A DNA stretch of 64,000 nt, from the IMG/VR virus record IMGVR_UViG_3300028840_006907, positions 256,001-320,000 of that record. One strand, written 5' to 3'. The number at the start of each line of letters is the position of its first letter. Within the stretch, counting starts at the first letter, position 1. Below, in pieces: positions 1 to 64,000 of the stretch. Both the position numbers and the translations under genes were made by a program. The notes under the pieces were generated by a model that did no database searches, had not been told where the DNA came from, and saw nothing but the letters and a program-made list of their open reading frames with translations. Source of the stretch: a virus.

Positions 1-2
1 TA

Positions 3-656
3 AGATATTATGGAGGATTATTTTTCGAATCATCGAGTAGTATGTATTTATCTTCCGTATCATCATTTACTCCTCCTGCAAATTGTTCTGTCTCTTTTTG
101 GCTCTTTCATAGTAATGATGGTGGCACTCCTAGAATAGTTAGCCATAGTGATAATTGGGAAATATGGATAAATGCAAGTAATCAAATATCTAATGATATG
201 AATTGGGGTACTTCTTTGGTATCTAGTGCTACTATTAATACTAATACACGATATTATATAGTATGTACAAGAGCTTCTGACAATACTTTACAAATATATG
301 TAAATGGCCAATTTGATAATTCTAGTAGTGGTGGAACAGGTTCACCAGGATCGGCCACGTTTTATGTAGGTGTTAAACAAACATTATTACAATATTTTGA
401 TGGTTATATAGAAGATTTAAGAATTTATAATAGAGTCCTTTCAGCAAATGAAATAGCCACTATTTATGGCTGTAAAGGAACAGATTCCATTACTTATGGC
501 TTAATTCATAAATGGCCTATGCAAGAAAAGGCAATAGATGTGGTTGCTAGTGGAACCGGGTCTATAATAGATTTAGGTCCAAGTAGACTAGATTTGACTC
601 CTAATAATAATCCTACTTATTCTGGAACACAATTGAAATTTAAAAGGTTTGGATAA
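3..656 (+). CDS. fiber-like protein, C-terminal LamG-type jellyroll module (5' partial, gene starts upstream of window)
   Basis: Frame is open from nt 3 with no stop; track ORF 42-656 aligns with the C-terminal ~200 aa of three downstream paralogs (FTPP..CSVSFW, YxVCT, EDLRIYNR, basic C-terminus). Confidence 0.55.
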   Translation, partial: RYYGGLFFESSSSMYLSSVSSFTPPANCSVSFWLFHSNDGGTPRIVSHSDNWEIWINASNQISNDMNWGTSLVSSATINTNTRYYIVCTRASDNTLQIYVNGQFDNSSSGGTGSPGSATFYVGVKQTLLQYFDGYIEDLRIYNRVLSANEIATIYGCKGTDSITYGLIHKWPMQEKAIDVVASGTGSIIDLGPSRLDLTPNNNPTYSGTQLKFKRFG

Positions 657-2878
657 TGGGTAAACAAATTTTTAGTTCAGAGGGTTCCGATACTTTCACT
701 GTACCAAAAGGAGTGACTTCCATTACTGTCAAGGCATGGGGTGCAGGAGCTGGTGGTGGAGGGGGTGGAACGGCTAGTGTTGGTGGAGCCGGAGGTGGTG
801 GAGGTTATGTTCAGGGTGATATATCTGTAACACCTGAAGAAACCCTTAATATTCATGTAGGTGGAAATGGAGGTTTAGGAACTTTTACAGGTACCGCAGC
901 TTCTGGTGGTGGGGGAGGAGGTAAATCTTCAGTTTACAGAAGTACAACTCCTTTATTTGTAGCTGGCTCTGGAGGAGGCGGAGGTGGTGGTGATAATTCA
1001 TCAGGGACTCCGGCGGGAGCCGGAGGTGCTGGTGGAGGAAGTACTGGTGGGTCTGGTGGTTCTTCCGGAGGAGCTAGTGGCGGTAGTGGTGGCACTCAGT
1101 CAATTGGTGGAACACAGGGTTCTGGAGGTCAAAATGCAGGAGTTTTTGGAAAAGCTCGTGCAGAAACCACTTTAAATAATGCCTTAAATTTTGATGGTGA
1201 TCCTGAATATGTTACAATAGGAACAGATTCTGTTTTTAATTTTACTAATTCTTTTACCCTTGAATGTTGGATTAAACCCGATAATGTAACAGGATCTAAA
1301 AGGGTAATAAGTTCAAGATCATCTGATACCAATAATGGAGTTGGATTTGGTATTAACGGTAACAATCCTGCTTTTACAACATATGGTAAACAAGATTTTA
1401 CTTCTACTGGAACCGTTTCAGCAGGAGTTTGGGCTCATATAGCAGTAGTCTTTACTTCAGGTAATAATGCAAGATTTTATATAAATGGAGAGTTTATAAA
1501 TCAGGTAGACGGTACCCAAGCAGCTACAACTTCTGGTATATATATGGTTCTTGGTATGCTTGGTTTTTATGATGATGAACAATATTGGGTAGGTGAACTT
1601 GATGAAATAAGAATGTGGAATGATGAGCGTACTGATAAAGAGATATCTGATTATTATGCTCAAACTCTTACAGGTAGTGAAGCAAACTTAGTCGCTTACT
1701 ATAAATGTAATGAATCATCAGGTACAAATCTTCCCGACGAAACCACAAATAGTAATGATGGCACACTCCAAAATATGGAAGATGCTGATTGGGTTACATC
1801 AAGTTGGTCTCCATTGACAGACGCTGCTGATGCTGGGGCTGGTGGTGACGGTGGAATGGGTACTGGCACTGGGGGTGGTGGCTCTGGTGGCACAACATAT
1901 GGCGGTGATGGTGGAATTGGTGATAGTGGTGGCACCCCTGGATTTTCTGGCGGTGGCGGAGGCGGTGCAGGCTATGGTGGAGGTGGCGGGGGATCATGTT
2001 CGGTTTCTGGCGGAGACGCTGGTGGTGGTGGGGGCGCTGGCTCTAGCTATATTATAGGTACCGCTACGTCAACTACCAATACGCAAGCATCAGGCCAGAA
2101 TCCACCTAATACGGGCGACCCAGACTATACTGGTTCTGTAGGAGTTGGAGGAAATGGGGGTAGTACAAGTACAAATGGGAATAATGGTAATGATGGTTTA
2201 ATAGTTATCAGTTGGGTTGACCCTCCAGCATATATAGGTATGAAATTTGAATCAGATAGTTCACAATTTTTGTCTTCTGTAGCAAATTTTACCGCTCCTT
2301 CTAGTACAACTGTTACATTTTGGTTATCTTCTACTAATCTCACAGGATTAAAAAGAATTATTGGTTGGTCCGATTTTTGGGAAATAAAGACGATTGATAA
2401 TGATATATCTAATGATTTAAATGGAGAGTTAACCACTTATTCTACAACTCCATTAGATCTTAATACTCTTTATCATGTTGCTTGTACATATAATTCCTCT
2501 GATGATGCTGCGAAAGTATATATAGATGGGTCTCTTGATGGTACGGGTTCAAATACTGAAACTCCTTCTGGAACAACACTACAAATAGGTTTTAGACCTG
2601 GTGCACCTGACGGTTATTTTGACGGTTATTTAGGTGATATAAGAATTTATGATAGGGTTTTATCTGATTTTGAAATAGCCACAATTCATGCATGTCGAGG
2701 AACTGATGGAATAGTCCATGGTTTACGTAATAGGTATTTATTAAATGAAAGAGCAATGAATGTTGCTGCTGATGGGACAGGTTCGGTTAAAGATATGGCT
2801 CAGGATCAATTAAACATGACTCCAAATAATAGTCCTGTTTATGAAGGAACAACATTAAAATATAGAAGGATGGGTTGA
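656..2878 (+). CDS. Gly-rich repeat protein with two LamG-type jellyroll segments (fiber/adhesin-like)
   Basis: 740 aa; ATG overlaps upstream stop (TAATG); long poly-Gly tracts; LamG-like motifs LDEIRMWN and GDIRIYDR; C-terminal module shared with neighbours. Confidence 0.7.
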   Translation: MGKQIFSSEGSDTFTVPKGVTSITVKAWGAGAGGGGGGTASVGGAGGGGGYVQGDISVTPEETLNIHVGGNGGLGTFTGTAASGGGGGGKSSVYRSTTPLFVAGSGGGGGGGDNSSGTPAGAGGAGGGSTGGSGGSSGGASGGSGGTQSIGGTQGSGGQNAGVFGKARAETTLNNALNFDGDPEYVTIGTDSVFNFTNSFTLECWIKPDNVTGSKRVISSRSSDTNNGVGFGINGNNPAFTTYGKQDFTSTGTVSAGVWAHIAVVFTSGNNARFYINGEFINQVDGTQAATTSGIYMVLGMLGFYDDEQYWVGELDEIRMWNDERTDKEISDYYAQTLTGSEANLVAYYKCNESSGTNLPDETTNSNDGTLQNMEDADWVTSSWSPLTDAADAGAGGDGGMGTGTGGGGSGGTTYGGDGGIGDSGGTPGFSGGGGGGAGYGGGGGGSCSVSGGDAGGGGGAGSSYIIGTATSTTNTQASGQNPPNTGDPDYTGSVGVGGNGGSTSTNGNNGNDGLIVISWVDPPAYIGMKFESDSSQFLSSVANFTAPSSTTVTFWLSSTNLTGLKRIIGWSDFWEIKTIDNDISNDLNGELTTYSTTPLDLNTLYHVACTYNSSDDAAKVYIDGSLDGTGSNTETPSGTTLQIGFRPGAPDGYFDGYLGDIRIYDRVLSDFEIATIHACRGTDGIVHGLRNRYLLNERAMNVAADGTGSVKDMAQDQLNMTPNNSPVYEGTTLKYRRMG

Positions 2879-2881
2879 TAA

Positions 2882-5173
2882 ATGGGACAGCAATCTTTCA
2901 GTACAGCCGGTTTAACTTCATTTCAAGTTCCTGTTGATATTACATCTATAACGGTAAAGTGTTGGGCTGGTGGAGCTGGTGGAGGAGCCGGGGGGACTTC
3001 TGGTGTTGGAGGAGTGGGTGGCGGTGGTGGCTATGTTCAGGGAGATATAACCGTCACTCCTTCGGAAATACTTAGTATTCATCTTGGGGGTGCTGGGAAT
3101 TCAGGAAGTTTTGGAGGAACTTCTGGTTCTGGAGGTGGTGGTGCTGGTCTATCTAGTGTCTCGCGTGGCTCAACACCTTTATTTGTAGCCGGAGCAGGTG
3201 GGGGAGGCGGTGGTGGAGACAATAGTAATCCGGCTGCTGGTGGAGCTGGTGGGGCAGGAGGTTCCTCTACCGGAGGAACTGGAGGCAGTTCTCTAAATGC
3301 CAATGGAGGAACTGGTGGAAGTCAAGTATCTGGTGGTACTGGTGGTACTGGTGGTATAGTTTCAGGTGCTGCTGGAGGTGCCCCTATTTCTGCAGCAGCT
3401 AATTTTGGTAATTGCCTTGACTTTGATGGAACAGATGAATGGGTCTCTTCAGCTAATTCTTATTCTAATCCTCAGACTTTTACAACTGAGTTATGGTTTA
3501 AAACTACCACTACTTCAGGAGGATTATTAATTGGTTTCGGAAACAGTCAAACAGGAACTTCTACCAGTTATGACAGAAGGATCTGGTTAAGTAATTCCGG
3601 AAATGTCTATTGTGGAGTTTATGCTGGATTAATTTTAGGAGTTCAGACGGTAAATTCTTCTGGTACATATAATGATGGAGAATGGCATCATGTTGCAATG
3701 GTCCATGACTCTGGAGGGTTTGAATTATTTGTTGATGGTATATCACAAGGAACAAATGCAAATCCTTCACAAGATACTTTTACAGGTTACTGGCGACTCG
3801 CAGGAACTACGGTTTGGTCGGGATGGTCTCCTGCTCCTACTAATAATTATTATGTAGGTCAAATTGATGAAGTCAGATTTTGGCAAGAAGCTCGAACAAC
3901 TTGTCAATTAATAAATAATGCAAATAAATATTTAGCTGGAACTGAGACTAATTTAGCTTTTTATTGGAAATTAAATGAATCTTCCGGTTCTACCGCAAAT
4001 GATGAAACTACCAATAATAATGATGGCACACTCCAAAATATGGAAGATGCAGACTGGGTTACTTCTAGTTGGAGTGGTAAGTGGATAGGTATTGGTACTG
4101 GAGGTGATGGTGGAGACGGTAATGATGGAGGGACTACTAGAGGATCAGAGGCTAATGGAGGTATCACTTGTGCTGGATCAGGTGGTACAGCCGATGTCGG
4201 TGCTGCTGGTTATGGTGGCGGTGGTGGCGGTGGCGCTGGTTACGGTGGAGGTGGAGGAGGCTCGGCTTCTCAAGCTTCAAATGCTGGTGGAGGTGGTGGA
4301 GGAGGTGGCTCCAGTTATATAATTGGTTCTGCTACGTCAACTACCAATACGCAAGCTTCGGGACAGAATCCTCCCAACACAAGCGACCCGGACTATACTG
4401 GTTCTGCAGGAGTTGGTGGAAATGGGGGTGCTACAAGTACTGCAGGATCAAATGGTAATAATGGTTTGATTGTTATTAGTTGGACAGAACCTCCGACATA
4501 TGTTGGGATAACATTTGTAGCGAGTAGTTCTCAAAGATTGGCATCAGTAGCAAATTTTACTCCTCCTCAAAATTGCTCCGTATCATGGTGGTTAAAACTA
4601 TCTTCGTTGAATCAGTTTGGGAGGACAGCAAGTCTAAGTGTTAATTGGGAAATAGGTCTATCTGATAATGCAGGTACTCCTACTGCTAATGGTATTATTA
4701 ATGCTATGAATAGTGGTGCTCTTTTGTATTCTTCAACAAGTCTTCAAGCTGATCTTCGTTATCATGTTGTATGTACAGCAACTTCTAGTGCCCGTCAAAT
4801 ATTTTTAAATGGTGTTCTTGATAATAGTGCTGCTTCTGGAGGGACTGCTCCTGCAGCAGGGACTCTTTATGTTGGATGTCAATATGGTGGAACTCTATAT
4901 TTTCTTGATGGGGCTATAGAGGATTTAAGGGTATATAATCGGATAATTACTGCAGAAGAAGTGGCTACAATTTATGCTTGTGAAGGAAGAGACGGTATAA
5001 CATATGGCTTAATACATCGATGGCCTATGAATGAAGGTGCAGCAGGTGTTGTAGCGAGTGGTACTGGTTCTGTAAAAGATGAGGCTACAAATCAATTGAA
5101 TTTAACTGCAACTAATAGTCCAGTTTATTCTGGATCACAATTGAATTATAGACGAAAATATAGGACTCATTAA
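2882..5173 (+). CDS. Gly-rich repeat protein with two LamG-type jellyroll segments (paralog of 656-2878)
   Basis: 763 aa; same architecture; shares identical peptide NDGTLQNMEDADWVTSSWS and near-identical DNA patches with 656-2878. Confidence 0.7.
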   Translation: MGQQSFSTAGLTSFQVPVDITSITVKCWAGGAGGGAGGTSGVGGVGGGGGYVQGDITVTPSEILSIHLGGAGNSGSFGGTSGSGGGGAGLSSVSRGSTPLFVAGAGGGGGGGDNSNPAAGGAGGAGGSSTGGTGGSSLNANGGTGGSQVSGGTGGTGGIVSGAAGGAPISAAANFGNCLDFDGTDEWVSSANSYSNPQTFTTELWFKTTTTSGGLLIGFGNSQTGTSTSYDRRIWLSNSGNVYCGVYAGLILGVQTVNSSGTYNDGEWHHVAMVHDSGGFELFVDGISQGTNANPSQDTFTGYWRLAGTTVWSGWSPAPTNNYYVGQIDEVRFWQEARTTCQLINNANKYLAGTETNLAFYWKLNESSGSTANDETTNNNDGTLQNMEDADWVTSSWSGKWIGIGTGGDGGDGNDGGTTRGSEANGGITCAGSGGTADVGAAGYGGGGGGGAGYGGGGGGSASQASNAGGGGGGGGSSYIIGSATSTTNTQASGQNPPNTSDPDYTGSAGVGGNGGATSTAGSNGNNGLIVISWTEPPTYVGITFVASSSQRLASVANFTPPQNCSVSWWLKLSSLNQFGRTASLSVNWEIGLSDNAGTPTANGIINAMNSGALLYSSTSLQADLRYHVVCTATSSARQIFLNGVLDNSAASGGTAPAAGTLYVGCQYGGTLYFLDGAIEDLRVYNRIITAEEVATIYACEGRDGITYGLIHRWPMNEGAAGVVASGTGSVKDEATNQLNLTATNSPVYSGSQLNYRRKYRTH

Positions 5174-5220
5174 TTATAAAATTTACATATAAGATCTATA
5201 TAACATATAAGGAGGTTCAA

Positions 5221-5736
5221 ATGTATAAAACAGCATTAGTATGTGGAGTCTGGGACAAATTGCATGAAGGGCATAAAAATATAATTAAATATTCTATAGA
5301 AAATTCTGAATTACTGAAAATTTTTGTATTAGAAATTAATATACATGATAGACATGAAGAGCCTTTTATACCTTATGAAGAAAGAAAAAAAACAGTCGAA
5401 AATTATGTCCTTTCTTTAGGGGCAAGAGATAAGGTACAAATAATAGGAAAAAAAGATGCTACGGAAGTTATGGTATTGGATGAATTGAGAACTGTAGATT
5501 GCGCCTTTGCTTGTGCTAAAGATAAAAATCAGCAAATTTTAGAAATGATAAAAATAACTCAAGATAGAGTTGCTAAATTAGAAGGCCCTGATGGACGTAA
5601 GCCATTTGTTATGGAATGGGTAGATCCTGTGAAAAATGATGAAGGAAAAATAATCTCTTCAAGTAAATACAGGAAAAAAAGCCGTTTAGAAAAAGAAAAG
5701 AGAGTAAATTCTTCAGGTGGATATGGTCGATTTTAA
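5221..5736 (+). CDS. HIGH-motif nucleotidyltransferase (cytidylyltransferase-like)
   Basis: AGGAGG RBS upstream; N-terminal GVWDKLHEGH matches the GxFDxxHxGH signature of glycerol-3-P cytidylyltransferase-type enzymes. Confidence 0.5.
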   Translation: MYKTALVCGVWDKLHEGHKNIIKYSIENSELLKIFVLEINIHDRHEEPFIPYEERKKTVENYVLSLGARDKVQIIGKKDATEVMVLDELRTVDCAFACAKDKNQQILEMIKITQDRVAKLEGPDGRKPFVMEWVDPVKNDEGKIISSSKYRKKSRLEKEKRVNSSGGYGRF

Positions 5737-6959
5737 TGGCACAATATAAAGTTCGTACATCTAATGCTAACCAAGGCCAGTATATGAAAAATGCTGGCTC
5801 TCGAACTACTACTGGTCCATTACAATTTGGGAGATCTGGTAAAGGAACAGCAAATGATGTTCGAATAGCTTTAAGATGGCAACCAAATATAGATATGACT
5901 GGTAAATATATGATAGTTACTTCTGCCTATATTCGTGTTACAAGAGAGACTGAAGATACTGGCGCATTTACAGCTACAGTTAGAGTGCATAATGGTTCTG
6001 CTCCTGATTTATCTACAACTGATTTAGCTTGGGGTTATTCTGATATAGGTTATTCTCAATCATGGTCGATAGCAGATTCATGGAGTGCTGATACTGAATT
6101 TACTTCACCTGATATGAAAAGCGCAGTACAAGCTTGGTTTAATAGGAGTGCTCATTCAAGTACGGATTGGATTGGTTTCATTATTGATGATGGTGATTCT
6201 GCTGATGATGAATATAAAGGAGTCTATGATGCTGATCATTCTACTTCAAGTTATCGTCCTGAATTAGAAATAAATTATAAAATATATTCAGGAGGAGATA
6301 ATGGTGGATTATCTTTTACAGCATCGAGTTCTCAGTATTTGGAATCAGTTAGTAATATTACACCTCCTGCAACATCTTCAGTATCTTTTTGGATTTATTT
6401 AACTGAATTGAATCAATTTGGTCGAACTATTAGTCGATTTGCTTATGAAATTGGTCTATCAGATAATGCCGGATCTCCTCCTAATGGGATAGTTAATGCT
6501 ATGACTAGTGGAACTATACTTGTATCAAGTTCTCTTACAGTGAATACCCTTTATCATTGTGTTTGTACGGCCTCATCTACTGCTCGACAGATATATCTTA
6601 ATGGAGTATTGAATACTTCAGGAGGTGGTGGTACGGTATCAACAGCAGGGACTATGTGGATCGGGTCACAAGATGGTGTTGATTTTTTCCTATCTGGTCA
6701 TTTAGAAGATATACGAATTTATAATCGTATCCTTACATTAGCTGAAGTTCAAACTATTTATGCTTGCCAAGGCTCAGATAGTATTACTTATGGATTAATT
6801 CATAGATGGCTTATGAATGAGGGTCCGATAAGTTCGGTAGCAAGTGGTACTGGACTAGTAAAAGATTATGGGATAAATCAAGTAAATATGACTCCATTTA
6901 ATAGTCCAGTTTTTTTAGGAACTCAAATGAAAAATAGGAATAAGTATAGGACCCATTAG
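5736..6959 (+). CDS. fiber-like protein, unique N-terminal domain plus shared C-terminal LamG-type module
   Basis: 407 aa; ATG overlaps upstream stop; C-terminal ~200 aa paralogous to 3-656 and to C-termini of 656-2878 and 2882-5173 (EDIRIYNR, ...KYRTH end). Confidence 0.65.
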   Translation: MAQYKVRTSNANQGQYMKNAGSRTTTGPLQFGRSGKGTANDVRIALRWQPNIDMTGKYMIVTSAYIRVTRETEDTGAFTATVRVHNGSAPDLSTTDLAWGYSDIGYSQSWSIADSWSADTEFTSPDMKSAVQAWFNRSAHSSTDWIGFIIDDGDSADDEYKGVYDADHSTSSYRPELEINYKIYSGGDNGGLSFTASSSQYLESVSNITPPATSSVSFWIYLTELNQFGRTISRFAYEIGLSDNAGSPPNGIVNAMTSGTILVSSSLTVNTLYHCVCTASSTARQIYLNGVLNTSGGGGTVSTAGTMWIGSQDGVDFFLSGHLEDIRIYNRILTLAEVQTIYACQGSDSITYGLIHRWLMNEGPISSVASGTGLVKDYGINQVNMTPFNSPVFLGTQMKNRNKYRTH

Positions 6960-7048
6960 GTTGTAATAATGTATAAATATTTCATTAATAATATTACAGG
7001 AATATGTCGATTTTAAAAAGATTTGGATAAAAATAAGGAGATTTTAAA

Positions 7049-8779
7049 ATGGCAGATGTATTAAATAGAACAACGAAAGAACAGAGGTTCAGTGTTCATA
7101 CTCCCGATTATTCAGTAGTAGACTGGATAATAAATCCAGATCTATCCGGAGTGATTGGAGTCCCAGTAAAATATTGGAAAATAGATGGTGATGTTGTTTC
7201 AGAGATGAATCAATCTGAAAAAGATGCGGTTGATAGTGCTCTATTGCCTGGTATAAAAACAGCTAAAAAAGCTTCTTTAAGAACAGAGGGTGACCAATTA
7301 ATAGAAAATCAAGGCTATTCAGCAGGTAAACAAAGATCATTAATTTCTCAGCATTCTAAAAGTACTAAAATGAAACCCAAAAGAGAAAAGTATGTTAGAG
7401 ATTTTATGGATTGGATTGAGCAAGTAGATGAAGAAGTCGTATTAAAACAAGATTTGGTAGATGATCAGACTTCAGAAGCAGGAGTAAATTCTGTTATTTT
7501 AGATTCTGCAGGTCTTATTGCTGCTGATCCTGGTGTTACCATTTCAGGTACTCTTGATACTACAGATAGTTCTAGCTTAGATAATTATCTTGATACAAAT
7601 GCTGAAGTGACTGATCCATTAACCGGTATTGTAGGTCCGTGGGATCAAATGCAGATATTAAATCATCGACGTGAAATATATAATGACTCATCAAATCCAA
7701 TTTATTGGCCTGATAATACTGCCATTTTAGGTTCGGGAGGTTATTTAGAAGATCATGCCAATCGGATTAATAATCTTGAAGTGATTCATGGAAAGTTAGG
7801 TTGGCATAATCAATTAATAACTCAAGCGACTTATACTCGACCTAAAGATCTGCTCATTTATTATGGGTGGTTAAACTCTTATAATTCAGGAATTCTTTCT
7901 TGGAACAATGAGAGCGTGGCTCAGCATATGGCGAGATATAGTCTTCTTGTTTTTGGAGACGGTATTCAGGATCCTGGCCATGGAGATTATGCCAATACTC
8001 AAGTTATTGTTCCACGTGTAAAGGCTTTAAGTTGTTATTCTGAAATTTATGGCTATGTAACTGTTGATCAAACTTTTAGTGATTTTACTTCAAAAGTTGA
8101 TCAATGGGATACCTTACAAGTAGATGGAATATTTTTAGATGAAGCGGGTTATGATCATGGTCGGACTCGGGATGAATTTAATCAGAGAGTAGATTATGTC
8201 CATGGCAAAACTTATGCTAATAAATGTTTTGCTAATGCTTGGAATACAGATCATATTTTAGGAATAACCAATGATCCTAGTTATCCTGATTCTACATATA
8301 ATGACTCTTGTGCTGAATCTAATTTAACTTTAAACGATTGGATTCTTCTTGAAAGTTTTCCTGTCAATACTACAGCATATGCAGCAAATGATGGGTATGA
8401 ATCTATCAGTGATTGGGCCACAAGAGGAGTAAAAGCGAAAGATTTAAGAGCTACATATGGTGTAAATTTTGCCAGTGTTAGTATGATTTCCAATGACCAT
8501 ACAGATAATACTGCTTTATCTAACTTTGCCTTTACTTCTTCGATGATGTTTTCATTAGAAGGTCATGGAACCTCAGATACCAATTATGCTGCTAGTTCTG
8601 CTAGGGTTAATTATTTTCCTCGTCCAGATATCACACAAATGGGAGTTGTTTATAGCTTAAATTGTTCTGTCCAAATTGATGCGAATGATTCGTCAGTCTA
8701 TCATAGATATACACCGAATGCTAAAATGTCGTTAGATTTTTCTGATGGTGCTCATACAAGTACTATAGCAAAATTTTAA
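7049..8779 (+). CDS. putative TIM-barrel glycoside hydrolase (GH114/spherulin-4-like), long form
   Basis: 576 aa; C-terminal ~300 aa paralogous to 9276-10208 (LLIYYGWLN, LVFGDGIQDP, VDGIFLDEAGYD); family assignment is by motif resemblance only. Confidence 0.5.
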   Translation: MADVLNRTTKEQRFSVHTPDYSVVDWIINPDLSGVIGVPVKYWKIDGDVVSEMNQSEKDAVDSALLPGIKTAKKASLRTEGDQLIENQGYSAGKQRSLISQHSKSTKMKPKREKYVRDFMDWIEQVDEEVVLKQDLVDDQTSEAGVNSVILDSAGLIAADPGVTISGTLDTTDSSSLDNYLDTNAEVTDPLTGIVGPWDQMQILNHRREIYNDSSNPIYWPDNTAILGSGGYLEDHANRINNLEVIHGKLGWHNQLITQATYTRPKDLLIYYGWLNSYNSGILSWNNESVAQHMARYSLLVFGDGIQDPGHGDYANTQVIVPRVKALSCYSEIYGYVTVDQTFSDFTSKVDQWDTLQVDGIFLDEAGYDHGRTRDEFNQRVDYVHGKTYANKCFANAWNTDHILGITNDPSYPDSTYNDSCAESNLTLNDWILLESFPVNTTAYAANDGYESISDWATRGVKAKDLRATYGVNFASVSMISNDHTDNTALSNFAFTSSMMFSLEGHGTSDTNYAASSARVNYFPRPDITQMGVVYSLNCSVQIDANDSSVYHRYTPNAKMSLDFSDGAHTSTIAKF

Positions 8780-8788
8780 GAGGATTTT

Positions 8789-9262
8789 ATGGATGTTTTA
8801 TTTGATGTTTATGATTCTGTTGGGGGTGTAGATGTTGATAGTGCTGTAACAGTATTATTTGATACTTCGAGATATATATGTAATAATGTGTCTTTATTAT
8901 CAGGAGAAATTAATATCTTACCTAATTCTCATAGTATAATTCCTCCAGACAATGATATCTTATTACTTATGGCAAAAGTTACAATAGATGCTGTTAGTGG
9001 GAATAATCAAACTCAAGCAAAGATATGGCTCGAAGTTGACACAGGTTCAGGTTATGTAGTGGTACCTGGAACTGATAGTTATTCTTATAGTATTTCAAAT
9101 AGTGTGGGTCATGGTACTGCTATTATAAATACCACATATCAAATTAGTAAATTAAATAAGATTATTTGTAAATTTAGAGTTAGAGCAGAAAAATCAGTGG
9201 GGAATAATTCTTTAAGTACACTAGCTCAAGCTAGTAATTTCATAGGTTTAATTAACGAATGA
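8789..9262 (+). CDS. hypothetical protein
   Basis: 157-aa ORF with RBS-like AAGAGGA upstream, located between the two glycosidase-like paralogs. Confidence 0.55.
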   Translation: MDVLFDVYDSVGGVDVDSAVTVLFDTSRYICNNVSLLSGEINILPNSHSIIPPDNDILLLMAKVTIDAVSGNNQTQAKIWLEVDTGSGYVVVPGTDSYSYSISNSVGHGTAIINTTYQISKLNKIICKFRVRAEKSVGNNSLSTLAQASNFIGLINE

Positions 9263-9275
9263 GGGAGGATTATTT

Positions 9276-10208
9276 ATGAGACCAAAGAACCTGTTAATTT
9301 ATTATGGGTGGCTTAACGCTTATAATAGCGCAGAAAATCAATGGCAAAATGAGAACGTGGCGATTGACCTTTGTAAATATAATGTACTCGTTTTTGGAGA
9401 TGGGATTCAGGATCCAAGTCACGGGGATTTTGCAAATACTCAAGCAATACTCGCTCGAATCAGGGAATTAAACCCAGCTTCATTGATTTTCGGTTATGTG
9501 ACTGTAAACCAATCTATAACAGATTTTACTACAAAAGTAGTATTATGGAATGATCTTGAAGTTGACGGCATCTTTATGGATGAAGCAGGCTATGATTATG
9601 GGAAAAATCGTGCTGAGTTAAATAGTCGTATTGATGTTGTCCATAGTCAAGAGACAGCAAATACATGCTTTTTAAATGCTTGGAATATTGATCATATTCT
9701 TGGTATAGAAGAAGATTCAAATTTTCCTAATGCCACTTTTAATCCAGGTTTAGTAGATTCTAATGCTTATGAAGATGATTGGTATTTATTAGAAAGTTTT
9801 GCCGTTAATACTTCAGCTTATGGTACAAATGATGGGTATGCTAATGGAAGTGAATGGGTTGTTCGTGGAAATAAAGCTATAGAAAAACGAAAAGAATATG
9901 GTATAAAGTTAGCCTCAACTGGAATTATTAATGATGATAATCCTGAAGGTCAGAGTTTATTTGATTTTTGTTATAGGTCTGCATTGGCTTTTAGTTTAAA
10001 TGCCAATGGTACTTCGGATGCTTTTTATGGAGCTAGTTCTGCAGCTACTAAATATTGGGATCGTCCTAAACCTTATCATTTCACCAAAGAGGAAGAATTT
10101 TCTGTAGTGGAAGATCAGAAGACAGCTAATGCTTATATTAGATTTTTTCCATTCATGAAAGTAACTCTTAATTTCGGAACCAATAGTTCATCTATATTAA
10201 GATGGTAA
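9276..10208 (+). CDS. putative TIM-barrel glycoside hydrolase (GH114/spherulin-4-like), short form
   Basis: 310 aa; GGGAGG RBS; paralog of 7049-8779 C-terminal region. Confidence 0.5.
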   Translation: MRPKNLLIYYGWLNAYNSAENQWQNENVAIDLCKYNVLVFGDGIQDPSHGDFANTQAILARIRELNPASLIFGYVTVNQSITDFTTKVVLWNDLEVDGIFMDEAGYDYGKNRAELNSRIDVVHSQETANTCFLNAWNIDHILGIEEDSNFPNATFNPGLVDSNAYEDDWYLLESFAVNTSAYGTNDGYANGSEWVVRGNKAIEKRKEYGIKLASTGIINDDNPEGQSLFDFCYRSALAFSLNANGTSDAFYGASSAATKYWDRPKPYHFTKEEEFSVVEDQKTANAYIRFFPFMKVTLNFGTNSSSILRW

Positions 10209-10209
10209 G

Positions 10210-10226
10210 TTAATAATCTTTTGATA
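10210..10226 (+). promoter_or_regulatory. conserved 17-nt motif TTAATAATCTTTTGATA (copy 1)
   Basis: Starts 2 nt after the stop of 9276-10208; near-identical copies at 14813, 15260, 19013, 27282, 58149. Confidence 0.5.
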
Positions 10227-10284
10227 CGAAAGCTATATATAGATAGTAATAAAATCCAAATAACAAATACAGATAGGAGATAGT

Positions 10285-10464
10285 ATGAATCAGGTTGATA
10301 TTGAAAGAGAACGTCTTGCTTTTGATGAAAAAGTAGCACTTGCTGAATTAGAGGAAGCGAAAGCAAATCAGAGAGTGAAAGAAATTAAATATCAAAAAGC
10401 TCGTTTTTGTTTAGAAATTTTCGTAGCGAATGCTCGGGAAGAAACTCAAAAAACACAAGGATAG
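10285..10464 (+). CDS. small hypothetical protein (59 aa, predicted helical)
   Basis: ATG preceded by AGGAGA; below the ORF-track size cut-off; fills the gap between motif copy 1 and the next gene. Confidence 0.4.
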   Translation: MNQVDIERERLAFDEKVALAELEEAKANQRVKEIKYQKARFCLEIFVANAREETQKTQG

Positions 10465-10470
10465 AATTTT

Positions 10471-10782
10471 ATGCCAGGAGAATTAAAAGATCCTGAACAA
10501 TCTATACCTTTTCACTATGACCCTAAATATGATCAAGTCCCTGGTGCTAATCAGCCAGGGGCTAGAAATACTGATGGGTATATAGAATCTATTATTATGG
10601 AGAATTTAGGGATAAGAGTCAGTCCTGAGAAGATGGAAATGATCATAGAAAAATTGGACGACAAAGGATTCTTTCATAGAAATCCGGGTAGTCAGGAGTT
10701 CAGGGATGAAGTGGTCAAACTAACTAAACGCTTTGTAATGGCGGGAAGGGTCGCTAGAAAATGCCTGATTTTAATAAATTGA
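10471..10782 (+). CDS. hypothetical protein
   Basis: 103-aa ORF directly upstream of the portal region. Confidence 0.5.
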   Translation: MPGELKDPEQSIPFHYDPKYDQVPGANQPGARNTDGYIESIIMENLGIRVSPEKMEMIIEKLDDKGFFHRNPGSQEFRDEVVKLTKRFVMAGRVARKCLILIN

Positions 10783-11141
10783 TAACTGAAATTGATGATG
10801 ATAGTAAAGACATAAAGATAAAATTAGGAAATTTATTTGAAAAATATGAAAATCTTTATCGGGAAGGGAATAGACAGTTTAGAACAGAGAGAATAGCTTC
10901 TGCTGGGTCAATGGATGGTCTGGAAGAATTTCGTCGTTTGATGCTTATTGTAAAAAGAAATAAGGATGTAGTGGCCTCGCTAATGCGGGGTATAGCTAAT
11001 TTTAGGTCTATTTCAAATTTTAAGTTTGTAGAAGAGGAAGTAGAAATTTCAAAACCGAAACCAAAGAAAACAAAGAAAGCTACTCCTGAAAAAGTGATCA
11101 TACCTATACCAATAGTAGCGGAGGAATTTAATGGCGAATAA
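10761..11141 (+). CDS. hypothetical protein
   Basis: 126-aa ORF overlapping the previous by 22 nt; K/E-rich C-terminus. Confidence 0.5.
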   Translation: MPDFNKLITEIDDDSKDIKIKLGNLFEKYENLYREGNRQFRTERIASAGSMDGLEEFRRLMLIVKRNKDVVASLMRGIANFRSISNFKFVEEEVEISKPKPKKTKKATPEKVIIPIPIVAEEFNGE

Positions 11142-14100
11142 ACGAATAAGAGTTGTAACAGCGCAAGATAATGTACCGAAACGGGCAACTCGAAGAAAAG
11201 TAGTCAGCAGGGATACTAATCCTAAGGTGACAAATCTTACAGATAATGAAAAAAGAGCCAGACGGATTGCTACAACAACATCTATGGGATTCGGTCTTCG
11301 TTCTGCAAGTGATATTGTAAATAGCAGTGAAGCAAACTTTTACTCCCCCCAATTAAGTACTGATTTTCTTGAGAAGCCACAGAATCTACGTGAACGTAGA
11401 GCCTTTTATAGATTCTTTTATAATACGAATGAAATTATCGGACAATCTATTGATATTCATTCCACATTACCTCTTTCGAAATTGCGTCTCGTTCCTCCAA
11501 AAGGGAGAAATAAACATCAGAACAATTACGTTTTTAAGTTTTTCCAAAAGATGTGTGATGAAATGAAGCTCTTTAAAACACTTATTGAGATAACTCATGA
11601 ATACTTTCTTTTTGGTAATTGCTTGGCTAAGTATGCCGAGGTAAAGACTCCCTTTGGGTATAAGGAAGCGAAAGAGATAGAAGTAGGTGACTTCTTATTG
11701 ACAGATAAAGGGCGCTATAGGAAAGTCTTGAAGAAATGTGTAAGACCTTCTGAAAATGTTCTCAAAGTTAAATGTTGGAAAGATTTTAGGGAATTACCTG
11801 TTTCTGAAGAACATCCTATAGAAATATTAAAAGATGATGGCTTTGTTTTTGCCCAAGCTGAGGAATTGTCCTTAAACGACTATATCCGAGTTACTTGGCC
11901 TACTGAAATATCTGATAAAGAATATGTTCCTTTTGAATTTACAGATAAATATACAAAAGTGGAAAATGGCTATGAGTTAAAATTTGAAGTACTGCGTACC
12001 AGAAATCCTCATGCTTTCCGTGCTCGAAAAGAATTATTATCATGGCTAAGTTCTTTATCTAAACCAGTAATAAGGACAAGAAAACAGTTGTCCGAAGATT
12101 TTGATGTTCCTCTTTCCACATTGAATAATGTGATTTATAAACTTGGGAAAGAACTTGATGTAAAATTTCATGAAAGAATAGGTGCTTCAGGTTTTCAAAA
12201 AGGTTCTCAAGTAAAATGGTTTCCTATTGAGGACATAGAAGTCACGGATTCCTATAGTATTCATAAAACCCTATTTTTAGATGCTATTGATGGAATTGAT
12301 ATCAATAATGATTTTGCGTATCTTGCAGGATATTGGTTGGGAGATGGCACTTTGGCTCGTGATTCGCAAAGAGGGACATGGGGTCGTGGTTTGTGGCAAA
12401 TTTCAGTAGACCAGGAATTTGAAGGTTTAAATCGGATACGAAGTATTTTACATAATTTTTTTGGTTCTGGTAATGTGATAGAATGGAATTCGGGTAATCT
12501 ACTTTATTTAAAAGTTATCTCAAATCCTGCTTTTTTAGAATGGTGGGCTGAAAATTTTGGTGAAACTTCTTTCGGTAGAAATTATAAAAGAATTCCTGAA
12601 TGGTTTATAAAACTTCCTATGGAAAAACTTCAAAATTTTCTGGCAGGTTTGATAGATTCAGATGGTTGTATTAGTGTGAGTGGTGAAAATCAGAAATGTA
12701 TAACGAATATCTCAATGGCGTCTCGAAATATAATGGATTCTGTAAGAGACATAACTTTAAAATGTGGTGTTGTAGTGAATTACAACGAAGGAACTGAAAG
12801 AGAAGTTACTTTACCACAGGGAGACAAATGTTTCTCAAAAAAAATGTATACTGTAACAGCCTCAGATGAAGAATCCTGTAAAATTTTAACTCAATATGCC
12901 ACAAAAAGTATACCTGTAGATGCCCAATTCTCAGAAATGGGAAGATATTGGATAAGAACTGATTCAGGTTTAGCCTTCAAAATTAAGTCTATAAAAACAG
13001 AAGAATATAATGATTTAGTATACAATTTTGAAGTAGAAGAAGACCATACCTATCAAGTAGCTGGTTTTAGTACTCATAATTGCTTTATTTTTGCTGAAGA
13101 AGATGATTGGAAGGAAGGTATAACTACCGAAAACATAGGACAGAAAAAAGAAGAGGCCAAACAACGTTCCCAGCTCCTTAAAGATAAATTTGATATTAAG
13201 GATAAGAATCCTCTTTATAAAGGATGGAAAAAGCTTCTTATACTTCCTCCTGACCAGGTTAGGGTTCGTAAACTTCCTCTTACTGATGAGGTAGCAATTG
13301 AATATATGCCTGATCCGGAAACTCGAAAATTTCTGACTTCTGATATACCAATTGATCCTACAGATCCTACAAGAAGGTTAGACTATTCTATTTCTAATGA
13401 ATTGCGGGAAAAAGTACGTCAAAGTGGGGTTATACCTTTGGATACCGATCCTTATACAGGTTCACATGTTTTTCATCTGGCAAGAAAGAAATCACAATAT
13501 GAGCCTCTTGGTGTATCTATCGTTGAGCGTTGCATAAATACTCTTGTTTTAATGGATAAATTGAGACAGGCTCAGACATCGATTGCATCGCGTCACATGA
13601 CTCCTATGCGTGTTGTATGGGCTGAGGACTTAAATTCGGATGATGTCGATAATTTACGTGAGCAGGTTGATCTTGCTTTAGTAGATCCTGATTTCAGTAT
13701 TATTGCCAATTATGAAATTCACTGGGAAGAAATGGGATCGAATGGCCGTTTATTAGATGTAGAAGCGGAAATGGAAAGCTCATTAAATAGATTATTTGCC
13801 GGATTAGGTGTGACTCGGGAAATGTTAACTGGTGAAGGTACTTATACAGGGAGTAGAGTTTCATTAGAAATAATGAATACTATGTATCTTCTTTTCCGTG
13901 AAGTGCTCCAGGATTATATAGAAAATACATTGTTTAAGCCTATAGCTAAAAAGAAGGGTTTTATAGAATATGATGAATATGGTAATGAGACACTTCTTTA
14001 TCCGAAAATCAGTTTTACCCGATTGGCTATTAGAGATAATGAGCAATATTTTGACGCAGCCTTTCAGTTATATCAGAAGGGTTCAATTTCCATCGATCTT

Positions 14101-14484
14101 ATTTTGGATATTCTTAATATTGATCCTGATGCGACCAGGGAAAAGATTGAACAAGATCTGTTTACTGTTAATGATAGTCTTTTCAATGAAATGATGAGAA
14201 ACCTTTATACAAATGTGGCTGCCCCACTTGTAGAGGAAACTAATGTTACTGAGAAATTGGCTAAATATCTTCATTTAGAAAAGACTGAAAAACCTGAGGC
14301 CACAGAAGGTGAATCTCGATTTAGTTCTGTTAATGGAAAGGATTACAGGAAAAAGCTTTCAAAAGTCATGAAATACTTTATTGATAATCCTGAAAAATTA
14401 AATTCCATTTTTGCAAAGAATGGACAGTTAAAACCTAAACAAGCGAGAAATAATCAATGCGTTGTCGCTCAATCCCGGAATTAA
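11131..14484 (+). CDS. portal protein interrupted by an intein
   Basis: 1117 aa; GGAGG RBS; exteins (aa 1-163 and 651-1117) total ~630 aa and carry a portal-like LFAGLGVTREMLTGEG motif; sits upstream of scaffold-like and capsid-like genes. Confidence 0.6.
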   Translation: MANKRIRVVTAQDNVPKRATRRKVVSRDTNPKVTNLTDNEKRARRIATTTSMGFGLRSASDIVNSSEANFYSPQLSTDFLEKPQNLRERRAFYRFFYNTNEIIGQSIDIHSTLPLSKLRLVPPKGRNKHQNNYVFKFFQKMCDEMKLFKTLIEITHEYFLFGNCLAKYAEVKTPFGYKEAKEIEVGDFLLTDKGRYRKVLKKCVRPSENVLKVKCWKDFRELPVSEEHPIEILKDDGFVFAQAEELSLNDYIRVTWPTEISDKEYVPFEFTDKYTKVENGYELKFEVLRTRNPHAFRARKELLSWLSSLSKPVIRTRKQLSEDFDVPLSTLNNVIYKLGKELDVKFHERIGASGFQKGSQVKWFPIEDIEVTDSYSIHKTLFLDAIDGIDINNDFAYLAGYWLGDGTLARDSQRGTWGRGLWQISVDQEFEGLNRIRSILHNFFGSGNVIEWNSGNLLYLKVISNPAFLEWWAENFGETSFGRNYKRIPEWFIKLPMEKLQNFLAGLIDSDGCISVSGENQKCITNISMASRNIMDSVRDITLKCGVVVNYNEGTEREVTLPQGDKCFSKKMYTVTASDEESCKILTQYATKSIPVDAQFSEMGRYWIRTDSGLAFKIKSIKTEEYNDLVYNFEVEEDHTYQVAGFSTHNCFIFAEEDDWKEGITTENIGQKKEEAKQRSQLLKDKFDIKDKNPLYKGWKKLLILPPDQVRVRKLPLTDEVAIEYMPDPETRKFLTSDIPIDPTDPTRRLDYSISNELREKVRQSGVIPLDTDPYTGSHVFHLARKKSQYEPLGVSIVERCINTLVLMDKLRQAQTSIASRHMTPMRVVWAEDLNSDDVDNLREQVDLALVDPDFSIIANYEIHWEEMGSNGRLLDVEAEMESSLNRLFAGLGVTREMLTGEGTYTGSRVSLEIMNTMYLLFREVLQDYIENTLFKPIAKKKGFIEYDEYGNETLLYPKISFTRLAIRDNEQYFDAAFQLYQKGSISIDLILDILNIDPDATREKIEQDLFTVNDSLFNEMMRNLYTNVAAPLVEETNVTEKLAKYLHLEKTEKPEATEGESRFSSVNGKDYRKKLSKVMKYFIDNPEKLNSIFAKNGQLKPKQARNNQCVVAQSRN
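11620..13080 (+). mobile_element. intein with LAGLIDADG homing-endonuclease domain (in-frame within portal gene)
   Basis: Begins with Cys after FGN, ends ...STHN followed by Cys; two LAGLIDADG motifs (LAGYWLGDGTL, LAGLIDSDGCI); 487 codons. Confidence 0.75.
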
Positions 14485-14816
14485 TCCGTTTAATTGCTAA
14501 AGAGATGGATAATGAGGGTGAGGTTGTTAAGAAGTTTAAGGCCAAACCAAAAAATAAACCTCCTCGTCGAAAGCCTTCTATTCAGAATGAAAGTAGTAAA
14601 TCTGATTATATGAAGAATTATATGGAAGAGTATCGGGGAGATGGTAAGGATTATCAAAAGAAGCCTGAATTGATAAAAGAACTTCGAAAGAAGCAAAGAG
14701 AACGTTTAAAGGGTAAAAAATTGCTAAAAGCTTCTGGTAATGTTGGCATAGGATCTAATACTCCTGTACGTGAATTATATATAACAGAGTCTTCTGATAT
14801 TCTATTTATAGATTAA
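14457..14816 (+). CDS. hypothetical basic protein
   Basis: 119-aa K/R-rich ORF overlapping portal 3' end; true start may be an internal ATG. Confidence 0.45.
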   Translation: MRCRSIPELIRLIAKEMDNEGEVVKKFKAKPKNKPPRRKPSIQNESSKSDYMKNYMEEYRGDGKDYQKKPELIKELRKKQRERLKGKKLLKASGNVGIGSNTPVRELYITESSDILFID

Positions 14817-14829
14817 TAATCTTTTGATA
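14813..14829 (+). promoter_or_regulatory. conserved 17-nt motif TTAATAATCTTTTGATA (copy 2)
   Basis: Overlaps stop codon of 14457-14816; 41 nt upstream of ATG at 14871. Confidence 0.5.
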
Positions 14830-14870
14830 TTTATTTGATTCTTCCAAGTTTAGAGAGAAGGAATAAAGGT

Positions 14871-15257
14871 ATGTCGAAGAAAAAAGGTTTAGGACAACAT
14901 GTTGAGAAATCTCTTACTGTGATGGATGATCTAGCAAAGGGTTTAAAAGATTTTGCTCATATGCCTTTGAAAAAAGGTTTAGTTTCAAACGATACCTATG
15001 ACGATGATATAGGGAAATTAATTAATAGTGCTAAGGAAGAGGCTTTTGCCCTTATTAATAAAATCGATGATTTAAAGCATAAAGTAAAGGGTATGAAGAA
15101 AAAGCACAATAGCCGTTTTGCTAGAAATGTTGTAGCTCGTTTTCTTGAGTCTAAGACTGAGATGGAAGAGTGGGTAAAAACGGTTAAAGAAGAAAAAGTT
15201 AGTGAAGATCCTGAAAAATGGGTAAAAACAGTCAAAGAGAAAAAGGTTCAGAAATAA
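14871..15257 (+). CDS. hypothetical protein
   Basis: Start chosen at ATG with AGAAGGA RBS (track start 14835); C-terminal short repeat EEWVKTVKEEKV/EKWVKTVKEKKV. Confidence 0.5.
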   Translation: MSKKKGLGQHVEKSLTVMDDLAKGLKDFAHMPLKKGLVSNDTYDDDIGKLINSAKEEAFALINKIDDLKHKVKGMKKKHNSRFARNVVARFLESKTEMEEWVKTVKEEKVSEDPEKWVKTVKEKKVQK

Positions 15258-15259
15258 GA

Positions 15260-15276
15260 TTAATAATCTTCTAATA
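15260..15276 (+). promoter_or_regulatory. conserved 17-nt motif, variant TTAATAATCTTCTAATA (copy 3)
   Basis: Starts 3 nt after the stop at 15257; 41 nt upstream of ATG 15318. Confidence 0.45.
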
Positions 15277-15317
15277 ATGCTTTAAAAGGCAACAATAATA
15301 AATAAAGGTATTTAGCG

Positions 15318-15887
15318 ATGAATATTATTTTATTAGTCCCCAAAGTGGTACAAAATTATATAGGTCAATTTCCAGAAGTTAGACATAATGCATATAATTA
15401 TTTCAATTATGATAACAGAATCATAGATGAAAGAGTTAATCGTCATGATCAAAAGCCCCCTTATAAAGGGCCAGATGATTTTTCTAATCCGGATTATGAC
15501 GCTTTGATTACATATGCTAAAACTATAATAAATCCTATTCTAGCTAAATATAGTATGAAAGTGGCTCATGAGGATGCTCTTCATACAGCAATTCGTGATT
15601 TCAATAACGGTTTATTCGATGGTAAAGTTAATGCCTCTAAATTTGAAGTATTGTTGAAAGGGATGGCTTTACCTGCAGTGCCAATGCAACCTCCTTGTCC
15701 GTGTGGGGTTATGGCCAAGAAAGAAGATAAAAAAGAAAAACCTACTGAAATTAAACCTCATGTTTTAAAACAGTTAGGTTTAAGTCCTAAAGATATTCCA
15801 ATGAGACAAGTTGTTAAAAAAGTGGTGCAAAGAGGTAAGGCACCCCTTGTTGTTCGTGAAAAAGGTAAGCATATAATTAAGAAATAA
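15318..15887 (+). CDS. hypothetical protein
   Basis: 189-aa ORF with ATG start. Confidence 0.55.
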   Translation: MNIILLVPKVVQNYIGQFPEVRHNAYNYFNYDNRIIDERVNRHDQKPPYKGPDDFSNPDYDALITYAKTIINPILAKYSMKVAHEDALHTAIRDFNNGLFDGKVNASKFEVLLKGMALPAVPMQPPCPCGVMAKKEDKKEKPTEIKPHVLKQLGLSPKDIPMRQVVKKVVQRGKAPLVVREKGKHIIKK

Positions 15888-15917
15888 ATTTACAAAAAAA
15901 TACTAAGGAGGATTGTA

Positions 15918-16250
15918 ATGGCTCTTAAGAATGCGAAAGAATATACTGAAAGATTAGACAAAATCGCTGATAAAATTGAAAAGATTTCTCCAGAACTTGC
16001 TCTCTGCATAGATAAAATCTCAGATGTTATTGAGGGCAAAAAAGATGCTTCTACTCTTAAGTTTGATCCAGATGAAGCAAAATACATGGCTAATCGTTTT
16101 AACTTTGATGTACGTCAACGTGAAGCTGATGAACCTTACATGGATAATTTCAACAAGAGTGATTTCGAACAAGTAATGGATGAAAAGAAAAATCCAGAGC
16201 CAATCCGTACTGCAAGCGTTCCTTATCAAAAAGTACAAGAAGAAAAATAA
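15918..16250 (+). CDS. hypothetical protein
   Basis: 110 aa; strong RBS TAAGGAGG. Confidence 0.6.
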   Translation: MALKNAKEYTERLDKIADKIEKISPELALCIDKISDVIEGKKDASTLKFDPDEAKYMANRFNFDVRQREADEPYMDNFNKSDFEQVMDEKKNPEPIRTASVPYQKVQEEK

Positions 16251-16283
16251 TTTTTGTTCTCTTTTGATTTAAGGAGGTAATTA

Positions 16284-16820
16284 ATGCCTGCATTATATCC
16301 ATCAGCGGTGGCACCTGAGGCTTTTAAACCAGGTGAATGCGTTAGAAGGTTTGTAACGGAATGGAATGTTACTCCCTATTTGGGTGTTGTGTCACATATT
16401 GTTCCGGCAACTAGTAAAGTATGGGTTCAATGGCCTTTTGGGTCTCAACCTGAAGATCCTGAATTTCTTGTTAAAGTAAATCCTGATGTTGCAGGAATGC
16501 CTACAGCTTTTATTGATCGAGGTTATAACTCTTATGAGAAGACTTTGTCGGAAAAGGCTTATGGAGCTATTCCTAAAAGAATAATACCTAGTCGTGACTG
16601 TGTTAAACCTATAGTTGTTACTGCTCGGGATAAAATGGCCATACGTATTGCTCATACATTTGCTACTCGGACGATAGGGAGTCTTGTTGATGACATTGAA
16701 GGTTGTTTAAAAGATGGTATGACAGATGTACAGACCTATAATAAAATCTTTAATAAATATGGGACTATATGTTCTGATTATATCATAAAATCTTCAATTA
16801 AAAAGATTTATCAATCGTAA
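16284..16820 (+). CDS. hypothetical protein
   Basis: 178 aa; RBS AAGGAGG. Confidence 0.6.
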   Translation: MPALYPSAVAPEAFKPGECVRRFVTEWNVTPYLGVVSHIVPATSKVWVQWPFGSQPEDPEFLVKVNPDVAGMPTAFIDRGYNSYEKTLSEKAYGAIPKRIIPSRDCVKPIVVTARDKMAIRIAHTFATRTIGSLVDDIEGCLKDGMTDVQTYNKIFNKYGTICSDYIIKSSIKKIYQS

Positions 16821-16830
16821 GGAGATATCA

Positions 16831-17127
16831 ATGATACATAAATGGACTACTAAGTTCGGGCCAGTAGTTTTAATTACTCCCGAATCAGAAGGTAGAAGGA
16901 GACCTACAGTAGGAATTTTTTCAAAAGGTTATGAGGGTTACGCTGTAGGTAATAAAGCAAATGTGCTTAAGACTCTTATAGAGACTAAAGCTCATTTTAC
17001 TCAGGAGAAAGATGAAAAACCCGATGTTTCAGATAAAGTAAAAAGCCCTATTAAAAAGTTTTCATTTGCAAATGTGATTCGTGTTTATGCGAAAAAATTA
17101 GAGGAGAAGAATAATGTTTCTTCATAA
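16831..17127 (+). CDS. hypothetical protein
   Basis: 98 aa; RBS AAGGAGA. Confidence 0.5.
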   Translation: MIHKWTTKFGPVVLITPESEGRRRPTVGIFSKGYEGYAVGNKANVLKTLIETKAHFTQEKDEKPDVSDKVKSPIKKFSFANVIRVYAKKLEEKNNVSS

Positions 17128-17416
17128 ATATAAGGATGAATCAGGGACTTTTTATGGTTTGACGGGTTCGAGTAATTCTAATAATGTGAAGCTATTAGCA
17201 GATTCTGTAGGAAAGAATGTTATCCCGGCTGACCGGGTTAAGAATGCTCTTGCCCTTATAGAAGCTGCCTTTAGGGAGAAGCCTGAGGAAAAGAAACCAG
17301 AACCTGAGAAAAAGAAACCCGAGAAAGAAGAGAAGTCTGAAAAAAAGGAAAAAACAGCTATTTCGGATGTAATCCGTAAATACGGGCTGACGCTAAATTC
17401 ACTAGATAAGGAATAA
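17114..17416 (+). CDS. hypothetical protein (K/E-rich)
   Basis: 100 aa; RBS GGAGAAG; overlaps previous gene by 14 nt. Confidence 0.5.
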   Translation: MFLHKYKDESGTFYGLTGSSNSNNVKLLADSVGKNVIPADRVKNALALIEAAFREKPEEKKPEPEKKKPEKEEKSEKKEKTAISDVIRKYGLTLNSLDKE

Positions 17417-17420
17417 TTAT

Positions 17421-18989
17421 ATGGCAATGCTAAAATACGGCTCGGCTGTTATAATCGATTCTGAAGTAAGCACTGATCAGTGGTCTAAGAGTGTTTGTTG
17501 CGGTAATAAAGGTAAACATTCTTGTGGTGAAGGTAAATGCCGGGTCAAGATTGCTAAAAATGTATTTGCTAAATATACTCCTGAGAAATACTTATTGAGC
17601 CATTGTACGATTATAGCTGCAGTTGATACTGAATTAGCTAATCCTTCTGATCCTAAAAGTGATTATTATATCCATCCTAATTTTTCCAAATATGTAAATA
17701 ATAATGGTGATGCATGGTCAAAGCAGATGCTTGCTTCATGTTACCGTTCTTTTATAGGTTCCCATAATTACTTGGAACATGTACAAATACCCGAACTCAG
17801 TAAGGGGAGGGTAATTGATGCTATTCTGAGAGAAGTCCCTATAGGACGAGATAAACAGGGTAAAGAGTTAACAACCTATTATGTTGATATTCTTGTTGCT
17901 ACTGAGAGAAAGCATAAACAGTTAATAGCTGATATTCAATCAAAGAAGCTTAATTCTCTTAGTATGGGATGTAAAATAGCTTATAGCATATGTACTAAAT
18001 GTGGTAAAAAGGCAGTAGATGAAACAGAGGCTTGTCAGCATATTCGTTTTGAAAAGAACAATATGTTTTATGATAATAATGGTGTTCAACGTAAGGTAGC
18101 TGAATTGTGTGGCCATTATTCTGAGCCTGAGAGTGTTACTTTCATCGATGCTTCATGGGTAAAAAATCCTGCATTTACTGGTGCTGTAATTCGAAATATC
18201 GTTAATCCACCAGAAAACATCTTGGCTAAAATTGAGGAAGCTAGTAAAAAAGAAAGTTATCTGATTCAAGAAGATGATTTTCTTAAGGCTGCTCATAAAA
18301 TAGCCCAGGATCCTCCAGCAGAAGAAGAACCTCCTGCAGAGGAAGAGACTGCTCCTGATACTGAGGCACCAGAAGCTCCTCCTGAAGAAGCTACTCCAGC
18401 CGATGAAGGTGGTGCTGTTGAAGAGCCTCCTGCCGAGTTACCTGAGGTAGATCAGAATAATGTCAAGACTTGGAAAAATGAGGTAAAGAAAAAGGTCCTT
18501 CAAGAATTGGGTGATGAATTAGTTGAAGAGATGACAAAAGAAGATGATATGGGACCTCGTGAATTAGAAACTTTGGATGATAGTTTAATTCAACCAACCG
18601 CATCTCAAGCATTAAAGCGTATGTGGGTATTAAAGGAAGGTTGGAATAAATTCCTGAAGGAAACGACAAATGGTTTAAGTAAAGATAATCATGATCGGTT
18701 AAAATTCGGTGCTTTCATAATGTTGAATAGCAATGATCCTAAAGTTTTATCTCATTATGGTTATAACCGTAGGGATTTTTTAGCAGTGATGTCTTACATA
18801 GATCAATTTTTTAAGAATCGTTTACCAGTAAGAGTGAAGAAAGCAGTAGCTAAGCTCAATGGTACGAAGGATTTATCATTAAAAGATACTGTACATTCTT
18901 TACAAAAGCTTTCGGGAAAAAGGCTTGCTGAAAAAGAAATTAAGAAGTCTTTAGTGTGGTTAAAATTAATGGATTTGTACAAAGAATAA
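17421..18989 (+). CDS. hypothetical head-module protein with Cys clusters and acidic Pro/Glu-rich segment
   Basis: 522 aa; CCGNKGKHSCGEGKC and CTKCGK...C motifs; low-complexity PPAEEEPPAEEE segment; lies between portal and scaffold-like gene (no protease motifs recognised). Confidence 0.6.
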   Translation: MAMLKYGSAVIIDSEVSTDQWSKSVCCGNKGKHSCGEGKCRVKIAKNVFAKYTPEKYLLSHCTIIAAVDTELANPSDPKSDYYIHPNFSKYVNNNGDAWSKQMLASCYRSFIGSHNYLEHVQIPELSKGRVIDAILREVPIGRDKQGKELTTYYVDILVATERKHKQLIADIQSKKLNSLSMGCKIAYSICTKCGKKAVDETEACQHIRFEKNNMFYDNNGVQRKVAELCGHYSEPESVTFIDASWVKNPAFTGAVIRNIVNPPENILAKIEEASKKESYLIQEDDFLKAAHKIAQDPPAEEEPPAEEETAPDTEAPEAPPEEATPADEGGAVEEPPAELPEVDQNNVKTWKNEVKKKVLQELGDELVEEMTKEDDMGPRELETLDDSLIQPTASQALKRMWVLKEGWNKFLKETTNGLSKDNHDRLKFGAFIMLNSNDPKVLSHYGYNRRDFLAVMSYIDQFFKNRLPVRVKKAVAKLNGTKDLSLKDTVHSLQKLSGKRLAEKEIKKSLVWLKLMDLYKE

Positions 18990-19012
18990 GTGAAAAAAAG
19001 TTAAGTACAATA

Positions 19013-19029
19013 GTTTCAATTATTAATAA
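19013..19029 (+). promoter_or_regulatory. conserved 17-nt motif, variant TTAATAATCTTTTAATA (copy 4)
   Basis: Intergenic, 72 nt upstream of ATG 19102. Confidence 0.45.
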
Positions 19030-19101
19030 TCTTTTAATATTGGTATGATGGACAACAAAAAAGATTAAAAATAAAAGATAAATATTCATAGGAGGTTAAA
19101 C

Positions 19102-19935
19102 ATGGCGAGAGAAAGATTGAGCTGGGATAAGAAGAAGGAAGCCGAACAAAAGAAACAGGCTGATCCTTACACAATGAATCAAGATCATACTAATCCACCA
19201 GCTTCGAAATACGATATTGGTGGTCCTTCTGAATTTGCAGAAGATCCAGATATGAAAACTCCATGGAAAAATGAGGGTCGTGTTGAGACTGGTCATCCTG
19301 CTCCAGCTCGTGAAGCAGTTAAAGCTGCTCGTCAGTTGGAAGACAAAGCTCTCAAATGCATTACCATTGCTCAGAGAATACTTCCAGGAGCCTCTGATAA
19401 CATTATCGAAGATCAAGCGACTGATTTTATGCATTTACCTGACAAATGCATCCTCGCTACTCTTCAACGTCAAGCTGAATTAGCAGAAAAGCTTGCTAAA
19501 GATGATGAGAAGGACGAGGAAAAAATGGAAGAAGAAAAGGAAGCTAAAGAAGAAAAAGTAGTTGAAGAAAAGCCTGCTGAAAAAGAAGCAGCTAAAGAAA
19601 AAGAAGAACCGGAAGAAGAGGAAGAAAAGGAAGCTAAAGAAGAAAAAGTAGCTGAAGAAAAGCCTGCTGAAAAAGAAGCAGCTAAAGAAAAAGAAGAGCC
19701 GGAAGAAGAAGAGGAAGAAAAGGAAGCTAAAGAAGAGCCAAAAAAAGAAGCTACCGCAGAAATGGATATTGAATTAGGTGGTGATAATAGTGTGGATCTT
19801 CTCGATTCAGTATTTGCTGCTGAAGAAAAACAAGGTGCAAAAAAACTTAGTGGGATAGTGAAACAGGCTTCATCAGAAGGTGAATTGGGTAGTCTCTGGA
19901 CTTCTCCACCTGATGTGTCTGAAGCTTTCAAATAA
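19102..19935 (+). CDS. scaffolding-like acidic repeat protein
   Basis: 277 aa; RBS GGAGG; extremely E/K-rich with tandem repeat EEKEAKEEKV(V/A)EEKPAEKEAAKEKEEPEEEEE; immediately upstream of capsid candidates. Confidence 0.55.
   Translation: MARERLSWDKKKEAEQKKQADPYTMNQDHTNPPASKYDIGGPSEFAEDPDMKTPWKNEGRVETGHPAPAREAVKAARQLEDKALKCITIAQRILPGASDNIIEDQATDFMHLPDKCILATLQRQAELAEKLAKDDEKDEEKMEEEKEAKEEKVVEEKPAEKEAAKEKEEPEEEEEKEAKEEKVAEEKPAEKEAAKEKEEPEEEEEEKEAKEEPKKEATAEMDIELGGDNSVDLLDSVFAAEEKQGAKKLSGIVKQASSEGELGSLWTSPPDVSEAFK
19531..19737 (+). repeat. in-frame tandem repeat (period ~90-93 nt, ~2.3 copies) inside scaffold-like gene
   Basis: Near-identical units at 19531-19620 and 19621-19713 plus a partial third copy. 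Confidence 0.8.
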
Positions 19936-19985
19936 AGAAGATATTCGCAATTAACAGAATTTACTAACTTAGGAGGTTAAGATTT

Positions 19986-20549
19986 ATGGCTAGTTCAAAT
20001 CTCCCGCTCCCTAATGCGCATTGTAATGTTCTGTATCGTCAGACTTTCAATACTTACGGTACAATCGTTGCTGCTGGATTAACTCAGAATAACCGCGTAG
20101 GGAACGCACAGAAAGCGAACAATACTCGCCTGAATGCAAATACCAATTTAGGTATTCTCGCAGGTAGTGTTGTTGCTGTAGCTGGAAGTGGTACAATTGG
20201 GCCGTGCGCCGGTGACGCTTCTGCAAATGACCTTGCAGTAGGTATTGCAGTAAATGATGCTGTCGGTAACGCCTATGAGTCAAGTTCCGCTGTAGCATCG
20301 AACAGAGTAGTTTATGCCCATGGAACCGGTACAGTCTTTAATACCGATATCTATGAGACAAAAGCAACGGACGGCACCGCTGCTGTTACCTATACTGCAG
20401 GTGACAGATTGTATTCATCCCAGAATGGGTTGCTTACAAATTCAAGTGGTATGGCCTTAGTTCCTAGTGCCTATCATACTATGATTGGCATTGTTTTAGA
20501 AGTTCCAACTGCTTCTAATCCATATATGACCGTTCAAATGAGAATATAA
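19986..20549 (+). CDS. hypothetical head protein (A/G/T/S/N-rich; possible decoration protein)
   Basis: 187 aa; RBS AGGAGG; position between scaffold-like and capsid genes; function not established. Confidence 0.5.
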   Translation: MASSNLPLPNAHCNVLYRQTFNTYGTIVAAGLTQNNRVGNAQKANNTRLNANTNLGILAGSVVAVAGSGTIGPCAGDASANDLAVGIAVNDAVGNAYESSSAVASNRVVYAHGTGTVFNTDIYETKATDGTAAVTYTAGDRLYSSQNGLLTNSSGMALVPSAYHTMIGIVLEVPTASNPYMTVQMRI

Positions 20550-20564
20550 GGGAGGTGAGTCTCA

Positions 20565-21437
20565 ATGGCTGAAATTAGCAATCAAGTAAAACAAGAAATT
20601 ATTGCTGAGTATATTAAAACTGCCGGTGGACGTGCGAAACTCGCTGCGTCAATGACTCAGCCTTTACGTCTTAGGAGAGACTACACCAGTGTAGGTCGTA
20701 AGACTTTCTTGGTAGAACAGCTCCCTGACGGTGCATTACCAATTTATGACAAAGATCCTAATGTCACAGCATATGTGATTGGTGAAGAAGGTGCCAACAT
20801 TTTGGCTATCACCAAACCTCGCCGTGTCATTTTTCCTTTGTTTGAAATTGCATCCAATCCGGAAATTCCGTTAACTCAAATCAAAGAACGTCGTTTCGAT
20901 CTCATCGAACGTGCTCAAGACCTTGCTAAATCAGAAATTCAGGCTGAAGAAGACACACGTGTTTTTGAAGTTCTGGATGCTGTAGCAACAAATGGTTTTG
21001 ATAACATCGGTGCAACGAATGCAGATATCCCTGCAACTGCTCCTCTTACACCTTCAGACCTCGCTGATGCTTTTGCACTAGTAGAGCGCCATGATCTGCG
21101 TGTAGCAAGAGTATTTGCCAATGCACTGGATTACAGTGACATTCGTAAGTGGGGACGTGATGTTCTTGATATCGAGAGTCAGGCAACATTACTTAAAACT
21201 GGTCTTATGGCAACCGTTTGGGGAGCCCAGATCATAGTTTCAAGAAAAGTTCCTGTAGGATACATCTATGTATGTGCAGAACCTGAATTCTTTGGCCGGA
21301 TACCTGTCCGTACAGAGCTTACAGTTCTCTCTGCTGATGATCCACGTAACCGTACAATCGGATTTTCATGTTTTGAAAATCTTGGTATTGGTTGCCACAA
21401 TCCTCTCGGCTTGGATCGTGTCGTACTTTCTCGATAA
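20565..21437 (+). CDS. major capsid protein candidate (HK97 fold)
   Basis: 290 aa; RBS GGGAGG; followed by a strong terminator; head-module context; resemblance to HK97-fold/encapsulin-type shell proteins is by eye only. Confidence 0.55.
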   Translation: MAEISNQVKQEIIAEYIKTAGGRAKLAASMTQPLRLRRDYTSVGRKTFLVEQLPDGALPIYDKDPNVTAYVIGEEGANILAITKPRRVIFPLFEIASNPEIPLTQIKERRFDLIERAQDLAKSEIQAEEDTRVFEVLDAVATNGFDNIGATNADIPATAPLTPSDLADAFALVERHDLRVARVFANALDYSDIRKWGRDVLDIESQATLLKTGLMATVWGAQIIVSRKVPVGYIYVCAEPEFFGRIPVRTELTVLSADDPRNRTIGFSCFENLGIGCHNPLGLDRVVLSR

Positions 21438-21460
21438 GAATTGATACTTATTGATAAAAA

Positions 21461-21507
21461 GGGCTATTAGAGGGACAGTCCCCACTAATGGCCCTTTCTT
21501 TTTTTAT
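21461..21507 (+). terminator. rho-independent terminator after capsid gene
   Basis: ~14-bp GC-containing stem (GGGCTATTAGAGGG / CCCACTAATGGCCC) followed by TTTCTTTTTTT. Confidence 0.75.
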
Positions 21508-21526
21508 GAATTAAAGGGAGTAAAAA

Positions 21527-21892
21527 ATGAAAAGTCTATCATCGTTTTTAAAAAAGATAGCTTATCGTATAGCTACTGAATTCCCTGATACTTCAGAATT
21601 ACGCGAGAATGAACCTGATTGGTCTGAGCTAAATAAAGAGTCTCTTCCATGGCAGGCATTTGCTAATTATAAGTCCATGGATAAAGAGAAAAAATCTACC
21701 TGGAAATATCCTCATCATTTTATAGCTGGAGGTAAAAAAGAGGATGGGATTTTTACATCAGGTACGATGTATCTTCATAAAGGTGGTTTAAACGCTGCCT
21801 GGGCTGCTGCTCAAGGTGCTCGGTCAGGAAAAAAAGCTACTCCAGAAATTATCACTCATTTAGAAAGACATCGTAAAGCTATAAAAGAATAA
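21527..21892 (+). CDS. hypothetical protein
   Basis: 121 aa; RBS AAGGGAG. Confidence 0.55.
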   Translation: MKSLSSFLKKIAYRIATEFPDTSELRENEPDWSELNKESLPWQAFANYKSMDKEKKSTWKYPHHFIAGGKKEDGIFTSGTMYLHKGGLNAAWAAAQGARSGKKATPEIITHLERHRKAIKE

Positions 21893-22028
21893 GCTAAAAA
21901 AATTTGTAATTATTCTTCATTTAAAACGTTTTGATTTAAAAGAAGTTATCATATTTTATGGTAACTTTTTTTCATTTGTTTAAAAAATTTTGCTGTTCGT
22001 TTCCCTTCTAAACCTTGTATTAATATGT

Positions 22029-23063
22029 ATGGGAAAGAAATGCAAAGATAAGCACTGTTTTAATGATGCTGAAATAAAAGGTTATTGTGTAAGGCATTAT
22101 TTTAGCCTACCTAGATGTGAGTATCCTGGGTGTCCGAATATTACTCTTGTTAAAAACGGCCTCTGTAAAAAACACTCTGAATTAGATCCAAAAGACATAC
22201 CTAATTATAAACCGAAAAGAAGACAGGAATCGGTTAAAAGGGAAATTAAGTTTCCTAAAAATTGGAATCATTTTTCTTTGGAACAGAAAAAAATCCTTCT
22301 TAATAAGGAAACGAAGTCTAAATTAATAATATATATCTTAAAAAAGGATCAAAGTTTTGATGTAAAGAATGCTTGTAAAAGGAGGCTTCTGGAATTAGGG
22401 TGTGAAATACCAAAAGATTTAACGTATAAATGTAAAGTCCCTGGTTGTGATAATGGTCCAAGTTCGTTAAATCATTATACTAGTGGATTTTGCCAAACTC
22501 ATTATCAGCAATATCTAAAAGGAATAATAGATAAAGACGGTAAATCAATCAGGGATTTGGTAGATGTAGGGAAACACAATGCTAATATATCTCCTGAAAG
22601 GGCTATATTATCTAAATATAATACTTTAATTAAAGGCATACACCATATCAGGAAAGAATTGCGAAATCTGAGAGATATGTCCTTTGACATGGATTATAAA
22701 TTTAATTTCTTTCCGCAATTAGGGTTTGTTGAAGACAGTTTAAAATTTATTTATAGTCCCCATTTTATTCTGAAGAATACATCGTTTTTGAAAAACACTA
22801 CATTAAAGGAGATCTTGGGAGAGAAAGAAGAACACGCACAGGTGATGTTGAAATTAGATGGCAATGAATATAAGGGGGAATTGATTCAGGGAGATGAATC
22901 AAAAATATTCATTACTGATAAAATAGATAAGAAAGGTTCAGTAGTTCTTTTTTTGAGAGGTATAGAAGATTTTACAGAATATCCTTTTGAATGCAAAGCT
23001 TATGATAAGGAAACTAACATAGTACAGAATATACGAATAGAGGAAATTCGTGAAGATAAGTAG
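22029..23063 (+). CDS. Cys/His-rich repeat zinc-finger protein (putative DNA-binding)
   Basis: Start set at first ATG (track start is TTG at 21990); three copies of Cx3-4(G)Cx7-12GxCxxH(Y): CFNDAEIKGYCVRHY, CEYPGCPNITLVKNGLCKKHS, CKVPGCDNGPSSLNHYTSGFCQTHY. Confidence 0.55.
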   Translation: MGKKCKDKHCFNDAEIKGYCVRHYFSLPRCEYPGCPNITLVKNGLCKKHSELDPKDIPNYKPKRRQESVKREIKFPKNWNHFSLEQKKILLNKETKSKLIIYILKKDQSFDVKNACKRRLLELGCEIPKDLTYKCKVPGCDNGPSSLNHYTSGFCQTHYQQYLKGIIDKDGKSIRDLVDVGKHNANISPERAILSKYNTLIKGIHHIRKELRNLRDMSFDMDYKFNFFPQLGFVEDSLKFIYSPHFILKNTSFLKNTTLKEILGEKEEHAQVMLKLDGNEYKGELIQGDESKIFITDKIDKKGSVVLFLRGIEDFTEYPFECKAYDKETNIVQNIRIEEIREDK

Positions 23064-23068
23064 GTTTT

Positions 23069-23245
23069 ATGATTATAACGACTCTTTCTTGTGCCATTAT
23101 TTTAATCGCAATATTTTTATTGATATTGTCTTTATTATCTGATTGTGAGCCTTTTGGGATAAGTCGAGATCTAATAGTCACTCTTTTTCAGATATTAAAT
23201 GCTATTTTAGCTGGAGCTATAATCATTTATCATAATTGGGGTTAA
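23069..23245 (+). CDS. small hydrophobic protein (58 aa, two predicted TM segments)
   Basis: ATG ORF below track cut-off; hydrophobic ILIAIFLLILSLL and ILNAILAGAIIIY; weak support. Confidence 0.3.
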   Translation: MIITTLSCAIILIAIFLLILSLLSDCEPFGISRDLIVTLFQILNAILAGAIIIYHNWG

Positions 23246-23249
23246 TTTA

Positions 23250-23459
23250 TTACCACTTATTGTAATTTCTGCCATATGAATTATTTCTATGGTTTTGATT
23301 GCTTCCATTCCTATCATCTTTTTCGGCTTTTCTTTTTTTCCTACAATCTGGACATCTTACTGGATCGCTGAAACCTTTTTGATTAAAGAAATCCTGTTCA
23401 CCGGCTGTGAAAGTAAAATTATTACCACAATCTCTGCAAGCTATCTGTCTGTCAGACAT
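23250..23459 (-). CDS. zinc-ribbon protein (zf-trcl-like)
   Basis: 69 aa; RBS AAGGAGAAAAT; CRDCGNNFTFTAGEQDFF...RCPDCRKKR four-Cys ribbon; last gene of the minus-strand cassette. Confidence 0.55.
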   Translation of the reverse strand: MSDRQIACRDCGNNFTFTAGEQDFFNQKGFSDPVRCPDCRKKRKAEKDDRNGSNQNHRNNSYGRNYNKW

Positions 23460-23473
23460 ATTTTCTCCTTTGG

Positions 23474-24361
23474 TTATTCCTCTAATTTTTCTACAATCGA
23501 TTTCAATTTATTAATATGTTCTTGTTCTTCTTGTATTTTTTCTTCCCATAGATCAGAATCTTTAAGTGAGGTAATAGTCCGGTCTATAAGATTTACGAGA
23601 ACACTCGGTTCTAATGCATCCAGTTCCCAGCTTTCTTCTCCAAATTTTATAATATATGATTGATATCGGGAATCAGTAGTTTTGGCAGGATTGGGAGGAG
23701 GGCTAAATTCCTCTATTTGATTAAAGTTCAGAGCGATACGTTTTACTTCCATTCCACCCATAAATAATTCTAATCGATCAGTTATGTCCCTAGTCATATC
23801 GATCCCAGATGGATCATGATCGCCTAGATGGATGACAATAGGTATCTGTGATTTACCTTTAAATTTCATTGCATGTCTTCTGAATCTGCGACCTGCTGAC
23901 CACATTTCACTTTGAGAAGTATAACCTCTACATGAAAAATATGGCACATCATGTTGATTACATATCCTGTCTATAACTCCGACAAGAGCATCTTTTTCTA
24001 TCCAGACTTCGGGACGATATATTTGGTTTTCCCATTTATCGATTTCATATTGTTCAATACAAGTTTCGATAATTTGAGCTGGGCTGTCCCAATGAGATAA
24101 CTGTTGTAATTCTCTTGTTCTATCTTCAAGTCTATCCCAATCTACTAATCCAGCAAGTCGAGCATCATTGATAATAGATCCCAATCTTTTATACTCTGAT
24201 TGTTTATTAGCAATAAGATCTCGGGAGACAAACTGGTAGTATAATTGACGAAGAGTAAGTTTAAATCCTTGCCCTCTATATTCTTCGATGATATTATTAG
24301 CTTGATCTATTATAGTTAAGCTAGAACTTGCGAAATTTTTCTTGATATATGCTATTTTCAT
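23474..24361 (-). CDS. Spo11/TopoVI-A-like Toprim protein (minimal stand-alone form)
   Basis: 295 aa; winged-helix LRQLYYQ (Tyr41/42), Toprim IEKDA (Glu122) and HLGDHDPSG (Asp181/183) with Top6A-like spacing; start overlaps upstream stop (ATGA). Confidence 0.55.
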   Translation of the reverse strand: MKIAYIKKNFASSSLTIIDQANNIIEEYRGQGFKLTLRQLYYQFVSRDLIANKQSEYKRLGSIINDARLAGLVDWDRLEDRTRELQQLSHWDSPAQIIETCIEQYEIDKWENQIYRPEVWIEKDALVGVIDRICNQHDVPYFSCRGYTSQSEMWSAGRRFRRHAMKFKGKSQIPIVIHLGDHDPSGIDMTRDITDRLELFMGGMEVKRIALNFNQIEEFSPPPNPAKTTDSRYQSYIIKFGEESWELDALEPSVLVNLIDRTITSLKDSDLWEEKIQEEQEHINKLKSIVEKLEE

Positions 24362-25038
24362 TGGGAGATAATATTTATTGTAGTTGGGTATTGGTTTTTT
24401 ACTATGAATTCTGCTTCTGCTTCATTTAAAGCTTCTACTGAAACAGTTTTATTATGAATGATACTTTTTTTATTATAATAAAATTCAATATTCATTTGAA
24501 ATTTTCGTTTCTTTGGTGGGGTAAAATCCTGTTGTATATCTATAAAAAAATTTTGTGGGCCTAAAATAGAAGGACCTATAAGTTTTTCAGTAGTTTCCTT
24601 TTTTATACTAATTATTTCTTTTGGAGAAAATTGGTCTTTTATTTTTTTAATAGCGTCTTCGATATCTTCAGCAAAAATATTAATTGTTGTTGGGGTTTCG
24701 AATTCTTTTGTTTCTCCTAATATTTTATTCTGATAAAAGAGTATCATTTGAACTTCAAATCGTTGATGAGTTTTATACGGCTTATTAAAGTTTTCGATTA
24801 TTCTTTTTTCAAGTGAAGCATAATCAAATTCAAATGTATTAGGACCATAATCCATTCGGCAATGGTTAGGCCATAGAGGTTGTGATTCTGGAGAATGGTG
24901 TTCAGTATATGGATTGGAGCTTTTTGGTTCACCTTTAAGTTCTGGTCTATAAAAATCTGTCCAGTCTGTCAATTGCCCAGTTTTAATAAGAAGTTTTAAA
25001 TATGCTGGATCTATTCTTTTGTATTTATGATCTTCCAT
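24358..25038 (-). CDS. hypothetical protein (first gene of Toprim cassette)
   Basis: Start set at ATG with AAGGAAAATT RBS (track TTG start at 25086); 226 aa; no recognised motifs. Confidence 0.5.
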   Translation of the reverse strand: MEDHKYKRIDPAYLKLLIKTGQLTDWTDFYRPELKGEPKSSNPYTEHHSPESQPLWPNHCRMDYGPNTFEFDYASLEKRIIENFNKPYKTHQRFEVQMILFYQNKILGETKEFETPTTINIFAEDIEDAIKKIKDQFSPKEIISIKKETTEKLIGPSILGPQNFFIDIQQDFTPPKKRKFQMNIEFYYNKKSIIHNKTVSVEALNEAEAEFIVKNQYPTTINIISQ

Positions 25039-25215
25039 AATTTTCCTTAAAAAAGATGTTTGAATTATAACTAAAATATAATTCAAACATCAACAAATTT
25101 TATGTAGAAATAAATTGTATGGGGAGAATCCCACAATATCTAAGTATACTAAAAAGTTTAGACAAAGACAAAGAAAAAAACTAATTTGAAGAAATAAAAT
25201 ACTATATTAAGTAAG

Positions 25216-25248
25216 AAATATACCAAAATAGCCCAAAATATACCAAAA
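25216..25248 (+). promoter_or_regulatory. two direct repeats AAATATACCAAAA in divergent intergenic region
   Basis: Copies at 25216-25228 and 25236-25248 (20-bp centre-to-centre) between the minus-strand cassette and gene 25374. Confidence 0.4.
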
Positions 25249-25373
25249 GTTTTTGCTTATTTCATCTAAGTCTAATTTTTTGAAGTATTTGGAATAAAAA
25301 TAATATAATTTATGATTTATTATGGTTTTTCTTATTAAGTAGATCGTGTATCTAATTTTGAAAGGAGTTGCCT

Positions 25374-26087
25374 ATGGCAGAAGAACAAAAGAGCTATAAA
25401 GATGTTTATCCTGAGATTGACCCTCTCATTAAAGCAGATCCTCTCCTTAATTGGGGAAGATTTAAAAAAGAGCATCCTGATTTATCTAATAAAATTACAA
25501 GATGGTCTTATCTTCGTCGAAGAAGCATAATTTTAGGTTACGGGGGTTATGGGAGTAAGATGAAAAATAAGAAAAAGAGTAAGAAAGGTGCCCGTAGAAT
25601 GAAAAAGAAAGAAACTCCAAAGAAAGTTAAAGTAGTAAAGACTATCCAGAATTTAAAAGGTGTTACTGATGAGCAGATTGTCAAGTATGTTAGTGATACT
25701 CTTCCAACCTCGAAAAATAAAAGGGAATATGTCAAATTGGGTAAAATATTAGTAAAAAACCCAGGTATATCATATCCAGATTTAAAGAAAAAGAAGTTTG
25801 TAACAATGAGCAATCCGACTTATTACATATTCAGAAAAAACTTTATTAATCATTTCAGTGCTAATGGTAAAGTAGAGCCGGAAGTAGTTGAGACGAAACC
25901 TAAGAAAAAGAATGGCTATAAAAGAAAAGGGACTATTTATAGATCTATACTTATCGATAAAGAAGCTAGTGATGTTGAGGTAGCTCAAGCGAAAAAAATT
26001 ATTGGAGCAATGAGAGAAGAAGAAAAAATGAATTATGAAGTAGAAGAATTAAAAACTGGTTATGAAATCAGAAAGTTTACTAAATAA
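25374..26087 (+). CDS. lysine-rich basic protein (possible nucleic-acid binding)
   Basis: Start at ATG with AAAGGAG RBS (track TTG start at 25368); K-rich tract KMKNKKKSKKGARRMKKKETPKKVK. Confidence 0.55.
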   Translation: MAEEQKSYKDVYPEIDPLIKADPLLNWGRFKKEHPDLSNKITRWSYLRRRSIILGYGGYGSKMKNKKKSKKGARRMKKKETPKKVKVVKTIQNLKGVTDEQIVKYVSDTLPTSKNKREYVKLGKILVKNPGISYPDLKKKKFVTMSNPTYYIFRKNFINHFSANGKVEPEVVETKPKKKNGYKRKGTIYRSILIDKEASDVEVAQAKKIIGAMREEEKMNYEVEELKTGYEIRKFTK

Positions 26088-26103
26088 TTAAGGAGGTTAA
26101 TGT

Positions 26104-26490
26104 ATGACTAGAGGCTCACTTAAGAAAAAGTTGTCGGGAGAAAAATCTTGGCTTATTATTAATGATGGCTCAGATGGGGTGAAGGTGGTAAAGGAGTTTG
26201 GTATACAGAAACGGAAAGTAATTGAGTTTTCTTTAGTTTGTGTTTCAGAGGGTATTTATATCAAACATCCTCACTATGAGTTCCGATCTACTGTATCTCA
26301 TTATTGCTCTACTCAGAAGGACATAAGATTGAGTCTAAATAAGACATTTCTTTCGTCAATTATAAAAACCCTAAGAAAGATAGGTTTGTGGGAAGCCATT
26401 GTAAACAAGGACTTTTTACAAGTCAATCGAGATAACTCAAAATCAAATAAAGGTGTCGTGAAAAGGGAATTAAGACGATTATTGGGGTAG
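26104..26490 (+). CDS. hypothetical protein
   Basis: 128 aa; RBS TAAGGAGG. Confidence 0.55.
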   Translation: MTRGSLKKKLSGEKSWLIINDGSDGVKVVKEFGIQKRKVIEFSLVCVSEGIYIKHPHYEFRSTVSHYCSTQKDIRLSLNKTFLSSIIKTLRKIGLWEAIVNKDFLQVNRDNSKSNKGVVKRELRRLLG

Positions 26491-26494
26491 TTTA

Positions 26495-27253
26495 GTGAAG
26501 AGGAAAGAATCAACAAAGACTTCAGAGTTTCTAGAAAATCTTTTGAAAAAGATGGCTTCTAGGAGACTCATTCGAATTCGTACAGAAAATAATAAATCCT
26601 TGAAGATTTCCTATAAAGGGTGCAGTGATCTTTTTAGTTCAAAATGGAATATAAAAATATACAATTCAGGGACAGTTGTATGTACTGATTTAGTACCTTT
26701 AAGAAAGTATGCTGTTGGGAAATTTAAGCTTCCTGATCCGTCTTTAAAATTGATAAAATGCGACGACAGCGGCTGGGGGTTTCCCTTATGCGGAATTTTG
26801 ATAGGTCTTGAATTTAATAGAAAAATATATGTGGGTGAAATAGGTGTTGAGTATTTTAAGTCACCTTCATTTGAAAAGAAAGAGTATTTGAAAAAATATT
26901 CTGATGAGGGTATTAAAATACTTAATAAAAAAATAGGTGCTAATCCTAAAACCCATAGAATTGAAATATGTACTGGATATGTAAATGGAACTCTTCGAGA
27001 TGATTTAAGAGAATTAGGATATGATGTACGAACAGTCGAAATAACGGGTCTACTCCAGAATAAGCTAGAGATATATTATAAAATGTACATAAAGAAGAAG
27101 ACTGGAGTAGATCTCGCCTATGACCCTAAAGAAGTAACAAAAAAACAGCTAGTTTTTGAATACCACAAGGCCCTGGAATGGGGTCAGAAGTATGCACCTC
27201 ATTTATTGAAATCTGGATGGCAGTCCATGAAAGATAAAGGTATTACTGGATAA
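26495..27253 (+). CDS. hypothetical protein (weak RNase H-like fold suggestion)
   Basis: 252 aa, GTG start; DDSGWGFPLCG resembles the first-strand motif of RNase H-fold nucleases; speculative. Confidence 0.4.
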   Translation: MKRKESTKTSEFLENLLKKMASRRLIRIRTENNKSLKISYKGCSDLFSSKWNIKIYNSGTVVCTDLVPLRKYAVGKFKLPDPSLKLIKCDDSGWGFPLCGILIGLEFNRKIYVGEIGVEYFKSPSFEKKEYLKKYSDEGIKILNKKIGANPKTHRIEICTGYVNGTLRDDLRELGYDVRTVEITGLLQNKLEIYYKMYIKKKTGVDLAYDPKEVTKKQLVFEYHKALEWGQKYAPHLLKSGWQSMKDKGITG

Positions 27254-27281
27254 TACCACCCACCTAAAATATTTCCAAAAA

Positions 27282-27298
27282 TTAATAATTTATTGATA
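27282..27298 (+). promoter_or_regulatory. conserved 17-nt motif, variant TTAATAATTTATTGATA (copy 5)
   Basis: 34 nt upstream of ATG 27333. Confidence 0.4.
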
Positions 27299-27332
27299 TT
27301 TTCTTTTCTGGAAAAAGCAGAAAGGAAAATAT

Positions 27333-27764
27333 ATGCGTGTATTAATATCTGATGTAATTCGAAAGACTGCTATAGATTTTAGTGTGTTACGAAAAATTCC
27401 CGGTTTTCTTAAAAATCCTATAGAAGCTGCTAAAAAATATATTGTAGATCTTATTTTAGAAGATCCTGAAAAGAATTTAATGCCTGTTTTAAATTTTAAA
27501 CCTGGTGCAAGTGCCAAAACTGCTCTTGTACCTTATCCAAAAGGAACACCCAGACCTAAAAAGAAAAAGAAGATTATGGATACAAAGACAATCCTAGGTC
27601 TTACTGCAGTAGTAGCTTTGACGTTTTTGCTTCAAATATTTGGTCCAGGATTTGTAAAGGATATTGAAAAAGATGTCCAATCTAAAATAAATGATAAAAA
27701 AATTATCCAAACTATAAAGACTAATTATGCTGAGACACAAAAAGCAATAGAAGGAGAATTCTAA
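27333..27764 (+). CDS. membrane-anchored hypothetical protein
   Basis: 143 aa; RBS AAAGGAAAA; one hydrophobic helix ILGLTAVVALTFLLQIFG. Confidence 0.55.
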   Translation: MRVLISDVIRKTAIDFSVLRKIPGFLKNPIEAAKKYIVDLILEDPEKNLMPVLNFKPGASAKTALVPYPKGTPRPKKKKKIMDTKTILGLTAVVALTFLLQIFGPGFVKDIEKDVQSKINDKKIIQTIKTNYAETQKAIEGEF

Positions 27765-27808
27765 TTCCCGCCTTTCTTATGGTTAAGTGTTTTCTAGTAA
27801 GGGAGTGA

Positions 27809-28537
27809 GTGTATGCACTCCCTTCGAAATGGATCTCAAAAATTATGAAAATTACGATAGCTTCCTGTATAAGAAAAACTGCACTGCAATCAAAAGCTGA
27901 TCACTGGGCTTCTAAGATCAGAGACAATTATGATATGACCTGTGAGTTTGGTCCAAAAGTCTATGATGGTCATTTAATCCTTAGAGAAGTATACAATATA
28001 TTAAAACCGGTTCCACCAGCCCTTATAAAAGATTGTGGTATTAAGAAGCTCCTGATTCGGGGAGACATGGGTCCGAATAAACCGTATTATCCGAATCACG
28101 GATATTTTGTAGGTGATCAAGTAGCATTAAATGCTGATATTTTCCACCATCCTGATTTACCCGATGATTTTTTTGATCATCGTGGGTATTTTCTAACTCG
28201 TCCTCAACAGACACTTTTACATGAAGTTTCTCATGCATTCGATTTTCATAACGGTGAATTATCTAGAAAAGAAAATTGGTTAAAATTGTCTGGATGGAGT
28301 GATAGTTTTAGACCCGGTCTTAAACGTCTCATTATTAGTGAGCCTGGTACTCCTCAAATAGTTGGAGATATGTATTATGATCCTAAAGCTGAAGGATTTA
28401 CAAGATTTTATGCTCGTAGAAATAGTGAAGAAGATTGGGCTGATTCTAGTGCCTTTTATATAGGTGGGCTTAAGAATAAAGTGCCTATAAAAAAACATAC
28501 CTATTTTGATAATATTTATAAAAAATATTATCCCTAA
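27809..28537 (+). CDS. putative zinc metallopeptidase (HExxH)
   Basis: 242 aa; GTG start after GGGAG; single HEVSH motif in TLLHEVSHAFDFH; family not assignable by eye. Confidence 0.4.
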   Translation: MYALPSKWISKIMKITIASCIRKTALQSKADHWASKIRDNYDMTCEFGPKVYDGHLILREVYNILKPVPPALIKDCGIKKLLIRGDMGPNKPYYPNHGYFVGDQVALNADIFHHPDLPDDFFDHRGYFLTRPQQTLLHEVSHAFDFHNGELSRKENWLKLSGWSDSFRPGLKRLIISEPGTPQIVGDMYYDPKAEGFTRFYARRNSEEDWADSSAFYIGGLKNKVPIKKHTYFDNIYKKYYP

Positions 28538-28607
28538 CTTTTTAAACTATTATTTTAAATCAGAGATTATAGTATATTTCTAAGATTATACCATAAGATA
28601 TTAAGTA

Positions 28608-29783
28608 ATGATTCCAGAAAATAATTCTCTATTAGATTTGACAGGTGAAAAATTTGGAGACTGGAAAGTTATTTCTCGTGCTTCAAATATTAAAGGCCAT
28701 ACCAGATGGCTTTGTGTCTGTAATTGTGGTAAAAAAGTTCCTGTTTATACCTCAAGTTTAAGGTCAGGAAAATCAACTAGTTGTGGGCATAAGAAAAGAA
28801 ATTTCATAGATTTATCAGGTAAAAGATTTGGTAAGTTATATGTAATTGGTGAGACAACAAAAAACCCTTATACCTATGCCTTAAGATATCGTTCCAAAAA
28901 TAAAGGAAAATGTTGGGAATGTTTATGTGATTGTGGAAATAAATGTATTGTAACTTCTAGGAATTTGTTATCGGGTAATACTAAAAGTTGTGGTTGTTTA
29001 GGGATTTTTTCTGATCCCACTAAAGGTTCTAAAAAGGCTCTTTTTAGAAAATATAAAAGAAGTGCAAAAATAAGAGACCATTCTTTTAATATATCTTTTG
29101 ATCAATTTTTAGTTATGATAGATCAAGAGTGCTTTTATTGTGGAAAAAGTCCTTCTCAAACTTTTAAAGGTAATAGAGAAGATTTTCTTTATAATGGTAT
29201 TGATAGATTAGAGAGTAATAGAGGTTATGAAATAGGTAACATAGTTACTTGTTGTAAAGAATGTAATTATTTAAAATGGACAAAAAGTATTAACGATTTT
29301 TTAATATGGCTAAAAATGTGTTATAATCATTTAAATCTTGAGTTCACTGACTCCCTTTTAACTATCCAAATAAATTCAAATGAAGTGGATATTCAAAATA
29401 ATGAAAAATATAATCTAAGAAAAGATGATCCTTGTTATTACTCTAAGAATACGTTTTATAATGTTTATAAAAATGTTTGTGGTAAGAAAAGAGGGTTAAT
29501 TTTTGAATTGAGTTTTGAGGAATTCTTTTCTATTAGTCAAAGGAAATGTTTTTATTGTGGTATAGAACCTAATAAGCTCTTTAAAAAGGGTTCAAGTAAA
29601 GGATTCTTTTATAATGGTCTTGATAGGATAAATAATGACATGGGTTATATCAAAGATAATATTGTTACTTGTTGTTCAATTTGCAATGAATCTAAGATGA
29701 ATTTAGATCAAAAAATTTTTATTAATAGAATCAAAAAATGCTATGGATATTTAAAGAAATATTATTTAAAAAAATTTTTTTGA
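28608..29783 (+). CDS. tandem HNH-like (His-Me finger/zinc-ribbon) endonuclease-like protein
   Basis: 391 aa; N-terminal CxC..C zinc knuckles; two repeats of CFYCG...YNG(I/L)DR(L/I)..N.GY...NIVTCC..CN..K (HNH-like, His replaced by Arg in DR). Confidence 0.5.
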   Translation: MIPENNSLLDLTGEKFGDWKVISRASNIKGHTRWLCVCNCGKKVPVYTSSLRSGKSTSCGHKKRNFIDLSGKRFGKLYVIGETTKNPYTYALRYRSKNKGKCWECLCDCGNKCIVTSRNLLSGNTKSCGCLGIFSDPTKGSKKALFRKYKRSAKIRDHSFNISFDQFLVMIDQECFYCGKSPSQTFKGNREDFLYNGIDRLESNRGYEIGNIVTCCKECNYLKWTKSINDFLIWLKMCYNHLNLEFTDSLLTIQINSNEVDIQNNEKYNLRKDDPCYYSKNTFYNVYKNVCGKKRGLIFELSFEEFFSISQRKCFYCGIEPNKLFKKGSSKGFFYNGLDRINNDMGYIKDNIVTCCSICNESKMNLDQKIFINRIKKCYGYLKKYYLKKFF

Positions 29784-29865
29784 ATTTTTTGCTTAATACT
29801 TACCCTCCTTCGTGTCGTATAATAGATAGGGTTGATCCAATTTCAACATTTAGTTTAGGAATTTT

Positions 29866-31947
29866 ATGAAACCAACAATTTCTCTTGTAATGGTAGTCTA
29901 TAATGTCAGTAAGACACTTGATAGATGTCTTAAAGGTTTTAGTCAGTGTTCGGATGAAATAGTAGTTGTTATAGATAATAAAACAACGGATAATAGTGAA
30001 GAAATTGCTCGAAAATATACCGATAAAATTTATCATTTCGATTGGATAGATGACTTTTCTGCCGCGAGAAATTTCTCTTTTGATAAGTGCACATGTGATT
30101 TTATCCACTGGTGCGATGGTGATGATTACATTCTTCCTGAAGATATAAAAATGATAAATGATCTAGATCTTACTGATTGGGATATGGTTGTTATGGATTA
30201 TGTCTATGCTCAGGATGAGTTTGGAAATGATAAATCGGTTGTCCCCAGAGAGAGAATTATAAGAAGATCTCTGGGATTGAAATGGGAGGGTGAAATACAT
30301 GAGTGTATTTTACTTCAAGGAAGAGTAAAACATACCCATATCCGAACTTATCATGATAAACAGCATGGGACTTCTGAACGTAATCTTGCCATATTAGAAA
30401 GAATTACTGAGAAAAATCCTAGTTCAAGAAATCTCTATTATCTCGGTAAAGAATATTATGATATGGGTAGAATTGATGAGGCAATTAATTATCTTTTGAA
30501 ATTTCTTGATTGTCCTGATGCCTTTTGGGAAAATGCTTATCAGGCTCATTGTAAATTGGCTATGGCTTATTTACAGAAAAAAGATGAGACTAGATTTAAA
30601 AAGCATATTTTTGAATCGATTAAGATGGAAGACCGTCAGGCAGAACCTATATATTTTCTCGCTTTATATTATATGAATAAAGGTCAATGGGATAGAGCTA
30701 TTCAGTGGTTTGAAGTATGTGCTCATATGGAGCATCCTGCAGATCTTCTAGGTGCTCATTTACCAGAATATTATACATGGTTACCTAATTTAAATCTTTG
30801 TGTTTGTTATAATGCTATTGGTGAAATTGAGAAAGCATACGAATGTAATGAAAAAGTTTTGAAATACCGTTCAAAAGATCCTCGTGCTGTCAGTAATAGA
30901 GAAATTCTTAAAAATGCTTTAAACTCAAAAAAGAAGAAAGAAGATGGTCAAGGTAAAAAACTGAATCTCGGTTGTGGTGGTAAACCTGTAGAGGGTTTTG
31001 TCAGTGTTGATATATTTAAAAGTCCCAAAATTGATGAAGTTTTTGATATGGGTGATATTCCGTATAAAGATAATACTATAGGAGCTATTTATAGTGAGCA
31101 TGCTTTAGAACATGTTTCTTTTGAACGAGTAGAAGAAGTTCTTAAAGAATGGTTTCGAGTTTTACAACCAGGGGGAGAACTTTTCCTTTATATGCCTGAT
31201 TTTGAAAATTGTTGTAAAAGTTATATAAATGCTCCGATTGACCATCCTCATTTTATGAATACTAAAGCTTGGTTTAAATATACTGTCTATGGAATTCAAA
31301 AGAGTCAGGGCGGGGAACCAGATGAAGCCCAGTTCCATCTTAGTGGCTTTTCAAAAGAGGAGATAAAAATAGTATTAGAACGGAATGGTTTTGTTATTGA
31401 TAAAGTAGAAAATTATGGTGGGGAAGGTCAGAAGCCTGATTATGGAACTCCTTCTATGGAAATCCATGCCCGAAAGCCTGAAGTAAAAAAGGAAATAATA
31501 CCTGTCAAGAAAGAGTCTGTGAAAGTGGTAGAGAAACCGAAACCTGTGAAAAAGGATTCGGGTATAAAGGTAGCCTGGATCGGGACTGAGAATTGGGTAG
31601 CTGCTCAGACAAGAATCAGAATATTAAATGTGCATCAATGGTTAAATGACCATGGTATAGAATCGGTGGTAACAAATAACTGCAAGGATGTAATCACGCA
31701 AGATTTTGATGTAGCCATTGTCGGAAAGAGATTTGATGAAGAAATTTATAATGGTGTCAAGGAATTGAAGAAGTCCAATAAAATAGTCTATTGCGATTTA
31801 TGTGAGGATGTTGTTAATTGGGCCTGGGTAAATGAGATAATGGTTGAATGTGATAAAGTTATCTGTTGTTCTAATACTCTTGCTGAGAGGGTGAAGCCAG
31901 TGAATCCTAATGTTGTAGTTATTGAAGATGCCTACGAGATGGTATAA
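29866..31947 (+). CDS. multidomain glycosyltransferase (GT2) / TPR-like / class I methyltransferase fusion
   Basis: 693 aa; N-terminal GT-A motifs (SLVMVVYN, DxD in WCDGDD); central SAM-methyltransferase motifs (LNLGCGGKP, LQPGGELFLYMPD). Confidence 0.65.
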   Translation: MKPTISLVMVVYNVSKTLDRCLKGFSQCSDEIVVVIDNKTTDNSEEIARKYTDKIYHFDWIDDFSAARNFSFDKCTCDFIHWCDGDDYILPEDIKMINDLDLTDWDMVVMDYVYAQDEFGNDKSVVPRERIIRRSLGLKWEGEIHECILLQGRVKHTHIRTYHDKQHGTSERNLAILERITEKNPSSRNLYYLGKEYYDMGRIDEAINYLLKFLDCPDAFWENAYQAHCKLAMAYLQKKDETRFKKHIFESIKMEDRQAEPIYFLALYYMNKGQWDRAIQWFEVCAHMEHPADLLGAHLPEYYTWLPNLNLCVCYNAIGEIEKAYECNEKVLKYRSKDPRAVSNREILKNALNSKKKKEDGQGKKLNLGCGGKPVEGFVSVDIFKSPKIDEVFDMGDIPYKDNTIGAIYSEHALEHVSFERVEEVLKEWFRVLQPGGELFLYMPDFENCCKSYINAPIDHPHFMNTKAWFKYTVYGIQKSQGGEPDEAQFHLSGFSKEEIKIVLERNGFVIDKVENYGGEGQKPDYGTPSMEIHARKPEVKKEIIPVKKESVKVVEKPKPVKKDSGIKVAWIGTENWVAAQTRIRILNVHQWLNDHGIESVVTNNCKDVITQDFDVAIVGKRFDEEIYNGVKELKKSNKIVYCDLCEDVVNWAWVNEIMVECDKVICCSNTLAERVKPVNPNVVVIEDAYEMV

Positions 31948-31956
31948 GGAGTACAA

Positions 31957-32706
31957 ATGGAAGTTAGGAAATTTGAAAATGTCCGAGAACTAATAGATAG
32001 TATGAATTCGGTCGGAAAAAGAATTTGGATTGGGGCTGATGATCCTAAAAATTTGACCTTAAGAGTAGTAGACGAAAATTTAGACTATGCTTTTGAGATA
32101 GGTATGTCTGATATGAAAGATACAGCACATTTATTAAATGCTCAAGAAATCGAAGTTTTCCGAAATAGCAAAGACCACTGGAGATTGGTGAAGGATGTCA
32201 AGATCACTGAGCATCAGAAATATCTAATTAGTCATTCTTATTTCAATGGTATGGCGGATTATTTGAGTAGAATTTACAGTCAAGAGTCGTACTTTAGTGA
32301 TTTACGGTTGAATGGTGAGATCAAGATATTAAAAGAAGGCGAATTACCTTTATACGATATTAATCCAGAAAAAGAAACCTATTGTTTTGGTGAGGATGGT
32401 GAAGAGTTAATAAAGGTTGGATTTAAAAACAGAGTATATGTCCCTCTTTTTGAGATAGCCCAATGTCCTTTAAAAAAGTATAACTCTGTATGGGATGTAA
32501 AGGTAGACGATTTTATTACCAATAATGATTTATTGGAATATGAGAACGATTTTTATGAAAGAATCGTAAAGGAGATAGGGACAAAAGTTAAGATAATTAT
32601 CCCTATAAGAACTCCTATAACTGTTTTACCAGTGACTAACTGGGTTAAAGGTGAATTTGGTTTTTCATCTTTTATTATTCTTGGGATCGGAGTATTTAAA
32701 CAGTGA
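31957..32706 (+). CDS. hypothetical protein
   Basis: 249 aa; RBS TAAGGAG. Confidence 0.55.
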   Translation: MEVRKFENVRELIDSMNSVGKRIWIGADDPKNLTLRVVDENLDYAFEIGMSDMKDTAHLLNAQEIEVFRNSKDHWRLVKDVKITEHQKYLISHSYFNGMADYLSRIYSQESYFSDLRLNGEIKILKEGELPLYDINPEKETYCFGEDGEELIKVGFKNRVYVPLFEIAQCPLKKYNSVWDVKVDDFITNNDLLEYENDFYERIVKEIGTKVKIIIPIRTPITVLPVTNWVKGEFGFSSFIILGIGVFKQ

Positions 32707-33434
32707 TTGATATTTTTATGACCACATGGTTTCGAGAAGAGTTCACACGTAAGTCTATTGAATTGATTCATGAAAGGACTAAACCTGGCACTTTCCAACT
32801 TCATATTTTTGATAATAACAGTGGCCCGAAGATGCGCGAGTATTTAATAGGGCTTTTAAAAAATAAGAAAATAGCATCATTACATCTTGATTCTCGGAAT
32901 ACCGGATGTCTTTATAATAAAGGTATTTTTCATATGATGGTGGAGGATTTTTGTAAATATTATATATGTACAGATAATGATGTCTATCCGCCTAAACTCT
33001 CTCCTGATTGGCTATCCCAGATGATTAAAATTATGGATGCTCATCCTGAACTAGCCTTTCTTGTCCCTCAGATACCCCCTCAGTGGCTTCAGGAACCTGA
33101 TCTTGCTAATTTAAAGGATGATATCGTTTATTGTAAAGCTGTTGGAAACACTTTTAAATTAGTTCGTAGAAAAGCGTTTCCTATATCAGAATTCCGTCCT
33201 GTACTAGGAGCATATGGTGATGATGCTCAGGTATGTGAACAGGTAAAATTACGAAATTATAAAGTAGCGTTTTGTCGGAATATTTTTTGTTATCATGCAG
33301 GACAATGTGAAAATTGGGGTTATAAAAAAGAAGAGATAGATTTGGATCCTCGTAAAGATGGTTACGGTAAACCGTTTAGCTATAAATTAATGAATGAAGA
33401 AACCTATGAACCTTTTCCGGAGAACAAAATATGA
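32703..33434 (+). CDS. putative glycosyltransferase (GT-A fold)
   Basis: 243 aa; GTG start overlapping upstream stop; GT2-like FDNNSG and TDNDV motifs. Confidence 0.45.
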   Translation: MIDIFMTTWFREEFTRKSIELIHERTKPGTFQLHIFDNNSGPKMREYLIGLLKNKKIASLHLDSRNTGCLYNKGIFHMMVEDFCKYYICTDNDVYPPKLSPDWLSQMIKIMDAHPELAFLVPQIPPQWLQEPDLANLKDDIVYCKAVGNTFKLVRRKAFPISEFRPVLGAYGDDAQVCEQVKLRNYKVAFCRNIFCYHAGQCENWGYKKEEIDLDPRKDGYGKPFSYKLMNEETYEPFPENKI

Positions 33435-33778
33435 AAAAGGCCACAGTAATAAGTCTGAGTGTAATAGTAGCTATTCTGGCAATAATTATTATAGTTACAA
33501 TAACTCATAACAGTGGAATAAATCTTACCAATCTTCATGTATCTGAAGATAAAAAAATTGAAGTAAATGAATGGGAACCTATAAAAACAGCCGGTGAAGA
33601 TGAACTAGTAAAAGTAGTTTGGGATCAGAAATATGGAGCTACGAAGACTGAGAATTGTAAAGTTGTATTTGAGAATAAGAAAAAGAAATTGTATAAATTA
33701 ATTGCCCCTGGTCTGGAAGTAGTAATAGAGCGTTCAAATATAAATGATATCTCATTTGAGATTATTAAAAAACAATAG
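33431..33778 (+). CDS. membrane-anchored hypothetical protein
   Basis: 115 aa; N-terminal hydrophobic anchor VISLSVIVAILAIIIIV; ATGA overlap with upstream gene. Confidence 0.55.
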   Translation: MKKATVISLSVIVAILAIIIIVTITHNSGINLTNLHVSEDKKIEVNEWEPIKTAGEDELVKVVWDQKYGATKTENCKVVFENKKKKLYKLIAPGLEVVIERSNINDISFEIIKKQ

Positions 33779-33844
33779 TGGTTCGAATAGATAGACCTAT
33801 ATATGGCACTATTCATTTAACTTTGATGTGTAAAGGAGATTGAA

Positions 33845-34657
33845 ATGAGTGAGTATATTCCTCAAATTTGTATTAGTGCTAGTGATCCTGTTAATTCGGT
33901 AAAAAGTCTACAGGGAAGTATTATAGGTATTCTATTTGAAAAAAAGGGTAAAGAAATTAAAAGTTCTATTTATGATAGACTCAAATCAATAGATAATAAA
34001 ATCAAAGAATATGAATCAGTATGTGGTAAGACTGAATCATTTGTGGAAGAGAAAGAGAAAGAACTAAAATCTTTAAAGGAATTTCATCAAACAAAAGAAG
34101 ACGAAAAAAAGGCTCTATTATTGCCTATTAAAAAGGAAATTGAAGAAAAAATAAAAAGAGCCAATGATATTACTTATGAATTTGATCTTAGTGTGTTTAA
34201 TGCAACAAAAGAGAAAGCGATTGAATTTGAAAAAGGTTTTGATGATATTAAAAATAAATTTGATGAGATAGATAATTTACTTATAAAAGATAGAGCTGTT
34301 ATTAAAGGTGCCAGAGGTATTCAGGGTTCAACAGGTCTTATGGGAGAAACGGGGATTCAGGGAGAACCTGTTCACGGTATAGGTTATGGAAGTGATGGTA
34401 ATATAGGAATAGGTACTGATAACCCTGATTCTATTCTTCATATGGGGACTGATCCAGGAGATAAAGCATATAGTAGATTAAATACACTTAATAATCTTTT
34501 AAAAAAATATATCAATAAACTGGAATCATTAAAAGAAGGTATTAATAGATTGAAAGAAGAAAAGAGACGTCTTCAATTAACCTATGATAATATTGATGAA
34601 TCCAGGGATTACAAATTAGATCTTAATATGTTGTCTGCTTTCGGTTTCGAAAAATAA
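33845..34657 (+). CDS. coiled-coil protein with short collagen-like (G-X-Y)7 segment
   Basis: 270 aa; RBS AAAGGAGA; GARGIQGSTGLMGETGIQGEP flanked by heptad-like K/E-rich sequence. Confidence 0.55.
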   Translation: MSEYIPQICISASDPVNSVKSLQGSIIGILFEKKGKEIKSSIYDRLKSIDNKIKEYESVCGKTESFVEEKEKELKSLKEFHQTKEDEKKALLLPIKKEIEEKIKRANDITYEFDLSVFNATKEKAIEFEKGFDDIKNKFDEIDNLLIKDRAVIKGARGIQGSTGLMGETGIQGEPVHGIGYGSDGNIGIGTDNPDSILHMGTDPGDKAYSRLNTLNNLLKKYINKLESLKEGINRLKEEKRRLQLTYDNIDESRDYKLDLNMLSAFGFEK

Positions 34658-34670
34658 CTGGAGGAATGTT

Positions 34671-35144
34671 ATGAAAATTGTAAAAGCAATGAAAAAAATT
34701 GCCCGGTTGAAAGGGGAAGTACGCGAATTAAAGAAACGCATGAGCCGTTGTTTAAATACCCTAGAAGATAATGAAGATTTTGTTGAATCCTATAAGGATT
34801 TAGAGAAAGAATTACTTCATAAAATTACGATGATTATAAATTTGAAAAGTATTATTATGAAAGCAAATATTGATAATAATATGTTTTCTGTTATTGTGAA
34901 TTTGGGTGAACTTAAGAGTTATATGGAATATTTAAAAGAACTTGAACCTAAATCGGGTTTTAATAGTTTAAATGATTATTCAGATAAAAATGCTGAATTT
35001 AAATCACAATTGACTATAAAAGAAAAGAATGATAAAATTTCTGAATGTCAAAAAGCTATTAATGATTTGACAGATCTATTGGACGATTTTAATGCTACAA
35101 CTAATGTAGAATTTACAGAAATAGATTTAAAATTATTTGAATAA
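34671..35144 (+). CDS. hypothetical coiled-coil protein
   Basis: 157 aa; RBS GGAGGAA. Confidence 0.55.
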   Translation: MKIVKAMKKIARLKGEVRELKKRMSRCLNTLEDNEDFVESYKDLEKELLHKITMIINLKSIIMKANIDNNMFSVIVNLGELKSYMEYLKELEPKSGFNSLNDYSDKNAEFKSQLTIKEKNDKISECQKAINDLTDLLDDFNATTNVEFTEIDLKLFE

Positions 35145-35149
35145 ATAAA

Positions 35150-35340
35150 AAGTGTAGTTGTCCGATGAATAGGTTATAATTTAGTTCAGTTCCGATTGAG
35201 CTTTTTTATAATTTATAAAAAATACATGGTATAAAGATATTGATATTTTCTTAATAATCGTCTTAGGTTTTACAAGTTTTTAGTTTTCAGTTGAGTCGAA
35301 TATCATTGTTCTTTTTTAGTTTTAGTTGACAACTACACTT
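35150..35340. repeat. 13-bp perfect inverted repeat pair flanking a 165-bp AT-rich segment
   Basis: AAGTGTAGTTGTC at 35150-35162 and its reverse complement GACAACTACACTT at 35328-35340. Confidence 0.7.
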
Positions 35341-35361
35341 CCTTTATTAGATAGGAATAAT

Positions 35362-35652
35362 ATGGGTAAACTTCATAAAGAACTTTTTAAAGGATTAAAA
35401 TGGGTCCTTATTGCTATACTTATTATAGCGTTTATGGTGGGAGCCTGGGTAGGGTTGGCATGGTCAATAGGTTGGTTTGTAAATAGATTTTTTGATTTAC
35501 AAAATTTCAGCCCTGAGAGTTACATTTCATTCGGATCTATTATGCTGGTCTTTAATCTAATATTACAAATAATAACTGTAATTATCACCGTATGGGCTCT
35601 TCTTGCCTGGGGAAAATCCCGAGGAATGAATAATTTAAAGGGGGTCAAGTGA
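35362..35652 (+). CDS. small membrane protein (two TM helices)
   Basis: Start at ATG (track TTG start at 35326); hydrophobic LIAILIIAFMVGAWVGLAW and LVFNLILQIITVIITVWALLAW. Confidence 0.5.
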   Translation: MGKLHKELFKGLKWVLIAILIIAFMVGAWVGLAWSIGWFVNRFFDLQNFSPESYISFGSIMLVFNLILQIITVIITVWALLAWGKSRGMNNLKGVK

Positions 35653-36134
35653 ATCGTACAATAGAGATTGATGCTGAATTTTTTGAGCACCTTTTAAATT
35701 GTATGGCAAATCAGAAGTATATCGGATCCCAATTACCTGAAAAAGCTGCCGAGAAACAAAAGATTATTGATGAGGCATGGCGAAAAGGTATGGATATATT
35801 AAATCCTATCGTTAAAACGAAAGATAAAGCAGAGGATGCTTTAAAAAAATTCAATAAGAAACTTCATAAAGATCTCCCCCTTATTACAAAAAAGATAAAA
35901 GATGTAATGGATGACAATAAATATCCAAAGGATTATGTCACTGAATATGCTATGAAGTGGACTTCTGTAAGACAAGATTGTGAGATGTATTGTCTTATAG
36001 CAGAATCGGTAGATAAAGAAGAATTCGAAAAGTTATGTGAAGACAGAAGTTATACCCGGAATATGAGAGATTATATCATAGAGGTTTTAAAACATGTAGG
36101 GTTAGGAGATAATCTTGAACTGGGACATGAATAG
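35649..36134 (+). CDS. hypothetical protein
   Basis: 161 aa; GTG start after AAGGGGG, overlapping upstream stop. Confidence 0.5.
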   Translation: MNRTIEIDAEFFEHLLNCMANQKYIGSQLPEKAAEKQKIIDEAWRKGMDILNPIVKTKDKAEDALKKFNKKLHKDLPLITKKIKDVMDDNKYPKDYVTEYAMKWTSVRQDCEMYCLIAESVDKEEFEKLCEDRSYTRNMRDYIIEVLKHVGLGDNLELGHE

Positions 36135-36315
36135 GTTTGAAAGATGGTTTTTAAAACGGCTTTGTAGAAAGATAGTGACACAGGGTGATCATAAGAGGCG
36201 TATTATTGAACATTATAAAATATTAATGGAAGCTGCAAAAGAAGAATTTACAGAAGAAAATAAGTATGGTCTTGATAGTTTCATGCAAGAATGTTTTGAA
36301 AAAGCACTTAAATAG
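36127..36315 (+). CDS. small hypothetical protein
   Basis: 62 aa from ATG (track TTG start at 36115); overlaps upstream gene end. Confidence 0.35.
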   Translation: MNRFERWFLKRLCRKIVTQGDHKRRIIEHYKILMEAAKEEFTEENKYGLDSFMQECFEKALK

Positions 36316-36335
36316 TAAAGGAAGATAATTGAAAT

Positions 36336-39320
36336 ATGGCAGAGCAATTAAAAGTTGGATGGGTCGGATATGGGGGTAATAGTTGGATGGCTGAGGATCT
36401 TCGGCCAGTTATAGAAAAGCTAGGAATGACTTTATTCACGATTCATGAACATGATAACGCAGATATTAAATGGGAAAAGGATAACTGGTTCAATCATTTA
36501 AAAAAAGCTGATATAGTTATAGCTCCAGCTAATTATAAAAAACAACCTGCAAAGAGTGCAAATCGATTAATACAATCAATGTCAATGGGTAAACCTGTCA
36601 TATGTTCTCCTTTACCTGCATATTTAGATGTGGCTAAAAAACATCCTGGTTCATTTCTTCTAGCTGATGTCCCGGAAGAATGGGAGGAATGTTTAAAATT
36701 GCTTAGAGATAATCCTTCTTTTCGTAAACAGATGAGTGAGAAGGCTCTAGAAGCTGTTGAAGATTTTTCGATAAATGTCATAGGAAATAAGTGGCTAGAA
36801 TTATTAGAGAAAGATGTACCAATAAAAAAAGATACTGAATCGAATAAAGTTCTTATTACAGATATAATCATACCTACATATAAAAATCTTCGTGGCTTGA
36901 AGTTATGTATTGAGAGTATTCTGGAGTGTACGTTAGTGCCGTACAATATTATAATTGTAAATAATGGAACTGATGAGGAATTGCATAACTATTGTTCTCA
37001 ATTGGTAAATGTAACTTACATAAAAAAAGACAGACTTAATTTTGCCCAAGCCATGAATGTCGGGATTAAAGCAGGTGATTCTGATTTAGTCGTTCTATTA
37101 AATGATGATGTTATTGTCAGTAAAGGATGGCTTATGAATTTGAAATATGCCTGTACTGAAGATGTGGGTGCAGTAGGACCTTTAAGTAATTGTGATAAAT
37201 CCTGGCTCCATAATCATGATATCAATATTGGTGGAGTAGAATTACTGCCTGGTTCAAATACTTTTGAACAAATTGAGCCTATTATTTCTCAGATATATAA
37301 TTATGAATCTCCTTTTTTAGAAGAACCTGAACGAAAATGGGTTGCATTTTATGCTACTTTAATTCCTCGGTCAGTAATAGAAGAAGTAGGTTTTTTAGAT
37401 GAGTCCTTTACAAATTCGGGAGAGGATGTTGATTATTGTAACAGGATTATGAAGTTAGGGTATAAAATAAAACAGACCTATAAAAGTTTTGTATTTCATT
37501 TCGGAGCTGTAAGTAGGAAATTACTGGAGCAGGAAGATAAGGGCACTTATCAGAAAGCTGATGAGGAGACTCAAGAATATTTAAAGATCAAGTATTCAAA
37601 ACCAACAGTAATAATCTATTCCGGTGCCAGTTGGGAGAGATGGAGTTATAAGTCTCTTGAACAGGGGGGTATTGGTGGTAGTGAAGTTTGGCAGATAAAT
37701 GTTTGTCGTGAGTTAAATAAATTGGGTTATAGAGTAATCAGTTTTAATGATTCCCCGGAAAAGGAAATGTGGGAAGATGGGATTCAATATCTTCATTATG
37801 GAGAATTTTCGAAATGGTGTGATGGTAACTATGCCGATTACGCAATTATAAGTAGAACAACCGATCCTTTACATCATCCTTTAAGAGCTGGAAAAATATT
37901 TATAATGGTTCACGATGTCTGGTTACTTTCTGCTAGAGATCAATTATTCCTTGATAAAGTAGATAAATTTTGTGTACTTAGTAAATGGCATTGGGATTTT
38001 TTTAAAGGTCACCATGGAATCCAAGATGAATCAAAATTGGCGTTGACTTCTAATGGGATAGATTTTAATCGTTATGATAACAAAAATATTGAAAGACATC
38101 CTTATAAAATGTTTTACAGTTCTTCCCCGGATCGAGGTCTTGATACACTCCTTTACCTATTTCCCTTTATTAAGGAAAAAATTCCAGAACTTGAACTCCA
38201 TATTTATTATGGATTTAACAATTGGGAAAAGGCAGTGAAGATGAGAAAAAACCAGATTGAGATAGATAGAATGAATAAAATAAAAAAGGATATGGAACAA
38301 CCTGGGGTATTTTATCATGGCCGAGTTGGTCAGAAGGAGCTAGCTGAAGCGCAATTAGAATGTTCTCTTTGGGCCTATCCGACGGATTTTGAAGAAGTTT
38401 TTTGCATCACTGCTATTGAGGCTCAAAGAGCCAGAATCCCTGTATTAGCAACGAATTACGCTGCTTTACAGACAACAGTAGGTGACTCAGGAATTCTAAT
38501 AGGAAATGGCATGAAAGGAGAATCTTATACACGAGATTATCGATTAAAATTTGTAGATGAGTGTATAAAAGTTTTAACAGATAAAGAATATAGAGAACAC
38601 TGGATTGAGAAAGGTTTAAAAAATACGGAGAAATATTCTTGGGAACAAGTGGCTAAAAATTGGAAGAAATTGTTTGAAAAAAGTGATCAAAAAGTAGAAG
38701 CAAAAATTATAGATGAAAAAGAATACAAGAAAGATCGAGTGCTAGTTCATGAAATGAAAATAAGTTCTAATTATATGCCAGATCCTCACAGCCATTTAAA
38801 TAATGAGAGAGATCGTTTTCATTATTATAAAACACTTAATGCTTTCGTTTCATCAAATTCATGTAGTGCATTGGATGTGGGTTGTTTTGATGGGTGGATT
38901 GATTTTCTTCTTATAGAACAAGGATTTAAATTAACTGGAGTTGAGTTGATGGAACCTCTTGTTCAAGCTGCTCGAAAATATGCAGAAGTTAAACAACTTG
39001 ATTATACAATTTATCAGGGTTTTTTTGAAGAGATTGAGATAGACCAGAAATTTGATTTAGTGATATGTTTGGAGACTTTGGAACATATTGATTTAAAACT
39101 TGTCCCTGAGTATATACAAAAAATGAAAAGTCTTGCTACAAAGGGTCTTTTCATATCACTCCCGGATCAGAAACATGAAGATAATACCCAGCATTTATGG
39201 ACACCTACTGAAAATTTAATAAGAAAAATGTGGGGTAATAAAAAGAATTTTTCATTGGAATACCATACTTATCAGGATTCAAATTTACCCGCTAATTGGT
39301 TAATTTATTTCGAAGTGTAG
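36336..39320 (+). CDS. giant multidomain glycosyltransferase (GT2 + GT4-like) / methyltransferase fusion
   Basis: 994 aa; GT-A segment (ITDIIIPTYKN...IIIVNNG), GT-B/GT4-like segment (EVFCITAIEAQRARIPVLAT), C-terminal class I methyltransferase motifs (ALDVGCFDGW, LETLEHI). Confidence 0.65.
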   Translation: MAEQLKVGWVGYGGNSWMAEDLRPVIEKLGMTLFTIHEHDNADIKWEKDNWFNHLKKADIVIAPANYKKQPAKSANRLIQSMSMGKPVICSPLPAYLDVAKKHPGSFLLADVPEEWEECLKLLRDNPSFRKQMSEKALEAVEDFSINVIGNKWLELLEKDVPIKKDTESNKVLITDIIIPTYKNLRGLKLCIESILECTLVPYNIIIVNNGTDEELHNYCSQLVNVTYIKKDRLNFAQAMNVGIKAGDSDLVVLLNDDVIVSKGWLMNLKYACTEDVGAVGPLSNCDKSWLHNHDINIGGVELLPGSNTFEQIEPIISQIYNYESPFLEEPERKWVAFYATLIPRSVIEEVGFLDESFTNSGEDVDYCNRIMKLGYKIKQTYKSFVFHFGAVSRKLLEQEDKGTYQKADEETQEYLKIKYSKPTVIIYSGASWERWSYKSLEQGGIGGSEVWQINVCRELNKLGYRVISFNDSPEKEMWEDGIQYLHYGEFSKWCDGNYADYAIISRTTDPLHHPLRAGKIFIMVHDVWLLSARDQLFLDKVDKFCVLSKWHWDFFKGHHGIQDESKLALTSNGIDFNRYDNKNIERHPYKMFYSSSPDRGLDTLLYLFPFIKEKIPELELHIYYGFNNWEKAVKMRKNQIEIDRMNKIKKDMEQPGVFYHGRVGQKELAEAQLECSLWAYPTDFEEVFCITAIEAQRARIPVLATNYAALQTTVGDSGILIGNGMKGESYTRDYRLKFVDECIKVLTDKEYREHWIEKGLKNTEKYSWEQVAKNWKKLFEKSDQKVEAKIIDEKEYKKDRVLVHEMKISSNYMPDPHSHLNNERDRFHYYKTLNAFVSSNSCSALDVGCFDGWIDFLLIEQGFKLTGVELMEPLVQAARKYAEVKQLDYTIYQGFFEEIEIDQKFDLVICLETLEHIDLKLVPEYIQKMKSLATKGLFISLPDQKHEDNTQHLWTPTENLIRKMWGNKKNFSLEYHTYQDSNLPANWLIYFEV

Positions 39321-39322
39321 TT

Positions 39323-39610
39323 ATGAATAGGTATGACATTATTTTGGGTAACAATAGTCGGTTAGCGATGATGGAAAAATGGTCCCCTAAAGATTATAGA
39401 CAGGAATATTTAGGGGAATTCGTAAAACCAACATGTTCAGTTTCTGATGGTCATAATAATTATTGCCCATCAAAACCAGAACATTTTTTTGAGTATCATG
39501 GTAAAGAAGTGGGTTTATGTAAAGACTGCTATTTACATTATTTAAATGGACATTTTGATAAAAGATTTCAGAAAAAGAATTATGGTTATACCATCTATCA
39601 AATCGATTAA
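39323..39610 (+). CDS. small Cys-containing hypothetical protein
   Basis: Start at ATG (track TTG start at 39296); 95 aa; CSVSDGHNNYC...CKDC. Confidence 0.4.
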   Translation: MNRYDIILGNNSRLAMMEKWSPKDYRQEYLGEFVKPTCSVSDGHNNYCPSKPEHFFEYHGKEVGLCKDCYLHYLNGHFDKRFQKKNYGYTIYQID

Positions 39611-39611
39611 A

Positions 39612-40247
39612 ATGAAAAAAGGGCTATTTTTTACTTTTGAAGGTATTGATGGTTGTGGCAAAAGTACTCAATTAAGATTATCTACAGAATATCTTAAAAC
39701 TAAAAATATCCCTCATATAGTGACCCGAGAACCGGGAGGTACACCACTAGCAGAGAAAGTCAGAGAAATAATATTATCCCCACAGAATGATATTAAAGAT
39801 CGAGCTGAAGTTTTATTATACCTTGCTTCTAGAGCACAACATGTGGAAGAAAAGATAATCCCGGCAATGGAGCAAGGTAAAATTGTGCTTTGTGATCGTT
39901 TTCAGGAAGCTACATTTGCTTATCAAGGATTTGGTCGTGGTTTTTTAAGAGAGACTTTAGAAGTTTTAAATAATTTCTCTACTGATGGGTTGCAGCCAAC
40001 AAGGACCTTTATTTTTGATGTGAGTCTTAAATGTGCTAGTGAGAGATTAAAGAAGACCGGTAAAGCTCCGGATCGGCTTGAGCAAAATTCTCTTGAATTT
40101 TTTAGTAAAGTACGACAGGGTTTTTTTTCTCTAGCTGAAATTCATTCTGATCGAATACATCTTATTAATAGTGAGAAACCTATAGATGAAATTTTTGAAA
40201 TTGTTAAAAAAGATATAAACAAATATATAGATTATGGAAGCATATAA
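39612..40247 (+). CDS. tmk: thymidylate kinase
   Basis: Start set at MKKGLFFTFEGIDGCGKST (P-loop) rather than upstream track start; VTREPGGT motif present. Confidence 0.8.
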   Translation: MKKGLFFTFEGIDGCGKSTQLRLSTEYLKTKNIPHIVTREPGGTPLAEKVREIILSPQNDIKDRAEVLLYLASRAQHVEEKIIPAMEQGKIVLCDRFQEATFAYQGFGRGFLRETLEVLNNFSTDGLQPTRTFIFDVSLKCASERLKKTGKAPDRLEQNSLEFFSKVRQGFFSLAEIHSDRIHLINSEKPIDEIFEIVKKDINKYIDYGSI

Positions 40248-40401
40248 ACTTTGTCCTCGATGTGGGGAATTGGTACCATTCAATACATATTTTGGTGGGT
40301 ATTTTTGTAAGTGTGGTTGGAAAGATGATACTTTTGATAAAGAGCGTATTGCTGCTATGAGAAAATGGAAACTACCAAAATCTTCAGATGGAATTATTTA
40401 A
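40234..40401 (+). CDS. small zinc-ribbon protein (55 aa)
   Basis: ATG ORF below track cut-off; CPRCGELV...CKCGW; overlaps tmk 3' end by 14 nt. Confidence 0.3.
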   Translation: MEAYKLCPRCGELVPFNTYFGGYFCKCGWKDDTFDKERIAAMRKWKLPKSSDGII

Positions 40402-40681
40402 GTTCATACCATTCTGGCATTGCTTCTTTTTTTGAAAGTTTTCGTTGTACCTTTATAGATGTTTTAGGTTCATTTTTAACATATACTTTGTTATATCCCA
40501 GGGATTCCTGGGGATTTAATTCCATATCATTTGTTATTTCAAAAGAGATACCAGAAAAATCACTCTCTATTCTAACTCTTCTTTTATTATTCTCCTTCGA
40601 TTTTTTAACTGCTCTAAGAAGTTCTCTTAATGTTTTTTCGGTAAGATGTATCGTACTTTTATCGATATTTATATGAGGCAT
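40394..40681 (-). CDS. hypothetical basic protein
   Basis: Start at ATG (track TTG start at 40693); protein-like K/E-rich composition, preferred over the F/L-rich + strand ORF 40365-40676. Confidence 0.45.
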   Translation of the reverse strand: MPHINIDKSTIHLTEKTLRELLRAVKKSKENNKRRVRIESDFSGISFEITNDMELNPQESLGYNKVYVKNEPKTSIKVQRKLSKKEAMPEWYELK

Positions 40682-40930
40682 ATTCCCACCCAATAAATTT
40701 TATAGCCGATCAAAAATTAAAGATAATATAATGCATTTCTAAATTTCAAATTTCCTTTAATTCAAAGGGTATTTCAGTGTCTCTTTGTGGCTCTTCAGTT
40801 TAATAATCATTTAATATTAGCTTCTAATTAGGTAGAGTTATACAAGAAATATTTATGAATAAATTCGATTATCTATTAATAGTTAACCGTTTTAAAAGCA
40901 TAGAAAATCTTAGGAATAAAAAGAGGCTGT

Positions 40931-42280
40931 ATGGAACAAAAATTATCGGTTATAGGATTAGGTAAATTGGGCTGTACAATGATGGTATGTTTTGCTCATA
41001 AAGGATGGGAAGTTATAGGGGTTGATGTTAATGAATTAACTATTGAAACTATTCTACGAGGTCGGAGTCCTATCGATGAACCTTTTGTAGAAGAGATGAT
41101 AAGTGATAATGCAGAAAGGATAAGAGTAACATCTGATTGTGAAAATGCTGTTTTAAATAGTGATGTAAGTTTTGTAATAGTTCCTACTCCCAGTAAGGAA
41201 GATGGGTCTTTTTCGACAGAATATGTTGAAAATGCTACAATGGAAGTTGCGAAAGCTTTGACAAAAAAGAACTCTTATCATTTAATTGTAATTACTTCTA
41301 CTGTTCTTCCTGGAGACAGTCTTCGAATTTCTTATGAGATTGCTCGGGAGTCAGGGAAAGAACTAGGAAAGGATTTCGGTGTTGTTTATAATCCTGATTT
41401 CATAGCACTCGGTAAAATTGTCAGCGATTTTTTAAACCCTGACATGATCCTTATCGGTGAGTACGATGAGAAGTCAGGAGATATCATTCAAGACATACAC
41501 CTGAAACTTATAGATAGTAATCCTACTTTTCATAGGATGAATTTCTTTAATGCTGAACTGGCGAAAATTTCTCTTAATGCCTACTGTACTTTGAAAATTA
41601 CTTTTGCGAACATAATCGCGGAGATATGTGAGAATTTACCTGGCGGTGATTCTAATAAAGTCTTAAGTGCTGTAGGAGCTGATAGTCGGGTGGGTCAAAA
41701 ATATCTCAAAGGTGGTTTGGGGTACAGCGGACCATGTTTTCCGCGTGATAATCGAGCCCTCGCCCATTCTGCAAGGTTCTTTGGCACTACAAATTATTTC
41801 TGTGAGATGACAGATGCAATAAACAACTATCATAAAACAGAAAGAATATGCAATCTTTTATTGGGGTACATGGAAGAAAAGAACACAAAAGAATTAGCTA
41901 TACTTGGTTTATCCTATAAGGAAGATACTCCTGTGATTGAAGAATCTGTATCTATTTCAGTTATAAAAACTCTTTGGGAAAAAGGAATGAATATAAAAGT
42001 TTTTGATCCGGTTGCTATGGAAAATGCAAAAAGAGAATTAGAAGGTTATGATAATATTTATTATGCCTCTTCTGAATATGATTGTATAGATGGTACTTCC
42101 GTTTGTTTTATAGCTACTCCTTGGAAACAGTTCTTTAGTTTGAATCATCAAGAAGTAATAAAAAGAATGAAAAAGAGTTCTATTATTCTTGACTCATGGG
42201 GAGTATTACCTTATGACAGAGCAACTAATAGAGGCAAAAAAGTAGAGGTAAAACAACTAGGGAAAAATTATCAATCGTAA
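40931..42280 (+). CDS. UDP-sugar 6-dehydrogenase family protein (UDP-glucose/UDP-ManNAc dehydrogenase-like)
   Basis: 449 aa; N-terminal Rossmann GLGKLG; catalytic-Cys region GGLGYSGPCFPRD. Confidence 0.75.
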   Translation: MEQKLSVIGLGKLGCTMMVCFAHKGWEVIGVDVNELTIETILRGRSPIDEPFVEEMISDNAERIRVTSDCENAVLNSDVSFVIVPTPSKEDGSFSTEYVENATMEVAKALTKKNSYHLIVITSTVLPGDSLRISYEIARESGKELGKDFGVVYNPDFIALGKIVSDFLNPDMILIGEYDEKSGDIIQDIHLKLIDSNPTFHRMNFFNAELAKISLNAYCTLKITFANIIAEICENLPGGDSNKVLSAVGADSRVGQKYLKGGLGYSGPCFPRDNRALAHSARFFGTTNYFCEMTDAINNYHKTERICNLLLGYMEEKNTKELAILGLSYKEDTPVIEESVSISVIKTLWEKGMNIKVFDPVAMENAKRELEGYDNIYYASSEYDCIDGTSVCFIATPWKQFFSLNHQEVIKRMKKSSIILDSWGVLPYDRATNRGKKVEVKQLGKNYQS

Positions 42281-42342
42281 AAATTAGATATAAGAAGTCT
42301 CATTGAGACTATTCAATAAAATAATAAATAGGAATAAAAAAG

Positions 42343-43146
42343 ATGCCGAGATTAAGCTTTATTGTCACTGGACGAAATGACAATTATGACCAAAATTTTA
42401 ATGAACGTTTAACCATCGCTTTAAGAAGAAATATAAAATCCCTTCCAGACGCTGAATTCATTTTTGTAGAATGGAATCCTTATTTAGACCGCCCATTAAC
42501 ATGTTCAAAATTAAAAAGGACTTTTGGAGATCGAGTTAAATATTATGTAGTTCATCCTAAATATCATAAATATTATTGTAACATTGATGGTTTTCTTGAA
42601 TACCCTCCAAAAAATATCGGAATACGTAAGGCTACAGGTGAATTTATTATTTGTACAAATTCAGATGTAATTTTTTGTCCAGATCTAGTTCATTGTATGA
42701 ATATGCATTTGGAAAAAAATGTCCTTTATCGTGCTACTCGAATTGATATCCGACCAGATTATCTTAATGTAAGTTTCCCCCTTCATCCAAAATTTAAGCT
42801 TGAAACAAATCAAGGTCCTATGAATGCAGCGGGTGATTTTCTTTTAATGCATCGGGATCTATGGTATAAAACTACTGGTTATTGCGAGGAATACCCGTGG
42901 CAGAGATTACATAAAGATGCTCAGATAGTTTATTTGCTTTCTAATAAAAGAGGGTATGAAGTTCGAAACATAGGATCTATGACACATTGGAGACATCCTA
43001 GCTCCTGGTCTAATGGAAAATGTCGAGCTAGAGTAGGTGATGTGAATTGGGATTTTCAAAAATGTAATTACAAAATGAATAAAAAAACATGGGGTCTCAC
43101 GTTTACAGATGAGGTCGAAAAAGACGGCATAATTTGGCTAATTTAA
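42343..43146 (+). CDS. putative glycosyltransferase (GT-A fold)
   Basis: 267 aa; GT2-like NIGIRKATGEFIICTNSDVIF. Confidence 0.4.
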   Translation: MPRLSFIVTGRNDNYDQNFNERLTIALRRNIKSLPDAEFIFVEWNPYLDRPLTCSKLKRTFGDRVKYYVVHPKYHKYYCNIDGFLEYPPKNIGIRKATGEFIICTNSDVIFCPDLVHCMNMHLEKNVLYRATRIDIRPDYLNVSFPLHPKFKLETNQGPMNAAGDFLLMHRDLWYKTTGYCEEYPWQRLHKDAQIVYLLSNKRGYEVRNIGSMTHWRHPSSWSNGKCRARVGDVNWDFQKCNYKMNKKTWGLTFTDEVEKDGIIWLI

Positions 43147-43176
43147 ATTTACATATAGATATTGAAAGGAGATTGT

Positions 43177-44151
43177 ATGAAACGTATATTGGTTACTGGA
43201 GCAGGCGGTTTTATTGGAGGCCATTTAGTCACTCGATTGAAAGAGGAGGGCTATTGGGTTCGTGGAGTTGATATTAAAGAGCATGAATATAAGAAGACTG
43301 ATGCAGATGAATTTTATCTTAAAGATTTGAGAATAATGCAAAATTGTCTTACTTCATGCGCTGATATTGATGAATGTTATACATTAGCTGCTGACATGGG
43401 TGGTGCAGGATTTGTTTTTACTGGTGAGAATGATGCTGATATCATGCATAATTCTGCGAAGATAAATTTAAATATGGCTGAAGCTTGCCGAATACAAGGA
43501 GTAAAGAAGATATTTTATTCCTCTTCAGCGTGCATGTATCCTGCTCATAATCAAACCGATCCGGATAATCCTTTACTTTCTGAGGATTCTGCTTATCCTG
43601 CAGCTCCCGATAGTGAATACGGGTGGGAAAAACTTTTCTCAGAACATCTTTATTTAGCTTATAACAAAAATTATGGACTGGATGTTCGTGTGGCAAGATT
43701 TCATAATATTTTTGGAGTTTTGGGAACATGGCAAGGTGGAAGAGAAAAAGCTCCTGCTGCATTGAATCGTAAAGTAGCTATGGCTAAAGATGGTGATGTA
43801 ATCGAAGTGTGGGGACCTGGTACTCAAACACGTTCTTTCCTTTATATAGAGGAATGTATTGAAGCAGTACGTCGTTTCATGGAATCAGATTTTTTAGGCC
43901 CTGTAAATATAGGTTCTGAAGAAATGATTTCAATAAACGATCTTGCGAAAATGGCCATAGATATTAGTGGTAAAAAACTTACTATCAAAAATGTGGAAGG
44001 TCCTGTAGGAGTTATGGGCCGTAATTCAGATAATAATTTATATGAAGAAAAGGTTGGATGGAGACCTTCAAAACCTTTACATTATGGTATGGAAAAGACT
44101 TATGCTTGGATAAGTGATCAAATTAAACAAATTTATCCCTTTAGAAAATAG
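43177..44151 (+). CDS. NAD-dependent nucleotide-sugar epimerase/dehydratase (SDR family)
   Basis: Start at ATG with AAAGGAG RBS (track TTG start at 43162); VTGAGGFIGGHL; YGWEK (YxxxK). Confidence 0.75.
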   Translation: MKRILVTGAGGFIGGHLVTRLKEEGYWVRGVDIKEHEYKKTDADEFYLKDLRIMQNCLTSCADIDECYTLAADMGGAGFVFTGENDADIMHNSAKINLNMAEACRIQGVKKIFYSSSACMYPAHNQTDPDNPLLSEDSAYPAAPDSEYGWEKLFSEHLYLAYNKNYGLDVRVARFHNIFGVLGTWQGGREKAPAALNRKVAMAKDGDVIEVWGPGTQTRSFLYIEECIEAVRRFMESDFLGPVNIGSEEMISINDLAKMAIDISGKKLTIKNVEGPVGVMGRNSDNNLYEEKVGWRPSKPLHYGMEKTYAWISDQIKQIYPFRK

Positions 44152-44154
44152 CTT

Positions 44155-44856
44155 ATGGAATTAATAACAAAAGCAGTTATAATGGCTGGTGGAGAGGGTA
44201 CTCGGTTAAGACCTTATACAGAAATGACTCCTAAAGCAATGTTAGAGGTTAACGGTATTCCTCTCTTACGTTTAATGATAGAGAGACTTCATAGTTTTGG
44301 TATAACTCATTTCTATTTAAGTGTAAATTATCTCTCGAAAGTAATCTGTGATTATTTCGGTGATGGATCTAAATTTGGGATTAATATCACTTATATAAAA
44401 GAACCTTATTCGATGGGGACCGCAGGTTCAATTAGTATGGTTGATATTGAAGAACCTTTTTTGGTTATAAATGGAGATGTTTATACCAGTCTTGATTTTA
44501 GAGATCTCTTTGTAGAATTTAGAAGATCTAAATCAGATCTATTAATATGTTGTAGGGAGCAATTATTAAAAACAGATTATGGTGTTATTGTAAAAGAAGA
44601 TGACAGGATAACTTCCTGGGTTGAAAAACCTGAGTTTACTCATTACATAAGTTGTGGTATCTATGTATTCAAACCAGAGATTGTAAAATATATACCTAAA
44701 GAACATTTTTTTAATATGAATCATTTAGCTGAAGCGGTTATTGAAAAGAATAAAAAAGCTGGATTTTATTTAATGGATGATCTAGATATCTGGATTGATA
44801 TAGGAACTATTGAAGAATATAATAAGGTCAAGGAATTGTTAACAGTAAAAAAATAA
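44155..44856 (+). CDS. sugar-phosphate nucleotidyltransferase
   Basis: 233 aa; AVIMAGGEGTRLRPYT motif. Confidence 0.75.
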   Translation: MELITKAVIMAGGEGTRLRPYTEMTPKAMLEVNGIPLLRLMIERLHSFGITHFYLSVNYLSKVICDYFGDGSKFGINITYIKEPYSMGTAGSISMVDIEEPFLVINGDVYTSLDFRDLFVEFRRSKSDLLICCREQLLKTDYGVIVKEDDRITSWVEKPEFTHYISCGIYVFKPEIVKYIPKEHFFNMNHLAEAVIEKNKKAGFYLMDDLDIWIDIGTIEEYNKVKELLTVKK

Positions 44857-44865
44857 GAGGATAAA

Positions 44866-45759
44866 GTGAGAGTTGTATTTATTGGTTGCGTCAATTTCAG
44901 TAAAGCAATGTTGGAATATGCTTTAGAAATAGAGTGCCTTGAAATAGTGGGTATCGTGACAAAATCAGAATCCAATTTTAATACAGATTTCTGTTCTTTG
45001 GCCCCTTTAGCCCAGGAACATAATATTTCTTATCTTTTATACGATCAATTAAAATCGGAAAGTGGACTCAATAGTTGGGTTGAATTAAAATTTCCTGATG
45101 TGATCTTTTGTTTTGGTTGGTCCCATTTATTAAAAGCTGAACTTATAGAAATTCCTAAAATAGGAGTCATAGGACATCATCCTACAATGCTTCCTAAGAA
45201 TAGAGGGCGACATCCAGTAATATGGGCGTTAGCTTTAGGATTGGAGTATACTGCTTCAACTTTTTTCTTTATAGATCCTGGGGTGGATTCTGGGGATATT
45301 CTAGATCAAATCCCTGTAAATATAAATTTTGATGATGATGCTAGTATTCTCTATCAGAAGATCACAGTGACTGCAGGAAAGCAATTAAAAACATTTTCTC
45401 CTCTTTTGGAGAAAGGAGAATATATAGTTGTTAAACAAGATATGAGTAAAGCTACATGGTGGAGAAAAAGGTCAAAAGCTGATGGATATATTGATTGGCG
45501 TATGAGTTGTTTTTCCATTCATAATTTAGTCCGGGCTTTGACTTGTCCTTATGTAGGGGCTCATTGTGAATTTAACAATAGGGATATAAAGATCTGGAAA
45601 GTTAGAATAATGTATAAAGGATTAGATGATATTGAACCAGGTAAAATAATCGATTTAAATAGAAATAAAAATGAAATCTATATAAAGTGCGGGGATGGAG
45701 TTATGTGTATCTATGATCATGAATTTGATCCTCTGCCTGAGATCGGAACTTATTTATGA
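44866..45759 (+). CDS. sugar N-formyltransferase (formyl_trans_N family)
   Basis: 297 aa; GTG start after AGAGGA; HPTMLPKNRGRHP matches HxSLLPxxRG; C-terminal domain as in Fmt-like enzymes. Confidence 0.65.
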   Translation: MRVVFIGCVNFSKAMLEYALEIECLEIVGIVTKSESNFNTDFCSLAPLAQEHNISYLLYDQLKSESGLNSWVELKFPDVIFCFGWSHLLKAELIEIPKIGVIGHHPTMLPKNRGRHPVIWALALGLEYTASTFFFIDPGVDSGDILDQIPVNINFDDDASILYQKITVTAGKQLKTFSPLLEKGEYIVVKQDMSKATWWRKRSKADGYIDWRMSCFSIHNLVRALTCPYVGAHCEFNNRDIKIWKVRIMYKGLDDIEPGKIIDLNRNKNEIYIKCGDGVMCIYDHEFDPLPEIGTYL

Positions 45760-46415
45760 AAATTATTGCCATTGCACCTCATCCTGATGATGAGACTCTG
45801 GGATGTGGTGGTACACTCTTGAAGCATCGGGATGCCTCAGATGATATTTATTTGGTTCTTGTTACTACAGCAGGTTCTGAATACAGTGAAGAGCATATCA
45901 ATAATAAATACAAAGAAATAGATAATGCCAACGAGATTTTTGAATTTAAGACTATCTTCGATTTGGGTTTCCCTGTTACTCATATTGGTTCTATAGATAT
46001 ATCAGAAATAATTGGTAAACTAATGGACACATTTAAATTAGTGGGTCCCGATATTATTTATGTTCCTTTCCCGTATGATATTCATACTGATCATCAAGTT
46101 GTTTTTGATGCGGTTTCTTCGTGTACAAAATGGTTCAGAATACCTACTTTGAAAAGAATACTAGCCTATGAAACTATATCTGAAACAGATTTTATTATTA
46201 GACCCGGTCCTTCTTTTATCCCTAATGTTTTTGTCAATATTGAAGATCACATTGATAAAAAGATAGAGGCTATGAAATGCTATGCTAGTGAAATTGCTAT
46301 GCCTCCTTTTCCTCGTAGTGAGGAGAATATCAGAGCCCTGGCAACATTAAGAGGTTCAACATCTGGTTTCAAAGCTGCGGAAGCTTTCATGTTGTTAAAG
46401 GAGATAGATGAATGA
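45756..46415 (+). CDS. PIG-L/LmbE family deacetylase
   Basis: 219 aa; AIAPHPDDETLGCGGT motif; ATGA overlap with upstream gene. Confidence 0.7.
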   Translation: MKIIAIAPHPDDETLGCGGTLLKHRDASDDIYLVLVTTAGSEYSEEHINNKYKEIDNANEIFEFKTIFDLGFPVTHIGSIDISEIIGKLMDTFKLVGPDIIYVPFPYDIHTDHQVVFDAVSSCTKWFRIPTLKRILAYETISETDFIIRPGPSFIPNVFVNIEDHIDKKIEAMKCYASEIAMPPFPRSEENIRALATLRGSTSGFKAAEAFMLLKEIDE

Positions 46416-47380
46416 GTAAAAAAGTTTTAGTTACTGGTGCAGGAGGATTTATAGGATCTCATTTAGTAAAACGGCTCATGGAATATGGGTATGATGTTAC
46501 AGCACTGGTAAAATATAATGCAAATGGTTCTTGGGGCTGGTTAGACACATTTCATCGTTCTGTAATCAAAGATATTAGAGTAGAGTTGGGTGATGTTCGG
46601 GATCCGGAACAAATGATGAGATATAAAAACATGGATATTATTTTCCATTTAGCTGCTTTGATAGGTATCCCTTATTCCTATGTAGCTCCTCGTTCATATG
46701 TCGATACCAATATAAACGGTACTTTAAACATGCTTCAGGTTTGTCGGGAAAATGGAGCTACTTATATTCATACATCAACTTCTGAGGTATATGGTACAGC
46801 CCTTTATGAACCTATTGATGAAAAACATCCTATCCAAACACAGAGTCCATATTCAGCTACAAAAAGTGCTGGAGATAGTTTAGCAAAGAGTTATTATCTT
46901 TCCTTCGATTTGCCCGTTATTATAGTAAGACCATTCAATACTTTTGGAACACGTCAATCTTTAAGAGCTGTTATTCCCACTATTATCAGTCAGGCATGTA
47001 AAGATGATGTTATAAAACTTGGAGATCCAAGTACCATGAGAGATTTCATTTTTGTGGATGATACTGTAGAAGGCTTTATAAAGGCCGCTGAGAGGGGAAA
47101 ATCTGGAGAGACTTATAATATAGGTTATGGCAAAAAAAGGTCAATAAGAAGTATTGTGGATGACGTAGGCAATATATTAGGTAAAGTTTTAAAAATTGAA
47201 TCGGAACCAGAGAGAATGCGACCTCCGAAGAGTGAGGTAAGAGTTCTTGTTTGTAATAATGAAAAAGCAAAAAAAGAATTGGGATGGGATATTAAATGGC
47301 CTTTTAAAAAAGGGTTGGAATATTTGATCTACGATTGGCAACGAGAAAACAAAGAAAGTAAAGATTTTTATCATGTCTAG
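46412..47380 (+). CDS. NAD-dependent nucleotide-sugar epimerase/dehydratase (SDR family)
   Basis: 322 aa; VTGAGGFIGSHL; YSATK (YxxxK). Confidence 0.75.
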   Translation: MSKKVLVTGAGGFIGSHLVKRLMEYGYDVTALVKYNANGSWGWLDTFHRSVIKDIRVELGDVRDPEQMMRYKNMDIIFHLAALIGIPYSYVAPRSYVDTNINGTLNMLQVCRENGATYIHTSTSEVYGTALYEPIDEKHPIQTQSPYSATKSAGDSLAKSYYLSFDLPVIIVRPFNTFGTRQSLRAVIPTIISQACKDDVIKLGDPSTMRDFIFVDDTVEGFIKAAERGKSGETYNIGYGKKRSIRSIVDDVGNILGKVLKIESEPERMRPPKSEVRVLVCNNEKAKKELGWDIKWPFKKGLEYLIYDWQRENKESKDFYHV

Positions 47381-48449
47381 TATATTTTTACACATACCTC
47401 ATATAGGGGAAGAGGAAAAGGCAGAAGTAAATAAGGCTCTTAATACTGGAGAATTGACCTGTGGAAATTATTTAAATCAATTTGAAAAAGAATTAAGTGA
47501 AAGGATAAATTCTCCTGTTGTTTTATGCTCTTCTGGAACAGCAGCTTTGCAATTAGGTCTACATGCTATGGGTATAGGTCCAGGAGATGAAGTAATTGTT
47601 CCTAATATGTCTTTTGTTTCGACTATAAATTCTGTTTTATATATGGGTGCTACCCCAGTTTTGTGCGATGTAGGTGATCCTGAATACGAGCTTTCCATTG
47701 ATCCTGAAGAAATAATCGATCTCATAACTCCTCGAACTAAAGCTATAATGGTATCTCATCTTTGTGGGGGATACGGTGACATTGAAAAGATATTAGATAT
47801 AGCTAGTGCGTATAAAGTTGATGTCATTGAAGATGCTGCTCAGGCAGTAGGTTGTACTATGAATGGCAAAGCTTTGGGAACATTTGGAAAGTTTGGTGTC
47901 TATTCATTTAATGGGAATAAAATTATCACCACAGGTGGTGGAGGCACTCTTTTAACTTCAGATCGTGGAATGAGTCAGAGAGTACGAAATCTTCTTAATC
48001 AAGCGAAAGACATTTTAAATCCTTTTTCTCATATAGAGATGGGGTATAATTATAGAATCAGTAATATCCATGCTGCGATAGGTTGTGCTCAATTAAAAAA
48101 ATTAGACTCTTTTATTGATAAGAAAAAATTTATTCATGAGACCTATAAAAAGAAGTTAGACATAATAACTTATAAGGAAAAATCCAATTATTGGTTGAAT
48201 GTTTATAAAGTAAAAAAATTTAATCCTTATGAAGCTGTTTGGAATCTGGATTACAAAAGCATAGAGACTCGTCCTATTTATACCCCTTTTCATATGATGG
48301 ATTTTCTTAAAAAATATGGTGAGGATGAATACCCGGTTTCAGAGAAATTATATAACAGTCTTTTTTGTTTGCCATCTTATTTATCTCTTGATGAAGAGAT
48401 AATCGATAAAGTAGTGGATGAAATAAATAATTTGGAGAATAGTGAATGA
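47373..48449 (+). CDS. DegT/DnrJ/EryC1-type PLP-dependent sugar aminotransferase
   Basis: 358 aa; conserved layout with PLP-lysine region YSFNGNKIITTGGGG. Confidence 0.75.
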   Translation: MSSIFLHIPHIGEEEKAEVNKALNTGELTCGNYLNQFEKELSERINSPVVLCSSGTAALQLGLHAMGIGPGDEVIVPNMSFVSTINSVLYMGATPVLCDVGDPEYELSIDPEEIIDLITPRTKAIMVSHLCGGYGDIEKILDIASAYKVDVIEDAAQAVGCTMNGKALGTFGKFGVYSFNGNKIITTGGGGTLLTSDRGMSQRVRNLLNQAKDILNPFSHIEMGYNYRISNIHAAIGCAQLKKLDSFIDKKKFIHETYKKKLDIITYKEKSNYWLNVYKVKKFNPYEAVWNLDYKSIETRPIYTPFHMMDFLKKYGEDEYPVSEKLYNSLFCLPSYLSLDEEIIDKVVDEINNLENSE

Positions 48450-49141
48450 AAAAACATATCCTTTTGATGTTTAATATGGGAAATAGTGGTGGGAAGTATT
48501 TCGAAGATATTTGTAATACTCACGAAGATGTTCAGATATGGCAAGAAGCAAATCACCTTTTAAAAGTAGATCATCTTGAGACACCAGTTCAGTTCGACAG
48601 GGTATATGCTTTTTTCATGAAACAGTATGAAGAAAATAAGAAAAAAACCATCGGATTAATAAAAGCTTTTGATCATCGGTTAATAGGATTGGCTGAAAGA
48701 ACTGGTGGGTCTATCATGCAGATGTTCAGACATCCTGTAGGTGTGGTGGGTTTTAAGACAGGCCATAAAATGGCTGAGTGTGAACAGAGAGGTTTGTTTG
48801 ACAAACTAGACACACCTGAAAAGATTTTTGAAGCTCATGTGGATTTTTATGCCTCAATATATAATTCCTATACGAAGAATGCTCATAAGTGGCCTGTTGT
48901 TAAATTAGAGGATTTAAAAAAGTCTTTACGGGAAAGAACTCCGTATTTTGAAGATGTAATGAAAAAAGCGCTGAAAGTTGACTGGCAACCGAAACATACA
49001 AAAAAAGTTATTAATATGGGAGGGCTTGAAGAGAATAGAGATCATTTTGATATTTGGAAATCATGGGAAGATTGGAAGAAAGATATTTTTCTGAAGTATT
49101 TCCAGGAAATAATGAAATTGTATATGTATGAATGGGAATGA
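48446..49141 (+). CDS. sulfotransferase-like protein (paralog of 52367-53158)
   Basis: 231 aa; MFNMGNSGGKYF and RHPVG motifs; shared C-terminal W..W.W.KK..F.KYF signature with 52367-53158. Confidence 0.4.
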   Translation: MKKHILLMFNMGNSGGKYFEDICNTHEDVQIWQEANHLLKVDHLETPVQFDRVYAFFMKQYEENKKKTIGLIKAFDHRLIGLAERTGGSIMQMFRHPVGVVGFKTGHKMAECEQRGLFDKLDTPEKIFEAHVDFYASIYNSYTKNAHKWPVVKLEDLKKSLRERTPYFEDVMKKALKVDWQPKHTKKVINMGGLEENRDHFDIWKSWEDWKKDIFLKYFQEIMKLYMYEWE

Positions 49142-49155
49142 TAGGAGGACGAAGT

Positions 49156-50151
49156 ATGAAAAATTTGGAAATCATAGCTGAGTTCGGAACTAATCATGTC
49201 GATCCTAATGGTAAAGTTCTTGAAAATATTGAGGATTTGATACATACACTAGCAGACAAAGGAGCGACTGCAGTTAAATTTCAGCTTTTTAAAGCTGATA
49301 ATTTAGTAGAAAAGAATACTGAAGTACATGGCCTTATAAAAAATTTGGAAATTGCTCTTGAAGAGCATGTCAGATTAAAAAAGATCTGCGAAGAAATAGG
49401 TTTGCGGTATCTTTGCACTCCTTTTTGCGTTGAGTCTTTGGATGCTCTTCTTAGTATAGGAGTAAAGGAAATAAAAATAGCCAGTTGTGATTGTGGTAAT
49501 TTACAATTGATGTCAGATATTGTACAACGTCATAACAAAATTCATCGAGTTATAATGGCTACAGGTATGTCAACATTGAATGAAATTGGTGTTTCCATTG
49601 ACATCCTTATTGATGGAGGATTTAATATTGATCTTTTACATTGTACAAGTGTTTACCCTACACCGATATACCGAGCTTCTCTAGACATGATAAGAGTCTT
49701 AAAAAAGAAGTGGGGTTTATTTAATATAGGATATTCGGATCATACATTGGGGACTGAAGTGGTGGGTATAGCCCGAGCTATGGGTTGTACCATTTTTGAA
49801 AAGCATGTAACTCCTGATAGAACAATGCCCGGTTTTGATCATGCTTATTCTTTTCCTATTGATGAATTTGATAAATATGTCGATGCTATCAAGAATGTCG
49901 ATCAGATAATAGGAGAAGAAAGAAAATACGTAGATAAAAAAGAAGCAGTATCTCGTGATGCCATGAAAAGAGGCATATGGTTTAAAAAAGAAGTGTTTAA
50001 AGGGCAGAAAATAACCAGAGATGATATCATTGTACGAAGACCGTTGAAAGGGGCCGTTAACCAGACTTACTATTTTTCTGTTCTTGGTAAAAAAGTAAAG
50101 AAGAATTTTAATGAGGATGATCCCGTTTTAACGGAGAATTTATATGAGTAA
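49156..50151 (+). CDS. nonulosonic acid synthase (NeuB/PseI/LegI family)
   Basis: Start at ATG with AGGAGG RBS (track start 49132); IIAEFGTNH motif near N-terminus; length ~331 aa typical of NeuB. Confidence 0.7.
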   Translation: MKNLEIIAEFGTNHVDPNGKVLENIEDLIHTLADKGATAVKFQLFKADNLVEKNTEVHGLIKNLEIALEEHVRLKKICEEIGLRYLCTPFCVESLDALLSIGVKEIKIASCDCGNLQLMSDIVQRHNKIHRVIMATGMSTLNEIGVSIDILIDGGFNIDLLHCTSVYPTPIYRASLDMIRVLKKKWGLFNIGYSDHTLGTEVVGIARAMGCTIFEKHVTPDRTMPGFDHAYSFPIDEFDKYVDAIKNVDQIIGEERKYVDKKEAVSRDAMKRGIWFKKEVFKGQKITRDDIIVRRPLKGAVNQTYYFSVLGKKVKKNFNEDDPVLTENLYE

Positions 50152-51052
50152 AATAGGAATTCGATGTGATTGTGGACCGGTAATGGGCATGGGTCATATA
50201 TCTAGGCAGAAACTTATTTATGAAGAACTCATGAAATTGGACCACGAAGTTTCTTTTTTTGTAAAAAGAGAACGGAACATAGTTAAATCAATGGGACTTC
50301 CACTTTCAAATAAGATTTTAATGGATACAATGGATACTTTGATAATTGATTTAGTGGAAGGTTTTGAGGATTATGATTTTCCTCGAACTAAAATAGTTTT
50401 TTATGATGGTCCGGAAATGATACATTGTGATGCTGATATCATTTTTGCTTTAAATTATAAACAACAGAAATCCTGGTATAGAGGAACGGGTTATTATGTT
50501 GGGCTAGATTATATCCCGATGGATCCCAGCATTTCTAAAATAGAGAAAGAATTTGGTAATTTAGAAAAAATATTAATTATGACAAGTGGAATCGATCCTT
50601 GGGATATGCCAGGACAAATAGTTAGAGTTATTAAGGATCTGGGTTATGACATCACAGTTAAATTATCTAATGCTTATCCAAAAGATTGGATCAGTAAACT
50701 TGAGAAACATGCTGAGATAATTTTAAATGTGGATAGTGTTGCTTCATTATATGAAGAATATGATTTAATGATATGTACTGCAGGAAATGTGTTGTTCGAG
50801 GCTGCTGTAGCTGGTTTACCCTGTATAAGTTTTTCGACGGGTAAAGTTCAGGAGGGCCATGGGGCGTTTATGAGTGACAAAGGTTTTTCAGTTCATCTTG
50901 GAGGCTTTTGGAATAATACTGCTGAAGTTGGTTATTTGTCTGATGCTATAAAATTTTTAGCTGATAGATCGGATAGAGAACAAAGATCTGAGATAGGTCG
51001 TTCTATTTGTGATGGTAAAGGATTAGAAAGGATAATAAATATTATAGGGTAA
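50144..51052 (+). CDS. PseG-like UDP-sugar hydrolase / GT-B family protein
   Basis: 302 aa; IRCDCGPVMGMGHISR resembles the PseG R.D...G.GH..R signature; GT28-like C-terminal segment. Confidence 0.5.
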   Translation: MSKIGIRCDCGPVMGMGHISRQKLIYEELMKLDHEVSFFVKRERNIVKSMGLPLSNKILMDTMDTLIIDLVEGFEDYDFPRTKIVFYDGPEMIHCDADIIFALNYKQQKSWYRGTGYYVGLDYIPMDPSISKIEKEFGNLEKILIMTSGIDPWDMPGQIVRVIKDLGYDITVKLSNAYPKDWISKLEKHAEIILNVDSVASLYEEYDLMICTAGNVLFEAAVAGLPCISFSTGKVQEGHGAFMSDKGFSVHLGGFWNNTAEVGYLSDAIKFLADRSDREQRSEIGRSICDGKGLERIINIIG

Positions 51053-51055
51053 AAT

Positions 51056-51718
51056 ATGAAAACTATCGCATTTACATTGCCAGTAAGAAAGAACAGTCAA
51101 AGAGTAAAAAATAAAATGTTAAGACCTTTTGCAGGGAGAAGTTTATTTGAGATCTATTTGGATAAAATCGAATGTTTCAAACATTTGGTTTATGTTGTTG
51201 CCTATGAAGAAGAATTTATTAACATAGCTAAAAAAAGGGGATTTAAATATCTTCATAGAAGTGAAGAGTCTGCTAATGGGGAAACTTCTCCAGTTATCCA
51301 TAGTTATTTAAATGAGATGAAAGAAGATTTCATTTTTATGGCAACTGCGTGTTGTCCTTTGATGAAGACAGAGACTTTGAAAAATATCATGGTAGAGCTA
51401 TGTTCAAAACTCCATGATCCTAATTATCACGGTTTAATAACTGTAAAAAGATGTGGTAATGCTATTTGGAATTCAGAGAAGAAAGTAATGAATGATGATG
51501 TTCGAACTTTCAATACTAAGTTAAGAAAACCTTTTTACATCGAGACTAGTTCCGTTTTTGTTTTTAGACGTGAAAGATTTCTTAAACTAGGTGCATATTG
51601 GGATTTTGGTGATAAAGATCCCGATCTTTATGAAATTAATTCAATTGAAGCTACTGATATTGATACAATGGATGATTTCGAAGTAGCTGAAATACTTTAC
51701 AAAAGAAGGTTGTCATGA
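51056..51718 (+). CDS. CMP-nonulosonic acid synthetase-like cytidylyltransferase
   Basis: 220 aa; N-terminal PVRKNSQRVKNK as in acylneuraminate cytidylyltransferases. Confidence 0.55.
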   Translation: MKTIAFTLPVRKNSQRVKNKMLRPFAGRSLFEIYLDKIECFKHLVYVVAYEEEFINIAKKRGFKYLHRSEESANGETSPVIHSYLNEMKEDFIFMATACCPLMKTETLKNIMVELCSKLHDPNYHGLITVKRCGNAIWNSEKKVMNDDVRTFNTKLRKPFYIETSSVFVFRRERFLKLGAYWDFGDKDPDLYEINSIEATDIDTMDDFEVAEILYKRRLS

Positions 51719-52374
51719 AAAATTATGGCTATGCTGATATGAGTGAAAAAGAAAAATTATCTAAAGAACAAGTATTAGAATTTTGGAAAAATCCTATAAA
51801 CGATAATACTAATAAAAATGAGAACAATGATCCTGAGCATTATTTGAGTGGGGAAAAACGTAGCCGATATCTCGTTGAATTAATTAAAAGGCATTTACAT
51901 AAAGAAGCAAAAATATTAGAGATTGGTTGTAATGTCGGGAGGAATTTGCATTATCTATATGAAACAGGTTATAACAATTTAAATGGGATAGAAATTAATG
52001 ATAATGCTGTTCAAGTGATGCATAAAAATTATCCCGAATTATATGGAAGTGTAGGAATTTATAATTGTCCGGTTGAATCTATTATTACATCTTTTTCCGA
52101 TGAAGCCTATGACTTGGTCTTTACAATGGCTGTTTTAGAGCACATTCATTATGAGAGTGATTTCATTTTCTCTGAGATAGCTCGGGTAGCCAAAAGATGT
52201 ATAATTACAATTGAAGATGAAAAAACTACCTGGAGTAACAGACATTTTCCTCGTAATTATAAGGAGGTGTTTGAGAAGATCGGGAATTGGGTACAGATTT
52301 ATGATATGAATTGTGGTGGGATTAATATACTTGATGATCGATTTTGGGTAAGGGTATTTAAAAAGAATGTCTAA
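51715..52374 (+). CDS. class I SAM-dependent methyltransferase
   Basis: 219 aa; motif I ILEIGCNVGRN. Confidence 0.65.
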   Translation: MKNYGYADMSEKEKLSKEQVLEFWKNPINDNTNKNENNDPEHYLSGEKRSRYLVELIKRHLHKEAKILEIGCNVGRNLHYLYETGYNNLNGIEINDNAVQVMHKNYPELYGSVGIYNCPVESIITSFSDEAYDLVFTMAVLEHIHYESDFIFSEIARVAKRCIITIEDEKTTWSNRHFPRNYKEVFEKIGNWVQIYDMNCGGINILDDRFWVRVFKKNV

Positions 52375-53158
52375 ACGAATAGTGTTAGTCAGAAATATGG
52401 GAAACAGTGGCGGTGCCTGGTTAATGAAGGTATTTAATATGCATGAAAACATATTAATGTTTCAGGAATTAAACCAGATACTGAGGTTAAGATATGATTA
52501 TTCGGATATAAATAAGAAGAATCTAAATTACCCTCATGTTGACTATGATGTAAAAATAGCTCAACGGAGTCGTGATCTTAAAGGATTTTTATTTAATAGT
52601 AGAACTCAGTGTCATATAGCAACTAGTTTTCTTTTATATCAATATGATATTAGAAAAGAAGATGCGATTGGGTTAATAAAATGTTTTGATCATGAATCTA
52701 TAAGAGAATGTAGAGTAAAATGTCCTTCTGTTAAAGTTGTACAAGTTTTAAGAAATCCTATTGGTATAATAGATTTTTATATGAGTCAGGAAAATTTAAG
52801 GCAAATAGCCCATCATGATCCATATGAAATATCTTTTAAAAAACATGTGGATTTCTTTCATAATAAATTTATAGATTTTTGGGAAAATAATGAAAAAAAA
52901 GGTGAGAAAATTATACGACTAGAAGATTTGAATATATCATTGAAAGATGGAAATCCTTTCTTAAAAGACACTATGGAAGATTTATTTGAAGTTAATTTCT
53001 CAAATGAATTTATTGAAAAAATCAAACAAAATTTAGGTTATGGGAATGAAGGTAACCAGAATAAAGAGATATGGCAAAACTGGGAAGGATGGAAAAAAGA
53101 ATATTTCAAGAAATATTTCGAAAATCTAATGATGAATCTTGGCTATGAATTGAGGTGA
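52367..53158 (+). CDS. sulfotransferase-like protein
   Basis: 263 aa; VRNMGNSGGAWL (5'-PSB-like) and LRNPIGIIDFYMS (3'-PB-like); paralog of 48446-49141. Confidence 0.4.
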   Translation: MSKRIVLVRNMGNSGGAWLMKVFNMHENILMFQELNQILRLRYDYSDINKKNLNYPHVDYDVKIAQRSRDLKGFLFNSRTQCHIATSFLLYQYDIRKEDAIGLIKCFDHESIRECRVKCPSVKVVQVLRNPIGIIDFYMSQENLRQIAHHDPYEISFKKHVDFFHNKFIDFWENNEKKGEKIIRLEDLNISLKDGNPFLKDTMEDLFEVNFSNEFIEKIKQNLGYGNEGNQNKEIWQNWEGWKKEYFKKYFENLMMNLGYELR

Positions 53159-53161
53159 TAA

Positions 53162-53737
53162 ATGAATTTATTTGAATCTGCGTACTATACTGAAGAGGAT
53201 CTGAGAAAAGGCGGTTTTAAAAGTGTCGGTAAAAATGTTCAGATTGATAAAAGTTGCACGATAATAGGCTTAGATAAAATCACTCTAGGAGATAATGTTC
53301 GAATCGATGGTTACTGTTGTATTATTGCCACAAAAGAGGAAGTGATTTTCGGTTCTTATATTCATATAGGTTCGTTTTGTCATCTCTGTGGAACTGCAGG
53401 TCTTATAATGAAAGATTTTTCAGGTTTGTCACAAGGAGTTCGAATTTACTCCTCTTCTGATGATTATTCAGGAAAGTTTTTAACTAATCCAACTGTTCCC
53501 GATAAATACACAGGTATAATAAGAGAACCAGTTATTATAGGTAAACATGTTATAATCGGGGCTAATACTGTTATTCTTCCAGGAGTTGTTATAGGTGATG
53601 GGTCAGCTATTGGTGCCATGTCCCTTGTAACAAAAGACGTAGATAAAAATAGTGTCTATGCAGGTTGTCCAGCGAAATTTATAAAAACACGTTCAAAAAG
53701 AATATTTGATTTAGAGAAGAGGTTATTAAATGAATAA
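53162..53737 (+). CDS. hexapeptide-repeat (LbH) sugar acetyltransferase
   Basis: 191 aa; repeated [LIV]-G-x-x-x-x hexapeptides (VIIGKHVIIGANTVILPGVVIGDGSAIG). Confidence 0.7.
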   Translation: MNLFESAYYTEEDLRKGGFKSVGKNVQIDKSCTIIGLDKITLGDNVRIDGYCCIIATKEEVIFGSYIHIGSFCHLCGTAGLIMKDFSGLSQGVRIYSSSDDYSGKFLTNPTVPDKYTGIIREPVIIGKHVIIGANTVILPGVVIGDGSAIGAMSLVTKDVDKNSVYAGCPAKFIKTRSKRIFDLEKRLLNE

Positions 53738-54443
53738 ATCAATTTTCATATGTTCAGGAGGTCGATGTGGTACACATTGGGTTCGGCCTATTCTTGCTCA
53801 GCTTTTAGATTTACAAACTGGGTTTGATTGGAAAGGATATAATCCAAATAAAATTCCCTTTAAAACAGAACCTGGAGCTATTTGGAAAATAAAGATGGTA
53901 GAAAAGAGAGAGCCAGGAGGAAGGATTTATTCAGGGCATATGCCAATTACAGAACTTCTACCTATTATCAGTTTAGTAAATATAATAATTCTTATAAGAG
54001 ATCCTAGAGATATGTGTGTTTCGGCTGCATATTATACTCCAGAAAGAAGAGTATTAACTCAAGAAGAATTTGAATCTAAATTTAATAATTTATTAATACA
54101 AGGAAGCCCGAATCCTGATTTTCATGAATCTTATATAGAAAGTAAGAATAAAATACCTCATTTTTTATTAAAATATGAAGATATGATTCATGATGATTAT
54201 GGCTCAATAGTTAAATTTTTAAATAATTCAGGTTATAAATTTGAAGAAGAAAAATTAAAATATGTACTTGATAAAAACTCATTCAAGAATTTATCAGGTG
54301 GACGAGAAGCCGGTGAGGAGGATAATACCGCTTTTTATAGAAAAGGTATTGTGGGTGATTGGGTAAATTATCTCTCTAATGGTTTACTTGAACAATATAC
54401 CGATAGGCATAAAACTTTGTTGGAAGAATGGGGGTATATGTAA
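53730..54443 (+). CDS. sulfotransferase
   Basis: 237 aa; CSGGRCGTHW (5'-PSB-like) and LIRDPRDMCVSAAYY (3'-PB RDPxD..VS.Y). Confidence 0.55.
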   Translation: MNKSIFICSGGRCGTHWVRPILAQLLDLQTGFDWKGYNPNKIPFKTEPGAIWKIKMVEKREPGGRIYSGHMPITELLPIISLVNIIILIRDPRDMCVSAAYYTPERRVLTQEEFESKFNNLLIQGSPNPDFHESYIESKNKIPHFLLKYEDMIHDDYGSIVKFLNNSGYKFEEEKLKYVLDKNSFKNLSGGREAGEEDNTAFYRKGIVGDWVNYLSNGLLEQYTDRHKTLLEEWGYM

Positions 54444-54444
54444 T

Positions 54445-55116
54445 ATGGAAGATTATTTTGAACAAATGGTAACAGTTTTTAAAAAGTACTTTAAAGAGTA
54501 TTATCGTAATGTATTCACAAATCAATCAGTGGAAACCTGTACAGGTATTTATAATCTTTGTAAAAAAGAAAATCCAGATCAAGTAGTGGAAATGGGAACC
54601 AATCATGGGGCTTCTACTCTTTCTATAGTAAAAGCACTGACTGATTTAGGGAAAGATTTGTCTATTATTACTTCAATTGATTTAGACCACGAGAAATGGA
54701 AGGCAACATTTAATATACAAAAAGAATTGATTAAAAAGTATGATTTAAATTTAGGAAAAGTAAAATTAATAACTCAAGATTTTAATTCAGTAGATCCTGT
54801 AGAAATAATTGACCCTGAAAAGAAAGTATTTATTTTTTATGATATGCATGATCATCGAGGCCCATGGTCACAGAGACTACTTGATTTATGGGTACCTTTA
54901 GTTAAGAATGGTGTCTTCTCTATTCATGATGTAACTCCTGTAAGTGAATCCTTTGAAATAGTTCAGGATAAAATTTCCCCTCGAACAAAGATACAGTATA
55001 AGAGTGGGCAGTATTTTGCAGGTTTCAATGAATGTTTTCGAATAATAAAATGGGCAAATACAAATAACATAAATATAGAGATATTTCCAGGAGGAGTATA
55101 TTTCAGAAATGGCTAA
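54445..55116 (+). CDS. class I SAM-dependent methyltransferase-like protein
   Basis: Start at ATG just after upstream stop (track start 54379); VVEMGTNHGASTLSI motif. Confidence 0.5.
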   Translation: MEDYFEQMVTVFKKYFKEYYRNVFTNQSVETCTGIYNLCKKENPDQVVEMGTNHGASTLSIVKALTDLGKDLSIITSIDLDHEKWKATFNIQKELIKKYDLNLGKVKLITQDFNSVDPVEIIDPEKKVFIFYDMHDHRGPWSQRLLDLWVPLVKNGVFSIHDVTPVSESFEIVQDKISPRTKIQYKSGQYFAGFNECFRIIKWANTNNINIEIFPGGVYFRNG

Positions 55117-55795
55117 CATTTTTATTGGAAAAAATATGTCAAATATAAAAAATATTCCTGGTTTAAATAAAATAACAAAGATACATGATGTGGCTGATTA
55201 TGTGAGATTAGCTGATTTTGTCTATAAAACAATTTCCCATTCTATGGATAGTGGGATTGATTTAGATTATTCTGTTAATCAATTGTATTGGCAATTTGTG
55301 AATAAAAAGAGATTTGGATGGTGCTATATGCATGCTCTGTATTATCATCTTATAGTACAAGAATATGGTCGTGAATCTTTTGTTTATGATTATGGCTTAC
55401 CAGCGCCACAATTAACTCATAGTGTTGTTGTAGTAACTTTACGTGATGATAAGTATTTAATTGATCCTTATTTTAATCGTTATTATGTAACAGAAAAAGG
55501 GAATCCGTATACATTTCCTGACTTATTGGCTATGATAAAAACTGATCCAACAAAAATTTATAGTAAATATGGACCTGGTTTGAAAGAAGTTAAACAGGGA
55601 GATAAATATATAGAAACTTCTCCTGAACAATTTGAAAAAGGAGTATTGGAATCGTGGCGAGTAAATCAGAATTATGATAAAATAATGATGGAAAAATTTA
55701 ATAGCACAAATGCATTATTATTAATGCATTGTAAAGTACAAAAAGCTAAAGTATGTAAAAAAATAGATGGGACAAAGTATTTTGACTTTTTCTAA
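55109..55795 (+). CDS. hypothetical protein
   Basis: 228-aa ORF inside glycan island. Confidence 0.5.
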   Translation: MANIFIGKNMSNIKNIPGLNKITKIHDVADYVRLADFVYKTISHSMDSGIDLDYSVNQLYWQFVNKKRFGWCYMHALYYHLIVQEYGRESFVYDYGLPAPQLTHSVVVVTLRDDKYLIDPYFNRYYVTEKGNPYTFPDLLAMIKTDPTKIYSKYGPGLKEVKQGDKYIETSPEQFEKGVLESWRVNQNYDKIMMEKFNSTNALLLMHCKVQKAKVCKKIDGTKYFDFF

Positions 55796-56570
55796 TGTTA
55801 TATCCTTTATCAGTGCATTTAAAAAGTTTAAACCTCCTTATGGTATGATACAGCATTCTGCTATGTATTCATGGAATGCTAATAATATTGAAGTATTTGT
55901 TCCAGATAATGAGGTTGGAGTTAAAGATGCTTGTCAGAGTTATCCTAATATTAAATTAATCCCCGATGTTAAACGGGCTCGGGAAATGGGCTTTTCAAAT
56001 CAGTCTCCTATGGTAAAAGATCTGATTGCAAAAGCTCTACCTTTAATCAATACTCCGATGGTAGCTTTAATTAATTCAGACATTATAATTCAACCTGATT
56101 TTATAGAAAGAATAGAAAAAATACTGAAAGAATACGGTTTTGATATTTATATGGTGGGAACTCGATTTGATATTAAATTGGATATTCATATAAGTTCGGA
56201 AGAGACATATAAACAGGTATTGAGTTCAGAACGAAAAAGTTATGATGGCAGTACTTCTTCAGATATATTTATAGCTTCTAAATTTACCTGGAGGAAGATA
56301 GTTCATGAAATGCCTGATTTTATTCTAGGTCGGTATGGGTGGGATAATTGGTTACATATGATTGCAGAACTTAAAGGATATCGTAAATTTAATTGTACAG
56401 ATGCTTTGACTATTCTTCATTGTGAGCATGATCATAAGCATATAGTTCTTCAGGAAAAGGCTGAAAAACAAAGTGCTCCAAGTTCACAGCATAATTTAAA
56501 GTTATGGAATGAAGTAAAAAATGTTTATGGGACGACCAGGATAAATGCATGGCCAAAAATTGAAATATAA
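55767..56570 (+). CDS. hypothetical protein (possible glycosyltransferase)
   Basis: 267-aa ORF; weak GT-like ALINSDIIIQPDF; overlaps previous gene. Confidence 0.45.
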   Translation: MGQSILTFSNVISFISAFKKFKPPYGMIQHSAMYSWNANNIEVFVPDNEVGVKDACQSYPNIKLIPDVKRAREMGFSNQSPMVKDLIAKALPLINTPMVALINSDIIIQPDFIERIEKILKEYGFDIYMVGTRFDIKLDIHISSEETYKQVLSSERKSYDGSTSSDIFIASKFTWRKIVHEMPDFILGRYGWDNWLHMIAELKGYRKFNCTDALTILHCEHDHKHIVLQEKAEKQSAPSSQHNLKLWNEVKNVYGTTRINAWPKIEI

Positions 56571-56571
56571 T

Positions 56572-56610
56572 AGGGGTAAAGAAGTTTCTCTACCCCTACA
56601 TGCACATTTT
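56572..56610 (+). terminator. candidate terminator hairpin
   Basis: 7-bp stem AGGGGTA/TACCCCT with 12-nt loop, T-run shortly downstream; weak. Confidence 0.3.
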
Positions 56611-56661
56611 AACCACAATCCCATCTTATGGCTAAAAATATAATAAAAGGATGATACAAGA

Positions 56662-57480
56662 ATGAACCTTCTTCAGAGAGTAAAAAAATATTGGGATGAT
56701 AGACCCTGTAATATACGCCATTCAAAGGAACCCGTTGGAACCAGAAATTATTTCAATGAGGTTGAATATAAAAAATATAAAGTTGAACCGCATATATCAG
56801 GTTTCGCTGATTTTAATAAATGGAAGGATAAAAAGGTCCTTGAGATAGGCTGTGGGCTGGGCACTGAGACTATAAATTTTGCTAGAGCTGGTGCTAGGGT
56901 TGTCGCTGTGGATATGTCTGAGAAATCTTTGGAGCTGGCTAAGAAACGAGCGGAAGTTTTTGGCTTGTCCGATAAGATTACATTTTATCAGGGAAATGCT
57001 GAAGAACTTGATAAATTTATCCCAGCTCAGAAATTTGATCTTATCTGGTCTTTTGGTGTTATTCATCATACCCCGAATCCTGAGAACGTTATTGAATGTA
57101 TCAAGAAGTACCTGTCTCCAAGCAGTGAATTACGAATGATGGTTTATAATAAATTTAGTTGGAAAGTATTCTGGATCCTTTTTAAGTACGGGAAGTTTAA
57201 GTTTTGGGATATTGATAAATTCATAGCTCAAAATTCAGAAGCTCAGACCGGGTGCCCAATCACCTACACTTATACAAATAAATCAGTTCAAAAATTACTA
57301 AAAGGGTTTGTAATCGATAATATTAAAATTGAGCATATTTTTCCTTATAAAATTCGTGAATATAAGGAGAATAAATTCAAATTTATCTGGTATTTTAGAT
57401 ACCTGCCCAAATGGTTTTTTCATTGGTTAGAAAAGAGAATCGGTTGGCATATGTGCATAATCGCCAGATGGAGAATTTAG
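56662..57480 (+). CDS. class I SAM-dependent methyltransferase
   Basis: 272 aa; motif I VLEIGCGLGTET, VVAVDMS. Confidence 0.7.
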   Translation: MNLLQRVKKYWDDRPCNIRHSKEPVGTRNYFNEVEYKKYKVEPHISGFADFNKWKDKKVLEIGCGLGTETINFARAGARVVAVDMSEKSLELAKKRAEVFGLSDKITFYQGNAEELDKFIPAQKFDLIWSFGVIHHTPNPENVIECIKKYLSPSSELRMMVYNKFSWKVFWILFKYGKFKFWDIDKFIAQNSEAQTGCPITYTYTNKSVQKLLKGFVIDNIKIEHIFPYKIREYKENKFKFIWYFRYLPKWFFHWLEKRIGWHMCIIARWRI

Positions 57481-57601
57481 GGGTGGCCAGCCCCGCGTAG
57501 GCGGGGAAAAGGGATACGATAAGAAAAAATCTGCTCTGTGGAACAGCCCCACGAAAGTGGGGAATAATGCCACCCATTTTAAAAGATAGTATTGGGTGGT
57601 C
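57481..57601 (+). other. GC-rich multi-hairpin element between convergent genes
   Basis: Hairpins CCCCGC-GTAG-GCGGGG (57491-57506) and CCCCAC-GAAA-GTGGGG (57547-57562); GGGTGGC (57481-87) and GGGTGG (57594-99) both complementary to GCCACCC (57569-75). Confidence 0.5.
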
Positions 57602-57631
57602 TTTTAAATCAACTCTAAATTTTCCAGGAGT

Positions 57632-58096
57632 TTACAACCAGTCATCTTCTTTTCGGATAGATATTTTAGATAAAGTATCATTGTTAAGAAAAAGAGTTAC
57701 AATATAACGAACCCATTGATCATCATAATACCCAAATTCTTGTATTTCACTATTATCTGGAAATGAATCTACTATAACACTAGGTCCATAAACTTTCAGG
57801 ATTTTTCTTTTTGACATTCCAATCTTTAAATTTTGAAATTTACCTTCTTTAATTTCGATGTTATATAATCGGTGAGCAAAGATGTAACAAACCATATTCG
57901 GATAGTGCATATAAAGATCACTTTTAATAGTATCAATTTTTATAGGTTCTCCGAATTTTTCTATAACATCTTTAACAGTAAGGTCTTTTCGAAGATCGAA
58001 ATCAGGTCCGAATGGGAAGACACCGCAACTGTCGATTGAACGACTGAAGCATAAACTTACAAAAAGTATGATTGATATTAAAGTTTTCATATTCAC
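57632..58096 (-). CDS. secreted hypothetical protein (signal peptide)
   Basis: 154 aa; RBS GAGAGGAG; N-terminal MNMKTLISIILFVSLCFS. Confidence 0.6.
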   Translation of the reverse strand: MNMKTLISIILFVSLCFSRSIDSCGVFPFGPDFDLRKDLTVKDVIEKFGEPIKIDTIKSDLYMHYPNMVCYIFAHRLYNIEIKEGKFQNLKIGMSKRKILKVYGPSVIVDSFPDNSEIQEFGYYDDQWVRYIVTLFLNNDTLSKISIRKEDDWL

Positions 58097-58148
58097 TCCT
58101 CTCTATATATTATACCAGTCAAATAGCCATTTTATACCAAAAAAAATT

Positions 58149-58165
58149 GTAATAATCTTTTAATT
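58149..58165 (+). promoter_or_regulatory. conserved 17-nt motif, variant GTAATAATCTTTTAATT (copy 6)
   Basis: 30 nt upstream of ATG 58196. Confidence 0.4.
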
Positions 58166-58195
58166 GCGATGTAACGTAATGAAAAGGGGTAAATT

Positions 58196-58963
58196 ATGAT
58201 AGATGCGAAAAGAGTCGTTTTTTCATACTTAAATTTAAAAGTTGCCAAAGATATGACACCAGAAGAGGCAAAGAAAATAGTGGATAAAATGCCTCCAGGA
58301 AGATTTGATAAAATTAAAAAATTGTTACAGCCTTTTGCTAGATTGTTTAAAAAATCTTTTAATGTAAGAGATGCTGGTGTCCTTGATACTTTAGGAAAAT
58401 TAAGTAGGGCTAAGGGAATTCCTCTTGTTGAATTGTTAGCAGTAGCTTCTATCATGTTTGGTGCTACTGTTCCGTCTTATGCTGACACTGCTAAAGAAAA
58501 AGCTCCAATAGTTCAAGTAAAAGAGAAAAGGCCCATTTCTGAGGTAAGAGCGGATCTAGAAAAAGTTTTTGAATTACCAAAAGGTTTAATGACTCTTGTA
58601 AAAGTTACTCCTCAATTAGCAATAAATTTAAAAGGTATAGATGGATTTGTAGAGACCGTGGGTAAAAATCTCGATAAGAGTATAACTCCTGAAGTTTCAG
58701 TATTGTTAAATCAAGTCCCAGATAATCAATGGCCTGAATTATTGTCTGGTTTAGTAATGCAGAAAATTCAAGAAGATGATAAAGTTGATAAGAAATTTAA
58801 AAAGTTTATTAAACACCATAAAACTAGCCCTCAAAATATGAAAAAAGAGATAGCAAAAGTTGTCTCACAAGAGAAATCTGGCATTCAAAAATTTGTTGAT
58901 AAAGGCATGGCTGAGAAGGGCCTAGCTAAAAAAGCCCATGAAAGAGGCTATTTAATTTCATAA
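58196..58963 (+). CDS. hypothetical protein
   Basis: 255 aa; RBS AAAAGGGG; preceded by motif copy 6; preferred over antisense ORF 58132-58455. Confidence 0.55.
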   Translation: MIDAKRVVFSYLNLKVAKDMTPEEAKKIVDKMPPGRFDKIKKLLQPFARLFKKSFNVRDAGVLDTLGKLSRAKGIPLVELLAVASIMFGATVPSYADTAKEKAPIVQVKEKRPISEVRADLEKVFELPKGLMTLVKVTPQLAINLKGIDGFVETVGKNLDKSITPEVSVLLNQVPDNQWPELLSGLVMQKIQEDDKVDKKFKKFIKHHKTSPQNMKKEIAKVVSQEKSGIQKFVDKGMAEKGLAKKAHERGYLIS

Positions 58964-59496
58964 ATAGCTGTCTTTGTAGTTTTCATACCGAAAAGTTTAA
59001 ATGGATATTTCCCTAAAAACAATTCTATTGCATCTTGGTATACGTATTCTACAGGATTTTGAAGAATTATAATTCCTCCTTTTCTCACTTTTGGAACAGC
59101 CTCTTTGATACAAGAAGATCTTGATCTACCATTTATGAAAATGATATCAAAAGAATGATCAGCAAAGTTATTTATATAATTTACATAGTCTCTAAAATTC
59201 TTATATAAATAAGCCGGTACAGTACTTCCGAAGCTCTCATGGCTGTAAGGAAAGGGTTTAGGGTCATCGATAGGTTCTATTAATTCATAAGTAAAATTTC
59301 CTTTATTAGGTCCTATCTGTTTTTTTAATGTCTCATATGTTTCTCTGTCATGTTCCACTGATACTACAGCTTTAACAGTTCTTCTGAAATAAATAGTAGA
59401 ATCTCCTGATCCATATTCAAAAGTGATCATGTCATATTCAATGAAACTTTTTAACCAGTCTATAGCTTCAGGTTCAATTGGGGGGTAAACTTCCAT
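58948..59496 (-). CDS. class I methyltransferase-fold protein
   Basis: 182 aa; FEYGSGDSTIYF, DIIFINGR, KGGIIIL motifs. Confidence 0.45.
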   Translation of the reverse strand: MEVYPPIEPEAIDWLKSFIEYDMITFEYGSGDSTIYFRRTVKAVVSVEHDRETYETLKKQIGPNKGNFTYELIEPIDDPKPFPYSHESFGSTVPAYLYKNFRDYVNYINNFADHSFDIIFINGRSRSSCIKEAVPKVRKGGIIILQNPVEYVYQDAIELFLGKYPFKLFGMKTTKTAIYEIK

Positions 59497-59856
59497 TTAT
59501 TCTTCCTCTATTCTTTTTAGTCCAATATTTCCAAGTTCTTCATCATTAAGTTTTTCTAATTTTATATGTTCATTCATGATAATTACATAAAATGGAATAT
59601 CAATAGATGATTGAAAGATGTCAATTAAATCTTGTGCTTGTGCCTCGGTAACAGGCATTTTAGGTCTTATAATGACAAGATCATCTTCTTTCAATTGTAA
59701 CTTTTCTAATTGGTAATTTATAACGATGTTTTCTACATATTGTTCAGCTACCTCTTTTGGATTGTGGCTCAAAGTATATCCGCATTTGTCACATTTGCCT
59801 GTATAAAAATCGATAGCTTCATCTCTACATTCAGGGCATTCTATTTTTTTATCCAT
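59497..59856 (-). CDS. zinc-ribbon-containing hypothetical protein
   Basis: 119 aa; CPECRDEAIDFYTGKCDKCG at N-terminus. Confidence 0.5.
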   Translation of the reverse strand: MDKKIECPECRDEAIDFYTGKCDKCGYTLSHNPKEVAEQYVENIVINYQLEKLQLKEDDLVIIRPKMPVTEAQAQDLIDIFQSSIDIPFYVIIMNEHIKLEKLNDEELGNIGLKRIEEE

Positions 59857-59858
59857 TT

Positions 59859-60485
59859 CTAAAATTTCCTTTCTACAGTATCTTTGAATTTAATCATTTT
59901 CCCAGTTCCGGTTCCTATGTGAGGAAAAGGAGTTTCAAATTCATATTTAATGACACATTTTGGCCAAGTCATGGTTGATTTTCCTCTTCTTTGTACTTTT
60001 GTTGTTGTCACACTTCTATTGTTATCTTCTATAATGAATGTGCAAGGTAAATCCCAACCATCTACATAACGAACAGCTTCATAAAAATGTCCTTCATCTT
60101 CAGCTCCATCTCCAATAAAACACCATACTTTATTTTTGCTTTTCTCCATTTTTAAAGATAAGGCTATTCCGGTAGCTATAGAAGCGGTTCCTGCTAGTAT
60201 AGAAGATGACAGGAAATTTAATTTTTTATCGAAGACATGCATTGAATCCCCGTTTAATAATATCTTTTCAAGATCTTTTTCATTTCCTCCTGCTAGTAAA
60301 TAATGGTAGTGGGATCGATGGGTAGAAAGAATATAATCTCCTTCATTAACTTTTTTGAATATTTCAATAATTTGATCTTCATTTCCTCCATTTAAATATA
60401 TCAAATAAGGAAGAAGCCCTTCTTCAAAGAGTTCAATTACTCTCTTTTCAAAAGAGATAAGTTCATTTTTTGTTTTATTAAACAT
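59859..60485 (-). CDS. transketolase-like N-terminal (TPP-binding) subunit
   Basis: 208 aa; GGAG RBS; TPP motif WCFIGDGAEDEG...IIEDNNRSV. Confidence 0.6.
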   Translation of the reverse strand: MFNKTKNELISFEKRVIELFEEGLLPYLIYLNGGNEDQIIEIFKKVNEGDYILSTHRSHYHYLLAGGNEKDLEKILLNGDSMHVFDKKLNFLSSSILAGTASIATGIALSLKMEKSKNKVWCFIGDGAEDEGHFYEAVRYVDGWDLPCTFIIEDNNRSVTTTKVQRRGKSTMTWPKCVIKYEFETPFPHIGTGTGKMIKFKDTVERKF

Positions 60486-61527
60486 AGTTATCTCCGTAAC
60501 ATTCTATTATTTGATGTATTATCTTATTTTTTGCCTCATTAGCACATTGATGTGTACAAGATATGTCAGGTCTAAAATTTTGAAAGAAATTTTCTGTATC
60601 TCGTGAGAACCAGGTTTCACTGAATTTTTTATTTTTAATGGATCCTACCAATCCTTTTGGAGAATAAGCCATATTGTGACAAGTATAGATATTGAGATCA
60701 GCTCCAATTACAGGTACTATTAACGAGAAGAAACATTTTTTGTATTCTCTTTTATTTACCATAGGAGATATATTGTAACTGTCAAAAACATCAATACCTT
60801 CAATTTGACTAGCATATATAGTATCCAATTGTTCTCTTACTTGATATTTAATGGTATTGTGATAGTTATAAAAATCAGGAACCCACACCGGGGAGAATCG
60901 TATATTATCTACACCCATTTTATGTACAAGTTGAAAAGCTTCTATTAAGAATTCACAATTTTCTTTTGTTATGATATAGTTGACCCCGAGATTACAGGAA
61001 CTTTCTTTTTTTGAAAAGTTAAGAACATTTTCTACTATTTGATGAAACATTTTAGGGGATGCTTTTCTCGATTCGATAAAACTTTTTTCATCCCAGTAAT
61101 CGATAGAAACTCTAATCCATTTAGCATGAGTCATAATATCAGCTATGTTTCCACTGAGGAATTGACCATTTGTTAATATGGAAAGATCTATTTTACACTC
61201 AAGAGTTTTTTCAAGTATTTTCTCAATACCTTTATGAATTAATGGCTCTCCTCCACCAGAATAGGTAATAGCTTTAACACCAATGTCTTGAAGATCCTCT
61301 AATATTTCCATCATCTTTTCTGTGGGAATTTCATCCACTCTTTTCATATCGTCATGCATTTTAGAAAAGGAATAGTTGTACACACAGAAGTAACAATTAT
61401 GACAACATCTATTGGTAGGTTTTATTCTGACATAGATAGGAGAAGTTACAACATCATTTCGAAACGATTTCAATTTATCAGGAAACCACACTATTTTATA
61501 GTTGTTGTATTTATTATTCATTGTCAT
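60478..61527 (-). CDS. radical SAM enzyme
   Basis: Start at ATG after GAGG (track TTG start at 61545); CX3CX2C in PTNRCCHNCYFC; lies between the two transketolase-like halves. Confidence 0.7.
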   Translation of the reverse strand: MTMNNKYNNYKIVWFPDKLKSFRNDVVTSPIYVRIKPTNRCCHNCYFCVYNYSFSKMHDDMKRVDEIPTEKMMEILEDLQDIGVKAITYSGGGEPLIHKGIEKILEKTLECKIDLSILTNGQFLSGNIADIMTHAKWIRVSIDYWDEKSFIESRKASPKMFHQIVENVLNFSKKESSCNLGVNYIITKENCEFLIEAFQLVHKMGVDNIRFSPVWVPDFYNYHNTIKYQVREQLDTIYASQIEGIDVFDSYNISPMVNKREYKKCFFSLIVPVIGADLNIYTCHNMAYSPKGLVGSIKNKKFSETWFSRDTENFFQNFRPDISCTHQCANEAKNKIIHQIIECYGDNYV

Positions 61528-62038
61528 AGAAACCTCGTGTTTCAATTAGCATCATAGAGGTTTCCCATTTTGCTGCCTCTTTATAATGGTATAAAATTTC
61601 TTCTGAGTTATTTAATCTGATAACAGGAAAATCTACCATTTTCGATACAGCTTCAGTATGGTCCTGGACATGAGTTATGCAACTATATAAAGGTTTTTCT
61701 TTTTTCCCAATGACAACTCTTATAATCACTTTAGGATCGTAATCACCGTTTGACATAACTTTTATTTTGTCTAAATGATTTACTATTGAATCTAGTGCAT
61801 TTAAAACAAAATCAAATCGTTCAAAATAAACAATTGGTTTGTATCCTCTGATGCTCATTCCTATGGCCATTCCTGCCATTAAGTTCTCGGCTACAGGTGT
61901 TTCGATTAATTGAGATTCCGGAACATCAATTAAGGTATTAGCTGCTCTAGTGTATTTTGTATTATATCCTATAAATACTGTTTTTTCTTGTTTAGCCAAT
62001 TCATTCATCGAGTATTTAAGAGCATCTATATATCGCAT
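61514..62038 (-). CDS. transketolase-like C-terminal (pyrimidine-binding) subunit
   Basis: 174 aa; ETPVAENLMAGMAIGMSIRGYKPIVYFERFDF. Confidence 0.6.
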   Translation of the reverse strand: MRYIDALKYSMNELAKQEKTVFIGYNTKYTRAANTLIDVPESQLIETPVAENLMAGMAIGMSIRGYKPIVYFERFDFVLNALDSIVNHLDKIKVMSNGDYDPKVIIRVVIGKKEKPLYSCITHVQDHTEAVSKMVDFPVIRLNNSEEILYHYKEAAKWETSMMLIETRGFYDNE

Positions 62039-62656
62039 CTATTTAACCTTTTCTTTTGGTGTAATAATCAGATAACCTTGGTCTCGGTAATCTTTTGTGA
62101 CATCGTGTGTCTCTTTAAACATTTCAACAATGTAATTAGTACCATTTAAACCGTATTTAGGTCTGAAGTATCTGTAACGTGCTATTAAATTACCTGTTTC
62201 AAATGGCCCATCTTCATGATGATTTAGATCATCAATAATCATGACGTCTTTACCTTTTCGATATTTTTTTATCATTTCGAGTTCTAAGTTTAAAGGAAAT
62301 TTCAATCTTTTTGGAAGATCTTCATCATAGTGATGTCCATCTATCTGAAAGTCAGCTCCGGGAAAATGAGCATCTAAAAAGAAAAGAACTACATCAGTTT
62401 CTTTAACTTCATTTTTAAATAGTGATTCGAGTCCTACTGGAGATTCACAATTCAAAAAATTAATTCGTGGGTCTACAATATTTTTTGAGGTTTCATTGAA
62501 AAGTTTTTCGATAATTTCAATAGAGTGTATTTTTTCAAAAGGAAATCCTAATGCATATGTTACTCCTTCTCCTTTTCCCGTACCTGTCTCTATCATAATA
62601 TTGCATCCGTAATCTCTGATATACTCATCAAGTTTATGCTTGTTTAGAGTTCCCAT
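62039..62656 (-). CDS. class I methyltransferase-fold protein
   Basis: 205 aa; glycine-rich motif I-like IETGTGKGEGV. Confidence 0.45.
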   Translation of the reverse strand: MGTLNKHKLDEYIRDYGCNIMIETGTGKGEGVTYALGFPFEKIHSIEIIEKLFNETSKNIVDPRINFLNCESPVGLESLFKNEVKETDVVLFFLDAHFPGADFQIDGHHYDEDLPKRLKFPLNLELEMIKKYRKGKDVMIIDDLNHHEDGPFETGNLIARYRYFRPKYGLNGTNYIVEMFKETHDVTKDYRDQGYLIITPKEKVK

Positions 62657-63513
62657 TATATTTCCCTTTGGTTAAAGTTTGGTGTATAAAATTGTTGAAT
62701 CGCTTTATAATCATGTGGTAAAAAGTATTTCTTTATCCATGTATATGTAGGCATTCTATTGTAGATATTTTGATCATGAGTTTTTATGAATAATTTATGA
62801 GGAGGAAGTACTTTACAACATAAAATAGCACAGAAAGAATCGCACCCAACATAATAACCTGCGTATTTTGACAGGGCTATTATTGAAGTTAAAGGAATGT
62901 CTTTTGGGGCTATGAAATGATTTAAAGTAGGTGCAACAGGTGTGTCTGAAATAATGAGAACCTTTAAGCCAGTCTTTATTGACAGGTTATTTATAAATTC
63001 CCAATCATCATTATTGATAACCGCTATATCACTTCGTGGTCTTGAAGAGGTTGGATAGTGCATTAAGATATATTTAAAAGGTTCTATTTTTAATCCATTC
63101 CAATCAATATCATCAACACTAGCGCTCATTAAAAATGATGACCCTTGAAAAGTTCTATTGGTATCCATTATCATTGGTACCATGTCTACGGGACGTACAT
63201 CATCTTCAGGTTTTATATTAAGTAATTCTTTTCCTATTGTGTAATCAGGTTCGATGTCAGATCTAAAATGCCAGAAGGTATCTTTTATCGGGCTAGATTG
63301 AAAGGTCCTTCTCATATTTTTTCTACCTACTTCTTCATCTATGAAGTGATGCTTTTTTACTCTGTAATAGATATTATGATCAATTATAGGAGCTATGCAT
63401 TTCCCAAATCTGCATGGCCAGTATATTTCAGTTATAGATTCTCTTTCTTTTTGAGTCATTAAAGCATCGATACACATCATATCTCCGATGCCGACAGAGA
63501 AGTAAATTTTCAT
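62656..63513 (-). CDS. hypothetical protein
   Basis: 285 aa; GGAG RBS; start overlaps upstream gene. Confidence 0.55.
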   Translation of the reverse strand: MKIYFSVGIGDMMCIDALMTQKERESITEIYWPCRFGKCIAPIIDHNIYYRVKKHHFIDEEVGRKNMRRTFQSSPIKDTFWHFRSDIEPDYTIGKELLNIKPEDDVRPVDMVPMIMDTNRTFQGSSFLMSASVDDIDWNGLKIEPFKYILMHYPTSSRPRSDIAVINNDDWEFINNLSIKTGLKVLIISDTPVAPTLNHFIAPKDIPLTSIIALSKYAGYYVGCDSFCAILCCKVLPPHKLFIKTHDQNIYNRMPTYTWIKKYFLPHDYKAIQQFYTPNFNQREI

Positions 63514-64000
63514 TATTTTTCTCCAAAAATCATAAATGAGTGAAATAGGTCCCTTTCGGAAGCATAAATATTTTTATAGCCTTTGTTTTTCATGTAATCT
63601 TGGATAATTTTAGGTGTAAAGATATGCCTATGTTTTCTATTGTTCCATGGCCTCCAATATTCTTGTTCATAATGAGGAAGGTATAAGAACAATATCCCTC
63701 CTTCTTTTAAAATTTCATACCAATAATCCATGGCATCTATCCAGTTTTCGATATGTTCTAAGCAATGACTTGAGAAGACATAATCGACATCTTTCTTTGG
63801 TAAATTTAAAGCATGATACCCATCATCGAAGATTAGGTCAATAGGAATAGCTCCAGGTAAAGCCCAGGATCCTTTTCTGCATCCTATGTCATAACCTGTA
63901 CCTTTACATAATTGTTGGGCATAAGGTATAGCGAATTTGGCTGCATAACCTTCTGCTTGAAAATGGGGGTAAAATTTATTATTGAATTCTATTAATTCCA
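63513..64000 (-). CDS. class I SAM-dependent methyltransferase (5' partial, runs off window end)
   Basis: Minus-strand frame open to nt 63998 with no stop; motifs YDIGCRKG and DYVFSSHCLEH; track ORF 63513-63731 is its C-terminal part. Confidence 0.5.
   Translation of the reverse strand, partial: ELIEFNNKFYPHFQAEGYAAKFAIPYAQQLCKGTGYDIGCRKGSWALPGAIPIDLIFDDGYHALNLPKKDVDYVFSSHCLEHIENWIDAMDYWYEILKEGGILFLYLPHYEQEYWRPWNNRKHRHIFTPKIIQDYMKNKGYKNIYASERDLFHSFMIFGEK

Follow-up and report, generated by a model that had tools for sequence, protein, structure and literature searches.

An in-frame LAGLIDADG intein in the portal gene of an environmental huge phage

The question raised by this locus is what protein is finally made from a single 1117-codon open reading frame of a huge phage, in which portal-like sequence lies on both sides of a 487-aa insert. 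The reading that we consider very probable is a bifunctional class-1 intein, made up of a Hint domain, a two-motif LAGLIDADG endonuclease and a winged-helix-like module, which interrupts the portal gene of a huge tailed phage without breaking its reading frame and which both splices and homes. In the window, meaning the whole 64-kb (64,000-nt) stretch of DNA that was analysed, a search of the six-frame ORFs of at least 80 aa with an intein-family HMM returned no second related intein.

The portal precursor and its host protein

The initial annotation had placed an insert at residues 164-650 of the 1117-aa ORF, beginning with Cys after FGN and ending with His-Asn followed by Cys, and its coordinates are exact: FGN is followed by Cys164 at nt 11620, and His-Asn650 runs to nt 13080, followed by Cys651. 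Both LAGLIDADG motifs that it reported in the insert, and the LFAGLGVTREMLTGEG motif in the extein, were found where it had put them and go far beyond chance expectation. The features of the gene are the following (positions in the window):

11131-14484, + strand: portal precursor gene from the ORF list, 1117 aa, 129 kDa (N-extein, intein and C-extein; stop codon included)
11131-11619, + strand: N-extein, portal aa 1-163, ending in ...THEYFLFGN and collinear with the intein-less homologue P0001
11620-13080, + strand: intein, class 1 by its sequence, from Cys1 to Asn487 (487 aa, 1461 nt, 56 kDa)
11620-11904, + strand: N-terminal lobe of the Hint splicing domain, with block A including Cys1 and block B S-E-E-H at nt 11803-11814
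11905-12303, + strand: accessory module, a beta-hairpin extension plus a putative winged-helix-like unit with its core at about nt 12007-12219
12304-12909, + strand: LAGLIDADG homing-endonuclease domain (Pfam, Foldseek, and pN far below pS)
12322-12354, + strand: LAGLIDADG motif 1, LAGYWLGDGTL, ORF aa 398-408; acidic D242 (intein numbering) at nt 12343-12345
12640-12672, + strand: LAGLIDADG motif 2, LAGLIDSDGCI, ORF aa 504-514; acidic D348 (intein numbering) at nt 12661-12663
12910-13080, + strand: C-terminal lobe of the Hint domain, with block F, VYNFEVEEDH, whose D475/H476 lie at nt 13042-13047, and block G, ...STHN, at nt 13072-13080
13081-14484, + strand: C-extein, portal aa 651-1117; its first residue is the predicted +1 nucleophile Cys651 (nt 13081-13083)
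13792-13839, + strand: conserved LFAGLGVTREMLTGEG motif in the C-extein, aa 888-903

Joined together, the exteins come to 630 aa, and the DNA of their fused junction reads TACTTTCTTTTTGGTAAT before and TGCTTTATTTTTGCTGAAGAA after the insertion point. PHROG profile, fold and gene neighbourhood all identify the exteins as a portal protein. Their PHROG matches are portal families in three out of three cases (the best is PHROG 16240, 'portal protein', E 4e-31), and in tblastn they hit proteins of Tunturiibacter phage Tunturi_5 and Bacillus phage G that are annotated as portals. For P0001 an AlphaFold model was obtained (mean pLDDT 66.6, rising to ~90 near the insertion site), and the 50 PDB matches listed for it by Foldseek are all portal or neck-complex entries, including those of lambda, T4, 812, Chi, HK97, T7 and G20C. 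Upstream, at 656-8779, are genes for virion structural proteins; downstream, at 17421-18989, is a prohead-protease-like gene. A profile built from 45 intein-less portals had no match among PDB sequences, and the insertion site is therefore placed by the fold-level match together with the P0001 model's own secondary structure, in which it falls between a helix and a strand where the protein is well packed.

The portal assignment of the initial annotation thus holds by PHROG 16240, the two phage portals and the fold, and comparison with portal profiles gave a divided result: three portal PHROGs matched, whereas the Pfam portal families all stayed below threshold for the window's protein (the best, Portal_Mu, reached 14.7 bits against 23.9). 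This Pfam result would favour another large virion or packaging protein as the host of the insert, e.g. a terminase or a polymerase, and one PHROG match of the intein segment is indeed labelled terminase large subunit, most likely due to inteins within that family. With the exteins' own PHROG matches, the listed fold matches and the cultured-phage homologues all pointing to a portal, we regard a non-portal host as highly unlikely and rejected it. Still less credible is that the long ORF arose by chimeric assembly or faulty gene calling. Its reading frame has no interruption, and the identical 1117-aa precursor is present on 6 contigs, one of which is a 388,651-bp JGI contig, so that it is not a one-off assembly error; in addition, inteins at the same codon were recovered from more than 25 independent homologues in JGI, ENA, NCBI and Logan assemblies. 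On these grounds the artefact reading was rejected as well.

Splicing residues and the Hint domain

The sequence identifies the insert as a class-1 intein that carries a LAGLIDADG endonuclease, and every class-1 splicing residue is present in it. Blocks A, B, F and G, on which a canonical intein as first annotated depends, are all there and are invariant across 20 homologous inteins. In the alignment of these 20 inteins, Cys1 (Cys164 of the ORF), E64, H65 and P66 do not vary and T/S62 is nearly constant; block B is S62-E-E-H65 in the window's intein, with Ser at the position where at least 90% of the homologues have Thr. The C-terminal residues V467, N469, E473, D475, T477, T485, H486 and N487 are likewise invariant. 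Overall identity among the 20 same-site inteins goes down to 31-45% while the splicing residues and the following Cys stay constant, as expected if each copy must splice to give an essential portal. The +1 residue is Cys after all 22 complete same-site inteins and Ala, Thr, Val or Ser in most empty alleles.

Comparison of the insert with intein and LAGLIDADG profiles agrees with this assignment. LAGLIDADG_3 (45.4 bits, cut-off 22.5, E 9.8e-12) and Hom_end (27.9 bits, cut-off 21.1, E 2.6e-6) from Pfam exceeded their cut-offs, as did NCBIfam TIGR01443 intein_Cterm (15.9 against 15.6), and Pfam Intein_splicing (PF14890) came just below its own (33.9 bits against 35.8, E 3.4e-8). The last family was matched at E<=0.01 by 19 of the 20 homologous inteins (best 4.7e-13). 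An AlphaFold model of the intein (pLDDT 89.4, pTM 0.79) matched PI-SceI (E 1.5e-18), TliVMA, PI-TkoII (2cw7) and PI-PfuI in Foldseek and, through its Hint fold, the mini-inteins gp41-1 and DnaB. The N-terminal Hint lobe, strand-rich in the model with a pLDDT of ~95, also matches the gp41-1 intein in sequence.

We infer autocatalytic excision with extein ligation because the catalytic residues are invariant in an essential gene. In the proposed pathway, the portal gene would be translated as a 129-kDa precursor, an N-S acyl shift would take place at Cys164, and trans-thioesterification would then move the N-extein onto Cys651. Cyclisation of Asn650, probably helped by His649 and the block-F Asp/His, would release the intein, and an S-N shift would finish the peptide bond. 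The predicted products are a 73-kDa portal joined at ...EYFLFGN-CFIFAEE... (predicted ligated junction peptide TLIEITHEYFLFGNCFIFAEEDDWK) and a free 56-kDa intein.

The endonuclease and the alleles at the insertion site

The two LAGLIDADG motifs lie 106 residues apart and each has its acidic residue, D242 in LAGYWLGDG and D348 in LAGLIDSDG. The domain has the pseudo-dimeric alpha-beta-beta-alpha-beta-beta-alpha fold, with Foldseek matches to I-DmoI, I-OnuI and I-AniI and to the endonuclease domains of PI-SceI and PI-PfuI. Over the endonuclease and accessory modules, comparison with the homologue P0004 gave pN of 0.15-0.17 and pS of 0.57-0.63; pN versus pS was used as the measure of selection, dN/dS proper being not computable for most segments, and since synonymous sites are near saturation these selection signals, like those of transfer, are only semi-quantitative. 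The accessory module shows the element order H130-145, E150-153, H154-161, H165-179, E184-187 and E197-200 in the model, which suggests a winged-helix-like fold. Taken alone it had no Pfam family match, and its only similarity among PDB sequences was a non-significant one to a Z-alpha winged helix (E ~0.5). By alignment, it is confined to the ~490-aa class of inteins and absent from the 351-363-aa and mini classes. Our literature search found no inteins with winged-helix modules.

Intein-less alleles in related contigs, which the initial annotation had suggested looking for, are abundant. They include P0001, which is 630 aa long, collinear with the exteins and 85% identical, and a syntenic locus (L004) with the same gene order and ~80% DNA identity that is without exactly nt 11620-13080 (1461 nt, 487 codons); its empty-site DNA reads TATTTTTTATTTGGTAAC followed by GCATTCCTGTTTTGTGAAGAT. 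Homologues, of which there are roughly 1,570 in all, were recovered by an exhaustive HMMER scan, as a word-indexed search of proteins, queried with just the intein, had left most of the known ones undetected. An intein is present in 20 of 115 full-length homologues, always at the window's site, and there are three size classes: ~490 aa, ~355 aa (351-363) and mini-inteins of 150-185 aa. Alleles bearing inteins of all three classes are interleaved with empty ones, a scatter that a homing cycle would be expected to produce. The window's intein and all six aligned ~490-aa inteins keep both LAGLIDADG acidic residues; among the 351-363-aa inteins both are gone in five out of six and one is gone in the sixth. 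Similarities of intein and extein are weakly correlated (Spearman 0.36), one homologue (P0007) having 83% identity in the extein and 41% in the intein.

An endonuclease that is still active would, once free, cut at the FGN-(A/C)F codons in co-infecting relatives whose portal allele has no intein, and repair from the intein-bearing copy would convert the cut allele, which constitutes homing. Activity of the window's enzyme and this target site are probable, and cleavage of the intein-less allele is supported indirectly, by purifying selection and by the patchy, discordant distribution. Exact junction patterns had no match to an empty site with the window's flanks in IMG/VR or JGI metagenome contigs, so recent homing in the window's own lineage is undocumented. 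Across 50,697 phage genomes, megablast returned nothing for the 11 kb around the gene, and the phage accordingly has no close cultured relative there.

Two other accounts concern what the insert still does. It could be a domesticated, non-splicing Hint/LAGLIDADG domain kept as an extra domain of the mature portal, for which nothing specific speaks except that portals tolerate inserts nearby, Tunturi_5 having a low-complexity one of ~220 aa just downstream. Such a domain would hardly explain why C1, the block-B His, the block-F Asp, His-Asn and the +1 Cys are invariant in 20 out of 20 inteins at such low identity, or why the +1 Cys accompanies every intein-bearing allele and Ala most empty ones, and the site lies in packed structure at pLDDT ~90; we give this account very little credence. 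A more serious competitor, although still an unlikely one, is an intein that splices and whose endonuclease is inactive or without targets, kept by vertical inheritance only, since any imprecise deletion would destroy a portal that the phage needs. In many same-site relatives the endonuclease is degenerate or deleted, which makes loss of activity a common event in this family, and the missing empty site with identical flanks also fits. However, the window's intein still has the two catalytic aspartates, D242 and D348, its endonuclease domain folds confidently in the model, pN is far below pS over the endonuclease and accessory modules, and the discordance between intein and extein similarities is what lateral movement predicts. 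These points favour the intein that both splices and homes. A bolder version of it, which we hold to be improbable, is that the intein at this site (site b) is actively homing and decides huge-phage co-infections by cutting and converting or excluding empty portal alleles, and/or that splicing is conditional (e.g. on a Cys1/Cys+1 redox switch) and times the supply of assembly-competent portal, the superfamily being an unusually dense intein hot spot.

Significance and relation to known systems

The window's intein is a textbook selfish element and reveals no new mechanism. Portal inteins had already been described in actinobacteriophages. Its practical consequence is in annotation: the 1117-aa product should be recorded as an intein-containing portal precursor, and the mature portal as a 630-aa (73-kDa) protein, a size that matters to virion proteomics and portal-based phylogenies. 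The site also offers a compact natural series that comprises empty alleles, full inteins to which a DNA-binding-like module has been added, decayed-endonuclease inteins and mini-inteins, and it suits the study of the homing cycle because the host genes are 56-87% identical. New splicing or meganuclease scaffolds might be drawn from the mini-inteins (150-185 aa) and from the full endonuclease. The window's intein is also further evidence that the essential genes of phages with very large genomes gather selfish elements.

The best structural matches are PI-SceI (the yeast VMA1 intein) and archaeal inteins, at E 1.5e-18 to 4e-11 and with only 11-15% sequence identity. PI-SceI, PI-PfuI, PI-TkoII and TliVMA share with the window's intein a Hint domain split by a two-motif LAGLIDADG endonuclease, the motifs ~106 aa apart, as well as Cys1, the penultimate His, the terminal Asn and the +1 Cys. 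The host proteins differ, being an ATPase, RNR or polymerase for PI-SceI and the archaeal inteins and a phage portal here. The window's extra, apparently winged-helix-like module lies between the N-terminal Hint lobe and the endonuclease, and may not be the counterpart of the DNA-recognition region of PI-SceI or the stirrup domain of PI-PfuI.

Inteins in portal genes are known in actinobacteriophages, where they are sporadic and frequently include a LAGLIDADG endonuclease (Kelley et al. 2016, PMC5050341; bioRxiv 10.1101/2025.01.02.630785), and a 2025 survey found them polyphyletic, with five groups (bioRxiv 10.1101/2025.01.02.630785). Those come from cluster C1 mycobacteriophages and other actinophages, whereas the present host is a 389-kb environmental huge phage. 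In tblastn, neither the window's intein nor its extein matched an actinobacteriophage among 50,697 phage records, so the window's intein is not the same allele as theirs. The portal of Eggerthella phage LE2-3 (MW679026.1, LE23_67) is a distant homologue, with 21.5% identity over 40% of the extein, and also carries a LAGLIDADG intein, whose endonuclease and C-terminal Hint lobe match the window's at 25% identity (E 1e-15). That intein is inserted ~55-60 residues further upstream, at ...NPVMRA-C...ASHN-CLEVY, and would be without the winged-helix-like module, because the match spans only residues 226-487 of the window's intein.

Large phages also have homing endonucleases that are free-standing or borne by introns or inteins, as in T4-type marker exclusion and in the introns and inteins of crAss-like and Jug phages (PMC12880540). 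Like the window's intein, these are selfish endonuclease elements; they pile up in essential genes of large phage genomes and spread at co-infection. The genes described there encode terminase, RNR and polymerase, and the gene here encodes the portal. The literature searched yielded no portal intein in huge phages. A related-intein match in one huge phage (LR756511.1) was considered as a portal and rejected, the gene being a ribonucleotide reductase with two inteins. As a separate observation, inteins occur in the portal superfamily at no fewer than five insertion sites, with up to two per gene.

Anatomy and splicing signatures of the insert

Translation of the portal gene bears out, to the exact nucleotide, the initial annotation of a single long ORF that is split in frame by an intein. 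The features concerned are as follows.

11131..14484, + strand: one unbroken 1117-aa ORF, the portal precursor
11620-13080, + strand: in-frame insert, precursor residues 164-650, 487 aa (1461 nt)
11905-12303, + strand: accessory module within the insert, confined to inteins of ~490 aa; it combines a beta-hairpin with a winged-helix-like H-S-H-H-S-S unit

The insert opens with Cys164 directly after ...THEYFLFGN (nt 11620), reads CLAKYAEV... and closes with ...QVAGFSTHN, Asn650 finishing at nt 13080, followed by Cys651 of CFIFAEEDD.... Both LAGLIDADG motifs and the LFAGLGVTREMLTGEG motif lie in the translation where they had been reported, and the terminal acidic residues of the two LAGLIDADG motifs (D242 and D348 in intein numbering, 106 residues apart) are kept. 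GC3 is 0.22 in the intein, slightly below the 0.26 of the exteins.

The reading of the insert as an intein with a homing endonuclease is supported by profiles, conservation and fold. The LAGLIDADG assignment was recovered with Pfam LAGLIDADG_3 (45.4 bits, cut-off 22.5) and Hom_end (27.9 bits, cut-off 21.1). For the splicing domain (Hint), Pfam Intein_splicing scored slightly below its cut-off of 35.8 on the window's copy (33.9 bits, E 3.4e-8) and the NCBIfam intein C-terminal splicing model scored above its own (15.9 against 15.6); the best NCBIfam whole-protein matches were the intein portions of intein-containing RNR, Tes and GyrA models. We excised inteins from 21 portal homologues, all 21 of which have a +1 Cys after the intein, and aligned 19 of these with the window's copy (n=20). 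Although identity to the window's intein is as low as 31-45% for many members, this alignment shows no variation at Cys1, at His65 of block B (S/T-x-x-H), at Asp475 of block F or in the terminal Thr-His-Asn, and 19 of the 20 match Pfam Intein_splicing. An AlphaFold model built from the same alignment is confident (mean pLDDT 89.4, pTM 0.79), and its best solved-structure matches are the bifunctional inteins PI-SceI (E 1.5e-18), TliVMA, PI-TkoII (2cw7) and PI-PfuI, followed by the free-standing LAGLIDADG enzymes I-DmoI, I-OnuI and I-AniI and the mini-inteins gp41-1, DnaB and Prp8. Such bifunctional LAGLIDADG inteins, of which PI-SceI is the archetype, are textbook material. The accessory module matched no Pfam family and its similarity to Z-alpha domains was non-significant; it may be a DNA-recognition add-on.

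The portal exteins and the insertion site

The assignment of the exteins to a portal protein, also made initially, is likewise supported. The joined 630 aa matched PHROG 16240 'portal protein' (E 4e-31) and two more portal PHROGs; all Pfam portal families stayed below threshold, the best being Portal_Mu (14.7 bits, threshold 23.9). By tblastn, the exteins matched proteins annotated as portals in two cultured phages, Tunturiibacter phage Tunturi_5 (308 kb) and Bacillus phage G (497 kb), as well as an unannotated ORF in a 485-kb uncultured phage. The portal fold was modelled on P0001, the closest natural intein-less allele (630 aa, 85% identical). All 50 PDB matches listed for this model are portal or neck-complex entries, including those of lambda, T4, phage 812, Chi, HK97, T7, G20C and HFTV1. 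Virion structural genes lie upstream of the portal gene and a prohead-protease-like gene downstream. Since an identical precursor protein is encoded on a 388,651-bp JGI contig, the window is huge-phage DNA; its GC content is 33.8%, and a search of the 64 kb turned up neither tRNA nor tmRNA genes.

Mean pLDDT of the P0001 model is 66.6 but rises to ~90 near the insertion site, which falls between helix 147-161 and strand 163-170. A search of the PDB with the portal family gave no match at the sequence level; judging by the order in which portal elements usually occur, the site probably belongs to the wing domain. Directly downstream is a segment of variable length among relatives. In the Tunturi_5 portal (L001 2869-5316) a low-complexity Ala/Gly/Asp/Glu-rich insert of ~220 aa sits just downstream of the equivalent position; the region tolerates large non-intein insertions.

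Allelic states and a probable homing cycle

An intein-less allele occurs in a related contig: L004, the syntenic locus that encodes P0001, aligns with the window base for base except that nt 11620-13080 are missing. Gene order is the same, with ~73-81% DNA identity either side of the site, which reads GGTAAC/GCATTC (Asn/Ala) in L004 and GGTAAT/[intein]/TGCTTT (Asn/Cys) in the window. The extein search returned 1572 homologues. A census covered the window's protein plus 114 listed hits, all of nearly full length; 20 of these 115 carry an intein, always at the window's codon, and relatives of the window's intein form an unusually informative set.

Intein classes among the portal homologues
487-491 aa: ~115-130-aa extra module between the N-terminal Hint lobe and the endonuclease; both LAGLIDADG acidic residues kept
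351-363 aa (n=6): without the extra module; both acidic residues gone in 5/6, one gone in 1/6 (for example GYWLGNG with GLVDSSG, GSWLGSQW with GIIDSSL)
150-185 aa: mini-inteins, endonuclease wholly absent

When the exteins are clustered by similarity, the three classes and the empty state are interleaved, also within the clade whose identity to the window is 83% or more. The +1 residue is Cys in all intein-bearing alleles and mostly Ala in empty ones, where Cys, Thr, Val and Ser also occur. Some empty alleles (P0043, P0045, P0079, P0092 and others) share the occupied-type flanks FGN/CFIFAEE with a +1 Cys; such alleles may have lost an intein precisely, or may be sites already suited to homing.

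Anatomy, conservation, fold, polymorphism and distribution of the intein and its portal are demonstrated. The element is well formed, and we infer that it is probably active in splicing and cleavage. The gene would yield a 129-kDa precursor in which the Hint domain performs the canonical class-1 reaction. A thioester would form at Cys164 and the N-extein would then be handed to Cys651; cyclisation of Asn650, aided by His649 and the block-F Asp/His, and an S-N shift would leave a normal peptide bond, giving a 73-kDa portal and a 56-kDa free intein (computed masses). The free intein is expected to cut portal alleles that lack the intein, in a site-specific manner, in mixed infections, recognizing DNA through its LAGLIDADG domain and probably also the winged-helix-like module, and repair of the cut allele from the occupied one would copy the element. 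The allele pattern is the record expected of a homing cycle that runs from invasion and fixation, through decay and then deletion of the endonuclease, to precise loss.

Extein and intein similarity are only weakly correlated (Spearman 0.36, 190 pairs). P0007 is 83% identical to the window in its extein and just 41% in its intein; for P0069 the values are 69% and 59-65%. Such discordance fits repeated invasion of one site better than strict co-descent, although ancient lineage sorting could also have produced it. pN and pS were compared between the window and three intein-bearing relatives, with saturation making the results semi-quantitative. Against these relatives pN of the endonuclease and accessory modules is far below pS (0.15-0.17 and 0.57-0.63 for P0004), which points, semi-quantitatively, to selection on the endonuclease. 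Synonymous divergence is lower in the intein than in the exteins, which are saturated, a weak and equally semi-quantitative hint that the inteins share a later common ancestor.

Further intein sites and accompanying genes

With the window's intein as query, HMMER was run exhaustively over 1.84 billion representatives; 2145 matches had E<=1e-3, and 20 reached E<=1e-30. The best-scoring representatives (P0121, P0132-P0152) are all portal homologues. P0121 is a portal fragment with the intein at the window's codon; P0132-P0152 are 24-68% identical to P0001 by blastp, and 20 of these 21 are interrupted at the equivalent of its residue 163. Because the best matches are diverse portals occupied at the same site, the window's intein allele, accessory module included, extends across a very deep radiation of portals. 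From P0153 on, the matches are inteins of other proteins (e.g., RNR), aligning mainly over the endonuclease and C-terminal Hint. The portal superfamily has at least four further intein sites, with as many as two inteins per gene; in P0151 sites ~110 and ~314 are occupied and the window's site is empty.

Further portal intein sites (P0001 residue numbering)
near 98: P0144, P0146
near 110: P0135, P0151
near 313-315, inside the invariant ERC motif: P0151, P0137
near 345-364: P0147, P0148

The cultured Eggerthella phage LE2-3 (L009 1736-4957, MW679026.1, LE23_67) has a 1073-aa 'portal protein' with an unannotated LAGLIDADG intein (...NPVMRA/CHPAGT...GFASHN/CLEVY...) at a further position, N-terminal to the site occupied in the window. 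A 1297-aa ribonucleotide reductase ORF with two LAGLIDADG inteins is present in the unannotated record of the 595-kb uncultured huge phage LR756511.1 (L010 2329-6222).

Inteins and introns have been described as common in large phage genomes. A portal intein in an environmental huge phage, as found here, is not surprising to a specialist, and one homologue had already been labelled 'intein/homing endonuclease' by JGI automatic annotation; our literature search found no paper describing portal inteins of huge phages. Six portal inteins have been reported in mycobacteriophage cluster C1 (Kelley et al. 2016, PMC5050341), and a 2025 actinobacteriophage survey lists the portal among invaded proteins, its inteins being polyphyletic in five groups (10.1101/2025.01.02.630785). 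The window's allele has no tblastn-level homology to any actinophage entry. What is mildly novel is limited to the winged-helix-like accessory module and to the portal superfamily being a 'hot spot' with several intein sites.

Several other genes were observed in the window.

8789-9262: 157-aa ORF between 576-aa and 310-aa genes, adjoining the portal module
28608-29783: free-standing gene for a 391-aa protein, two stretches of which are HNH/EndoVII-like (PHROG 374, 7e-29; PHROG 1035, 2e-28)
29866-58963: ~30 kb of same-strand genes, much of it ~20 consecutive 220-360-aa ORFs
29866-31947 and 36336-39320 (994 aa): glycosyltransferase-methyltransferase fusions
40931-42280: UDP-glucose dehydrogenase (PHROG 9148, 1e-81)

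The 157-aa ORF is missing in L004 and has a 158-aa counterpart at the equivalent position in L006, a small indel-type difference. The 391-aa protein is a second, independent homing-endonuclease-type gene of the window, and the ~30-kb stretch looks like a sugar-modification island, large for a phage. In the uncultured huge phage LR745208.1, a 427-aa ORF (L002 1025-2308) adjoins an intein-less portal homologue on the opposite strand; by eye, from its C-terminal CxxC...CxxC, it looks like an IS200/IS605-family TnpB-type protein.

Follow-up and report, generated by a model that had tools for sequence, protein, structure and literature searches.

The window, a 64,000-nucleotide stretch of viral DNA (positions 256,001 to 320,000 of IMG/VR record IMGVR_UViG_3300028840_006907), carries a compact group of three co-oriented minus-strand genes, the central one of which codes for a Spo11-like protein. 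The genes, their domain and catalytic landmarks, and the sequence elements upstream of them are as follows.

23250-23459, minus strand: zinc-finger gene, 69 aa (ORF list)
23474-24361, minus strand: Mini-A gene, 295 aa, stand-alone type IIB topoisomerase A-subunit/Spo11-like (ORF list)
23612-23629, minus strand: WELDAL box (W245ELDAL250; T2BI box, preceded by S244)
23612-24019, minus strand: Toprim domain plus T2BI box, approximately residues 115-250
23813-23815, minus strand: D183 codon
23819-23821, minus strand: D181 codon
23996-23998, minus strand: E122 codon
24047-24343, minus strand: N-terminal winged-helix (5Y-CAP-like) region, approximately residues 7-105, with R38 and Y41/Y42 (AF2 model, hhalign)
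24236-24238, minus strand: Y42 codon
24358-25038, minus strand: upstream partner gene, 226 aa from ATG (ORF list)
25055-25093, minus strand: palindrome with a 15-bp stem (GATGTTTGAATTATA-N7-TATAATTCAAACATC), 17 nt upstream of the first ATG
25143-25171, minus strand: promoter-like TTGTCT-17-TATACT site (consensus match and by-eye conservation)

The three reading frames and the plus-strand orientation of the genes that flank them, both described in an initial annotation of this DNA, were recovered at the same positions, and the ATGA junction it reported between the 226-aa gene and the Mini-A gene is a genuine 4-nt overlap (...CCCAATGAAAATA...). The zinc-finger gene starts 14 nt past the Mini-A gene and has its own strong AAGGAG Shine-Dalgarno site. 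The order of the upstream gene and Mini-A is kept in three sister contigs, one of which retains the zinc-finger gene as well; the three ORFs are thus real genes and not chance ORFs. An alternative reading would extend the upstream product to 242 aa from a TTG at 25086, but this codon lies inside the palindrome, which counts against the longer form; the ATG at 25038 is preceded by an AAGGA ribosome-binding site and is also the start chosen in an independent gene call of the source contig. Judged from its sequence, the palindrome, which overlaps a promoter-like TTGATG-18-TATAAT site, is possibly an operator or attenuator; it is not conserved in the sister loci, so that such a function is only inferred. 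Farther upstream, the TTTAGTATACT core of the second promoter-like site is common to sister loci L023 and L189 by eye. A terminator 3' of the zinc-finger gene was considered and rejected, as the fold there did not outperform shuffled controls (z = -0.38).

The wider setting of the gene group is unusual for a protein of this kind. Mini-A is here not part of a replication module but is flanked by genes for virion proteins and for sugar metabolism, with virion genes (major head protein, portal-like, protease) 2-12 kb away and HNH genes adjoining, the latter in agreement with the HNH-like neighbors noted earlier. GC skew, approximately 0.2-0.3, drops to 0.04-0.13 over 20-26 kb of the window, and no close DNA relative of the window was found among 50,697 phage records.

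The 295-aa protein almost certainly belongs, as a typical representative, to the Mini-A subfamily of type IIB topoisomerases, which was described by Takahashi et al. (NAR Genom Bioinform 2019/2020, PMC7671362) and is distinguished by its xWELDAL T2BI box. All published signatures of the subfamily are present (R38-x-x-Y41-Y42, E122, D181-x-D183-x-x-G186 and W245ELDAL250), and the motif positions assigned earlier are exact: LRQLYYQ at residues 37-43 (Y41/Y42), IEKDA at 121-125 (E122) and GDHDPSG at 180-186 (D181/D183). The protein matches PHROG 6247, annotated as 'DNA topoisomerase', over its full length (E = 9.5e-111), and aligns at 100% coverage and 44.1% identity (E = 3e-79) with the Mini-A that PMC7671362 uses as reference in its Fig. 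2, from Pseudomonas phage NP1. With identities of 44-79% to Mini-A sequences vs 12-20% to Top6A, its placement appears obvious at the sequence level, and the suggested kinship with stand-alone mini TopoVI-A-like proteins becomes membership in a published family. Like other Mini-A proteins, it is a virus-encoded A homolog of approximately 300 aa that carries RxxYY, E, DxDxxG and xWELDAL, is missing the N-terminal portion of the 5Y-CAP region that binds Top6B, and has no adjacent GHKL (Bergerat-fold) B subunit or partner. Within the protein itself no difference from the subfamily was evident; what is distinctive is its context, namely the location outside a replication module, the coupled repeat protein and the zf_Tbcl finger. 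Plasmid-borne Topo VIII, another type IIB enzyme, differs in that it is fused to, or paired with, a GHKL B-like moiety and has RVELNAM as its T2BI box, where Mini-A has WELDAL (PMC7671362).

The window adds no new protein type to this family, which is large and had been recognized and annotated before. It comprises at least 8000 protein clusters at 90% identity and is found in 82 cultured-phage records, as a single-copy gene that mostly sits inside operons with 1-4-nt overlaps with differing neighbors. Conservation is very high: R38, Y42, E122, D183 and G186 are retained in 93 of 93 homologs, some as little as 19% identical, and D181 in 92, the single exception being an alignment gap, so that retention of the catalytic Tyr, Glu and Asp, on which the original reading depended, is borne out. 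Position 41 holds Y in 87 of these homologs and F in 4, with the other 2 carrying a different residue, and each WELDAL residue is kept in 88-92 of the 93. An alignment of 50 Mini-A sequences contains approximately 70 invariant positions, and proteins from phages of very different environments are 54-66% identical.

The relationship to Top6A and Spo11 escaped ordinary sequence searches. Pfam searches of the 295-aa protein gave nothing at E<=0.1, with neither TP6A_N nor PF21180 matched, and NCBIfam returned no match; neither phmmer nor an hmmsearch with a 50-sequence profile found Top6A or Spo11 among PDB sequences, the top matches of the profile being chance sulfatases (E = 0.03-0.14). Two further alignments were rejected, a spurious 46-column match of a shallow hhalign profile to one authentic yeast Spo11 sequence and a nonsense alignment from the hhalign -glob mode. 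Top6A loci for comparison came from a genome scan with a single Top6A fragment, and a 65-aa Top6A fragment run against a 5.8-billion-protein set yielded three fragments. The one sequence-based comparison that succeeded was a local profile-profile alignment with 73 Top6A sequences: 93 Mini-A sequences gave one co-linear alignment, residues 7-278 with 76-352 (of 389), with a pairwise E of 8.4e-4 and an hhalign probability of only 24%, in which all three motifs are in register and LTLRQLYYQ of Mini-A pairs with PTIRDLYYR of Top6A. Ordinary profile searches therefore did not return the expected Top6A/Spo11 match, whereas profile-profile comparison did.

The predicted structure is consistent with this alignment. 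In the AF2 model (pLDDT 85.1), the N-terminal region forms helices 12-30, 37-46 and 54-69 plus a wing, and a Foldseek search of the PDB with the model returned as its sole matches at E<=1e-3 three chains of M. mazei Top6A, with 290-318 columns aligned; a Foldseek comparison with the viral predicted structures of BFVD was uninformative. The earlier Spo11/TopoVI-A-like reading thus stands: this is a shortened, stand-alone protein with CAP-like and Toprim domains and an intact catalytic Tyr, Glu and DxD, each residue in the position equivalent to that in its relatives. With Top6A (PDB 1d3y, 2zbk, 2q2e, 9o8p) and Spo11 (8uru) it shares the CAP-Toprim architecture, Top6A chains being the best structural matches, and the R-x-x-Y-Y, E-K-D and D-x-D-P-x-G motifs in identical order and spacing. 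It departs from them in having only 12-20% identity, no Pfam TP6A_N or PF21180 match and no B subunit, and in carrying the additional invariant motifs CRGYxSQSEM, PPPNPAKxTDSR and WELDAL. Moreover, because the alignment begins at Top6A residue 76, the first ~75 residues of Top6A, which bind Top6B, are without a counterpart in Mini-A. The protein is accordingly not a canonical Topo VI A subunit, given the missing N-terminal region and the absence of a B subunit in the ORFs searched: as the initial annotation had remarked, no GHKL protein is nearby, and neither a GHKL nor a topoisomerase family match was found among window ORFs of at least 400 aa or ORFs within ~5 kb.

The surroundings of Mini-A were compared over 103 loci. 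The proposal that the three genes form a conserved cassette, acting as a general system, is rejected: a neighboring family recurs in 8 of the 103 loci at most, and the co-occurrence comparison found ~100 loci of other lineages with neither partner, which indicates that Mini-A in general does not require them. A hidden P-loop ATPase that might serve as a 'Mini-B' was likewise rejected, with Walker A motifs in 4 of 67 adjacent genes vs 37 of 714 others (p = 0.77). This lack of any conserved partner, ATPases included, speaks for Mini-A acting on its own or together with a host factor.

The upstream gene is restricted to one phage lineage and is translationally coupled to Mini-A. Its 226-aa product has a disordered N-terminus, two beta-beta-alpha-beta repeats and a C-terminus that is weakly DpnD/PcfM-like, matching Pfam PF14207 at 28.6 bits (cut-off 25) over residues 197-217 and model positions 11-31 of 46 only; its relatives either reach 17.2 bits with this model or fail to match it. 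A search of 1.84 billion representatives yielded four relatives, making a family of five, and in all four loci with readable context the gene of this family overlaps the Mini-A start. The AF2 model lacks ATPase features and, with a pLDDT of 54.8 overall (~88 for residues 178-225), was too poor for a fold search; literature searches on DpnD/PcfM and on 'Spo11-like' phage proteins yielded nothing relevant. The protein is probably an accessory or regulatory partner of Mini-A. The zinc-finger gene is an optional member of the group, accompanying Mini-A in 2 of 103 loci: it is present in sister locus L025, absent from sister locus L023, and absent from 100 Mini-A loci outside the lineage. Its 69-aa product bears the four cysteines first noted (Cys 8, 11, 36 and 39, in two CxxC pairs) and a basic, Asn-rich tail. 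The four-Cys zinc finger is thus upheld but not the classic ribbon, as the match is to Pfam zf_Tbcl (PF13451; 65 bits, cut-off 24, E = 5.7e-18, residues 3-47), and the fold is probably a treble clef. Of 50,697 phage records, a single one contained a zf_Tbcl finger.

The best explanation overall, which we judge probable, is that the locus encodes a catalytically intact Mini-A that breaks DNA in a replication or recombination role. Taken separately, Tyr/Mg2+-dependent DNA breakage by Mini-A is likely by analogy with its relatives, while participation in phage DNA replication or recombination, the likeliest of the roles considered, is a serious possibility that we advance more tentatively. According to the mechanism we propose, the winged-helix (5Y-CAP-like) domain would supply Tyr42 as the nucleophile, with Arg38 and Tyr41 holding it in position, and Glu122 and Asp181/Asp183 of the Toprim domain, which is followed by the WELDAL (T2BI) box, would bind Mg2+. 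By analogy with Top6A and Spo11, Mini-A would act as a homodimer in which each Tyr42 attacks one DNA strand, aided by the Toprim metal site of the partner, so that both strands are broken and 5'-phosphotyrosyl links form; the break may then be resealed or stay open, and the reaction would proceed without an ATPase subunit. Top6A is inactive alone, without Top6B, and cleavage by Mini-A without a partner is for this reason an assumption; the literature searched reports no biochemical activity for any Mini-A. For example, Mini-A might create or resolve breaks or junctions while concatemers replicate. In the huge-phage lineage represented here, Mini-A would have moved into a small minus-strand island, where it would be translated in tandem with the beta-beta-alpha-beta-repeat protein and, in some members, be followed by the optional treble-clef zinc finger.

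The case for replication or recombination derives from the genes found beside Mini-A elsewhere. In cultured phages these include ligase, RecA-like, RecB-like, helicase, primase, ThyX, RNR, VirE and nucleotide-metabolism genes, and a Pfam census of 130 large neighbors in 65 loci was headed by DnaB, SNF2, UvrD and DEAD helicases, VapE, YqaJ, ERF, AAA_24 and the beta-clamp, albeit with small counts, no single family accounting for more than 5 of the 130. A DNA-breaking role in such modules fits this distribution better than does defence. The defence, anti-defence or host-takeover function floated initially was not supported, as PADLOC recorded only a chance AbiEi match (E = 0.027), rejected as a sign of defence-system membership. 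It is unlikely that Mini-A is a counter-defence or host-takeover nuclease that breaks host DNA or a defence component, or mimics JetD/MksG of Wadjet, with the small proteins targeting or regulating it, because, besides the PADLOC result and the replication and recombination context, 54-66% identity over very different environments and ~70 invariant positions are unusual for arms-race genes, and the strict conservation of Tyr42 suggests covalent chemistry of the topoisomerase type. MksG/JetD is described as lacking a catalytic tyrosine. Mini-A differs from this Wadjet/MksBEFG Toprim nuclease (PDB 8b7f) in keeping that residue and in being phage-encoded rather than host-encoded, and no JetABC/MksBEF genes occur among the window ORFs searched. 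The replication context could instead reflect an initiator that nicks the origin via Tyr42 and primes rolling-circle-type replication, a published hypothesis for Asgard-archaeal skuldviruses that draws further appeal from the resemblance of Tyr-mediated 5' attachment to HUH-initiator chemistry and from the frequent presence of Mini-A in replication modules. We regard it as quite unlikely, however, since tailed phages with Mini-A usually encode DnaB- or VapE-type helicase-primase initiators alongside, and the Mini-A of the window lies outside any replication module with nothing origin-like identified beside it.

Two other readings concern how the gene spreads and what it works with. As a selfish homing-type gene, Mini-A would cut relatives that lack it and spread by repair, which would explain its high conservation in unrelated contexts; no neighboring family is common to more than 8 of 103 loci despite the 54-66% identity of the protein, HNH genes are co-located in the window, and exchange between mobile elements is described as active in the literature. 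Yet no pair of empty and filled sites was found, Mini-A is single-copy and as a rule lies in operons where it overlaps its neighbors by 1-4 nt, unlike free-standing homing genes, and the Walker A and other neighbor tests gave no signal; we consider this reading very improbable. An obligate three-protein machine, in which the 226-aa protein and the zinc finger serve as 'Mini-B' equivalents that dimerize, load or license Mini-A on DNA, would accord with the ATGA coupling and start overlap in all four known contexts, with a tightly linked zinc finger that has its own Shine-Dalgarno site, and with the existence of a partner having been left open in PMC7671362. The mismatch between a partner family of 5 in 1.84 billion representatives and at least 8000 Mini-A clusters, the loss of the zinc finger in L023 and the 100 loci outside the lineage, and the low-confidence upstream model without ATPase features make such a machine improbable. 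It is also unlikely, if slightly less so, that Mini-A together with the 226-aa protein, and sometimes the zinc finger, forms a self-contained DNA-breaking module whose cleavage the small proteins license or target; if true, this module would be a lineage-specific answer to the 'Mini-B' question and an entry point for reconstituting Mini-A in vitro.

Mini-A is a phage protein of very wide distribution and very high conservation, and no simpler relative of Topo VI and Spo11 is known. Modest additions from this window are its occurrence in a phage-like contig of about 390-470 kb, outside a replication module; the finding that over 103 loci it has no conserved partner of any kind; and the existence of one lineage in which a small partner is tightly coupled to it, a candidate for reconstitution. 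If Mini-A cleaves DNA alone, it would provide a minimal model for Spo11-type break formation.

The three minus-strand ORFs proposed in the initial annotation are present, as is the ATGA junction between the first two, in a region where the genes on both sides of this cassette lie on the plus strand and the GC skew dips:

23250-23459, minus strand: ORF, zinc-finger gene, 69 aa (Pfam zf_Tbcl)
23474-24361, minus strand: ORF, Mini-A gene, 295 aa
24358-25038, minus strand: ORF, partner gene, 226 aa counted from the ATG
25039-25367: divergent intergenic region ahead of the cassette

The motifs read from the sequence at the outset were likewise recovered, both in the 295-aa protein (LRQLYYQ, residues 37-43; IEKDA, 121-125; GDHDPSG, 180-186) and in the 69-aa protein (Cys 8, 11, 36 and 39). 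The evidence supports reading the former as a minimal stand-alone Top6A-like protein; its precise name is Mini-A. Full length, the protein matches phrog_6247, 'DNA topoisomerase', in PHROGs (E 9.5e-111), and by tblastn 82 cultured-phage records contain it (22-54% identity), in most cases under the annotation 'DNA topoisomerase' or 'hypothetical protein'. Among these, Pseudomonas phage NP1 (44.1% identity, 100% coverage) encodes the protein that Takahashi et al. show as the 'Mini-A' reference in their Figure 2 (PMC7671362). Mini-A proteins were defined as virus-encoded stand-alone A-subunit homologues of ~300 aa that retain RxxY/FY, the Toprim Glu and DxDxxG and carry a 'T2BI' box, xWELDAL, that separates them from Topo VI and Topo VIII; no 'Mini-B' was found, and the function was given as unknown (PMC7671362). 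All of the published features are present in the window protein (R38/Y41/Y42, E122, D181-x-D183-x-x-G186 and S-W245ELDAL250), and every signature residue falls within the ~70 positions invariant among 50 close homologues. Across 93 homologues, with identity down to 19%, the catalytic Tyr, Glu and Asp are retained: R38, Y42, E122, D183 and G186 in 93/93 and D181 in 92/93, the sole exception being an alignment gap. Two further invariant blocks, C144-x-G-x-x-S-Q-S-E152 (144-152) and P221-P-P-N-x-x-K-x-x-D-x-R232 (221-232), have no Top6A counterpart and are candidate family-specific surfaces for binding substrate or a partner. One homologue, the 415-aa P0003 (locus L024, 1763-3010), carries an N-terminal extension of ~120 aa that may reflect either a natural fusion or a wrongly called start; its gene adjoins a divergently oriented HTH_3 repressor-like gene.

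The relationship to Top6A/Spo11 that the initial annotation drew from these motifs does not surface in ordinary searches, as Pfam, NCBIfam and phmmer return no Top6A/Spo11 match for the 295-aa protein, nor does a 50-sequence Mini-A profile run against all PDB sequences, and hhalign likewise recovers no link to one authentic Spo11 sequence. When 73 Top6A sequences from archaeal genomes were aligned and compared with the 93-sequence Mini-A alignment, local hhalign gave a single co-linear alignment of Mini-A 7-278 with Top6A 76-352 (239 columns, pairwise E 8.4e-4), which pairs LTLRQLYYQ with PTIRDLYYR, VWIEKDAL with LVVEKDAV, and HLGDHDPSG with ILTDADPYG. This profile comparison supports a probable Mini-A-Top6A link, although with an HH probability of just 24% hhalign alone is no proof of it.

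Within the cassette, the mechanical ORF call for the 226-aa gene reaches upstream to a TTG at 25086, which would fall within a 15-bp-stem palindrome (25055-25091); an AAGGA ribosome-binding site precedes the ATG at 25038, which an independent gene call of the source contig takes as the start. The Mini-A gene lacks its own Shine-Dalgarno sequence, an absence that together with the ATGA overlap points to translational coupling to the upstream 226-aa gene, and the zinc-finger gene follows 14 nt after Mini-A with an AAGGAG site. The intergenic region contains a TTGTCT-17-TATACT promoter-like site whose core is common to two sister loci. At 25055-25093 (minus strand), 17 nt upstream of the cassette's first ATG, the palindrome overlaps a second promoter-like -35/-10 pair and looks like a candidate operator or attenuator, without being conserved in the sister loci.

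The window belongs to a phage or phage-like element. Its first 21.4 kb (from position 1) are given over to virion proteins and include genes for a protease and a major head protein (phrog_2522, E 3.5e-53) as well as a portal-like gene. Two HNH-type genes and the cassette come next, in an accessory stretch, ahead of a long sugar/glycosyltransferase/NeuB block. A protein identical to the window Mini-A is encoded on contigs of 388,651 and up to 469,617 bp, which implies a huge phage or phage-like element; the source contig is Ga0180437_10000019 of JGI 3300017963 (L022). No tRNA genes were found in the 64-kb window and no DNA-level similarity to a cultured phage. The glycosylation block (29866-57480, plus strand), unusual in a phage at ~27 kb, includes a GT2-methyltransferase fusion, a 994-aa glycosyltransferase/methyltransferase, UDP-glucose dehydrogenase, two epimerases, a formyltransferase, an aminotransferase and NeuB+SAF (nonulosonic-acid synthase). 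A 1117-aa ORF (11131-14484) may be an unusual fusion or extended portal, its C-terminal half matching portal protein (E 4.6e-30) and its N-terminal half giving just weak terminase- or endonuclease-like matches. The HNH-type genes lie one on each side of the accessory stretch (21990-23063 and 28608-29783); the 357-aa product contains three Cys-rich C..C..C..H repeats, and its PHROG HNH matches are all weak, whereas in the 391-aa product two HNH/endonuclease VII stretches are clear. The ORF at 23069-23245 (plus strand; 58 aa, strongly hydrophobic) converges on the zinc-finger gene, the stop codons being 4 nt apart, and has a homologue of ~60 aa in three loci of the lineage.

Whether the cassette constitutes a system was assessed over 103 Mini-A loci with 1440 extracted neighbour genes. 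The proposed three-gene functional module holds for a tiny lineage and not beyond it, and as a general system it is rejected. A zinc-finger HMM matches only in the source contig and in sister locus L025, the gene is missing from the sister locus L023, and a set of 50,697 phage records contains the finger once, in a record outside the 82 with Mini-A. Among 1.84 billion cluster representatives, just four are related to the 226-aa protein: three genes overlapping the Mini-A start, in sister loci L025, L023 and L189, and one stand-alone 55-aa domain. The family thus overlaps the Mini-A start in 4/4 contexts, a tight and specific linkage, but in one small clade only. Its DpnD/PcfM label is based on a 21-residue stretch, and its structural model, poor overall, has a disordered N-terminus followed by two beta-beta-alpha-beta repeats. 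More broadly, when all neighbours were clustered, no family occurred in more than 8/103 loci, and Walker A proteins are not enriched beside Mini-A (4/67 vs 37/714, p = 0.77). Across these loci there is thus no general partner, ATPase or other, which extends the 2019 paper's negative 'Mini-B' search (PMC7671362). In individual lineages an AAA+ ATPase, SNF2 helicase or RecA-like ATPase overlaps or abuts Mini-A (L005, 720-1883; L012, 2631-4004; L003, 3891-4616); such adjacency is no commoner than background across all loci.

In cultured phages, Mini-A is embedded in DNA-metabolism modules: in PaMx25 it lies between a ligase gene and a run of RecA-like, RecB-like and helicase genes, and it is accompanied by a nearby ribonucleotide reductase in Pam3, a ThyX-type gene (annotated thymidylate synthase complementing protein) in SPN19 and a VirE primase in phi38:2. 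When the two largest neighbours in each of 65 loci were tallied by Pfam family, the leading entries were DnaB, SNF2, UvrD and DEAD helicases, VapE, YqaJ, ERF, AAA_24 and beta-clamp. This context and the invariant catalytic set suggest a DNA-breaking role in phage replication or recombination. The defence or anti-defence role also raised initially found no positive support and is less likely. On the best-supported reading, inferred from sequence and gene context, Mini-A would be an enzyme that depends on Mg2+ and Tyr42 to break DNA, and perhaps to rejoin it, in the course of phage replication or recombination. Top6A requires its B subunit, and no Mini-A activity has been reported in the literature searched. 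The family itself is already known: it was published in 2019, has a PHROGs annotation and is extremely widespread. What is still of interest is the function of Mini-A, along with its lineage-specific, apparently coupled 226-aa partner.

Follow-up and report, generated by a model that had tools for sequence, protein, structure and literature searches.

Two multi-enzyme glycosyltransferase-methyltransferase proteins of a huge phage appear to belong to one conserved system and to be linked by a split GT-B fold

Glycosylation of phage virions is known in very few cases, and the enzymes involved are poorly mapped. The chlorovirus PBCV-1 protein A064R has a GT-GT-methyltransferase architecture, and in split GT-B enzymes such as yeast Alg13/Alg14 and streptococcal Cps14F/Cps14G one fold is made from two polypeptides, which must associate. 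The C. difficile protein SgtA, 358 aa long, consists of a GT-A domain (aa 1-260) followed by four TPRs; it is encoded beside the gene of its collagen-like acceptor and adds beta-O-GlcNAc, the initiating sugar, to Thr of the BclA3 collagen repeats (PMC7157674). Giant eukaryotic viruses are reported to have their own, host-independent glycosylation of virion proteins, multi-domain GT(+MT) polypeptides and rare-sugar synthesis, including PBCV-1 A111/114R with three GT functions and the glycosylation of collagen and fibrils in mimivirus (PMC7826918, PMC10117803, PMC9614988). For mycobacteriophages, an O-glycosylation of virion proteins is reported whose acceptors are C-terminal extensions of the capsid and tail-tube subunits (Freeman et al. 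2023, cited in PMC12619734).

We analysed a window of 64 kb (the whole stretch of DNA considered here) out of a phage genome of roughly 470 kb, and found two proteins that appear to belong together in one conserved system, linked through a split GT-B. Bacillus phage G is a relative of the huge phage from which the window derives: a PHROG search recovered portal and protease, and the major head protein (20565-21437; phrog_2522, E 3.5e-53) shares 77% identity with its counterpart in an uncultured phage of 485 kb, 40% with that of Bacillus phage G and 29% with head proteins of cluster C mycobacteriophages, e.g. Myrna. The two very large ORFs singled out by the initial annotation, here called ORF-A and ORF-B, are both present at full length, at exactly the positions it had given (Table 1). 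They belong to a widespread but unstudied system with more than 400 homologues of each protein (433 for ORF-A and 424 for ORF-B in metagenomes, on contigs of up to 590 kb). Among 50,697 deposited phage records, megablast with the 9.5-kb region gave no match, and tblastn with ORF-A and ORF-B gave only partial local matches of about 33% identity or less. In viral contigs, a search with the lone ORF-A sequence returned no related loci, whereas an alignment-based search did recover them. Our literature search found the A/B system nowhere described, and no account of collagen-like proteins together with glycosyltransferases in jumbo or huge phages.

Table 1. Features of the window, with positions in the window and the basis of each assignment
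Feature	Position	Strand	Basis
LamG-domain virion/fibre proteins	42..6959	+	PHROG virion structural matches; Laminin_G_3 in L167 gene table
ORF-A, 693 aa, GT-A + TPR + SAM methyltransferase + N-half of compact GT-B	29866..31947	+	ATG start, Pfam
ORF-A res 1-165, GT-A (GT2) catalytic domain	29866..30360	+	PF00535 E 2.4e-17
ORF-A res 171-356, TPR domain	30376..30933	+	several TPR Pfam families (res 170-340); all-helical in AF2 model
ORF-A res 360-537, class I SAM methyltransferase, motif I LNLGCGG	30943..31476	+	PF08241 1.3e-9; phrog_6636
ORF-A res 565-690, N-terminal Rossmann half of split compact GT-B	31558..31935	+	P0117/P0241 alignments
249-aa protein directly after ORF-A	31957..32706	+	no Pfam/PHROG match; same position in L004 (46% id)
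243-aa GT-A-like protein	32703..33434	+	weak PF00535, E 5.8e-4, below cut-off
115-aa protein, N-terminal membrane anchor	33431..33778	+	hydrophobic segment res 1-19; no family match (Pfam)
270-aa K/E-rich protein, putative coiled-coil, 7-triplet collagen-like insert	33845..34657	+	sequence, GXY scan
157-aa K/E-rich protein, putative coiled-coil	34671..35144	+	sequence; homologue in L003 (52% id)
108-aa protein, two membrane segments, just upstream of ORF-B	35326..35652	+	hydrophobic segments
ORF-B, 994 aa, C-half of compact GT-B + GT-A + GT4 + SAM methyltransferase	36336..39320	+	ATG start, Pfam
ORF-B res 1-165, C-terminal Rossmann half of split compact GT-B	36336..36830	+	P0117/P0241 alignments; weak PF13524
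ORF-B res 175-415, second GT-A (GT2) domain	36858..37580	+	PF00535 1.7e-14, PF13641 3e-12
ORF-B res 425-785, GT4 (GT-B) domain with E-x7-E	37608..38690	+	PF00534 6.2e-17; phrog_2170 2.2e-21
ORF-B res 825-994, second class I SAM methyltransferase	38808..39317	+	PF13649 4.9e-10, PF13847 1e-9
Sugar-nucleotide and glycan-tailoring island, 17 kb, immediately downstream	40931..57480	+	Pfam, NCBIfam

Pfam parsing, judged against the curated gathering cut-offs, and an AF2 model of ORF-A (pLDDT 90.2), from which its domain limits were read, support the combination of GT-A and class I SAM methyltransferase domains that had been proposed for both ORFs; the domains named earlier are correct, and the list had missed ORF-A residues 565-690 and ORF-B residues 1-165. 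The GT-A domain of ORF-A matches Glycos_transf_2 (PF00535, residues 6-136) at 63.8 bits against a cut-off of 23.3, its DxD motif (D84, D86, D87; nt 30115-30126) is invariant in 54 homologues, and inteins in homologues are inserted beside this motif (about residues 83-103, read from BLAST boundaries). Compared with PDB sequences, the domain matches GmaR (E 4.5e-18) and SunS (E 1e-12), while a fold search with GT-A plus TPR returned SunS and ThuS as its top six matches (E 6e-19 to 1e-15; rmsd 3.2 A over 286 columns for 7msp), at a low identity to SunS/ThuS/GmaR-type enzymes of 16-22% in structural alignment. ORF-A thus combines a GT-A domain followed by TPR/helical repeats with similarity to characterised members of the SgtA/GmaR/SunS type. 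Judged from sequence and model, its GT-A+TPR module resembles protein/peptide glycosyltransferases, namely the Listeria flagellin O-GlcNAc transferase GmaR and the glycocin S-glycosyltransferases SunS and ThuS, in which a GT-A domain is likewise followed by a helical repeat domain handling the peptide or protein acceptor; a role of the ORF-A TPR domain in binding an acceptor protein is presumed. Those enzymes, in contrast to ORF-A, have a single function and add one sugar, on a bacteriocin Cys or on flagellin. SgtA shares the GT-A+TPR layout, a likeness by described layout, whereas in the phage protein a methyltransferase and half a GT-B continue the chain behind this module, and a three-/four-domain protein is its partner. 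We also considered the GT-A+TPR relatives as GmaR-like flagellin glycosyltransferases; in 80 bacterial and 85 viral loci, the surrounding 8-10 kb contained no flagellin-like gene, an only moderately strong negative since the flagellin query sequence was approximate.

The methyltransferase of ORF-A (Methyltransf_11, PF08241, 39 bits against a cut-off of 21.2; G369 and G371 at least 90% conserved) had its fold confirmed by Foldseek, which matched SAM methyltransferases including the sugar O-methyltransferase RebM. In ORF-B, the GT-A domain matches Glycos_transf_2 over residues 177-270 (54.5 bits, cut-off 23.3), N256/D258 and E363/D364/D366 are invariant in 44 sequences, and chondroitin synthase is matched among PDB sequences (E 2e-7). 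The GT4 domain (Glycos_transf_1, PF00534, residues 598-761, 62.1 bits against 26.4) contains the E-x7-E that had been read in the larger ORF, E687-VFCITAI-E695 (nt 38394-38420). The motif is real: E687 does not vary across 44 homologues, E695 is kept in at least 90% of them, and inteins in eight ORF-B homologues are inserted at residue 690, inside it. The second methyltransferase matches Methyltransf_25 (PF13649, residues 846-935) at 40.4 bits against 27, with LDVGCFDG as motif I. A thymidylate kinase gene lies after ORF-B.

The two segments that had been missed align with consecutive parts of the same proteins. In ORF-A, the N-terminal Rossmann half of the GT-B, which follows a disordered linker at residues 542-561 in the AF2 model, aligns with residues ~545-680 of P0117, a natural fusion, and with residues 4-135 of the stand-alone P0241 (E 1.5e-9); the C-terminal half, in ORF-B, aligns with P0117 residues 697-860 and P0241 residues 147-298 (37% identity, E 8e-35). 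Stand-alone proteins of about 300 aa such as P0241 (300 aa) span both halves on one chain and were included to align the separate halves of ORF-A and ORF-B. The AF2 model of P0117 has a single compact GT-B (pLDDT 94.9, pTM 0.91) that resembles the full-length GT4 enzymes PimB', BshA and GtfC/Gtf3 (TM 0.73-0.76, E ~1e-12), with the methylmannose-polysaccharide mannosyltransferase 7qsg also among the fold matches, and the family profile matches the GT4 enzymes BshA, PglA, TarM and PimA (E 1.8e-7 and weaker). The two Rossmann domains of a GT-B were found on the P0117 fusion, to which the halves in the window are tied by homology. According to alignments and model, the last domain of ORF-A and the first domain of ORF-B are two halves of one compact GT-B fold, which means that the gene boundary splits a fold.

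As in Alg13/Alg14 and Cps14F/Cps14G, the phage GT-B is divided into an N-half and a C-half on two polypeptides; here, however, both polypeptides are large multi-enzyme proteins that carry their half at one end, and the split fold would therefore also serve as a dock. Unlike Alg13/Alg14, the phage unit is a single chain in stand-alone proteins and fused relatives and lacks E-x7-E; neither ORF has a Pfam match to the Alg13/Alg14 family, and the nearest structural relatives are GT4 enzymes. Conservation analysis found P-A-K73-S74-x-N-x-x-T-Q80 in place of the canonical motif (in the ORF-B half, K73 and S74 are invariant and Q80 is at least 90% conserved), and for this reason the compact GT-B may serve for docking and not for catalysis. 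Co-occurrence and fusions suggest that the split GT-B probably docks ORF-A to ORF-B, although GT-B halves often contact loosely, so that the fold by itself does not guarantee a stable heterodimer. To our knowledge, docking via a glycosyltransferase fold cut at a gene boundary has not been described for glycosylation assembly lines, and two multi-enzyme proteins joined in this manner would be relevant to the engineering of such lines. The 302-aa ORF of the window (50144-51052), tried as a stand-alone compact GT-B, shows no similarity to it and is PseG-like instead.

Homologues of ORF-A and ORF-B occur on the same contigs, as direct neighbours or with 1-2.5 kb between them in L002, L003, L005, L010, L013 and others, and are fused into a single ORF of 1344-1529 codons in L006 (P0117), L020, L027, L028, L031 and L036. 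L014 and L015 deviate in break-point or domain order, L004 has no B homologue within 10 kb of A, and methyltransferase domains are found at three different positions among relatives. The fusions and the P0117 model speak against treating the two ORFs as independent giants. A frameshift-fusion artefact, which the initial annotation had named as a risk, is ruled out: the full architecture of ORF-A is kept at ~100% coverage in more than 100 homologues, and the identical 994-aa ORF-B protein was found on at least seven contigs. The assembly line that the initial annotation proposed for a methylated oligosaccharide survives in part. A coupled transfer-and-methylate line would fit the fusions and the domain shuffling in relatives; sequence, model and the genomic linkage to (G-x-T)n collagen-like proteins suggest that the product is probably a glycan built on protein rather than a free oligosaccharide.

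Neither ORF-A nor ORF-B nor any sugar enzyme has a membrane segment in our hydrophobic-segment scan, and Pfam revealed no flippase, polymerase, GT-C or lipid-carrier (initiating) transferase at 25-58 kb. This argues against a methylated oligo- or polysaccharide without protein link, either a free cytoplasmic polymer or a change of the host envelope glycan during infection, which we consider quite improbable. Such a product is what was first proposed for the locus, and it would fit the alternating GT and MT domains, the match of the compact GT-B to 7qsg, the resemblance of the ORF-B GT-A to polymerising enzymes, e.g. chondroitin synthase, and the three small membrane proteins encoded nearby. 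Two of these, one single-pass and one two-pass (33431-33778, 35326-35652), are the membrane-anchored proteins correctly noted between A and B, and the third lies upstream at 27333-27764. However, the initiating module has a TPR domain and its best matches are peptide/protein glycosyltransferases, and the association with collagen genes described below would be left without explanation. The island downstream of ORF-B encodes a UDP-Glc dehydrogenase, epimerases/dehydratases, a nucleotidyltransferase, a formyltransferase and a deacetylase, a LegB/LegC/NeuB/PseG/PseF-like nonulosonic acid pathway, and three methyltransferases, acetyltransferases and a sulfotransferase; since its NCBIfam matches are all below the curated cut-offs, the products can be named by type only. 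We presume that this island supplies the donors.

Between ORF-A and ORF-B, the 243-aa GT-A-like protein is conserved in L004 (73%) and L002 (57%) and is, by its sequence, a possible further glycosyltransferase. In L002 and L005, homologues of the 108-aa protein immediately precede B, and L004 has one in its syntenic region (49-54% identity). The collagen-like insert reported for this interval is present in the 270-aa protein as seven Gly-X-Y triplets (GARGIQGSTGLMGETGIQGEP, nt 34307-34369), the only collagen-like stretch inside the window; the L004 homologue (50% identity) has nine. The insert is of the G-x-Q/G-x-T style, as in giant collagen-like proteins, and the 270-aa protein is a candidate small fibre and a possible acceptor. 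A collagen-like ORF of 2404 aa, with 421 triplets of which 178 have Thr at the Y position, ends 514 nt before position 1 of the window, ~30 kb from ORF-A, and is followed by the LamG-domain proteins; the insert between A and B can be read as its small echo. Giant (G-x-Q/G-x-T)n proteins are also encoded by related phages.

This collagen link extends to cellular relatives of the initiating module. ORF-A residues 4-350 are 33-38% identical to GT-A+TPR proteins of Bacillota, and of 80 loci with the closest bacterial relatives, 50 carry collagen-like BclA-type genes with (G-x-T)n runs of at least 10 triplets (median distance 0.6 kb), as described for SgtA and BclA3 in C. difficile. Phage loci with such runs within 10 kb make up 13 of the 20 that have the full system, compared with 11 of 63 that have GT-A+TPR only (Fisher p 1e-4, which overstates the support because phage loci are not phylogenetically independent).

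We hold with moderate confidence that A and B are the two subunits of a soluble cytoplasmic multi-enzyme machine, shared by a clade of huge phages akin to Bacillus phage G, and that this machine O-glycosylates (G-x-Q/G-x-T)n collagen-like virion fibres with donors from the adjacent island. ORF-A would start, its TPR domain binding the acceptor and its GT-A placing the first sugar on Ser/Thr; the compact GT-B and the GT-A and GT4 of ORF-B would then extend the chain, and the two SAM methyltransferase domains would methylate sugars. A and B would be held together because one GT-B fold is divided, its N-half ending A and its C-half beginning B, and the 17-kb island immediately downstream would supply the sugar donors. 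The likeliest acceptors would be Thr residues of the collagen-like fibres (the 2404-aa protein and the 7-triplet protein between A and B), and the virion could end up with a coat of glycosylated fibres, comparable to the BclA nap on spores. The protein-type initiating enzyme, the collagen link, the lack of membrane segments and flippase and the inteins at catalytic motifs all count for this explanation. Behind it stand observations on which domains the proteins contain and how well these are conserved, on how the genes are linked and fused, on how the split domain folds and on the association with collagen genes; from them we infer physical docking, reaction order, acceptor and sugar identities. 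The acceptor prediction, Thr in G-x-T collagen repeats, is concrete and cheaply testable, and it links phage fibre biology with spore-surface glycoproteins. If the glycan coat exists, it bears on adsorption of huge phages to their hosts, protease resistance and evasion of recognition.

Compared with SgtA/BclA3, the phage too encodes collagen-like (G-x-Q/G-x-T)n proteins, but Gln and Thr take turns at the Y position of its repeats, and a virion rather than a spore would be produced. A fuller picture, in which huge phages of this clade wear a nap of giant collagen-like glycoprotein fibres made wholly by phage enzymes, the system shares ancestry with the BclA/SgtA exosporium system of spore-forming Bacillota, and two mega-enzymes are clamped by a cut glycosyltransferase fold, is tentative and somewhat doubtful. 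The chlorovirus and mimivirus systems are alike by described architecture; they belong to eukaryotic viruses and make N-linked or hydroxylysine-linked glycans, whereas the phage has an SgtA-like initiating enzyme and a split GT-B.

The same machine might act on ordinary virion proteins (capsid, decoration, tail tube, LamG fibre), which we regard as unlikely. Mycobacteriophages offer the precedent: glycans are reported on their capsid and tail-tube C-termini (Freeman 2023, cited in PMC12619734), and there, as here, phage-encoded glycosyltransferases would act on virion proteins in the cytoplasm. The capsid family is distantly common to both, as the identity of the head protein to that of Myrna indicates, about 8 kb separate the cluster from the head module that precedes it, Ser/Thr makes up 21-22% of the LamG proteins at 656-6959, and 7 of the 20 full-system phage loci have no collagen-like run within 10 kb. 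However, the mycobacteriophage type of acceptor, a capsid tail, was not encountered, since the major head protein lacks a tail rich in Ser/Thr (no 40-residue window of it exceeds 15% Ser/Thr). Moreover, the closest cellular relatives of the initiating module adjoin collagen-like genes and no other substrates, and full-system phage loci are enriched in such genes, which favours collagen-like fibres as acceptors.

A role of the glycosyltransferases in hypermodifying phage DNA (glycosylated hydroxymethyl-pyrimidines) against restriction seems to us very improbable. Phage GTs are known to do so with diverse glycans (bioRxiv 10.1101/2023.12.21.572611), and the thymidylate kinase gene after ORF-B would agree with this. 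Nevertheless, among the ORFs scanned with Pfam or PHROGs, in a window of 64 of ~470 kb, there was neither a hydroxymethylase nor a TET-like dioxygenase nor a base methyltransferase. By structure, peptide glycosyltransferases are the closest relatives, and such a function is at odds with the TPR domains, the methyltransferases acting on sugars, the nonulosonic-acid pathway and the sulfotransferase.

Most ORF-B homologues (~770 aa, 78% coverage) are without the C-terminal methyltransferase, which we read as a lineage-specific addition or fusion. The stand-alone methyltransferase encoded after B in L005 was considered as a source of this fusion and rejected, since it shows only marginal similarity (E 0.001 over 59 residues). 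A domain homologous to the ORF-B methyltransferase is internal in P0112 (31% identity, E 3e-28), and P0028 carries an N-terminal methyltransferase domain that is weakly similar to it (28% identity, E 5e-7).

We found both large open reading frames of the initial annotation, ORF-A (29866-31947, 693 aa) and ORF-B (36336-39320, 994 aa), and the pairing of a GT-A-type glycosyltransferase with a methyltransferase that it had proposed for each holds: Pfam assigns Glycos_transf_2 (residues 6-136) and Methyltransf_11 to ORF-A, both above cut-off, and Glycos_transf_2 (residues 177-270) and Methyltransf_25 (residues 846-935) to ORF-B. The GT4-like segment suggested for ORF-B is likewise present (Glycos_transf_1, residues 598-761), and its E-x7-E motif, E687-x7-E695, is conserved across 44 homologues, as are N256/D258 and E363/D364/D366; in ORF-A, D84/D86/D87 are conserved across 54 homologues. 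Several TPR families match ORF-A residues 170-340 above the Pfam cut-off, and the AlphaFold model of this protein (pLDDT 90.2) is divided as listed in the table. We regard the domain architecture assigned to both proteins as nearly certain; taken together, A and B comprise seven or eight domains.

Each protein has more than 400 metagenomic homologues (45-78% identity, contigs up to 590 kb). The whole ORF-A architecture is retained in its homologues at about 100% coverage, which argues against a frameshift fusion. ORF-B homologues are mostly about 770 aa long and end without the C-terminal methyltransferase. P0112 has a homologous domain in its interior (31% identity, E 3e-28), and P0028 has a weakly similar methyltransferase domain at its N-terminus (E 5e-7). 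The methyltransferase fusion is thus recurrent, though lineage-specific. The homologues of A and B are adjacent in one related locus (L003), separated by one to four genes in four others (L002, L005, L010, L013), and combined in a single ORF of 1344-1529 codons that holds the whole set in L006 (P0117, 1478 aa), L020, L027, L028, L031 and L036. The break between A and B lies at a different place in L014, the domain order is permuted in L015, and smaller phages carry a minimal adjacent pair of GT-A+TPR plus GT4. A and B thus very probably represent one functional system rather than two independent proteins.

Inteins of about 370-410 aa interrupt the GT4 E-x7-E motif (F|CITAIE, ORF-B residue 690) in P0012, P0019, P0025, P0033, P0064, P0088, P0094 and P0095, and lie beside the GT-A DxD (about ORF-A residues 83-103, near HW-CDGDD) in P0128, P0130, P0136 and P0147. 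Such sites are typical intein targets. Inteins seem to be unusual in glycosyltransferases. The protein P0239, named 'MAG: Candidatus Nanoarchaeia archaeon' in NCBI, lies on a contig of exactly the length of L007 (IMGVR_UViG_3300029288_006769, 424,144 bp), which IMG/VR classes as viral; this is probably huge-phage DNA that was assigned to an archaeal bin. The A/B genes of L007 appear fragmented under code 11, which may reflect recoding or inserted elements.

Every A homologue ends in '...VIEDAYE' and every B homologue starts with 'LKVxWxGYGG', and in natural fusions about 16 residues link the two segments. A related 590-kb phage encodes a stand-alone 300-aa protein, of which residues 4-135 match the ORF-A C-terminus (E 1.5e-9) and residues 147-298 the ORF-B N-terminus (E 8e-35); about 35 stand-alone proteins of this compact GT-B type were found. 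The fused segment of P0117, modelled from an alignment that combined natural fusions with stand-alone proteins and separate halves (pLDDT 94.9, pTM 0.91), resembles full-length GT4 enzymes of the GT-B fold (TM 0.73-0.76, E about 1e-12), with PimB', BshA, a methylmannose-polysaccharide mannosyltransferase and the adhesin glycosyltransferases GtfC/Gtf3 among its matches, and the family profile also matches GT4 enzymes by sequence (E 1.8e-7). The fusions, the stand-alone forms and this model therefore indicate that, in the lineage of the window, the gene boundary cuts one predicted GT-B fold in two. In Alg13/Alg14, the halves of a split fold re-associate; by analogy, the two GT-B halves would do the same and dock A to B, which we consider reasonably probable. 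Since an invariant K73-S74 and a Q80 with conservation of at least 90% take the place of the canonical E-x7-E in the compact GT-B, this unit may be differently catalytic or purely structural.

The GT-A domain of ORF-A is closest to Listeria GmaR (E 4.5e-18) and SunS (1e-12), and the six best fold matches of the GT-A+TPR model are SunS and ThuS (E 6e-19 to 1e-15). These top matches all add sugars directly to peptides or proteins. The TPR-bearing protein glycosyltransferases SPY and OGT and the wall-teichoic-acid glycosyltransferase TarP follow. A search of 185,579 species genomes gave best relatives that all belong to Bacillota (Clostridium, Paenibacillus, Sporomusa, Desulfosporosinus and Bacillus), with 33-38% identity confined to residues 4-350. 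No flagellin gene was found within 8-10 kb of the GT-A+TPR gene in 80 such loci, a moderately strong negative result. Collagen-like (G-x-T)n stretches with 10 or more triplets, however, occur in 50 of them, at a median distance of 0.6 kb (26 of 38 loci with complete flanks). Sporomusa aerivorans encodes collagen-like proteins on both sides of the gene, one of 1592 aa and one of 912 aa; the 912-aa protein closes with a repeat-free C-terminal domain that resembles BclA on visual inspection. The same arrangement has been published for C. difficile SgtA (CD3350): this 358-aa protein (GT-A 1-260 plus four TPRs) is encoded immediately upstream of bclA3 and puts beta-O-GlcNAc on Thr of collagen repeats in vitro (PMC7157674).

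The phage loci show a similar association. Of 20 loci that have the full A/B system, 13 contain collagen-like ORFs with Gln or Thr at Y (as many as 820 triplets, in an ORF longer than 2814 aa), versus 11 of 63 loci with GT-A+TPR only (p 1e-4, the lineages not being independent). On a contig of the same phage (L167, 1618-8832), a 2404-aa ORF stops 514 nt before window position 1, ahead of the LamG proteins that open the window; globular domains break up its 421 collagen-like Gly-X-Y triplets, of which 183 have Gln and 178 have Thr at Y, and the preceding ORF is collagen-like too. The collagen-like insert noted between A and B is a 7-triplet stretch (34307-34369) in the style of this protein. 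We consider a protein acceptor of A/B glycosylation fairly likely; that it is specifically a collagen-like protein is a more tentative reading, which predicts Thr as the target in collagen-repeat peptides such as (GIQGETGVQGTT)n.

The membrane-anchored proteins described between A and B correspond to two small membrane proteins, and the two proteins labelled coiled-coil are K/E-rich. Two further genes precede ORF-A. The first (27809-28537) encodes a 242-aa protein that contains the HExxH-like motif HEVSHAFD, matches Peptidase_M91 faintly and is kept at 45-65% identity in L002, L004 and L005, where it likewise lies shortly upstream of the ORF-A homologue. The second (28608-29783), directly upstream of ORF-A, encodes an HNH / endonuclease VII-like protein in which one module is internally duplicated; it has a homologue in matching position in L002. 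A thymidylate kinase gene (39546-40247, PF02223) directly follows ORF-B.

No membrane segment is present in A, in B or in any enzyme encoded in the 25-58 kb interval, and no flippase, polymerase or lipid-carrier transferase is encoded there, which fits a cytoplasmic protein acceptor. The genes downstream of ORF-B could supply the sugar donors (see table); their products are known by type only, because all NCBIfam matches in the island fall below curated cut-offs. The sulfotransferase and the formyltransferase suggest, from their profile matches, sulfated and N-formylated sugars.

Domains of ORF-A and genes of the sugar-nucleotide and tailoring island
Feature	Location	Content	Basis
GT-A	ORF-A residues 1-165		AlphaFold model
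TPR	ORF-A residues 171-356		AlphaFold model
Methyltransferase	ORF-A residues 360-537		AlphaFold model
Disordered linker	ORF-A residues 542-561		AlphaFold model
Further Rossmann-type domain	ORF-A residues 565-690		AlphaFold model
Sugar-nucleotide and tailoring island	40931-57480, downstream of ORF-B		profile matches
Island genes		UDP-glucose dehydrogenase, epimerase/dehydratases, nucleotidyltransferase	
Island gene	44866-45759	ArnA/Fmt-like formyltransferase	
Nonulosonic-acid genes, complete-looking pathway	46412-51718	LegB-like dehydratase, LegC-like aminotransferase, NeuB/PseI-like synthase, PseG-like hydrolase, PseF-like cytidylyltransferase	
Island gene		PIG-L deacetylase	
Island gene	53730-54443	sulfotransferase (PF00685, E 1e-22)	
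Island genes		three methyltransferases, acetyltransferases	

In a 512-kb relative (L004, 16284-22070), a different glycan tool-kit occupies the corresponding locus downstream of the ORF-A homologue, with GT29 sialyltransferase-like and DAHP/Kdo8P-synthase-like genes, a CMP-transferase, a SPASM-domain protein and methyltransferases. A minus-strand cluster of the window (59859-63513) encodes a TPP-dependent E1-like fragment, a radical SAM protein and unknowns.

Every domain of the A/B system comes from a known family, and SgtA/BclA3 (PMC7157674) is a known case in which a GT-A+TPR enzyme O-glycosylates collagen-like repeats of a protein. The phage setting is new, as no A/B homologue above about 33% identity was found among 50,697 phage records and literature searches yielded no description of the system. 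The elaboration into a two-protein machine with seven or eight domains is also new, as is the predicted split of a GT-B fold across a gene boundary.

The window is phage DNA. Contigs that carry proteins identical to ORF-A/ORF-B measure 388,651 bp and as much as 469,617 bp, which, with the head-protein relationships given below, makes this a huge phage. Its GC content is about 33%, and coding is nearly all on the plus strand up to about 57.5 kb. The major head protein (phrog_2522 match, E 3.5e-53) shares 77% identity with its counterpart in a 485-kb uncultured phage, 50% with the one in Tunturiibacter phage Tunturi_5 (309 kb) and 40% with the one in Bacillus phage G (498 kb), and profile matches further indicate a portal-like protein, a head protease and virion structural proteins. 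In the portal-like ORF (11131-14484, 1117 aa), portal matches are confined to residues 81-190 and 697-1009, and the gene table gives intein, homing-endonuclease and LAGLIDADG Pfam matches; the gene probably contains an intein. The protein encoded between the protease and head genes (19102-19935) is very acidic, contains EK-rich repeats in tandem (…EKEAKEEKVxEEKPAEKEAAKEKEEPEEEEE…) and is probably a scaffold.
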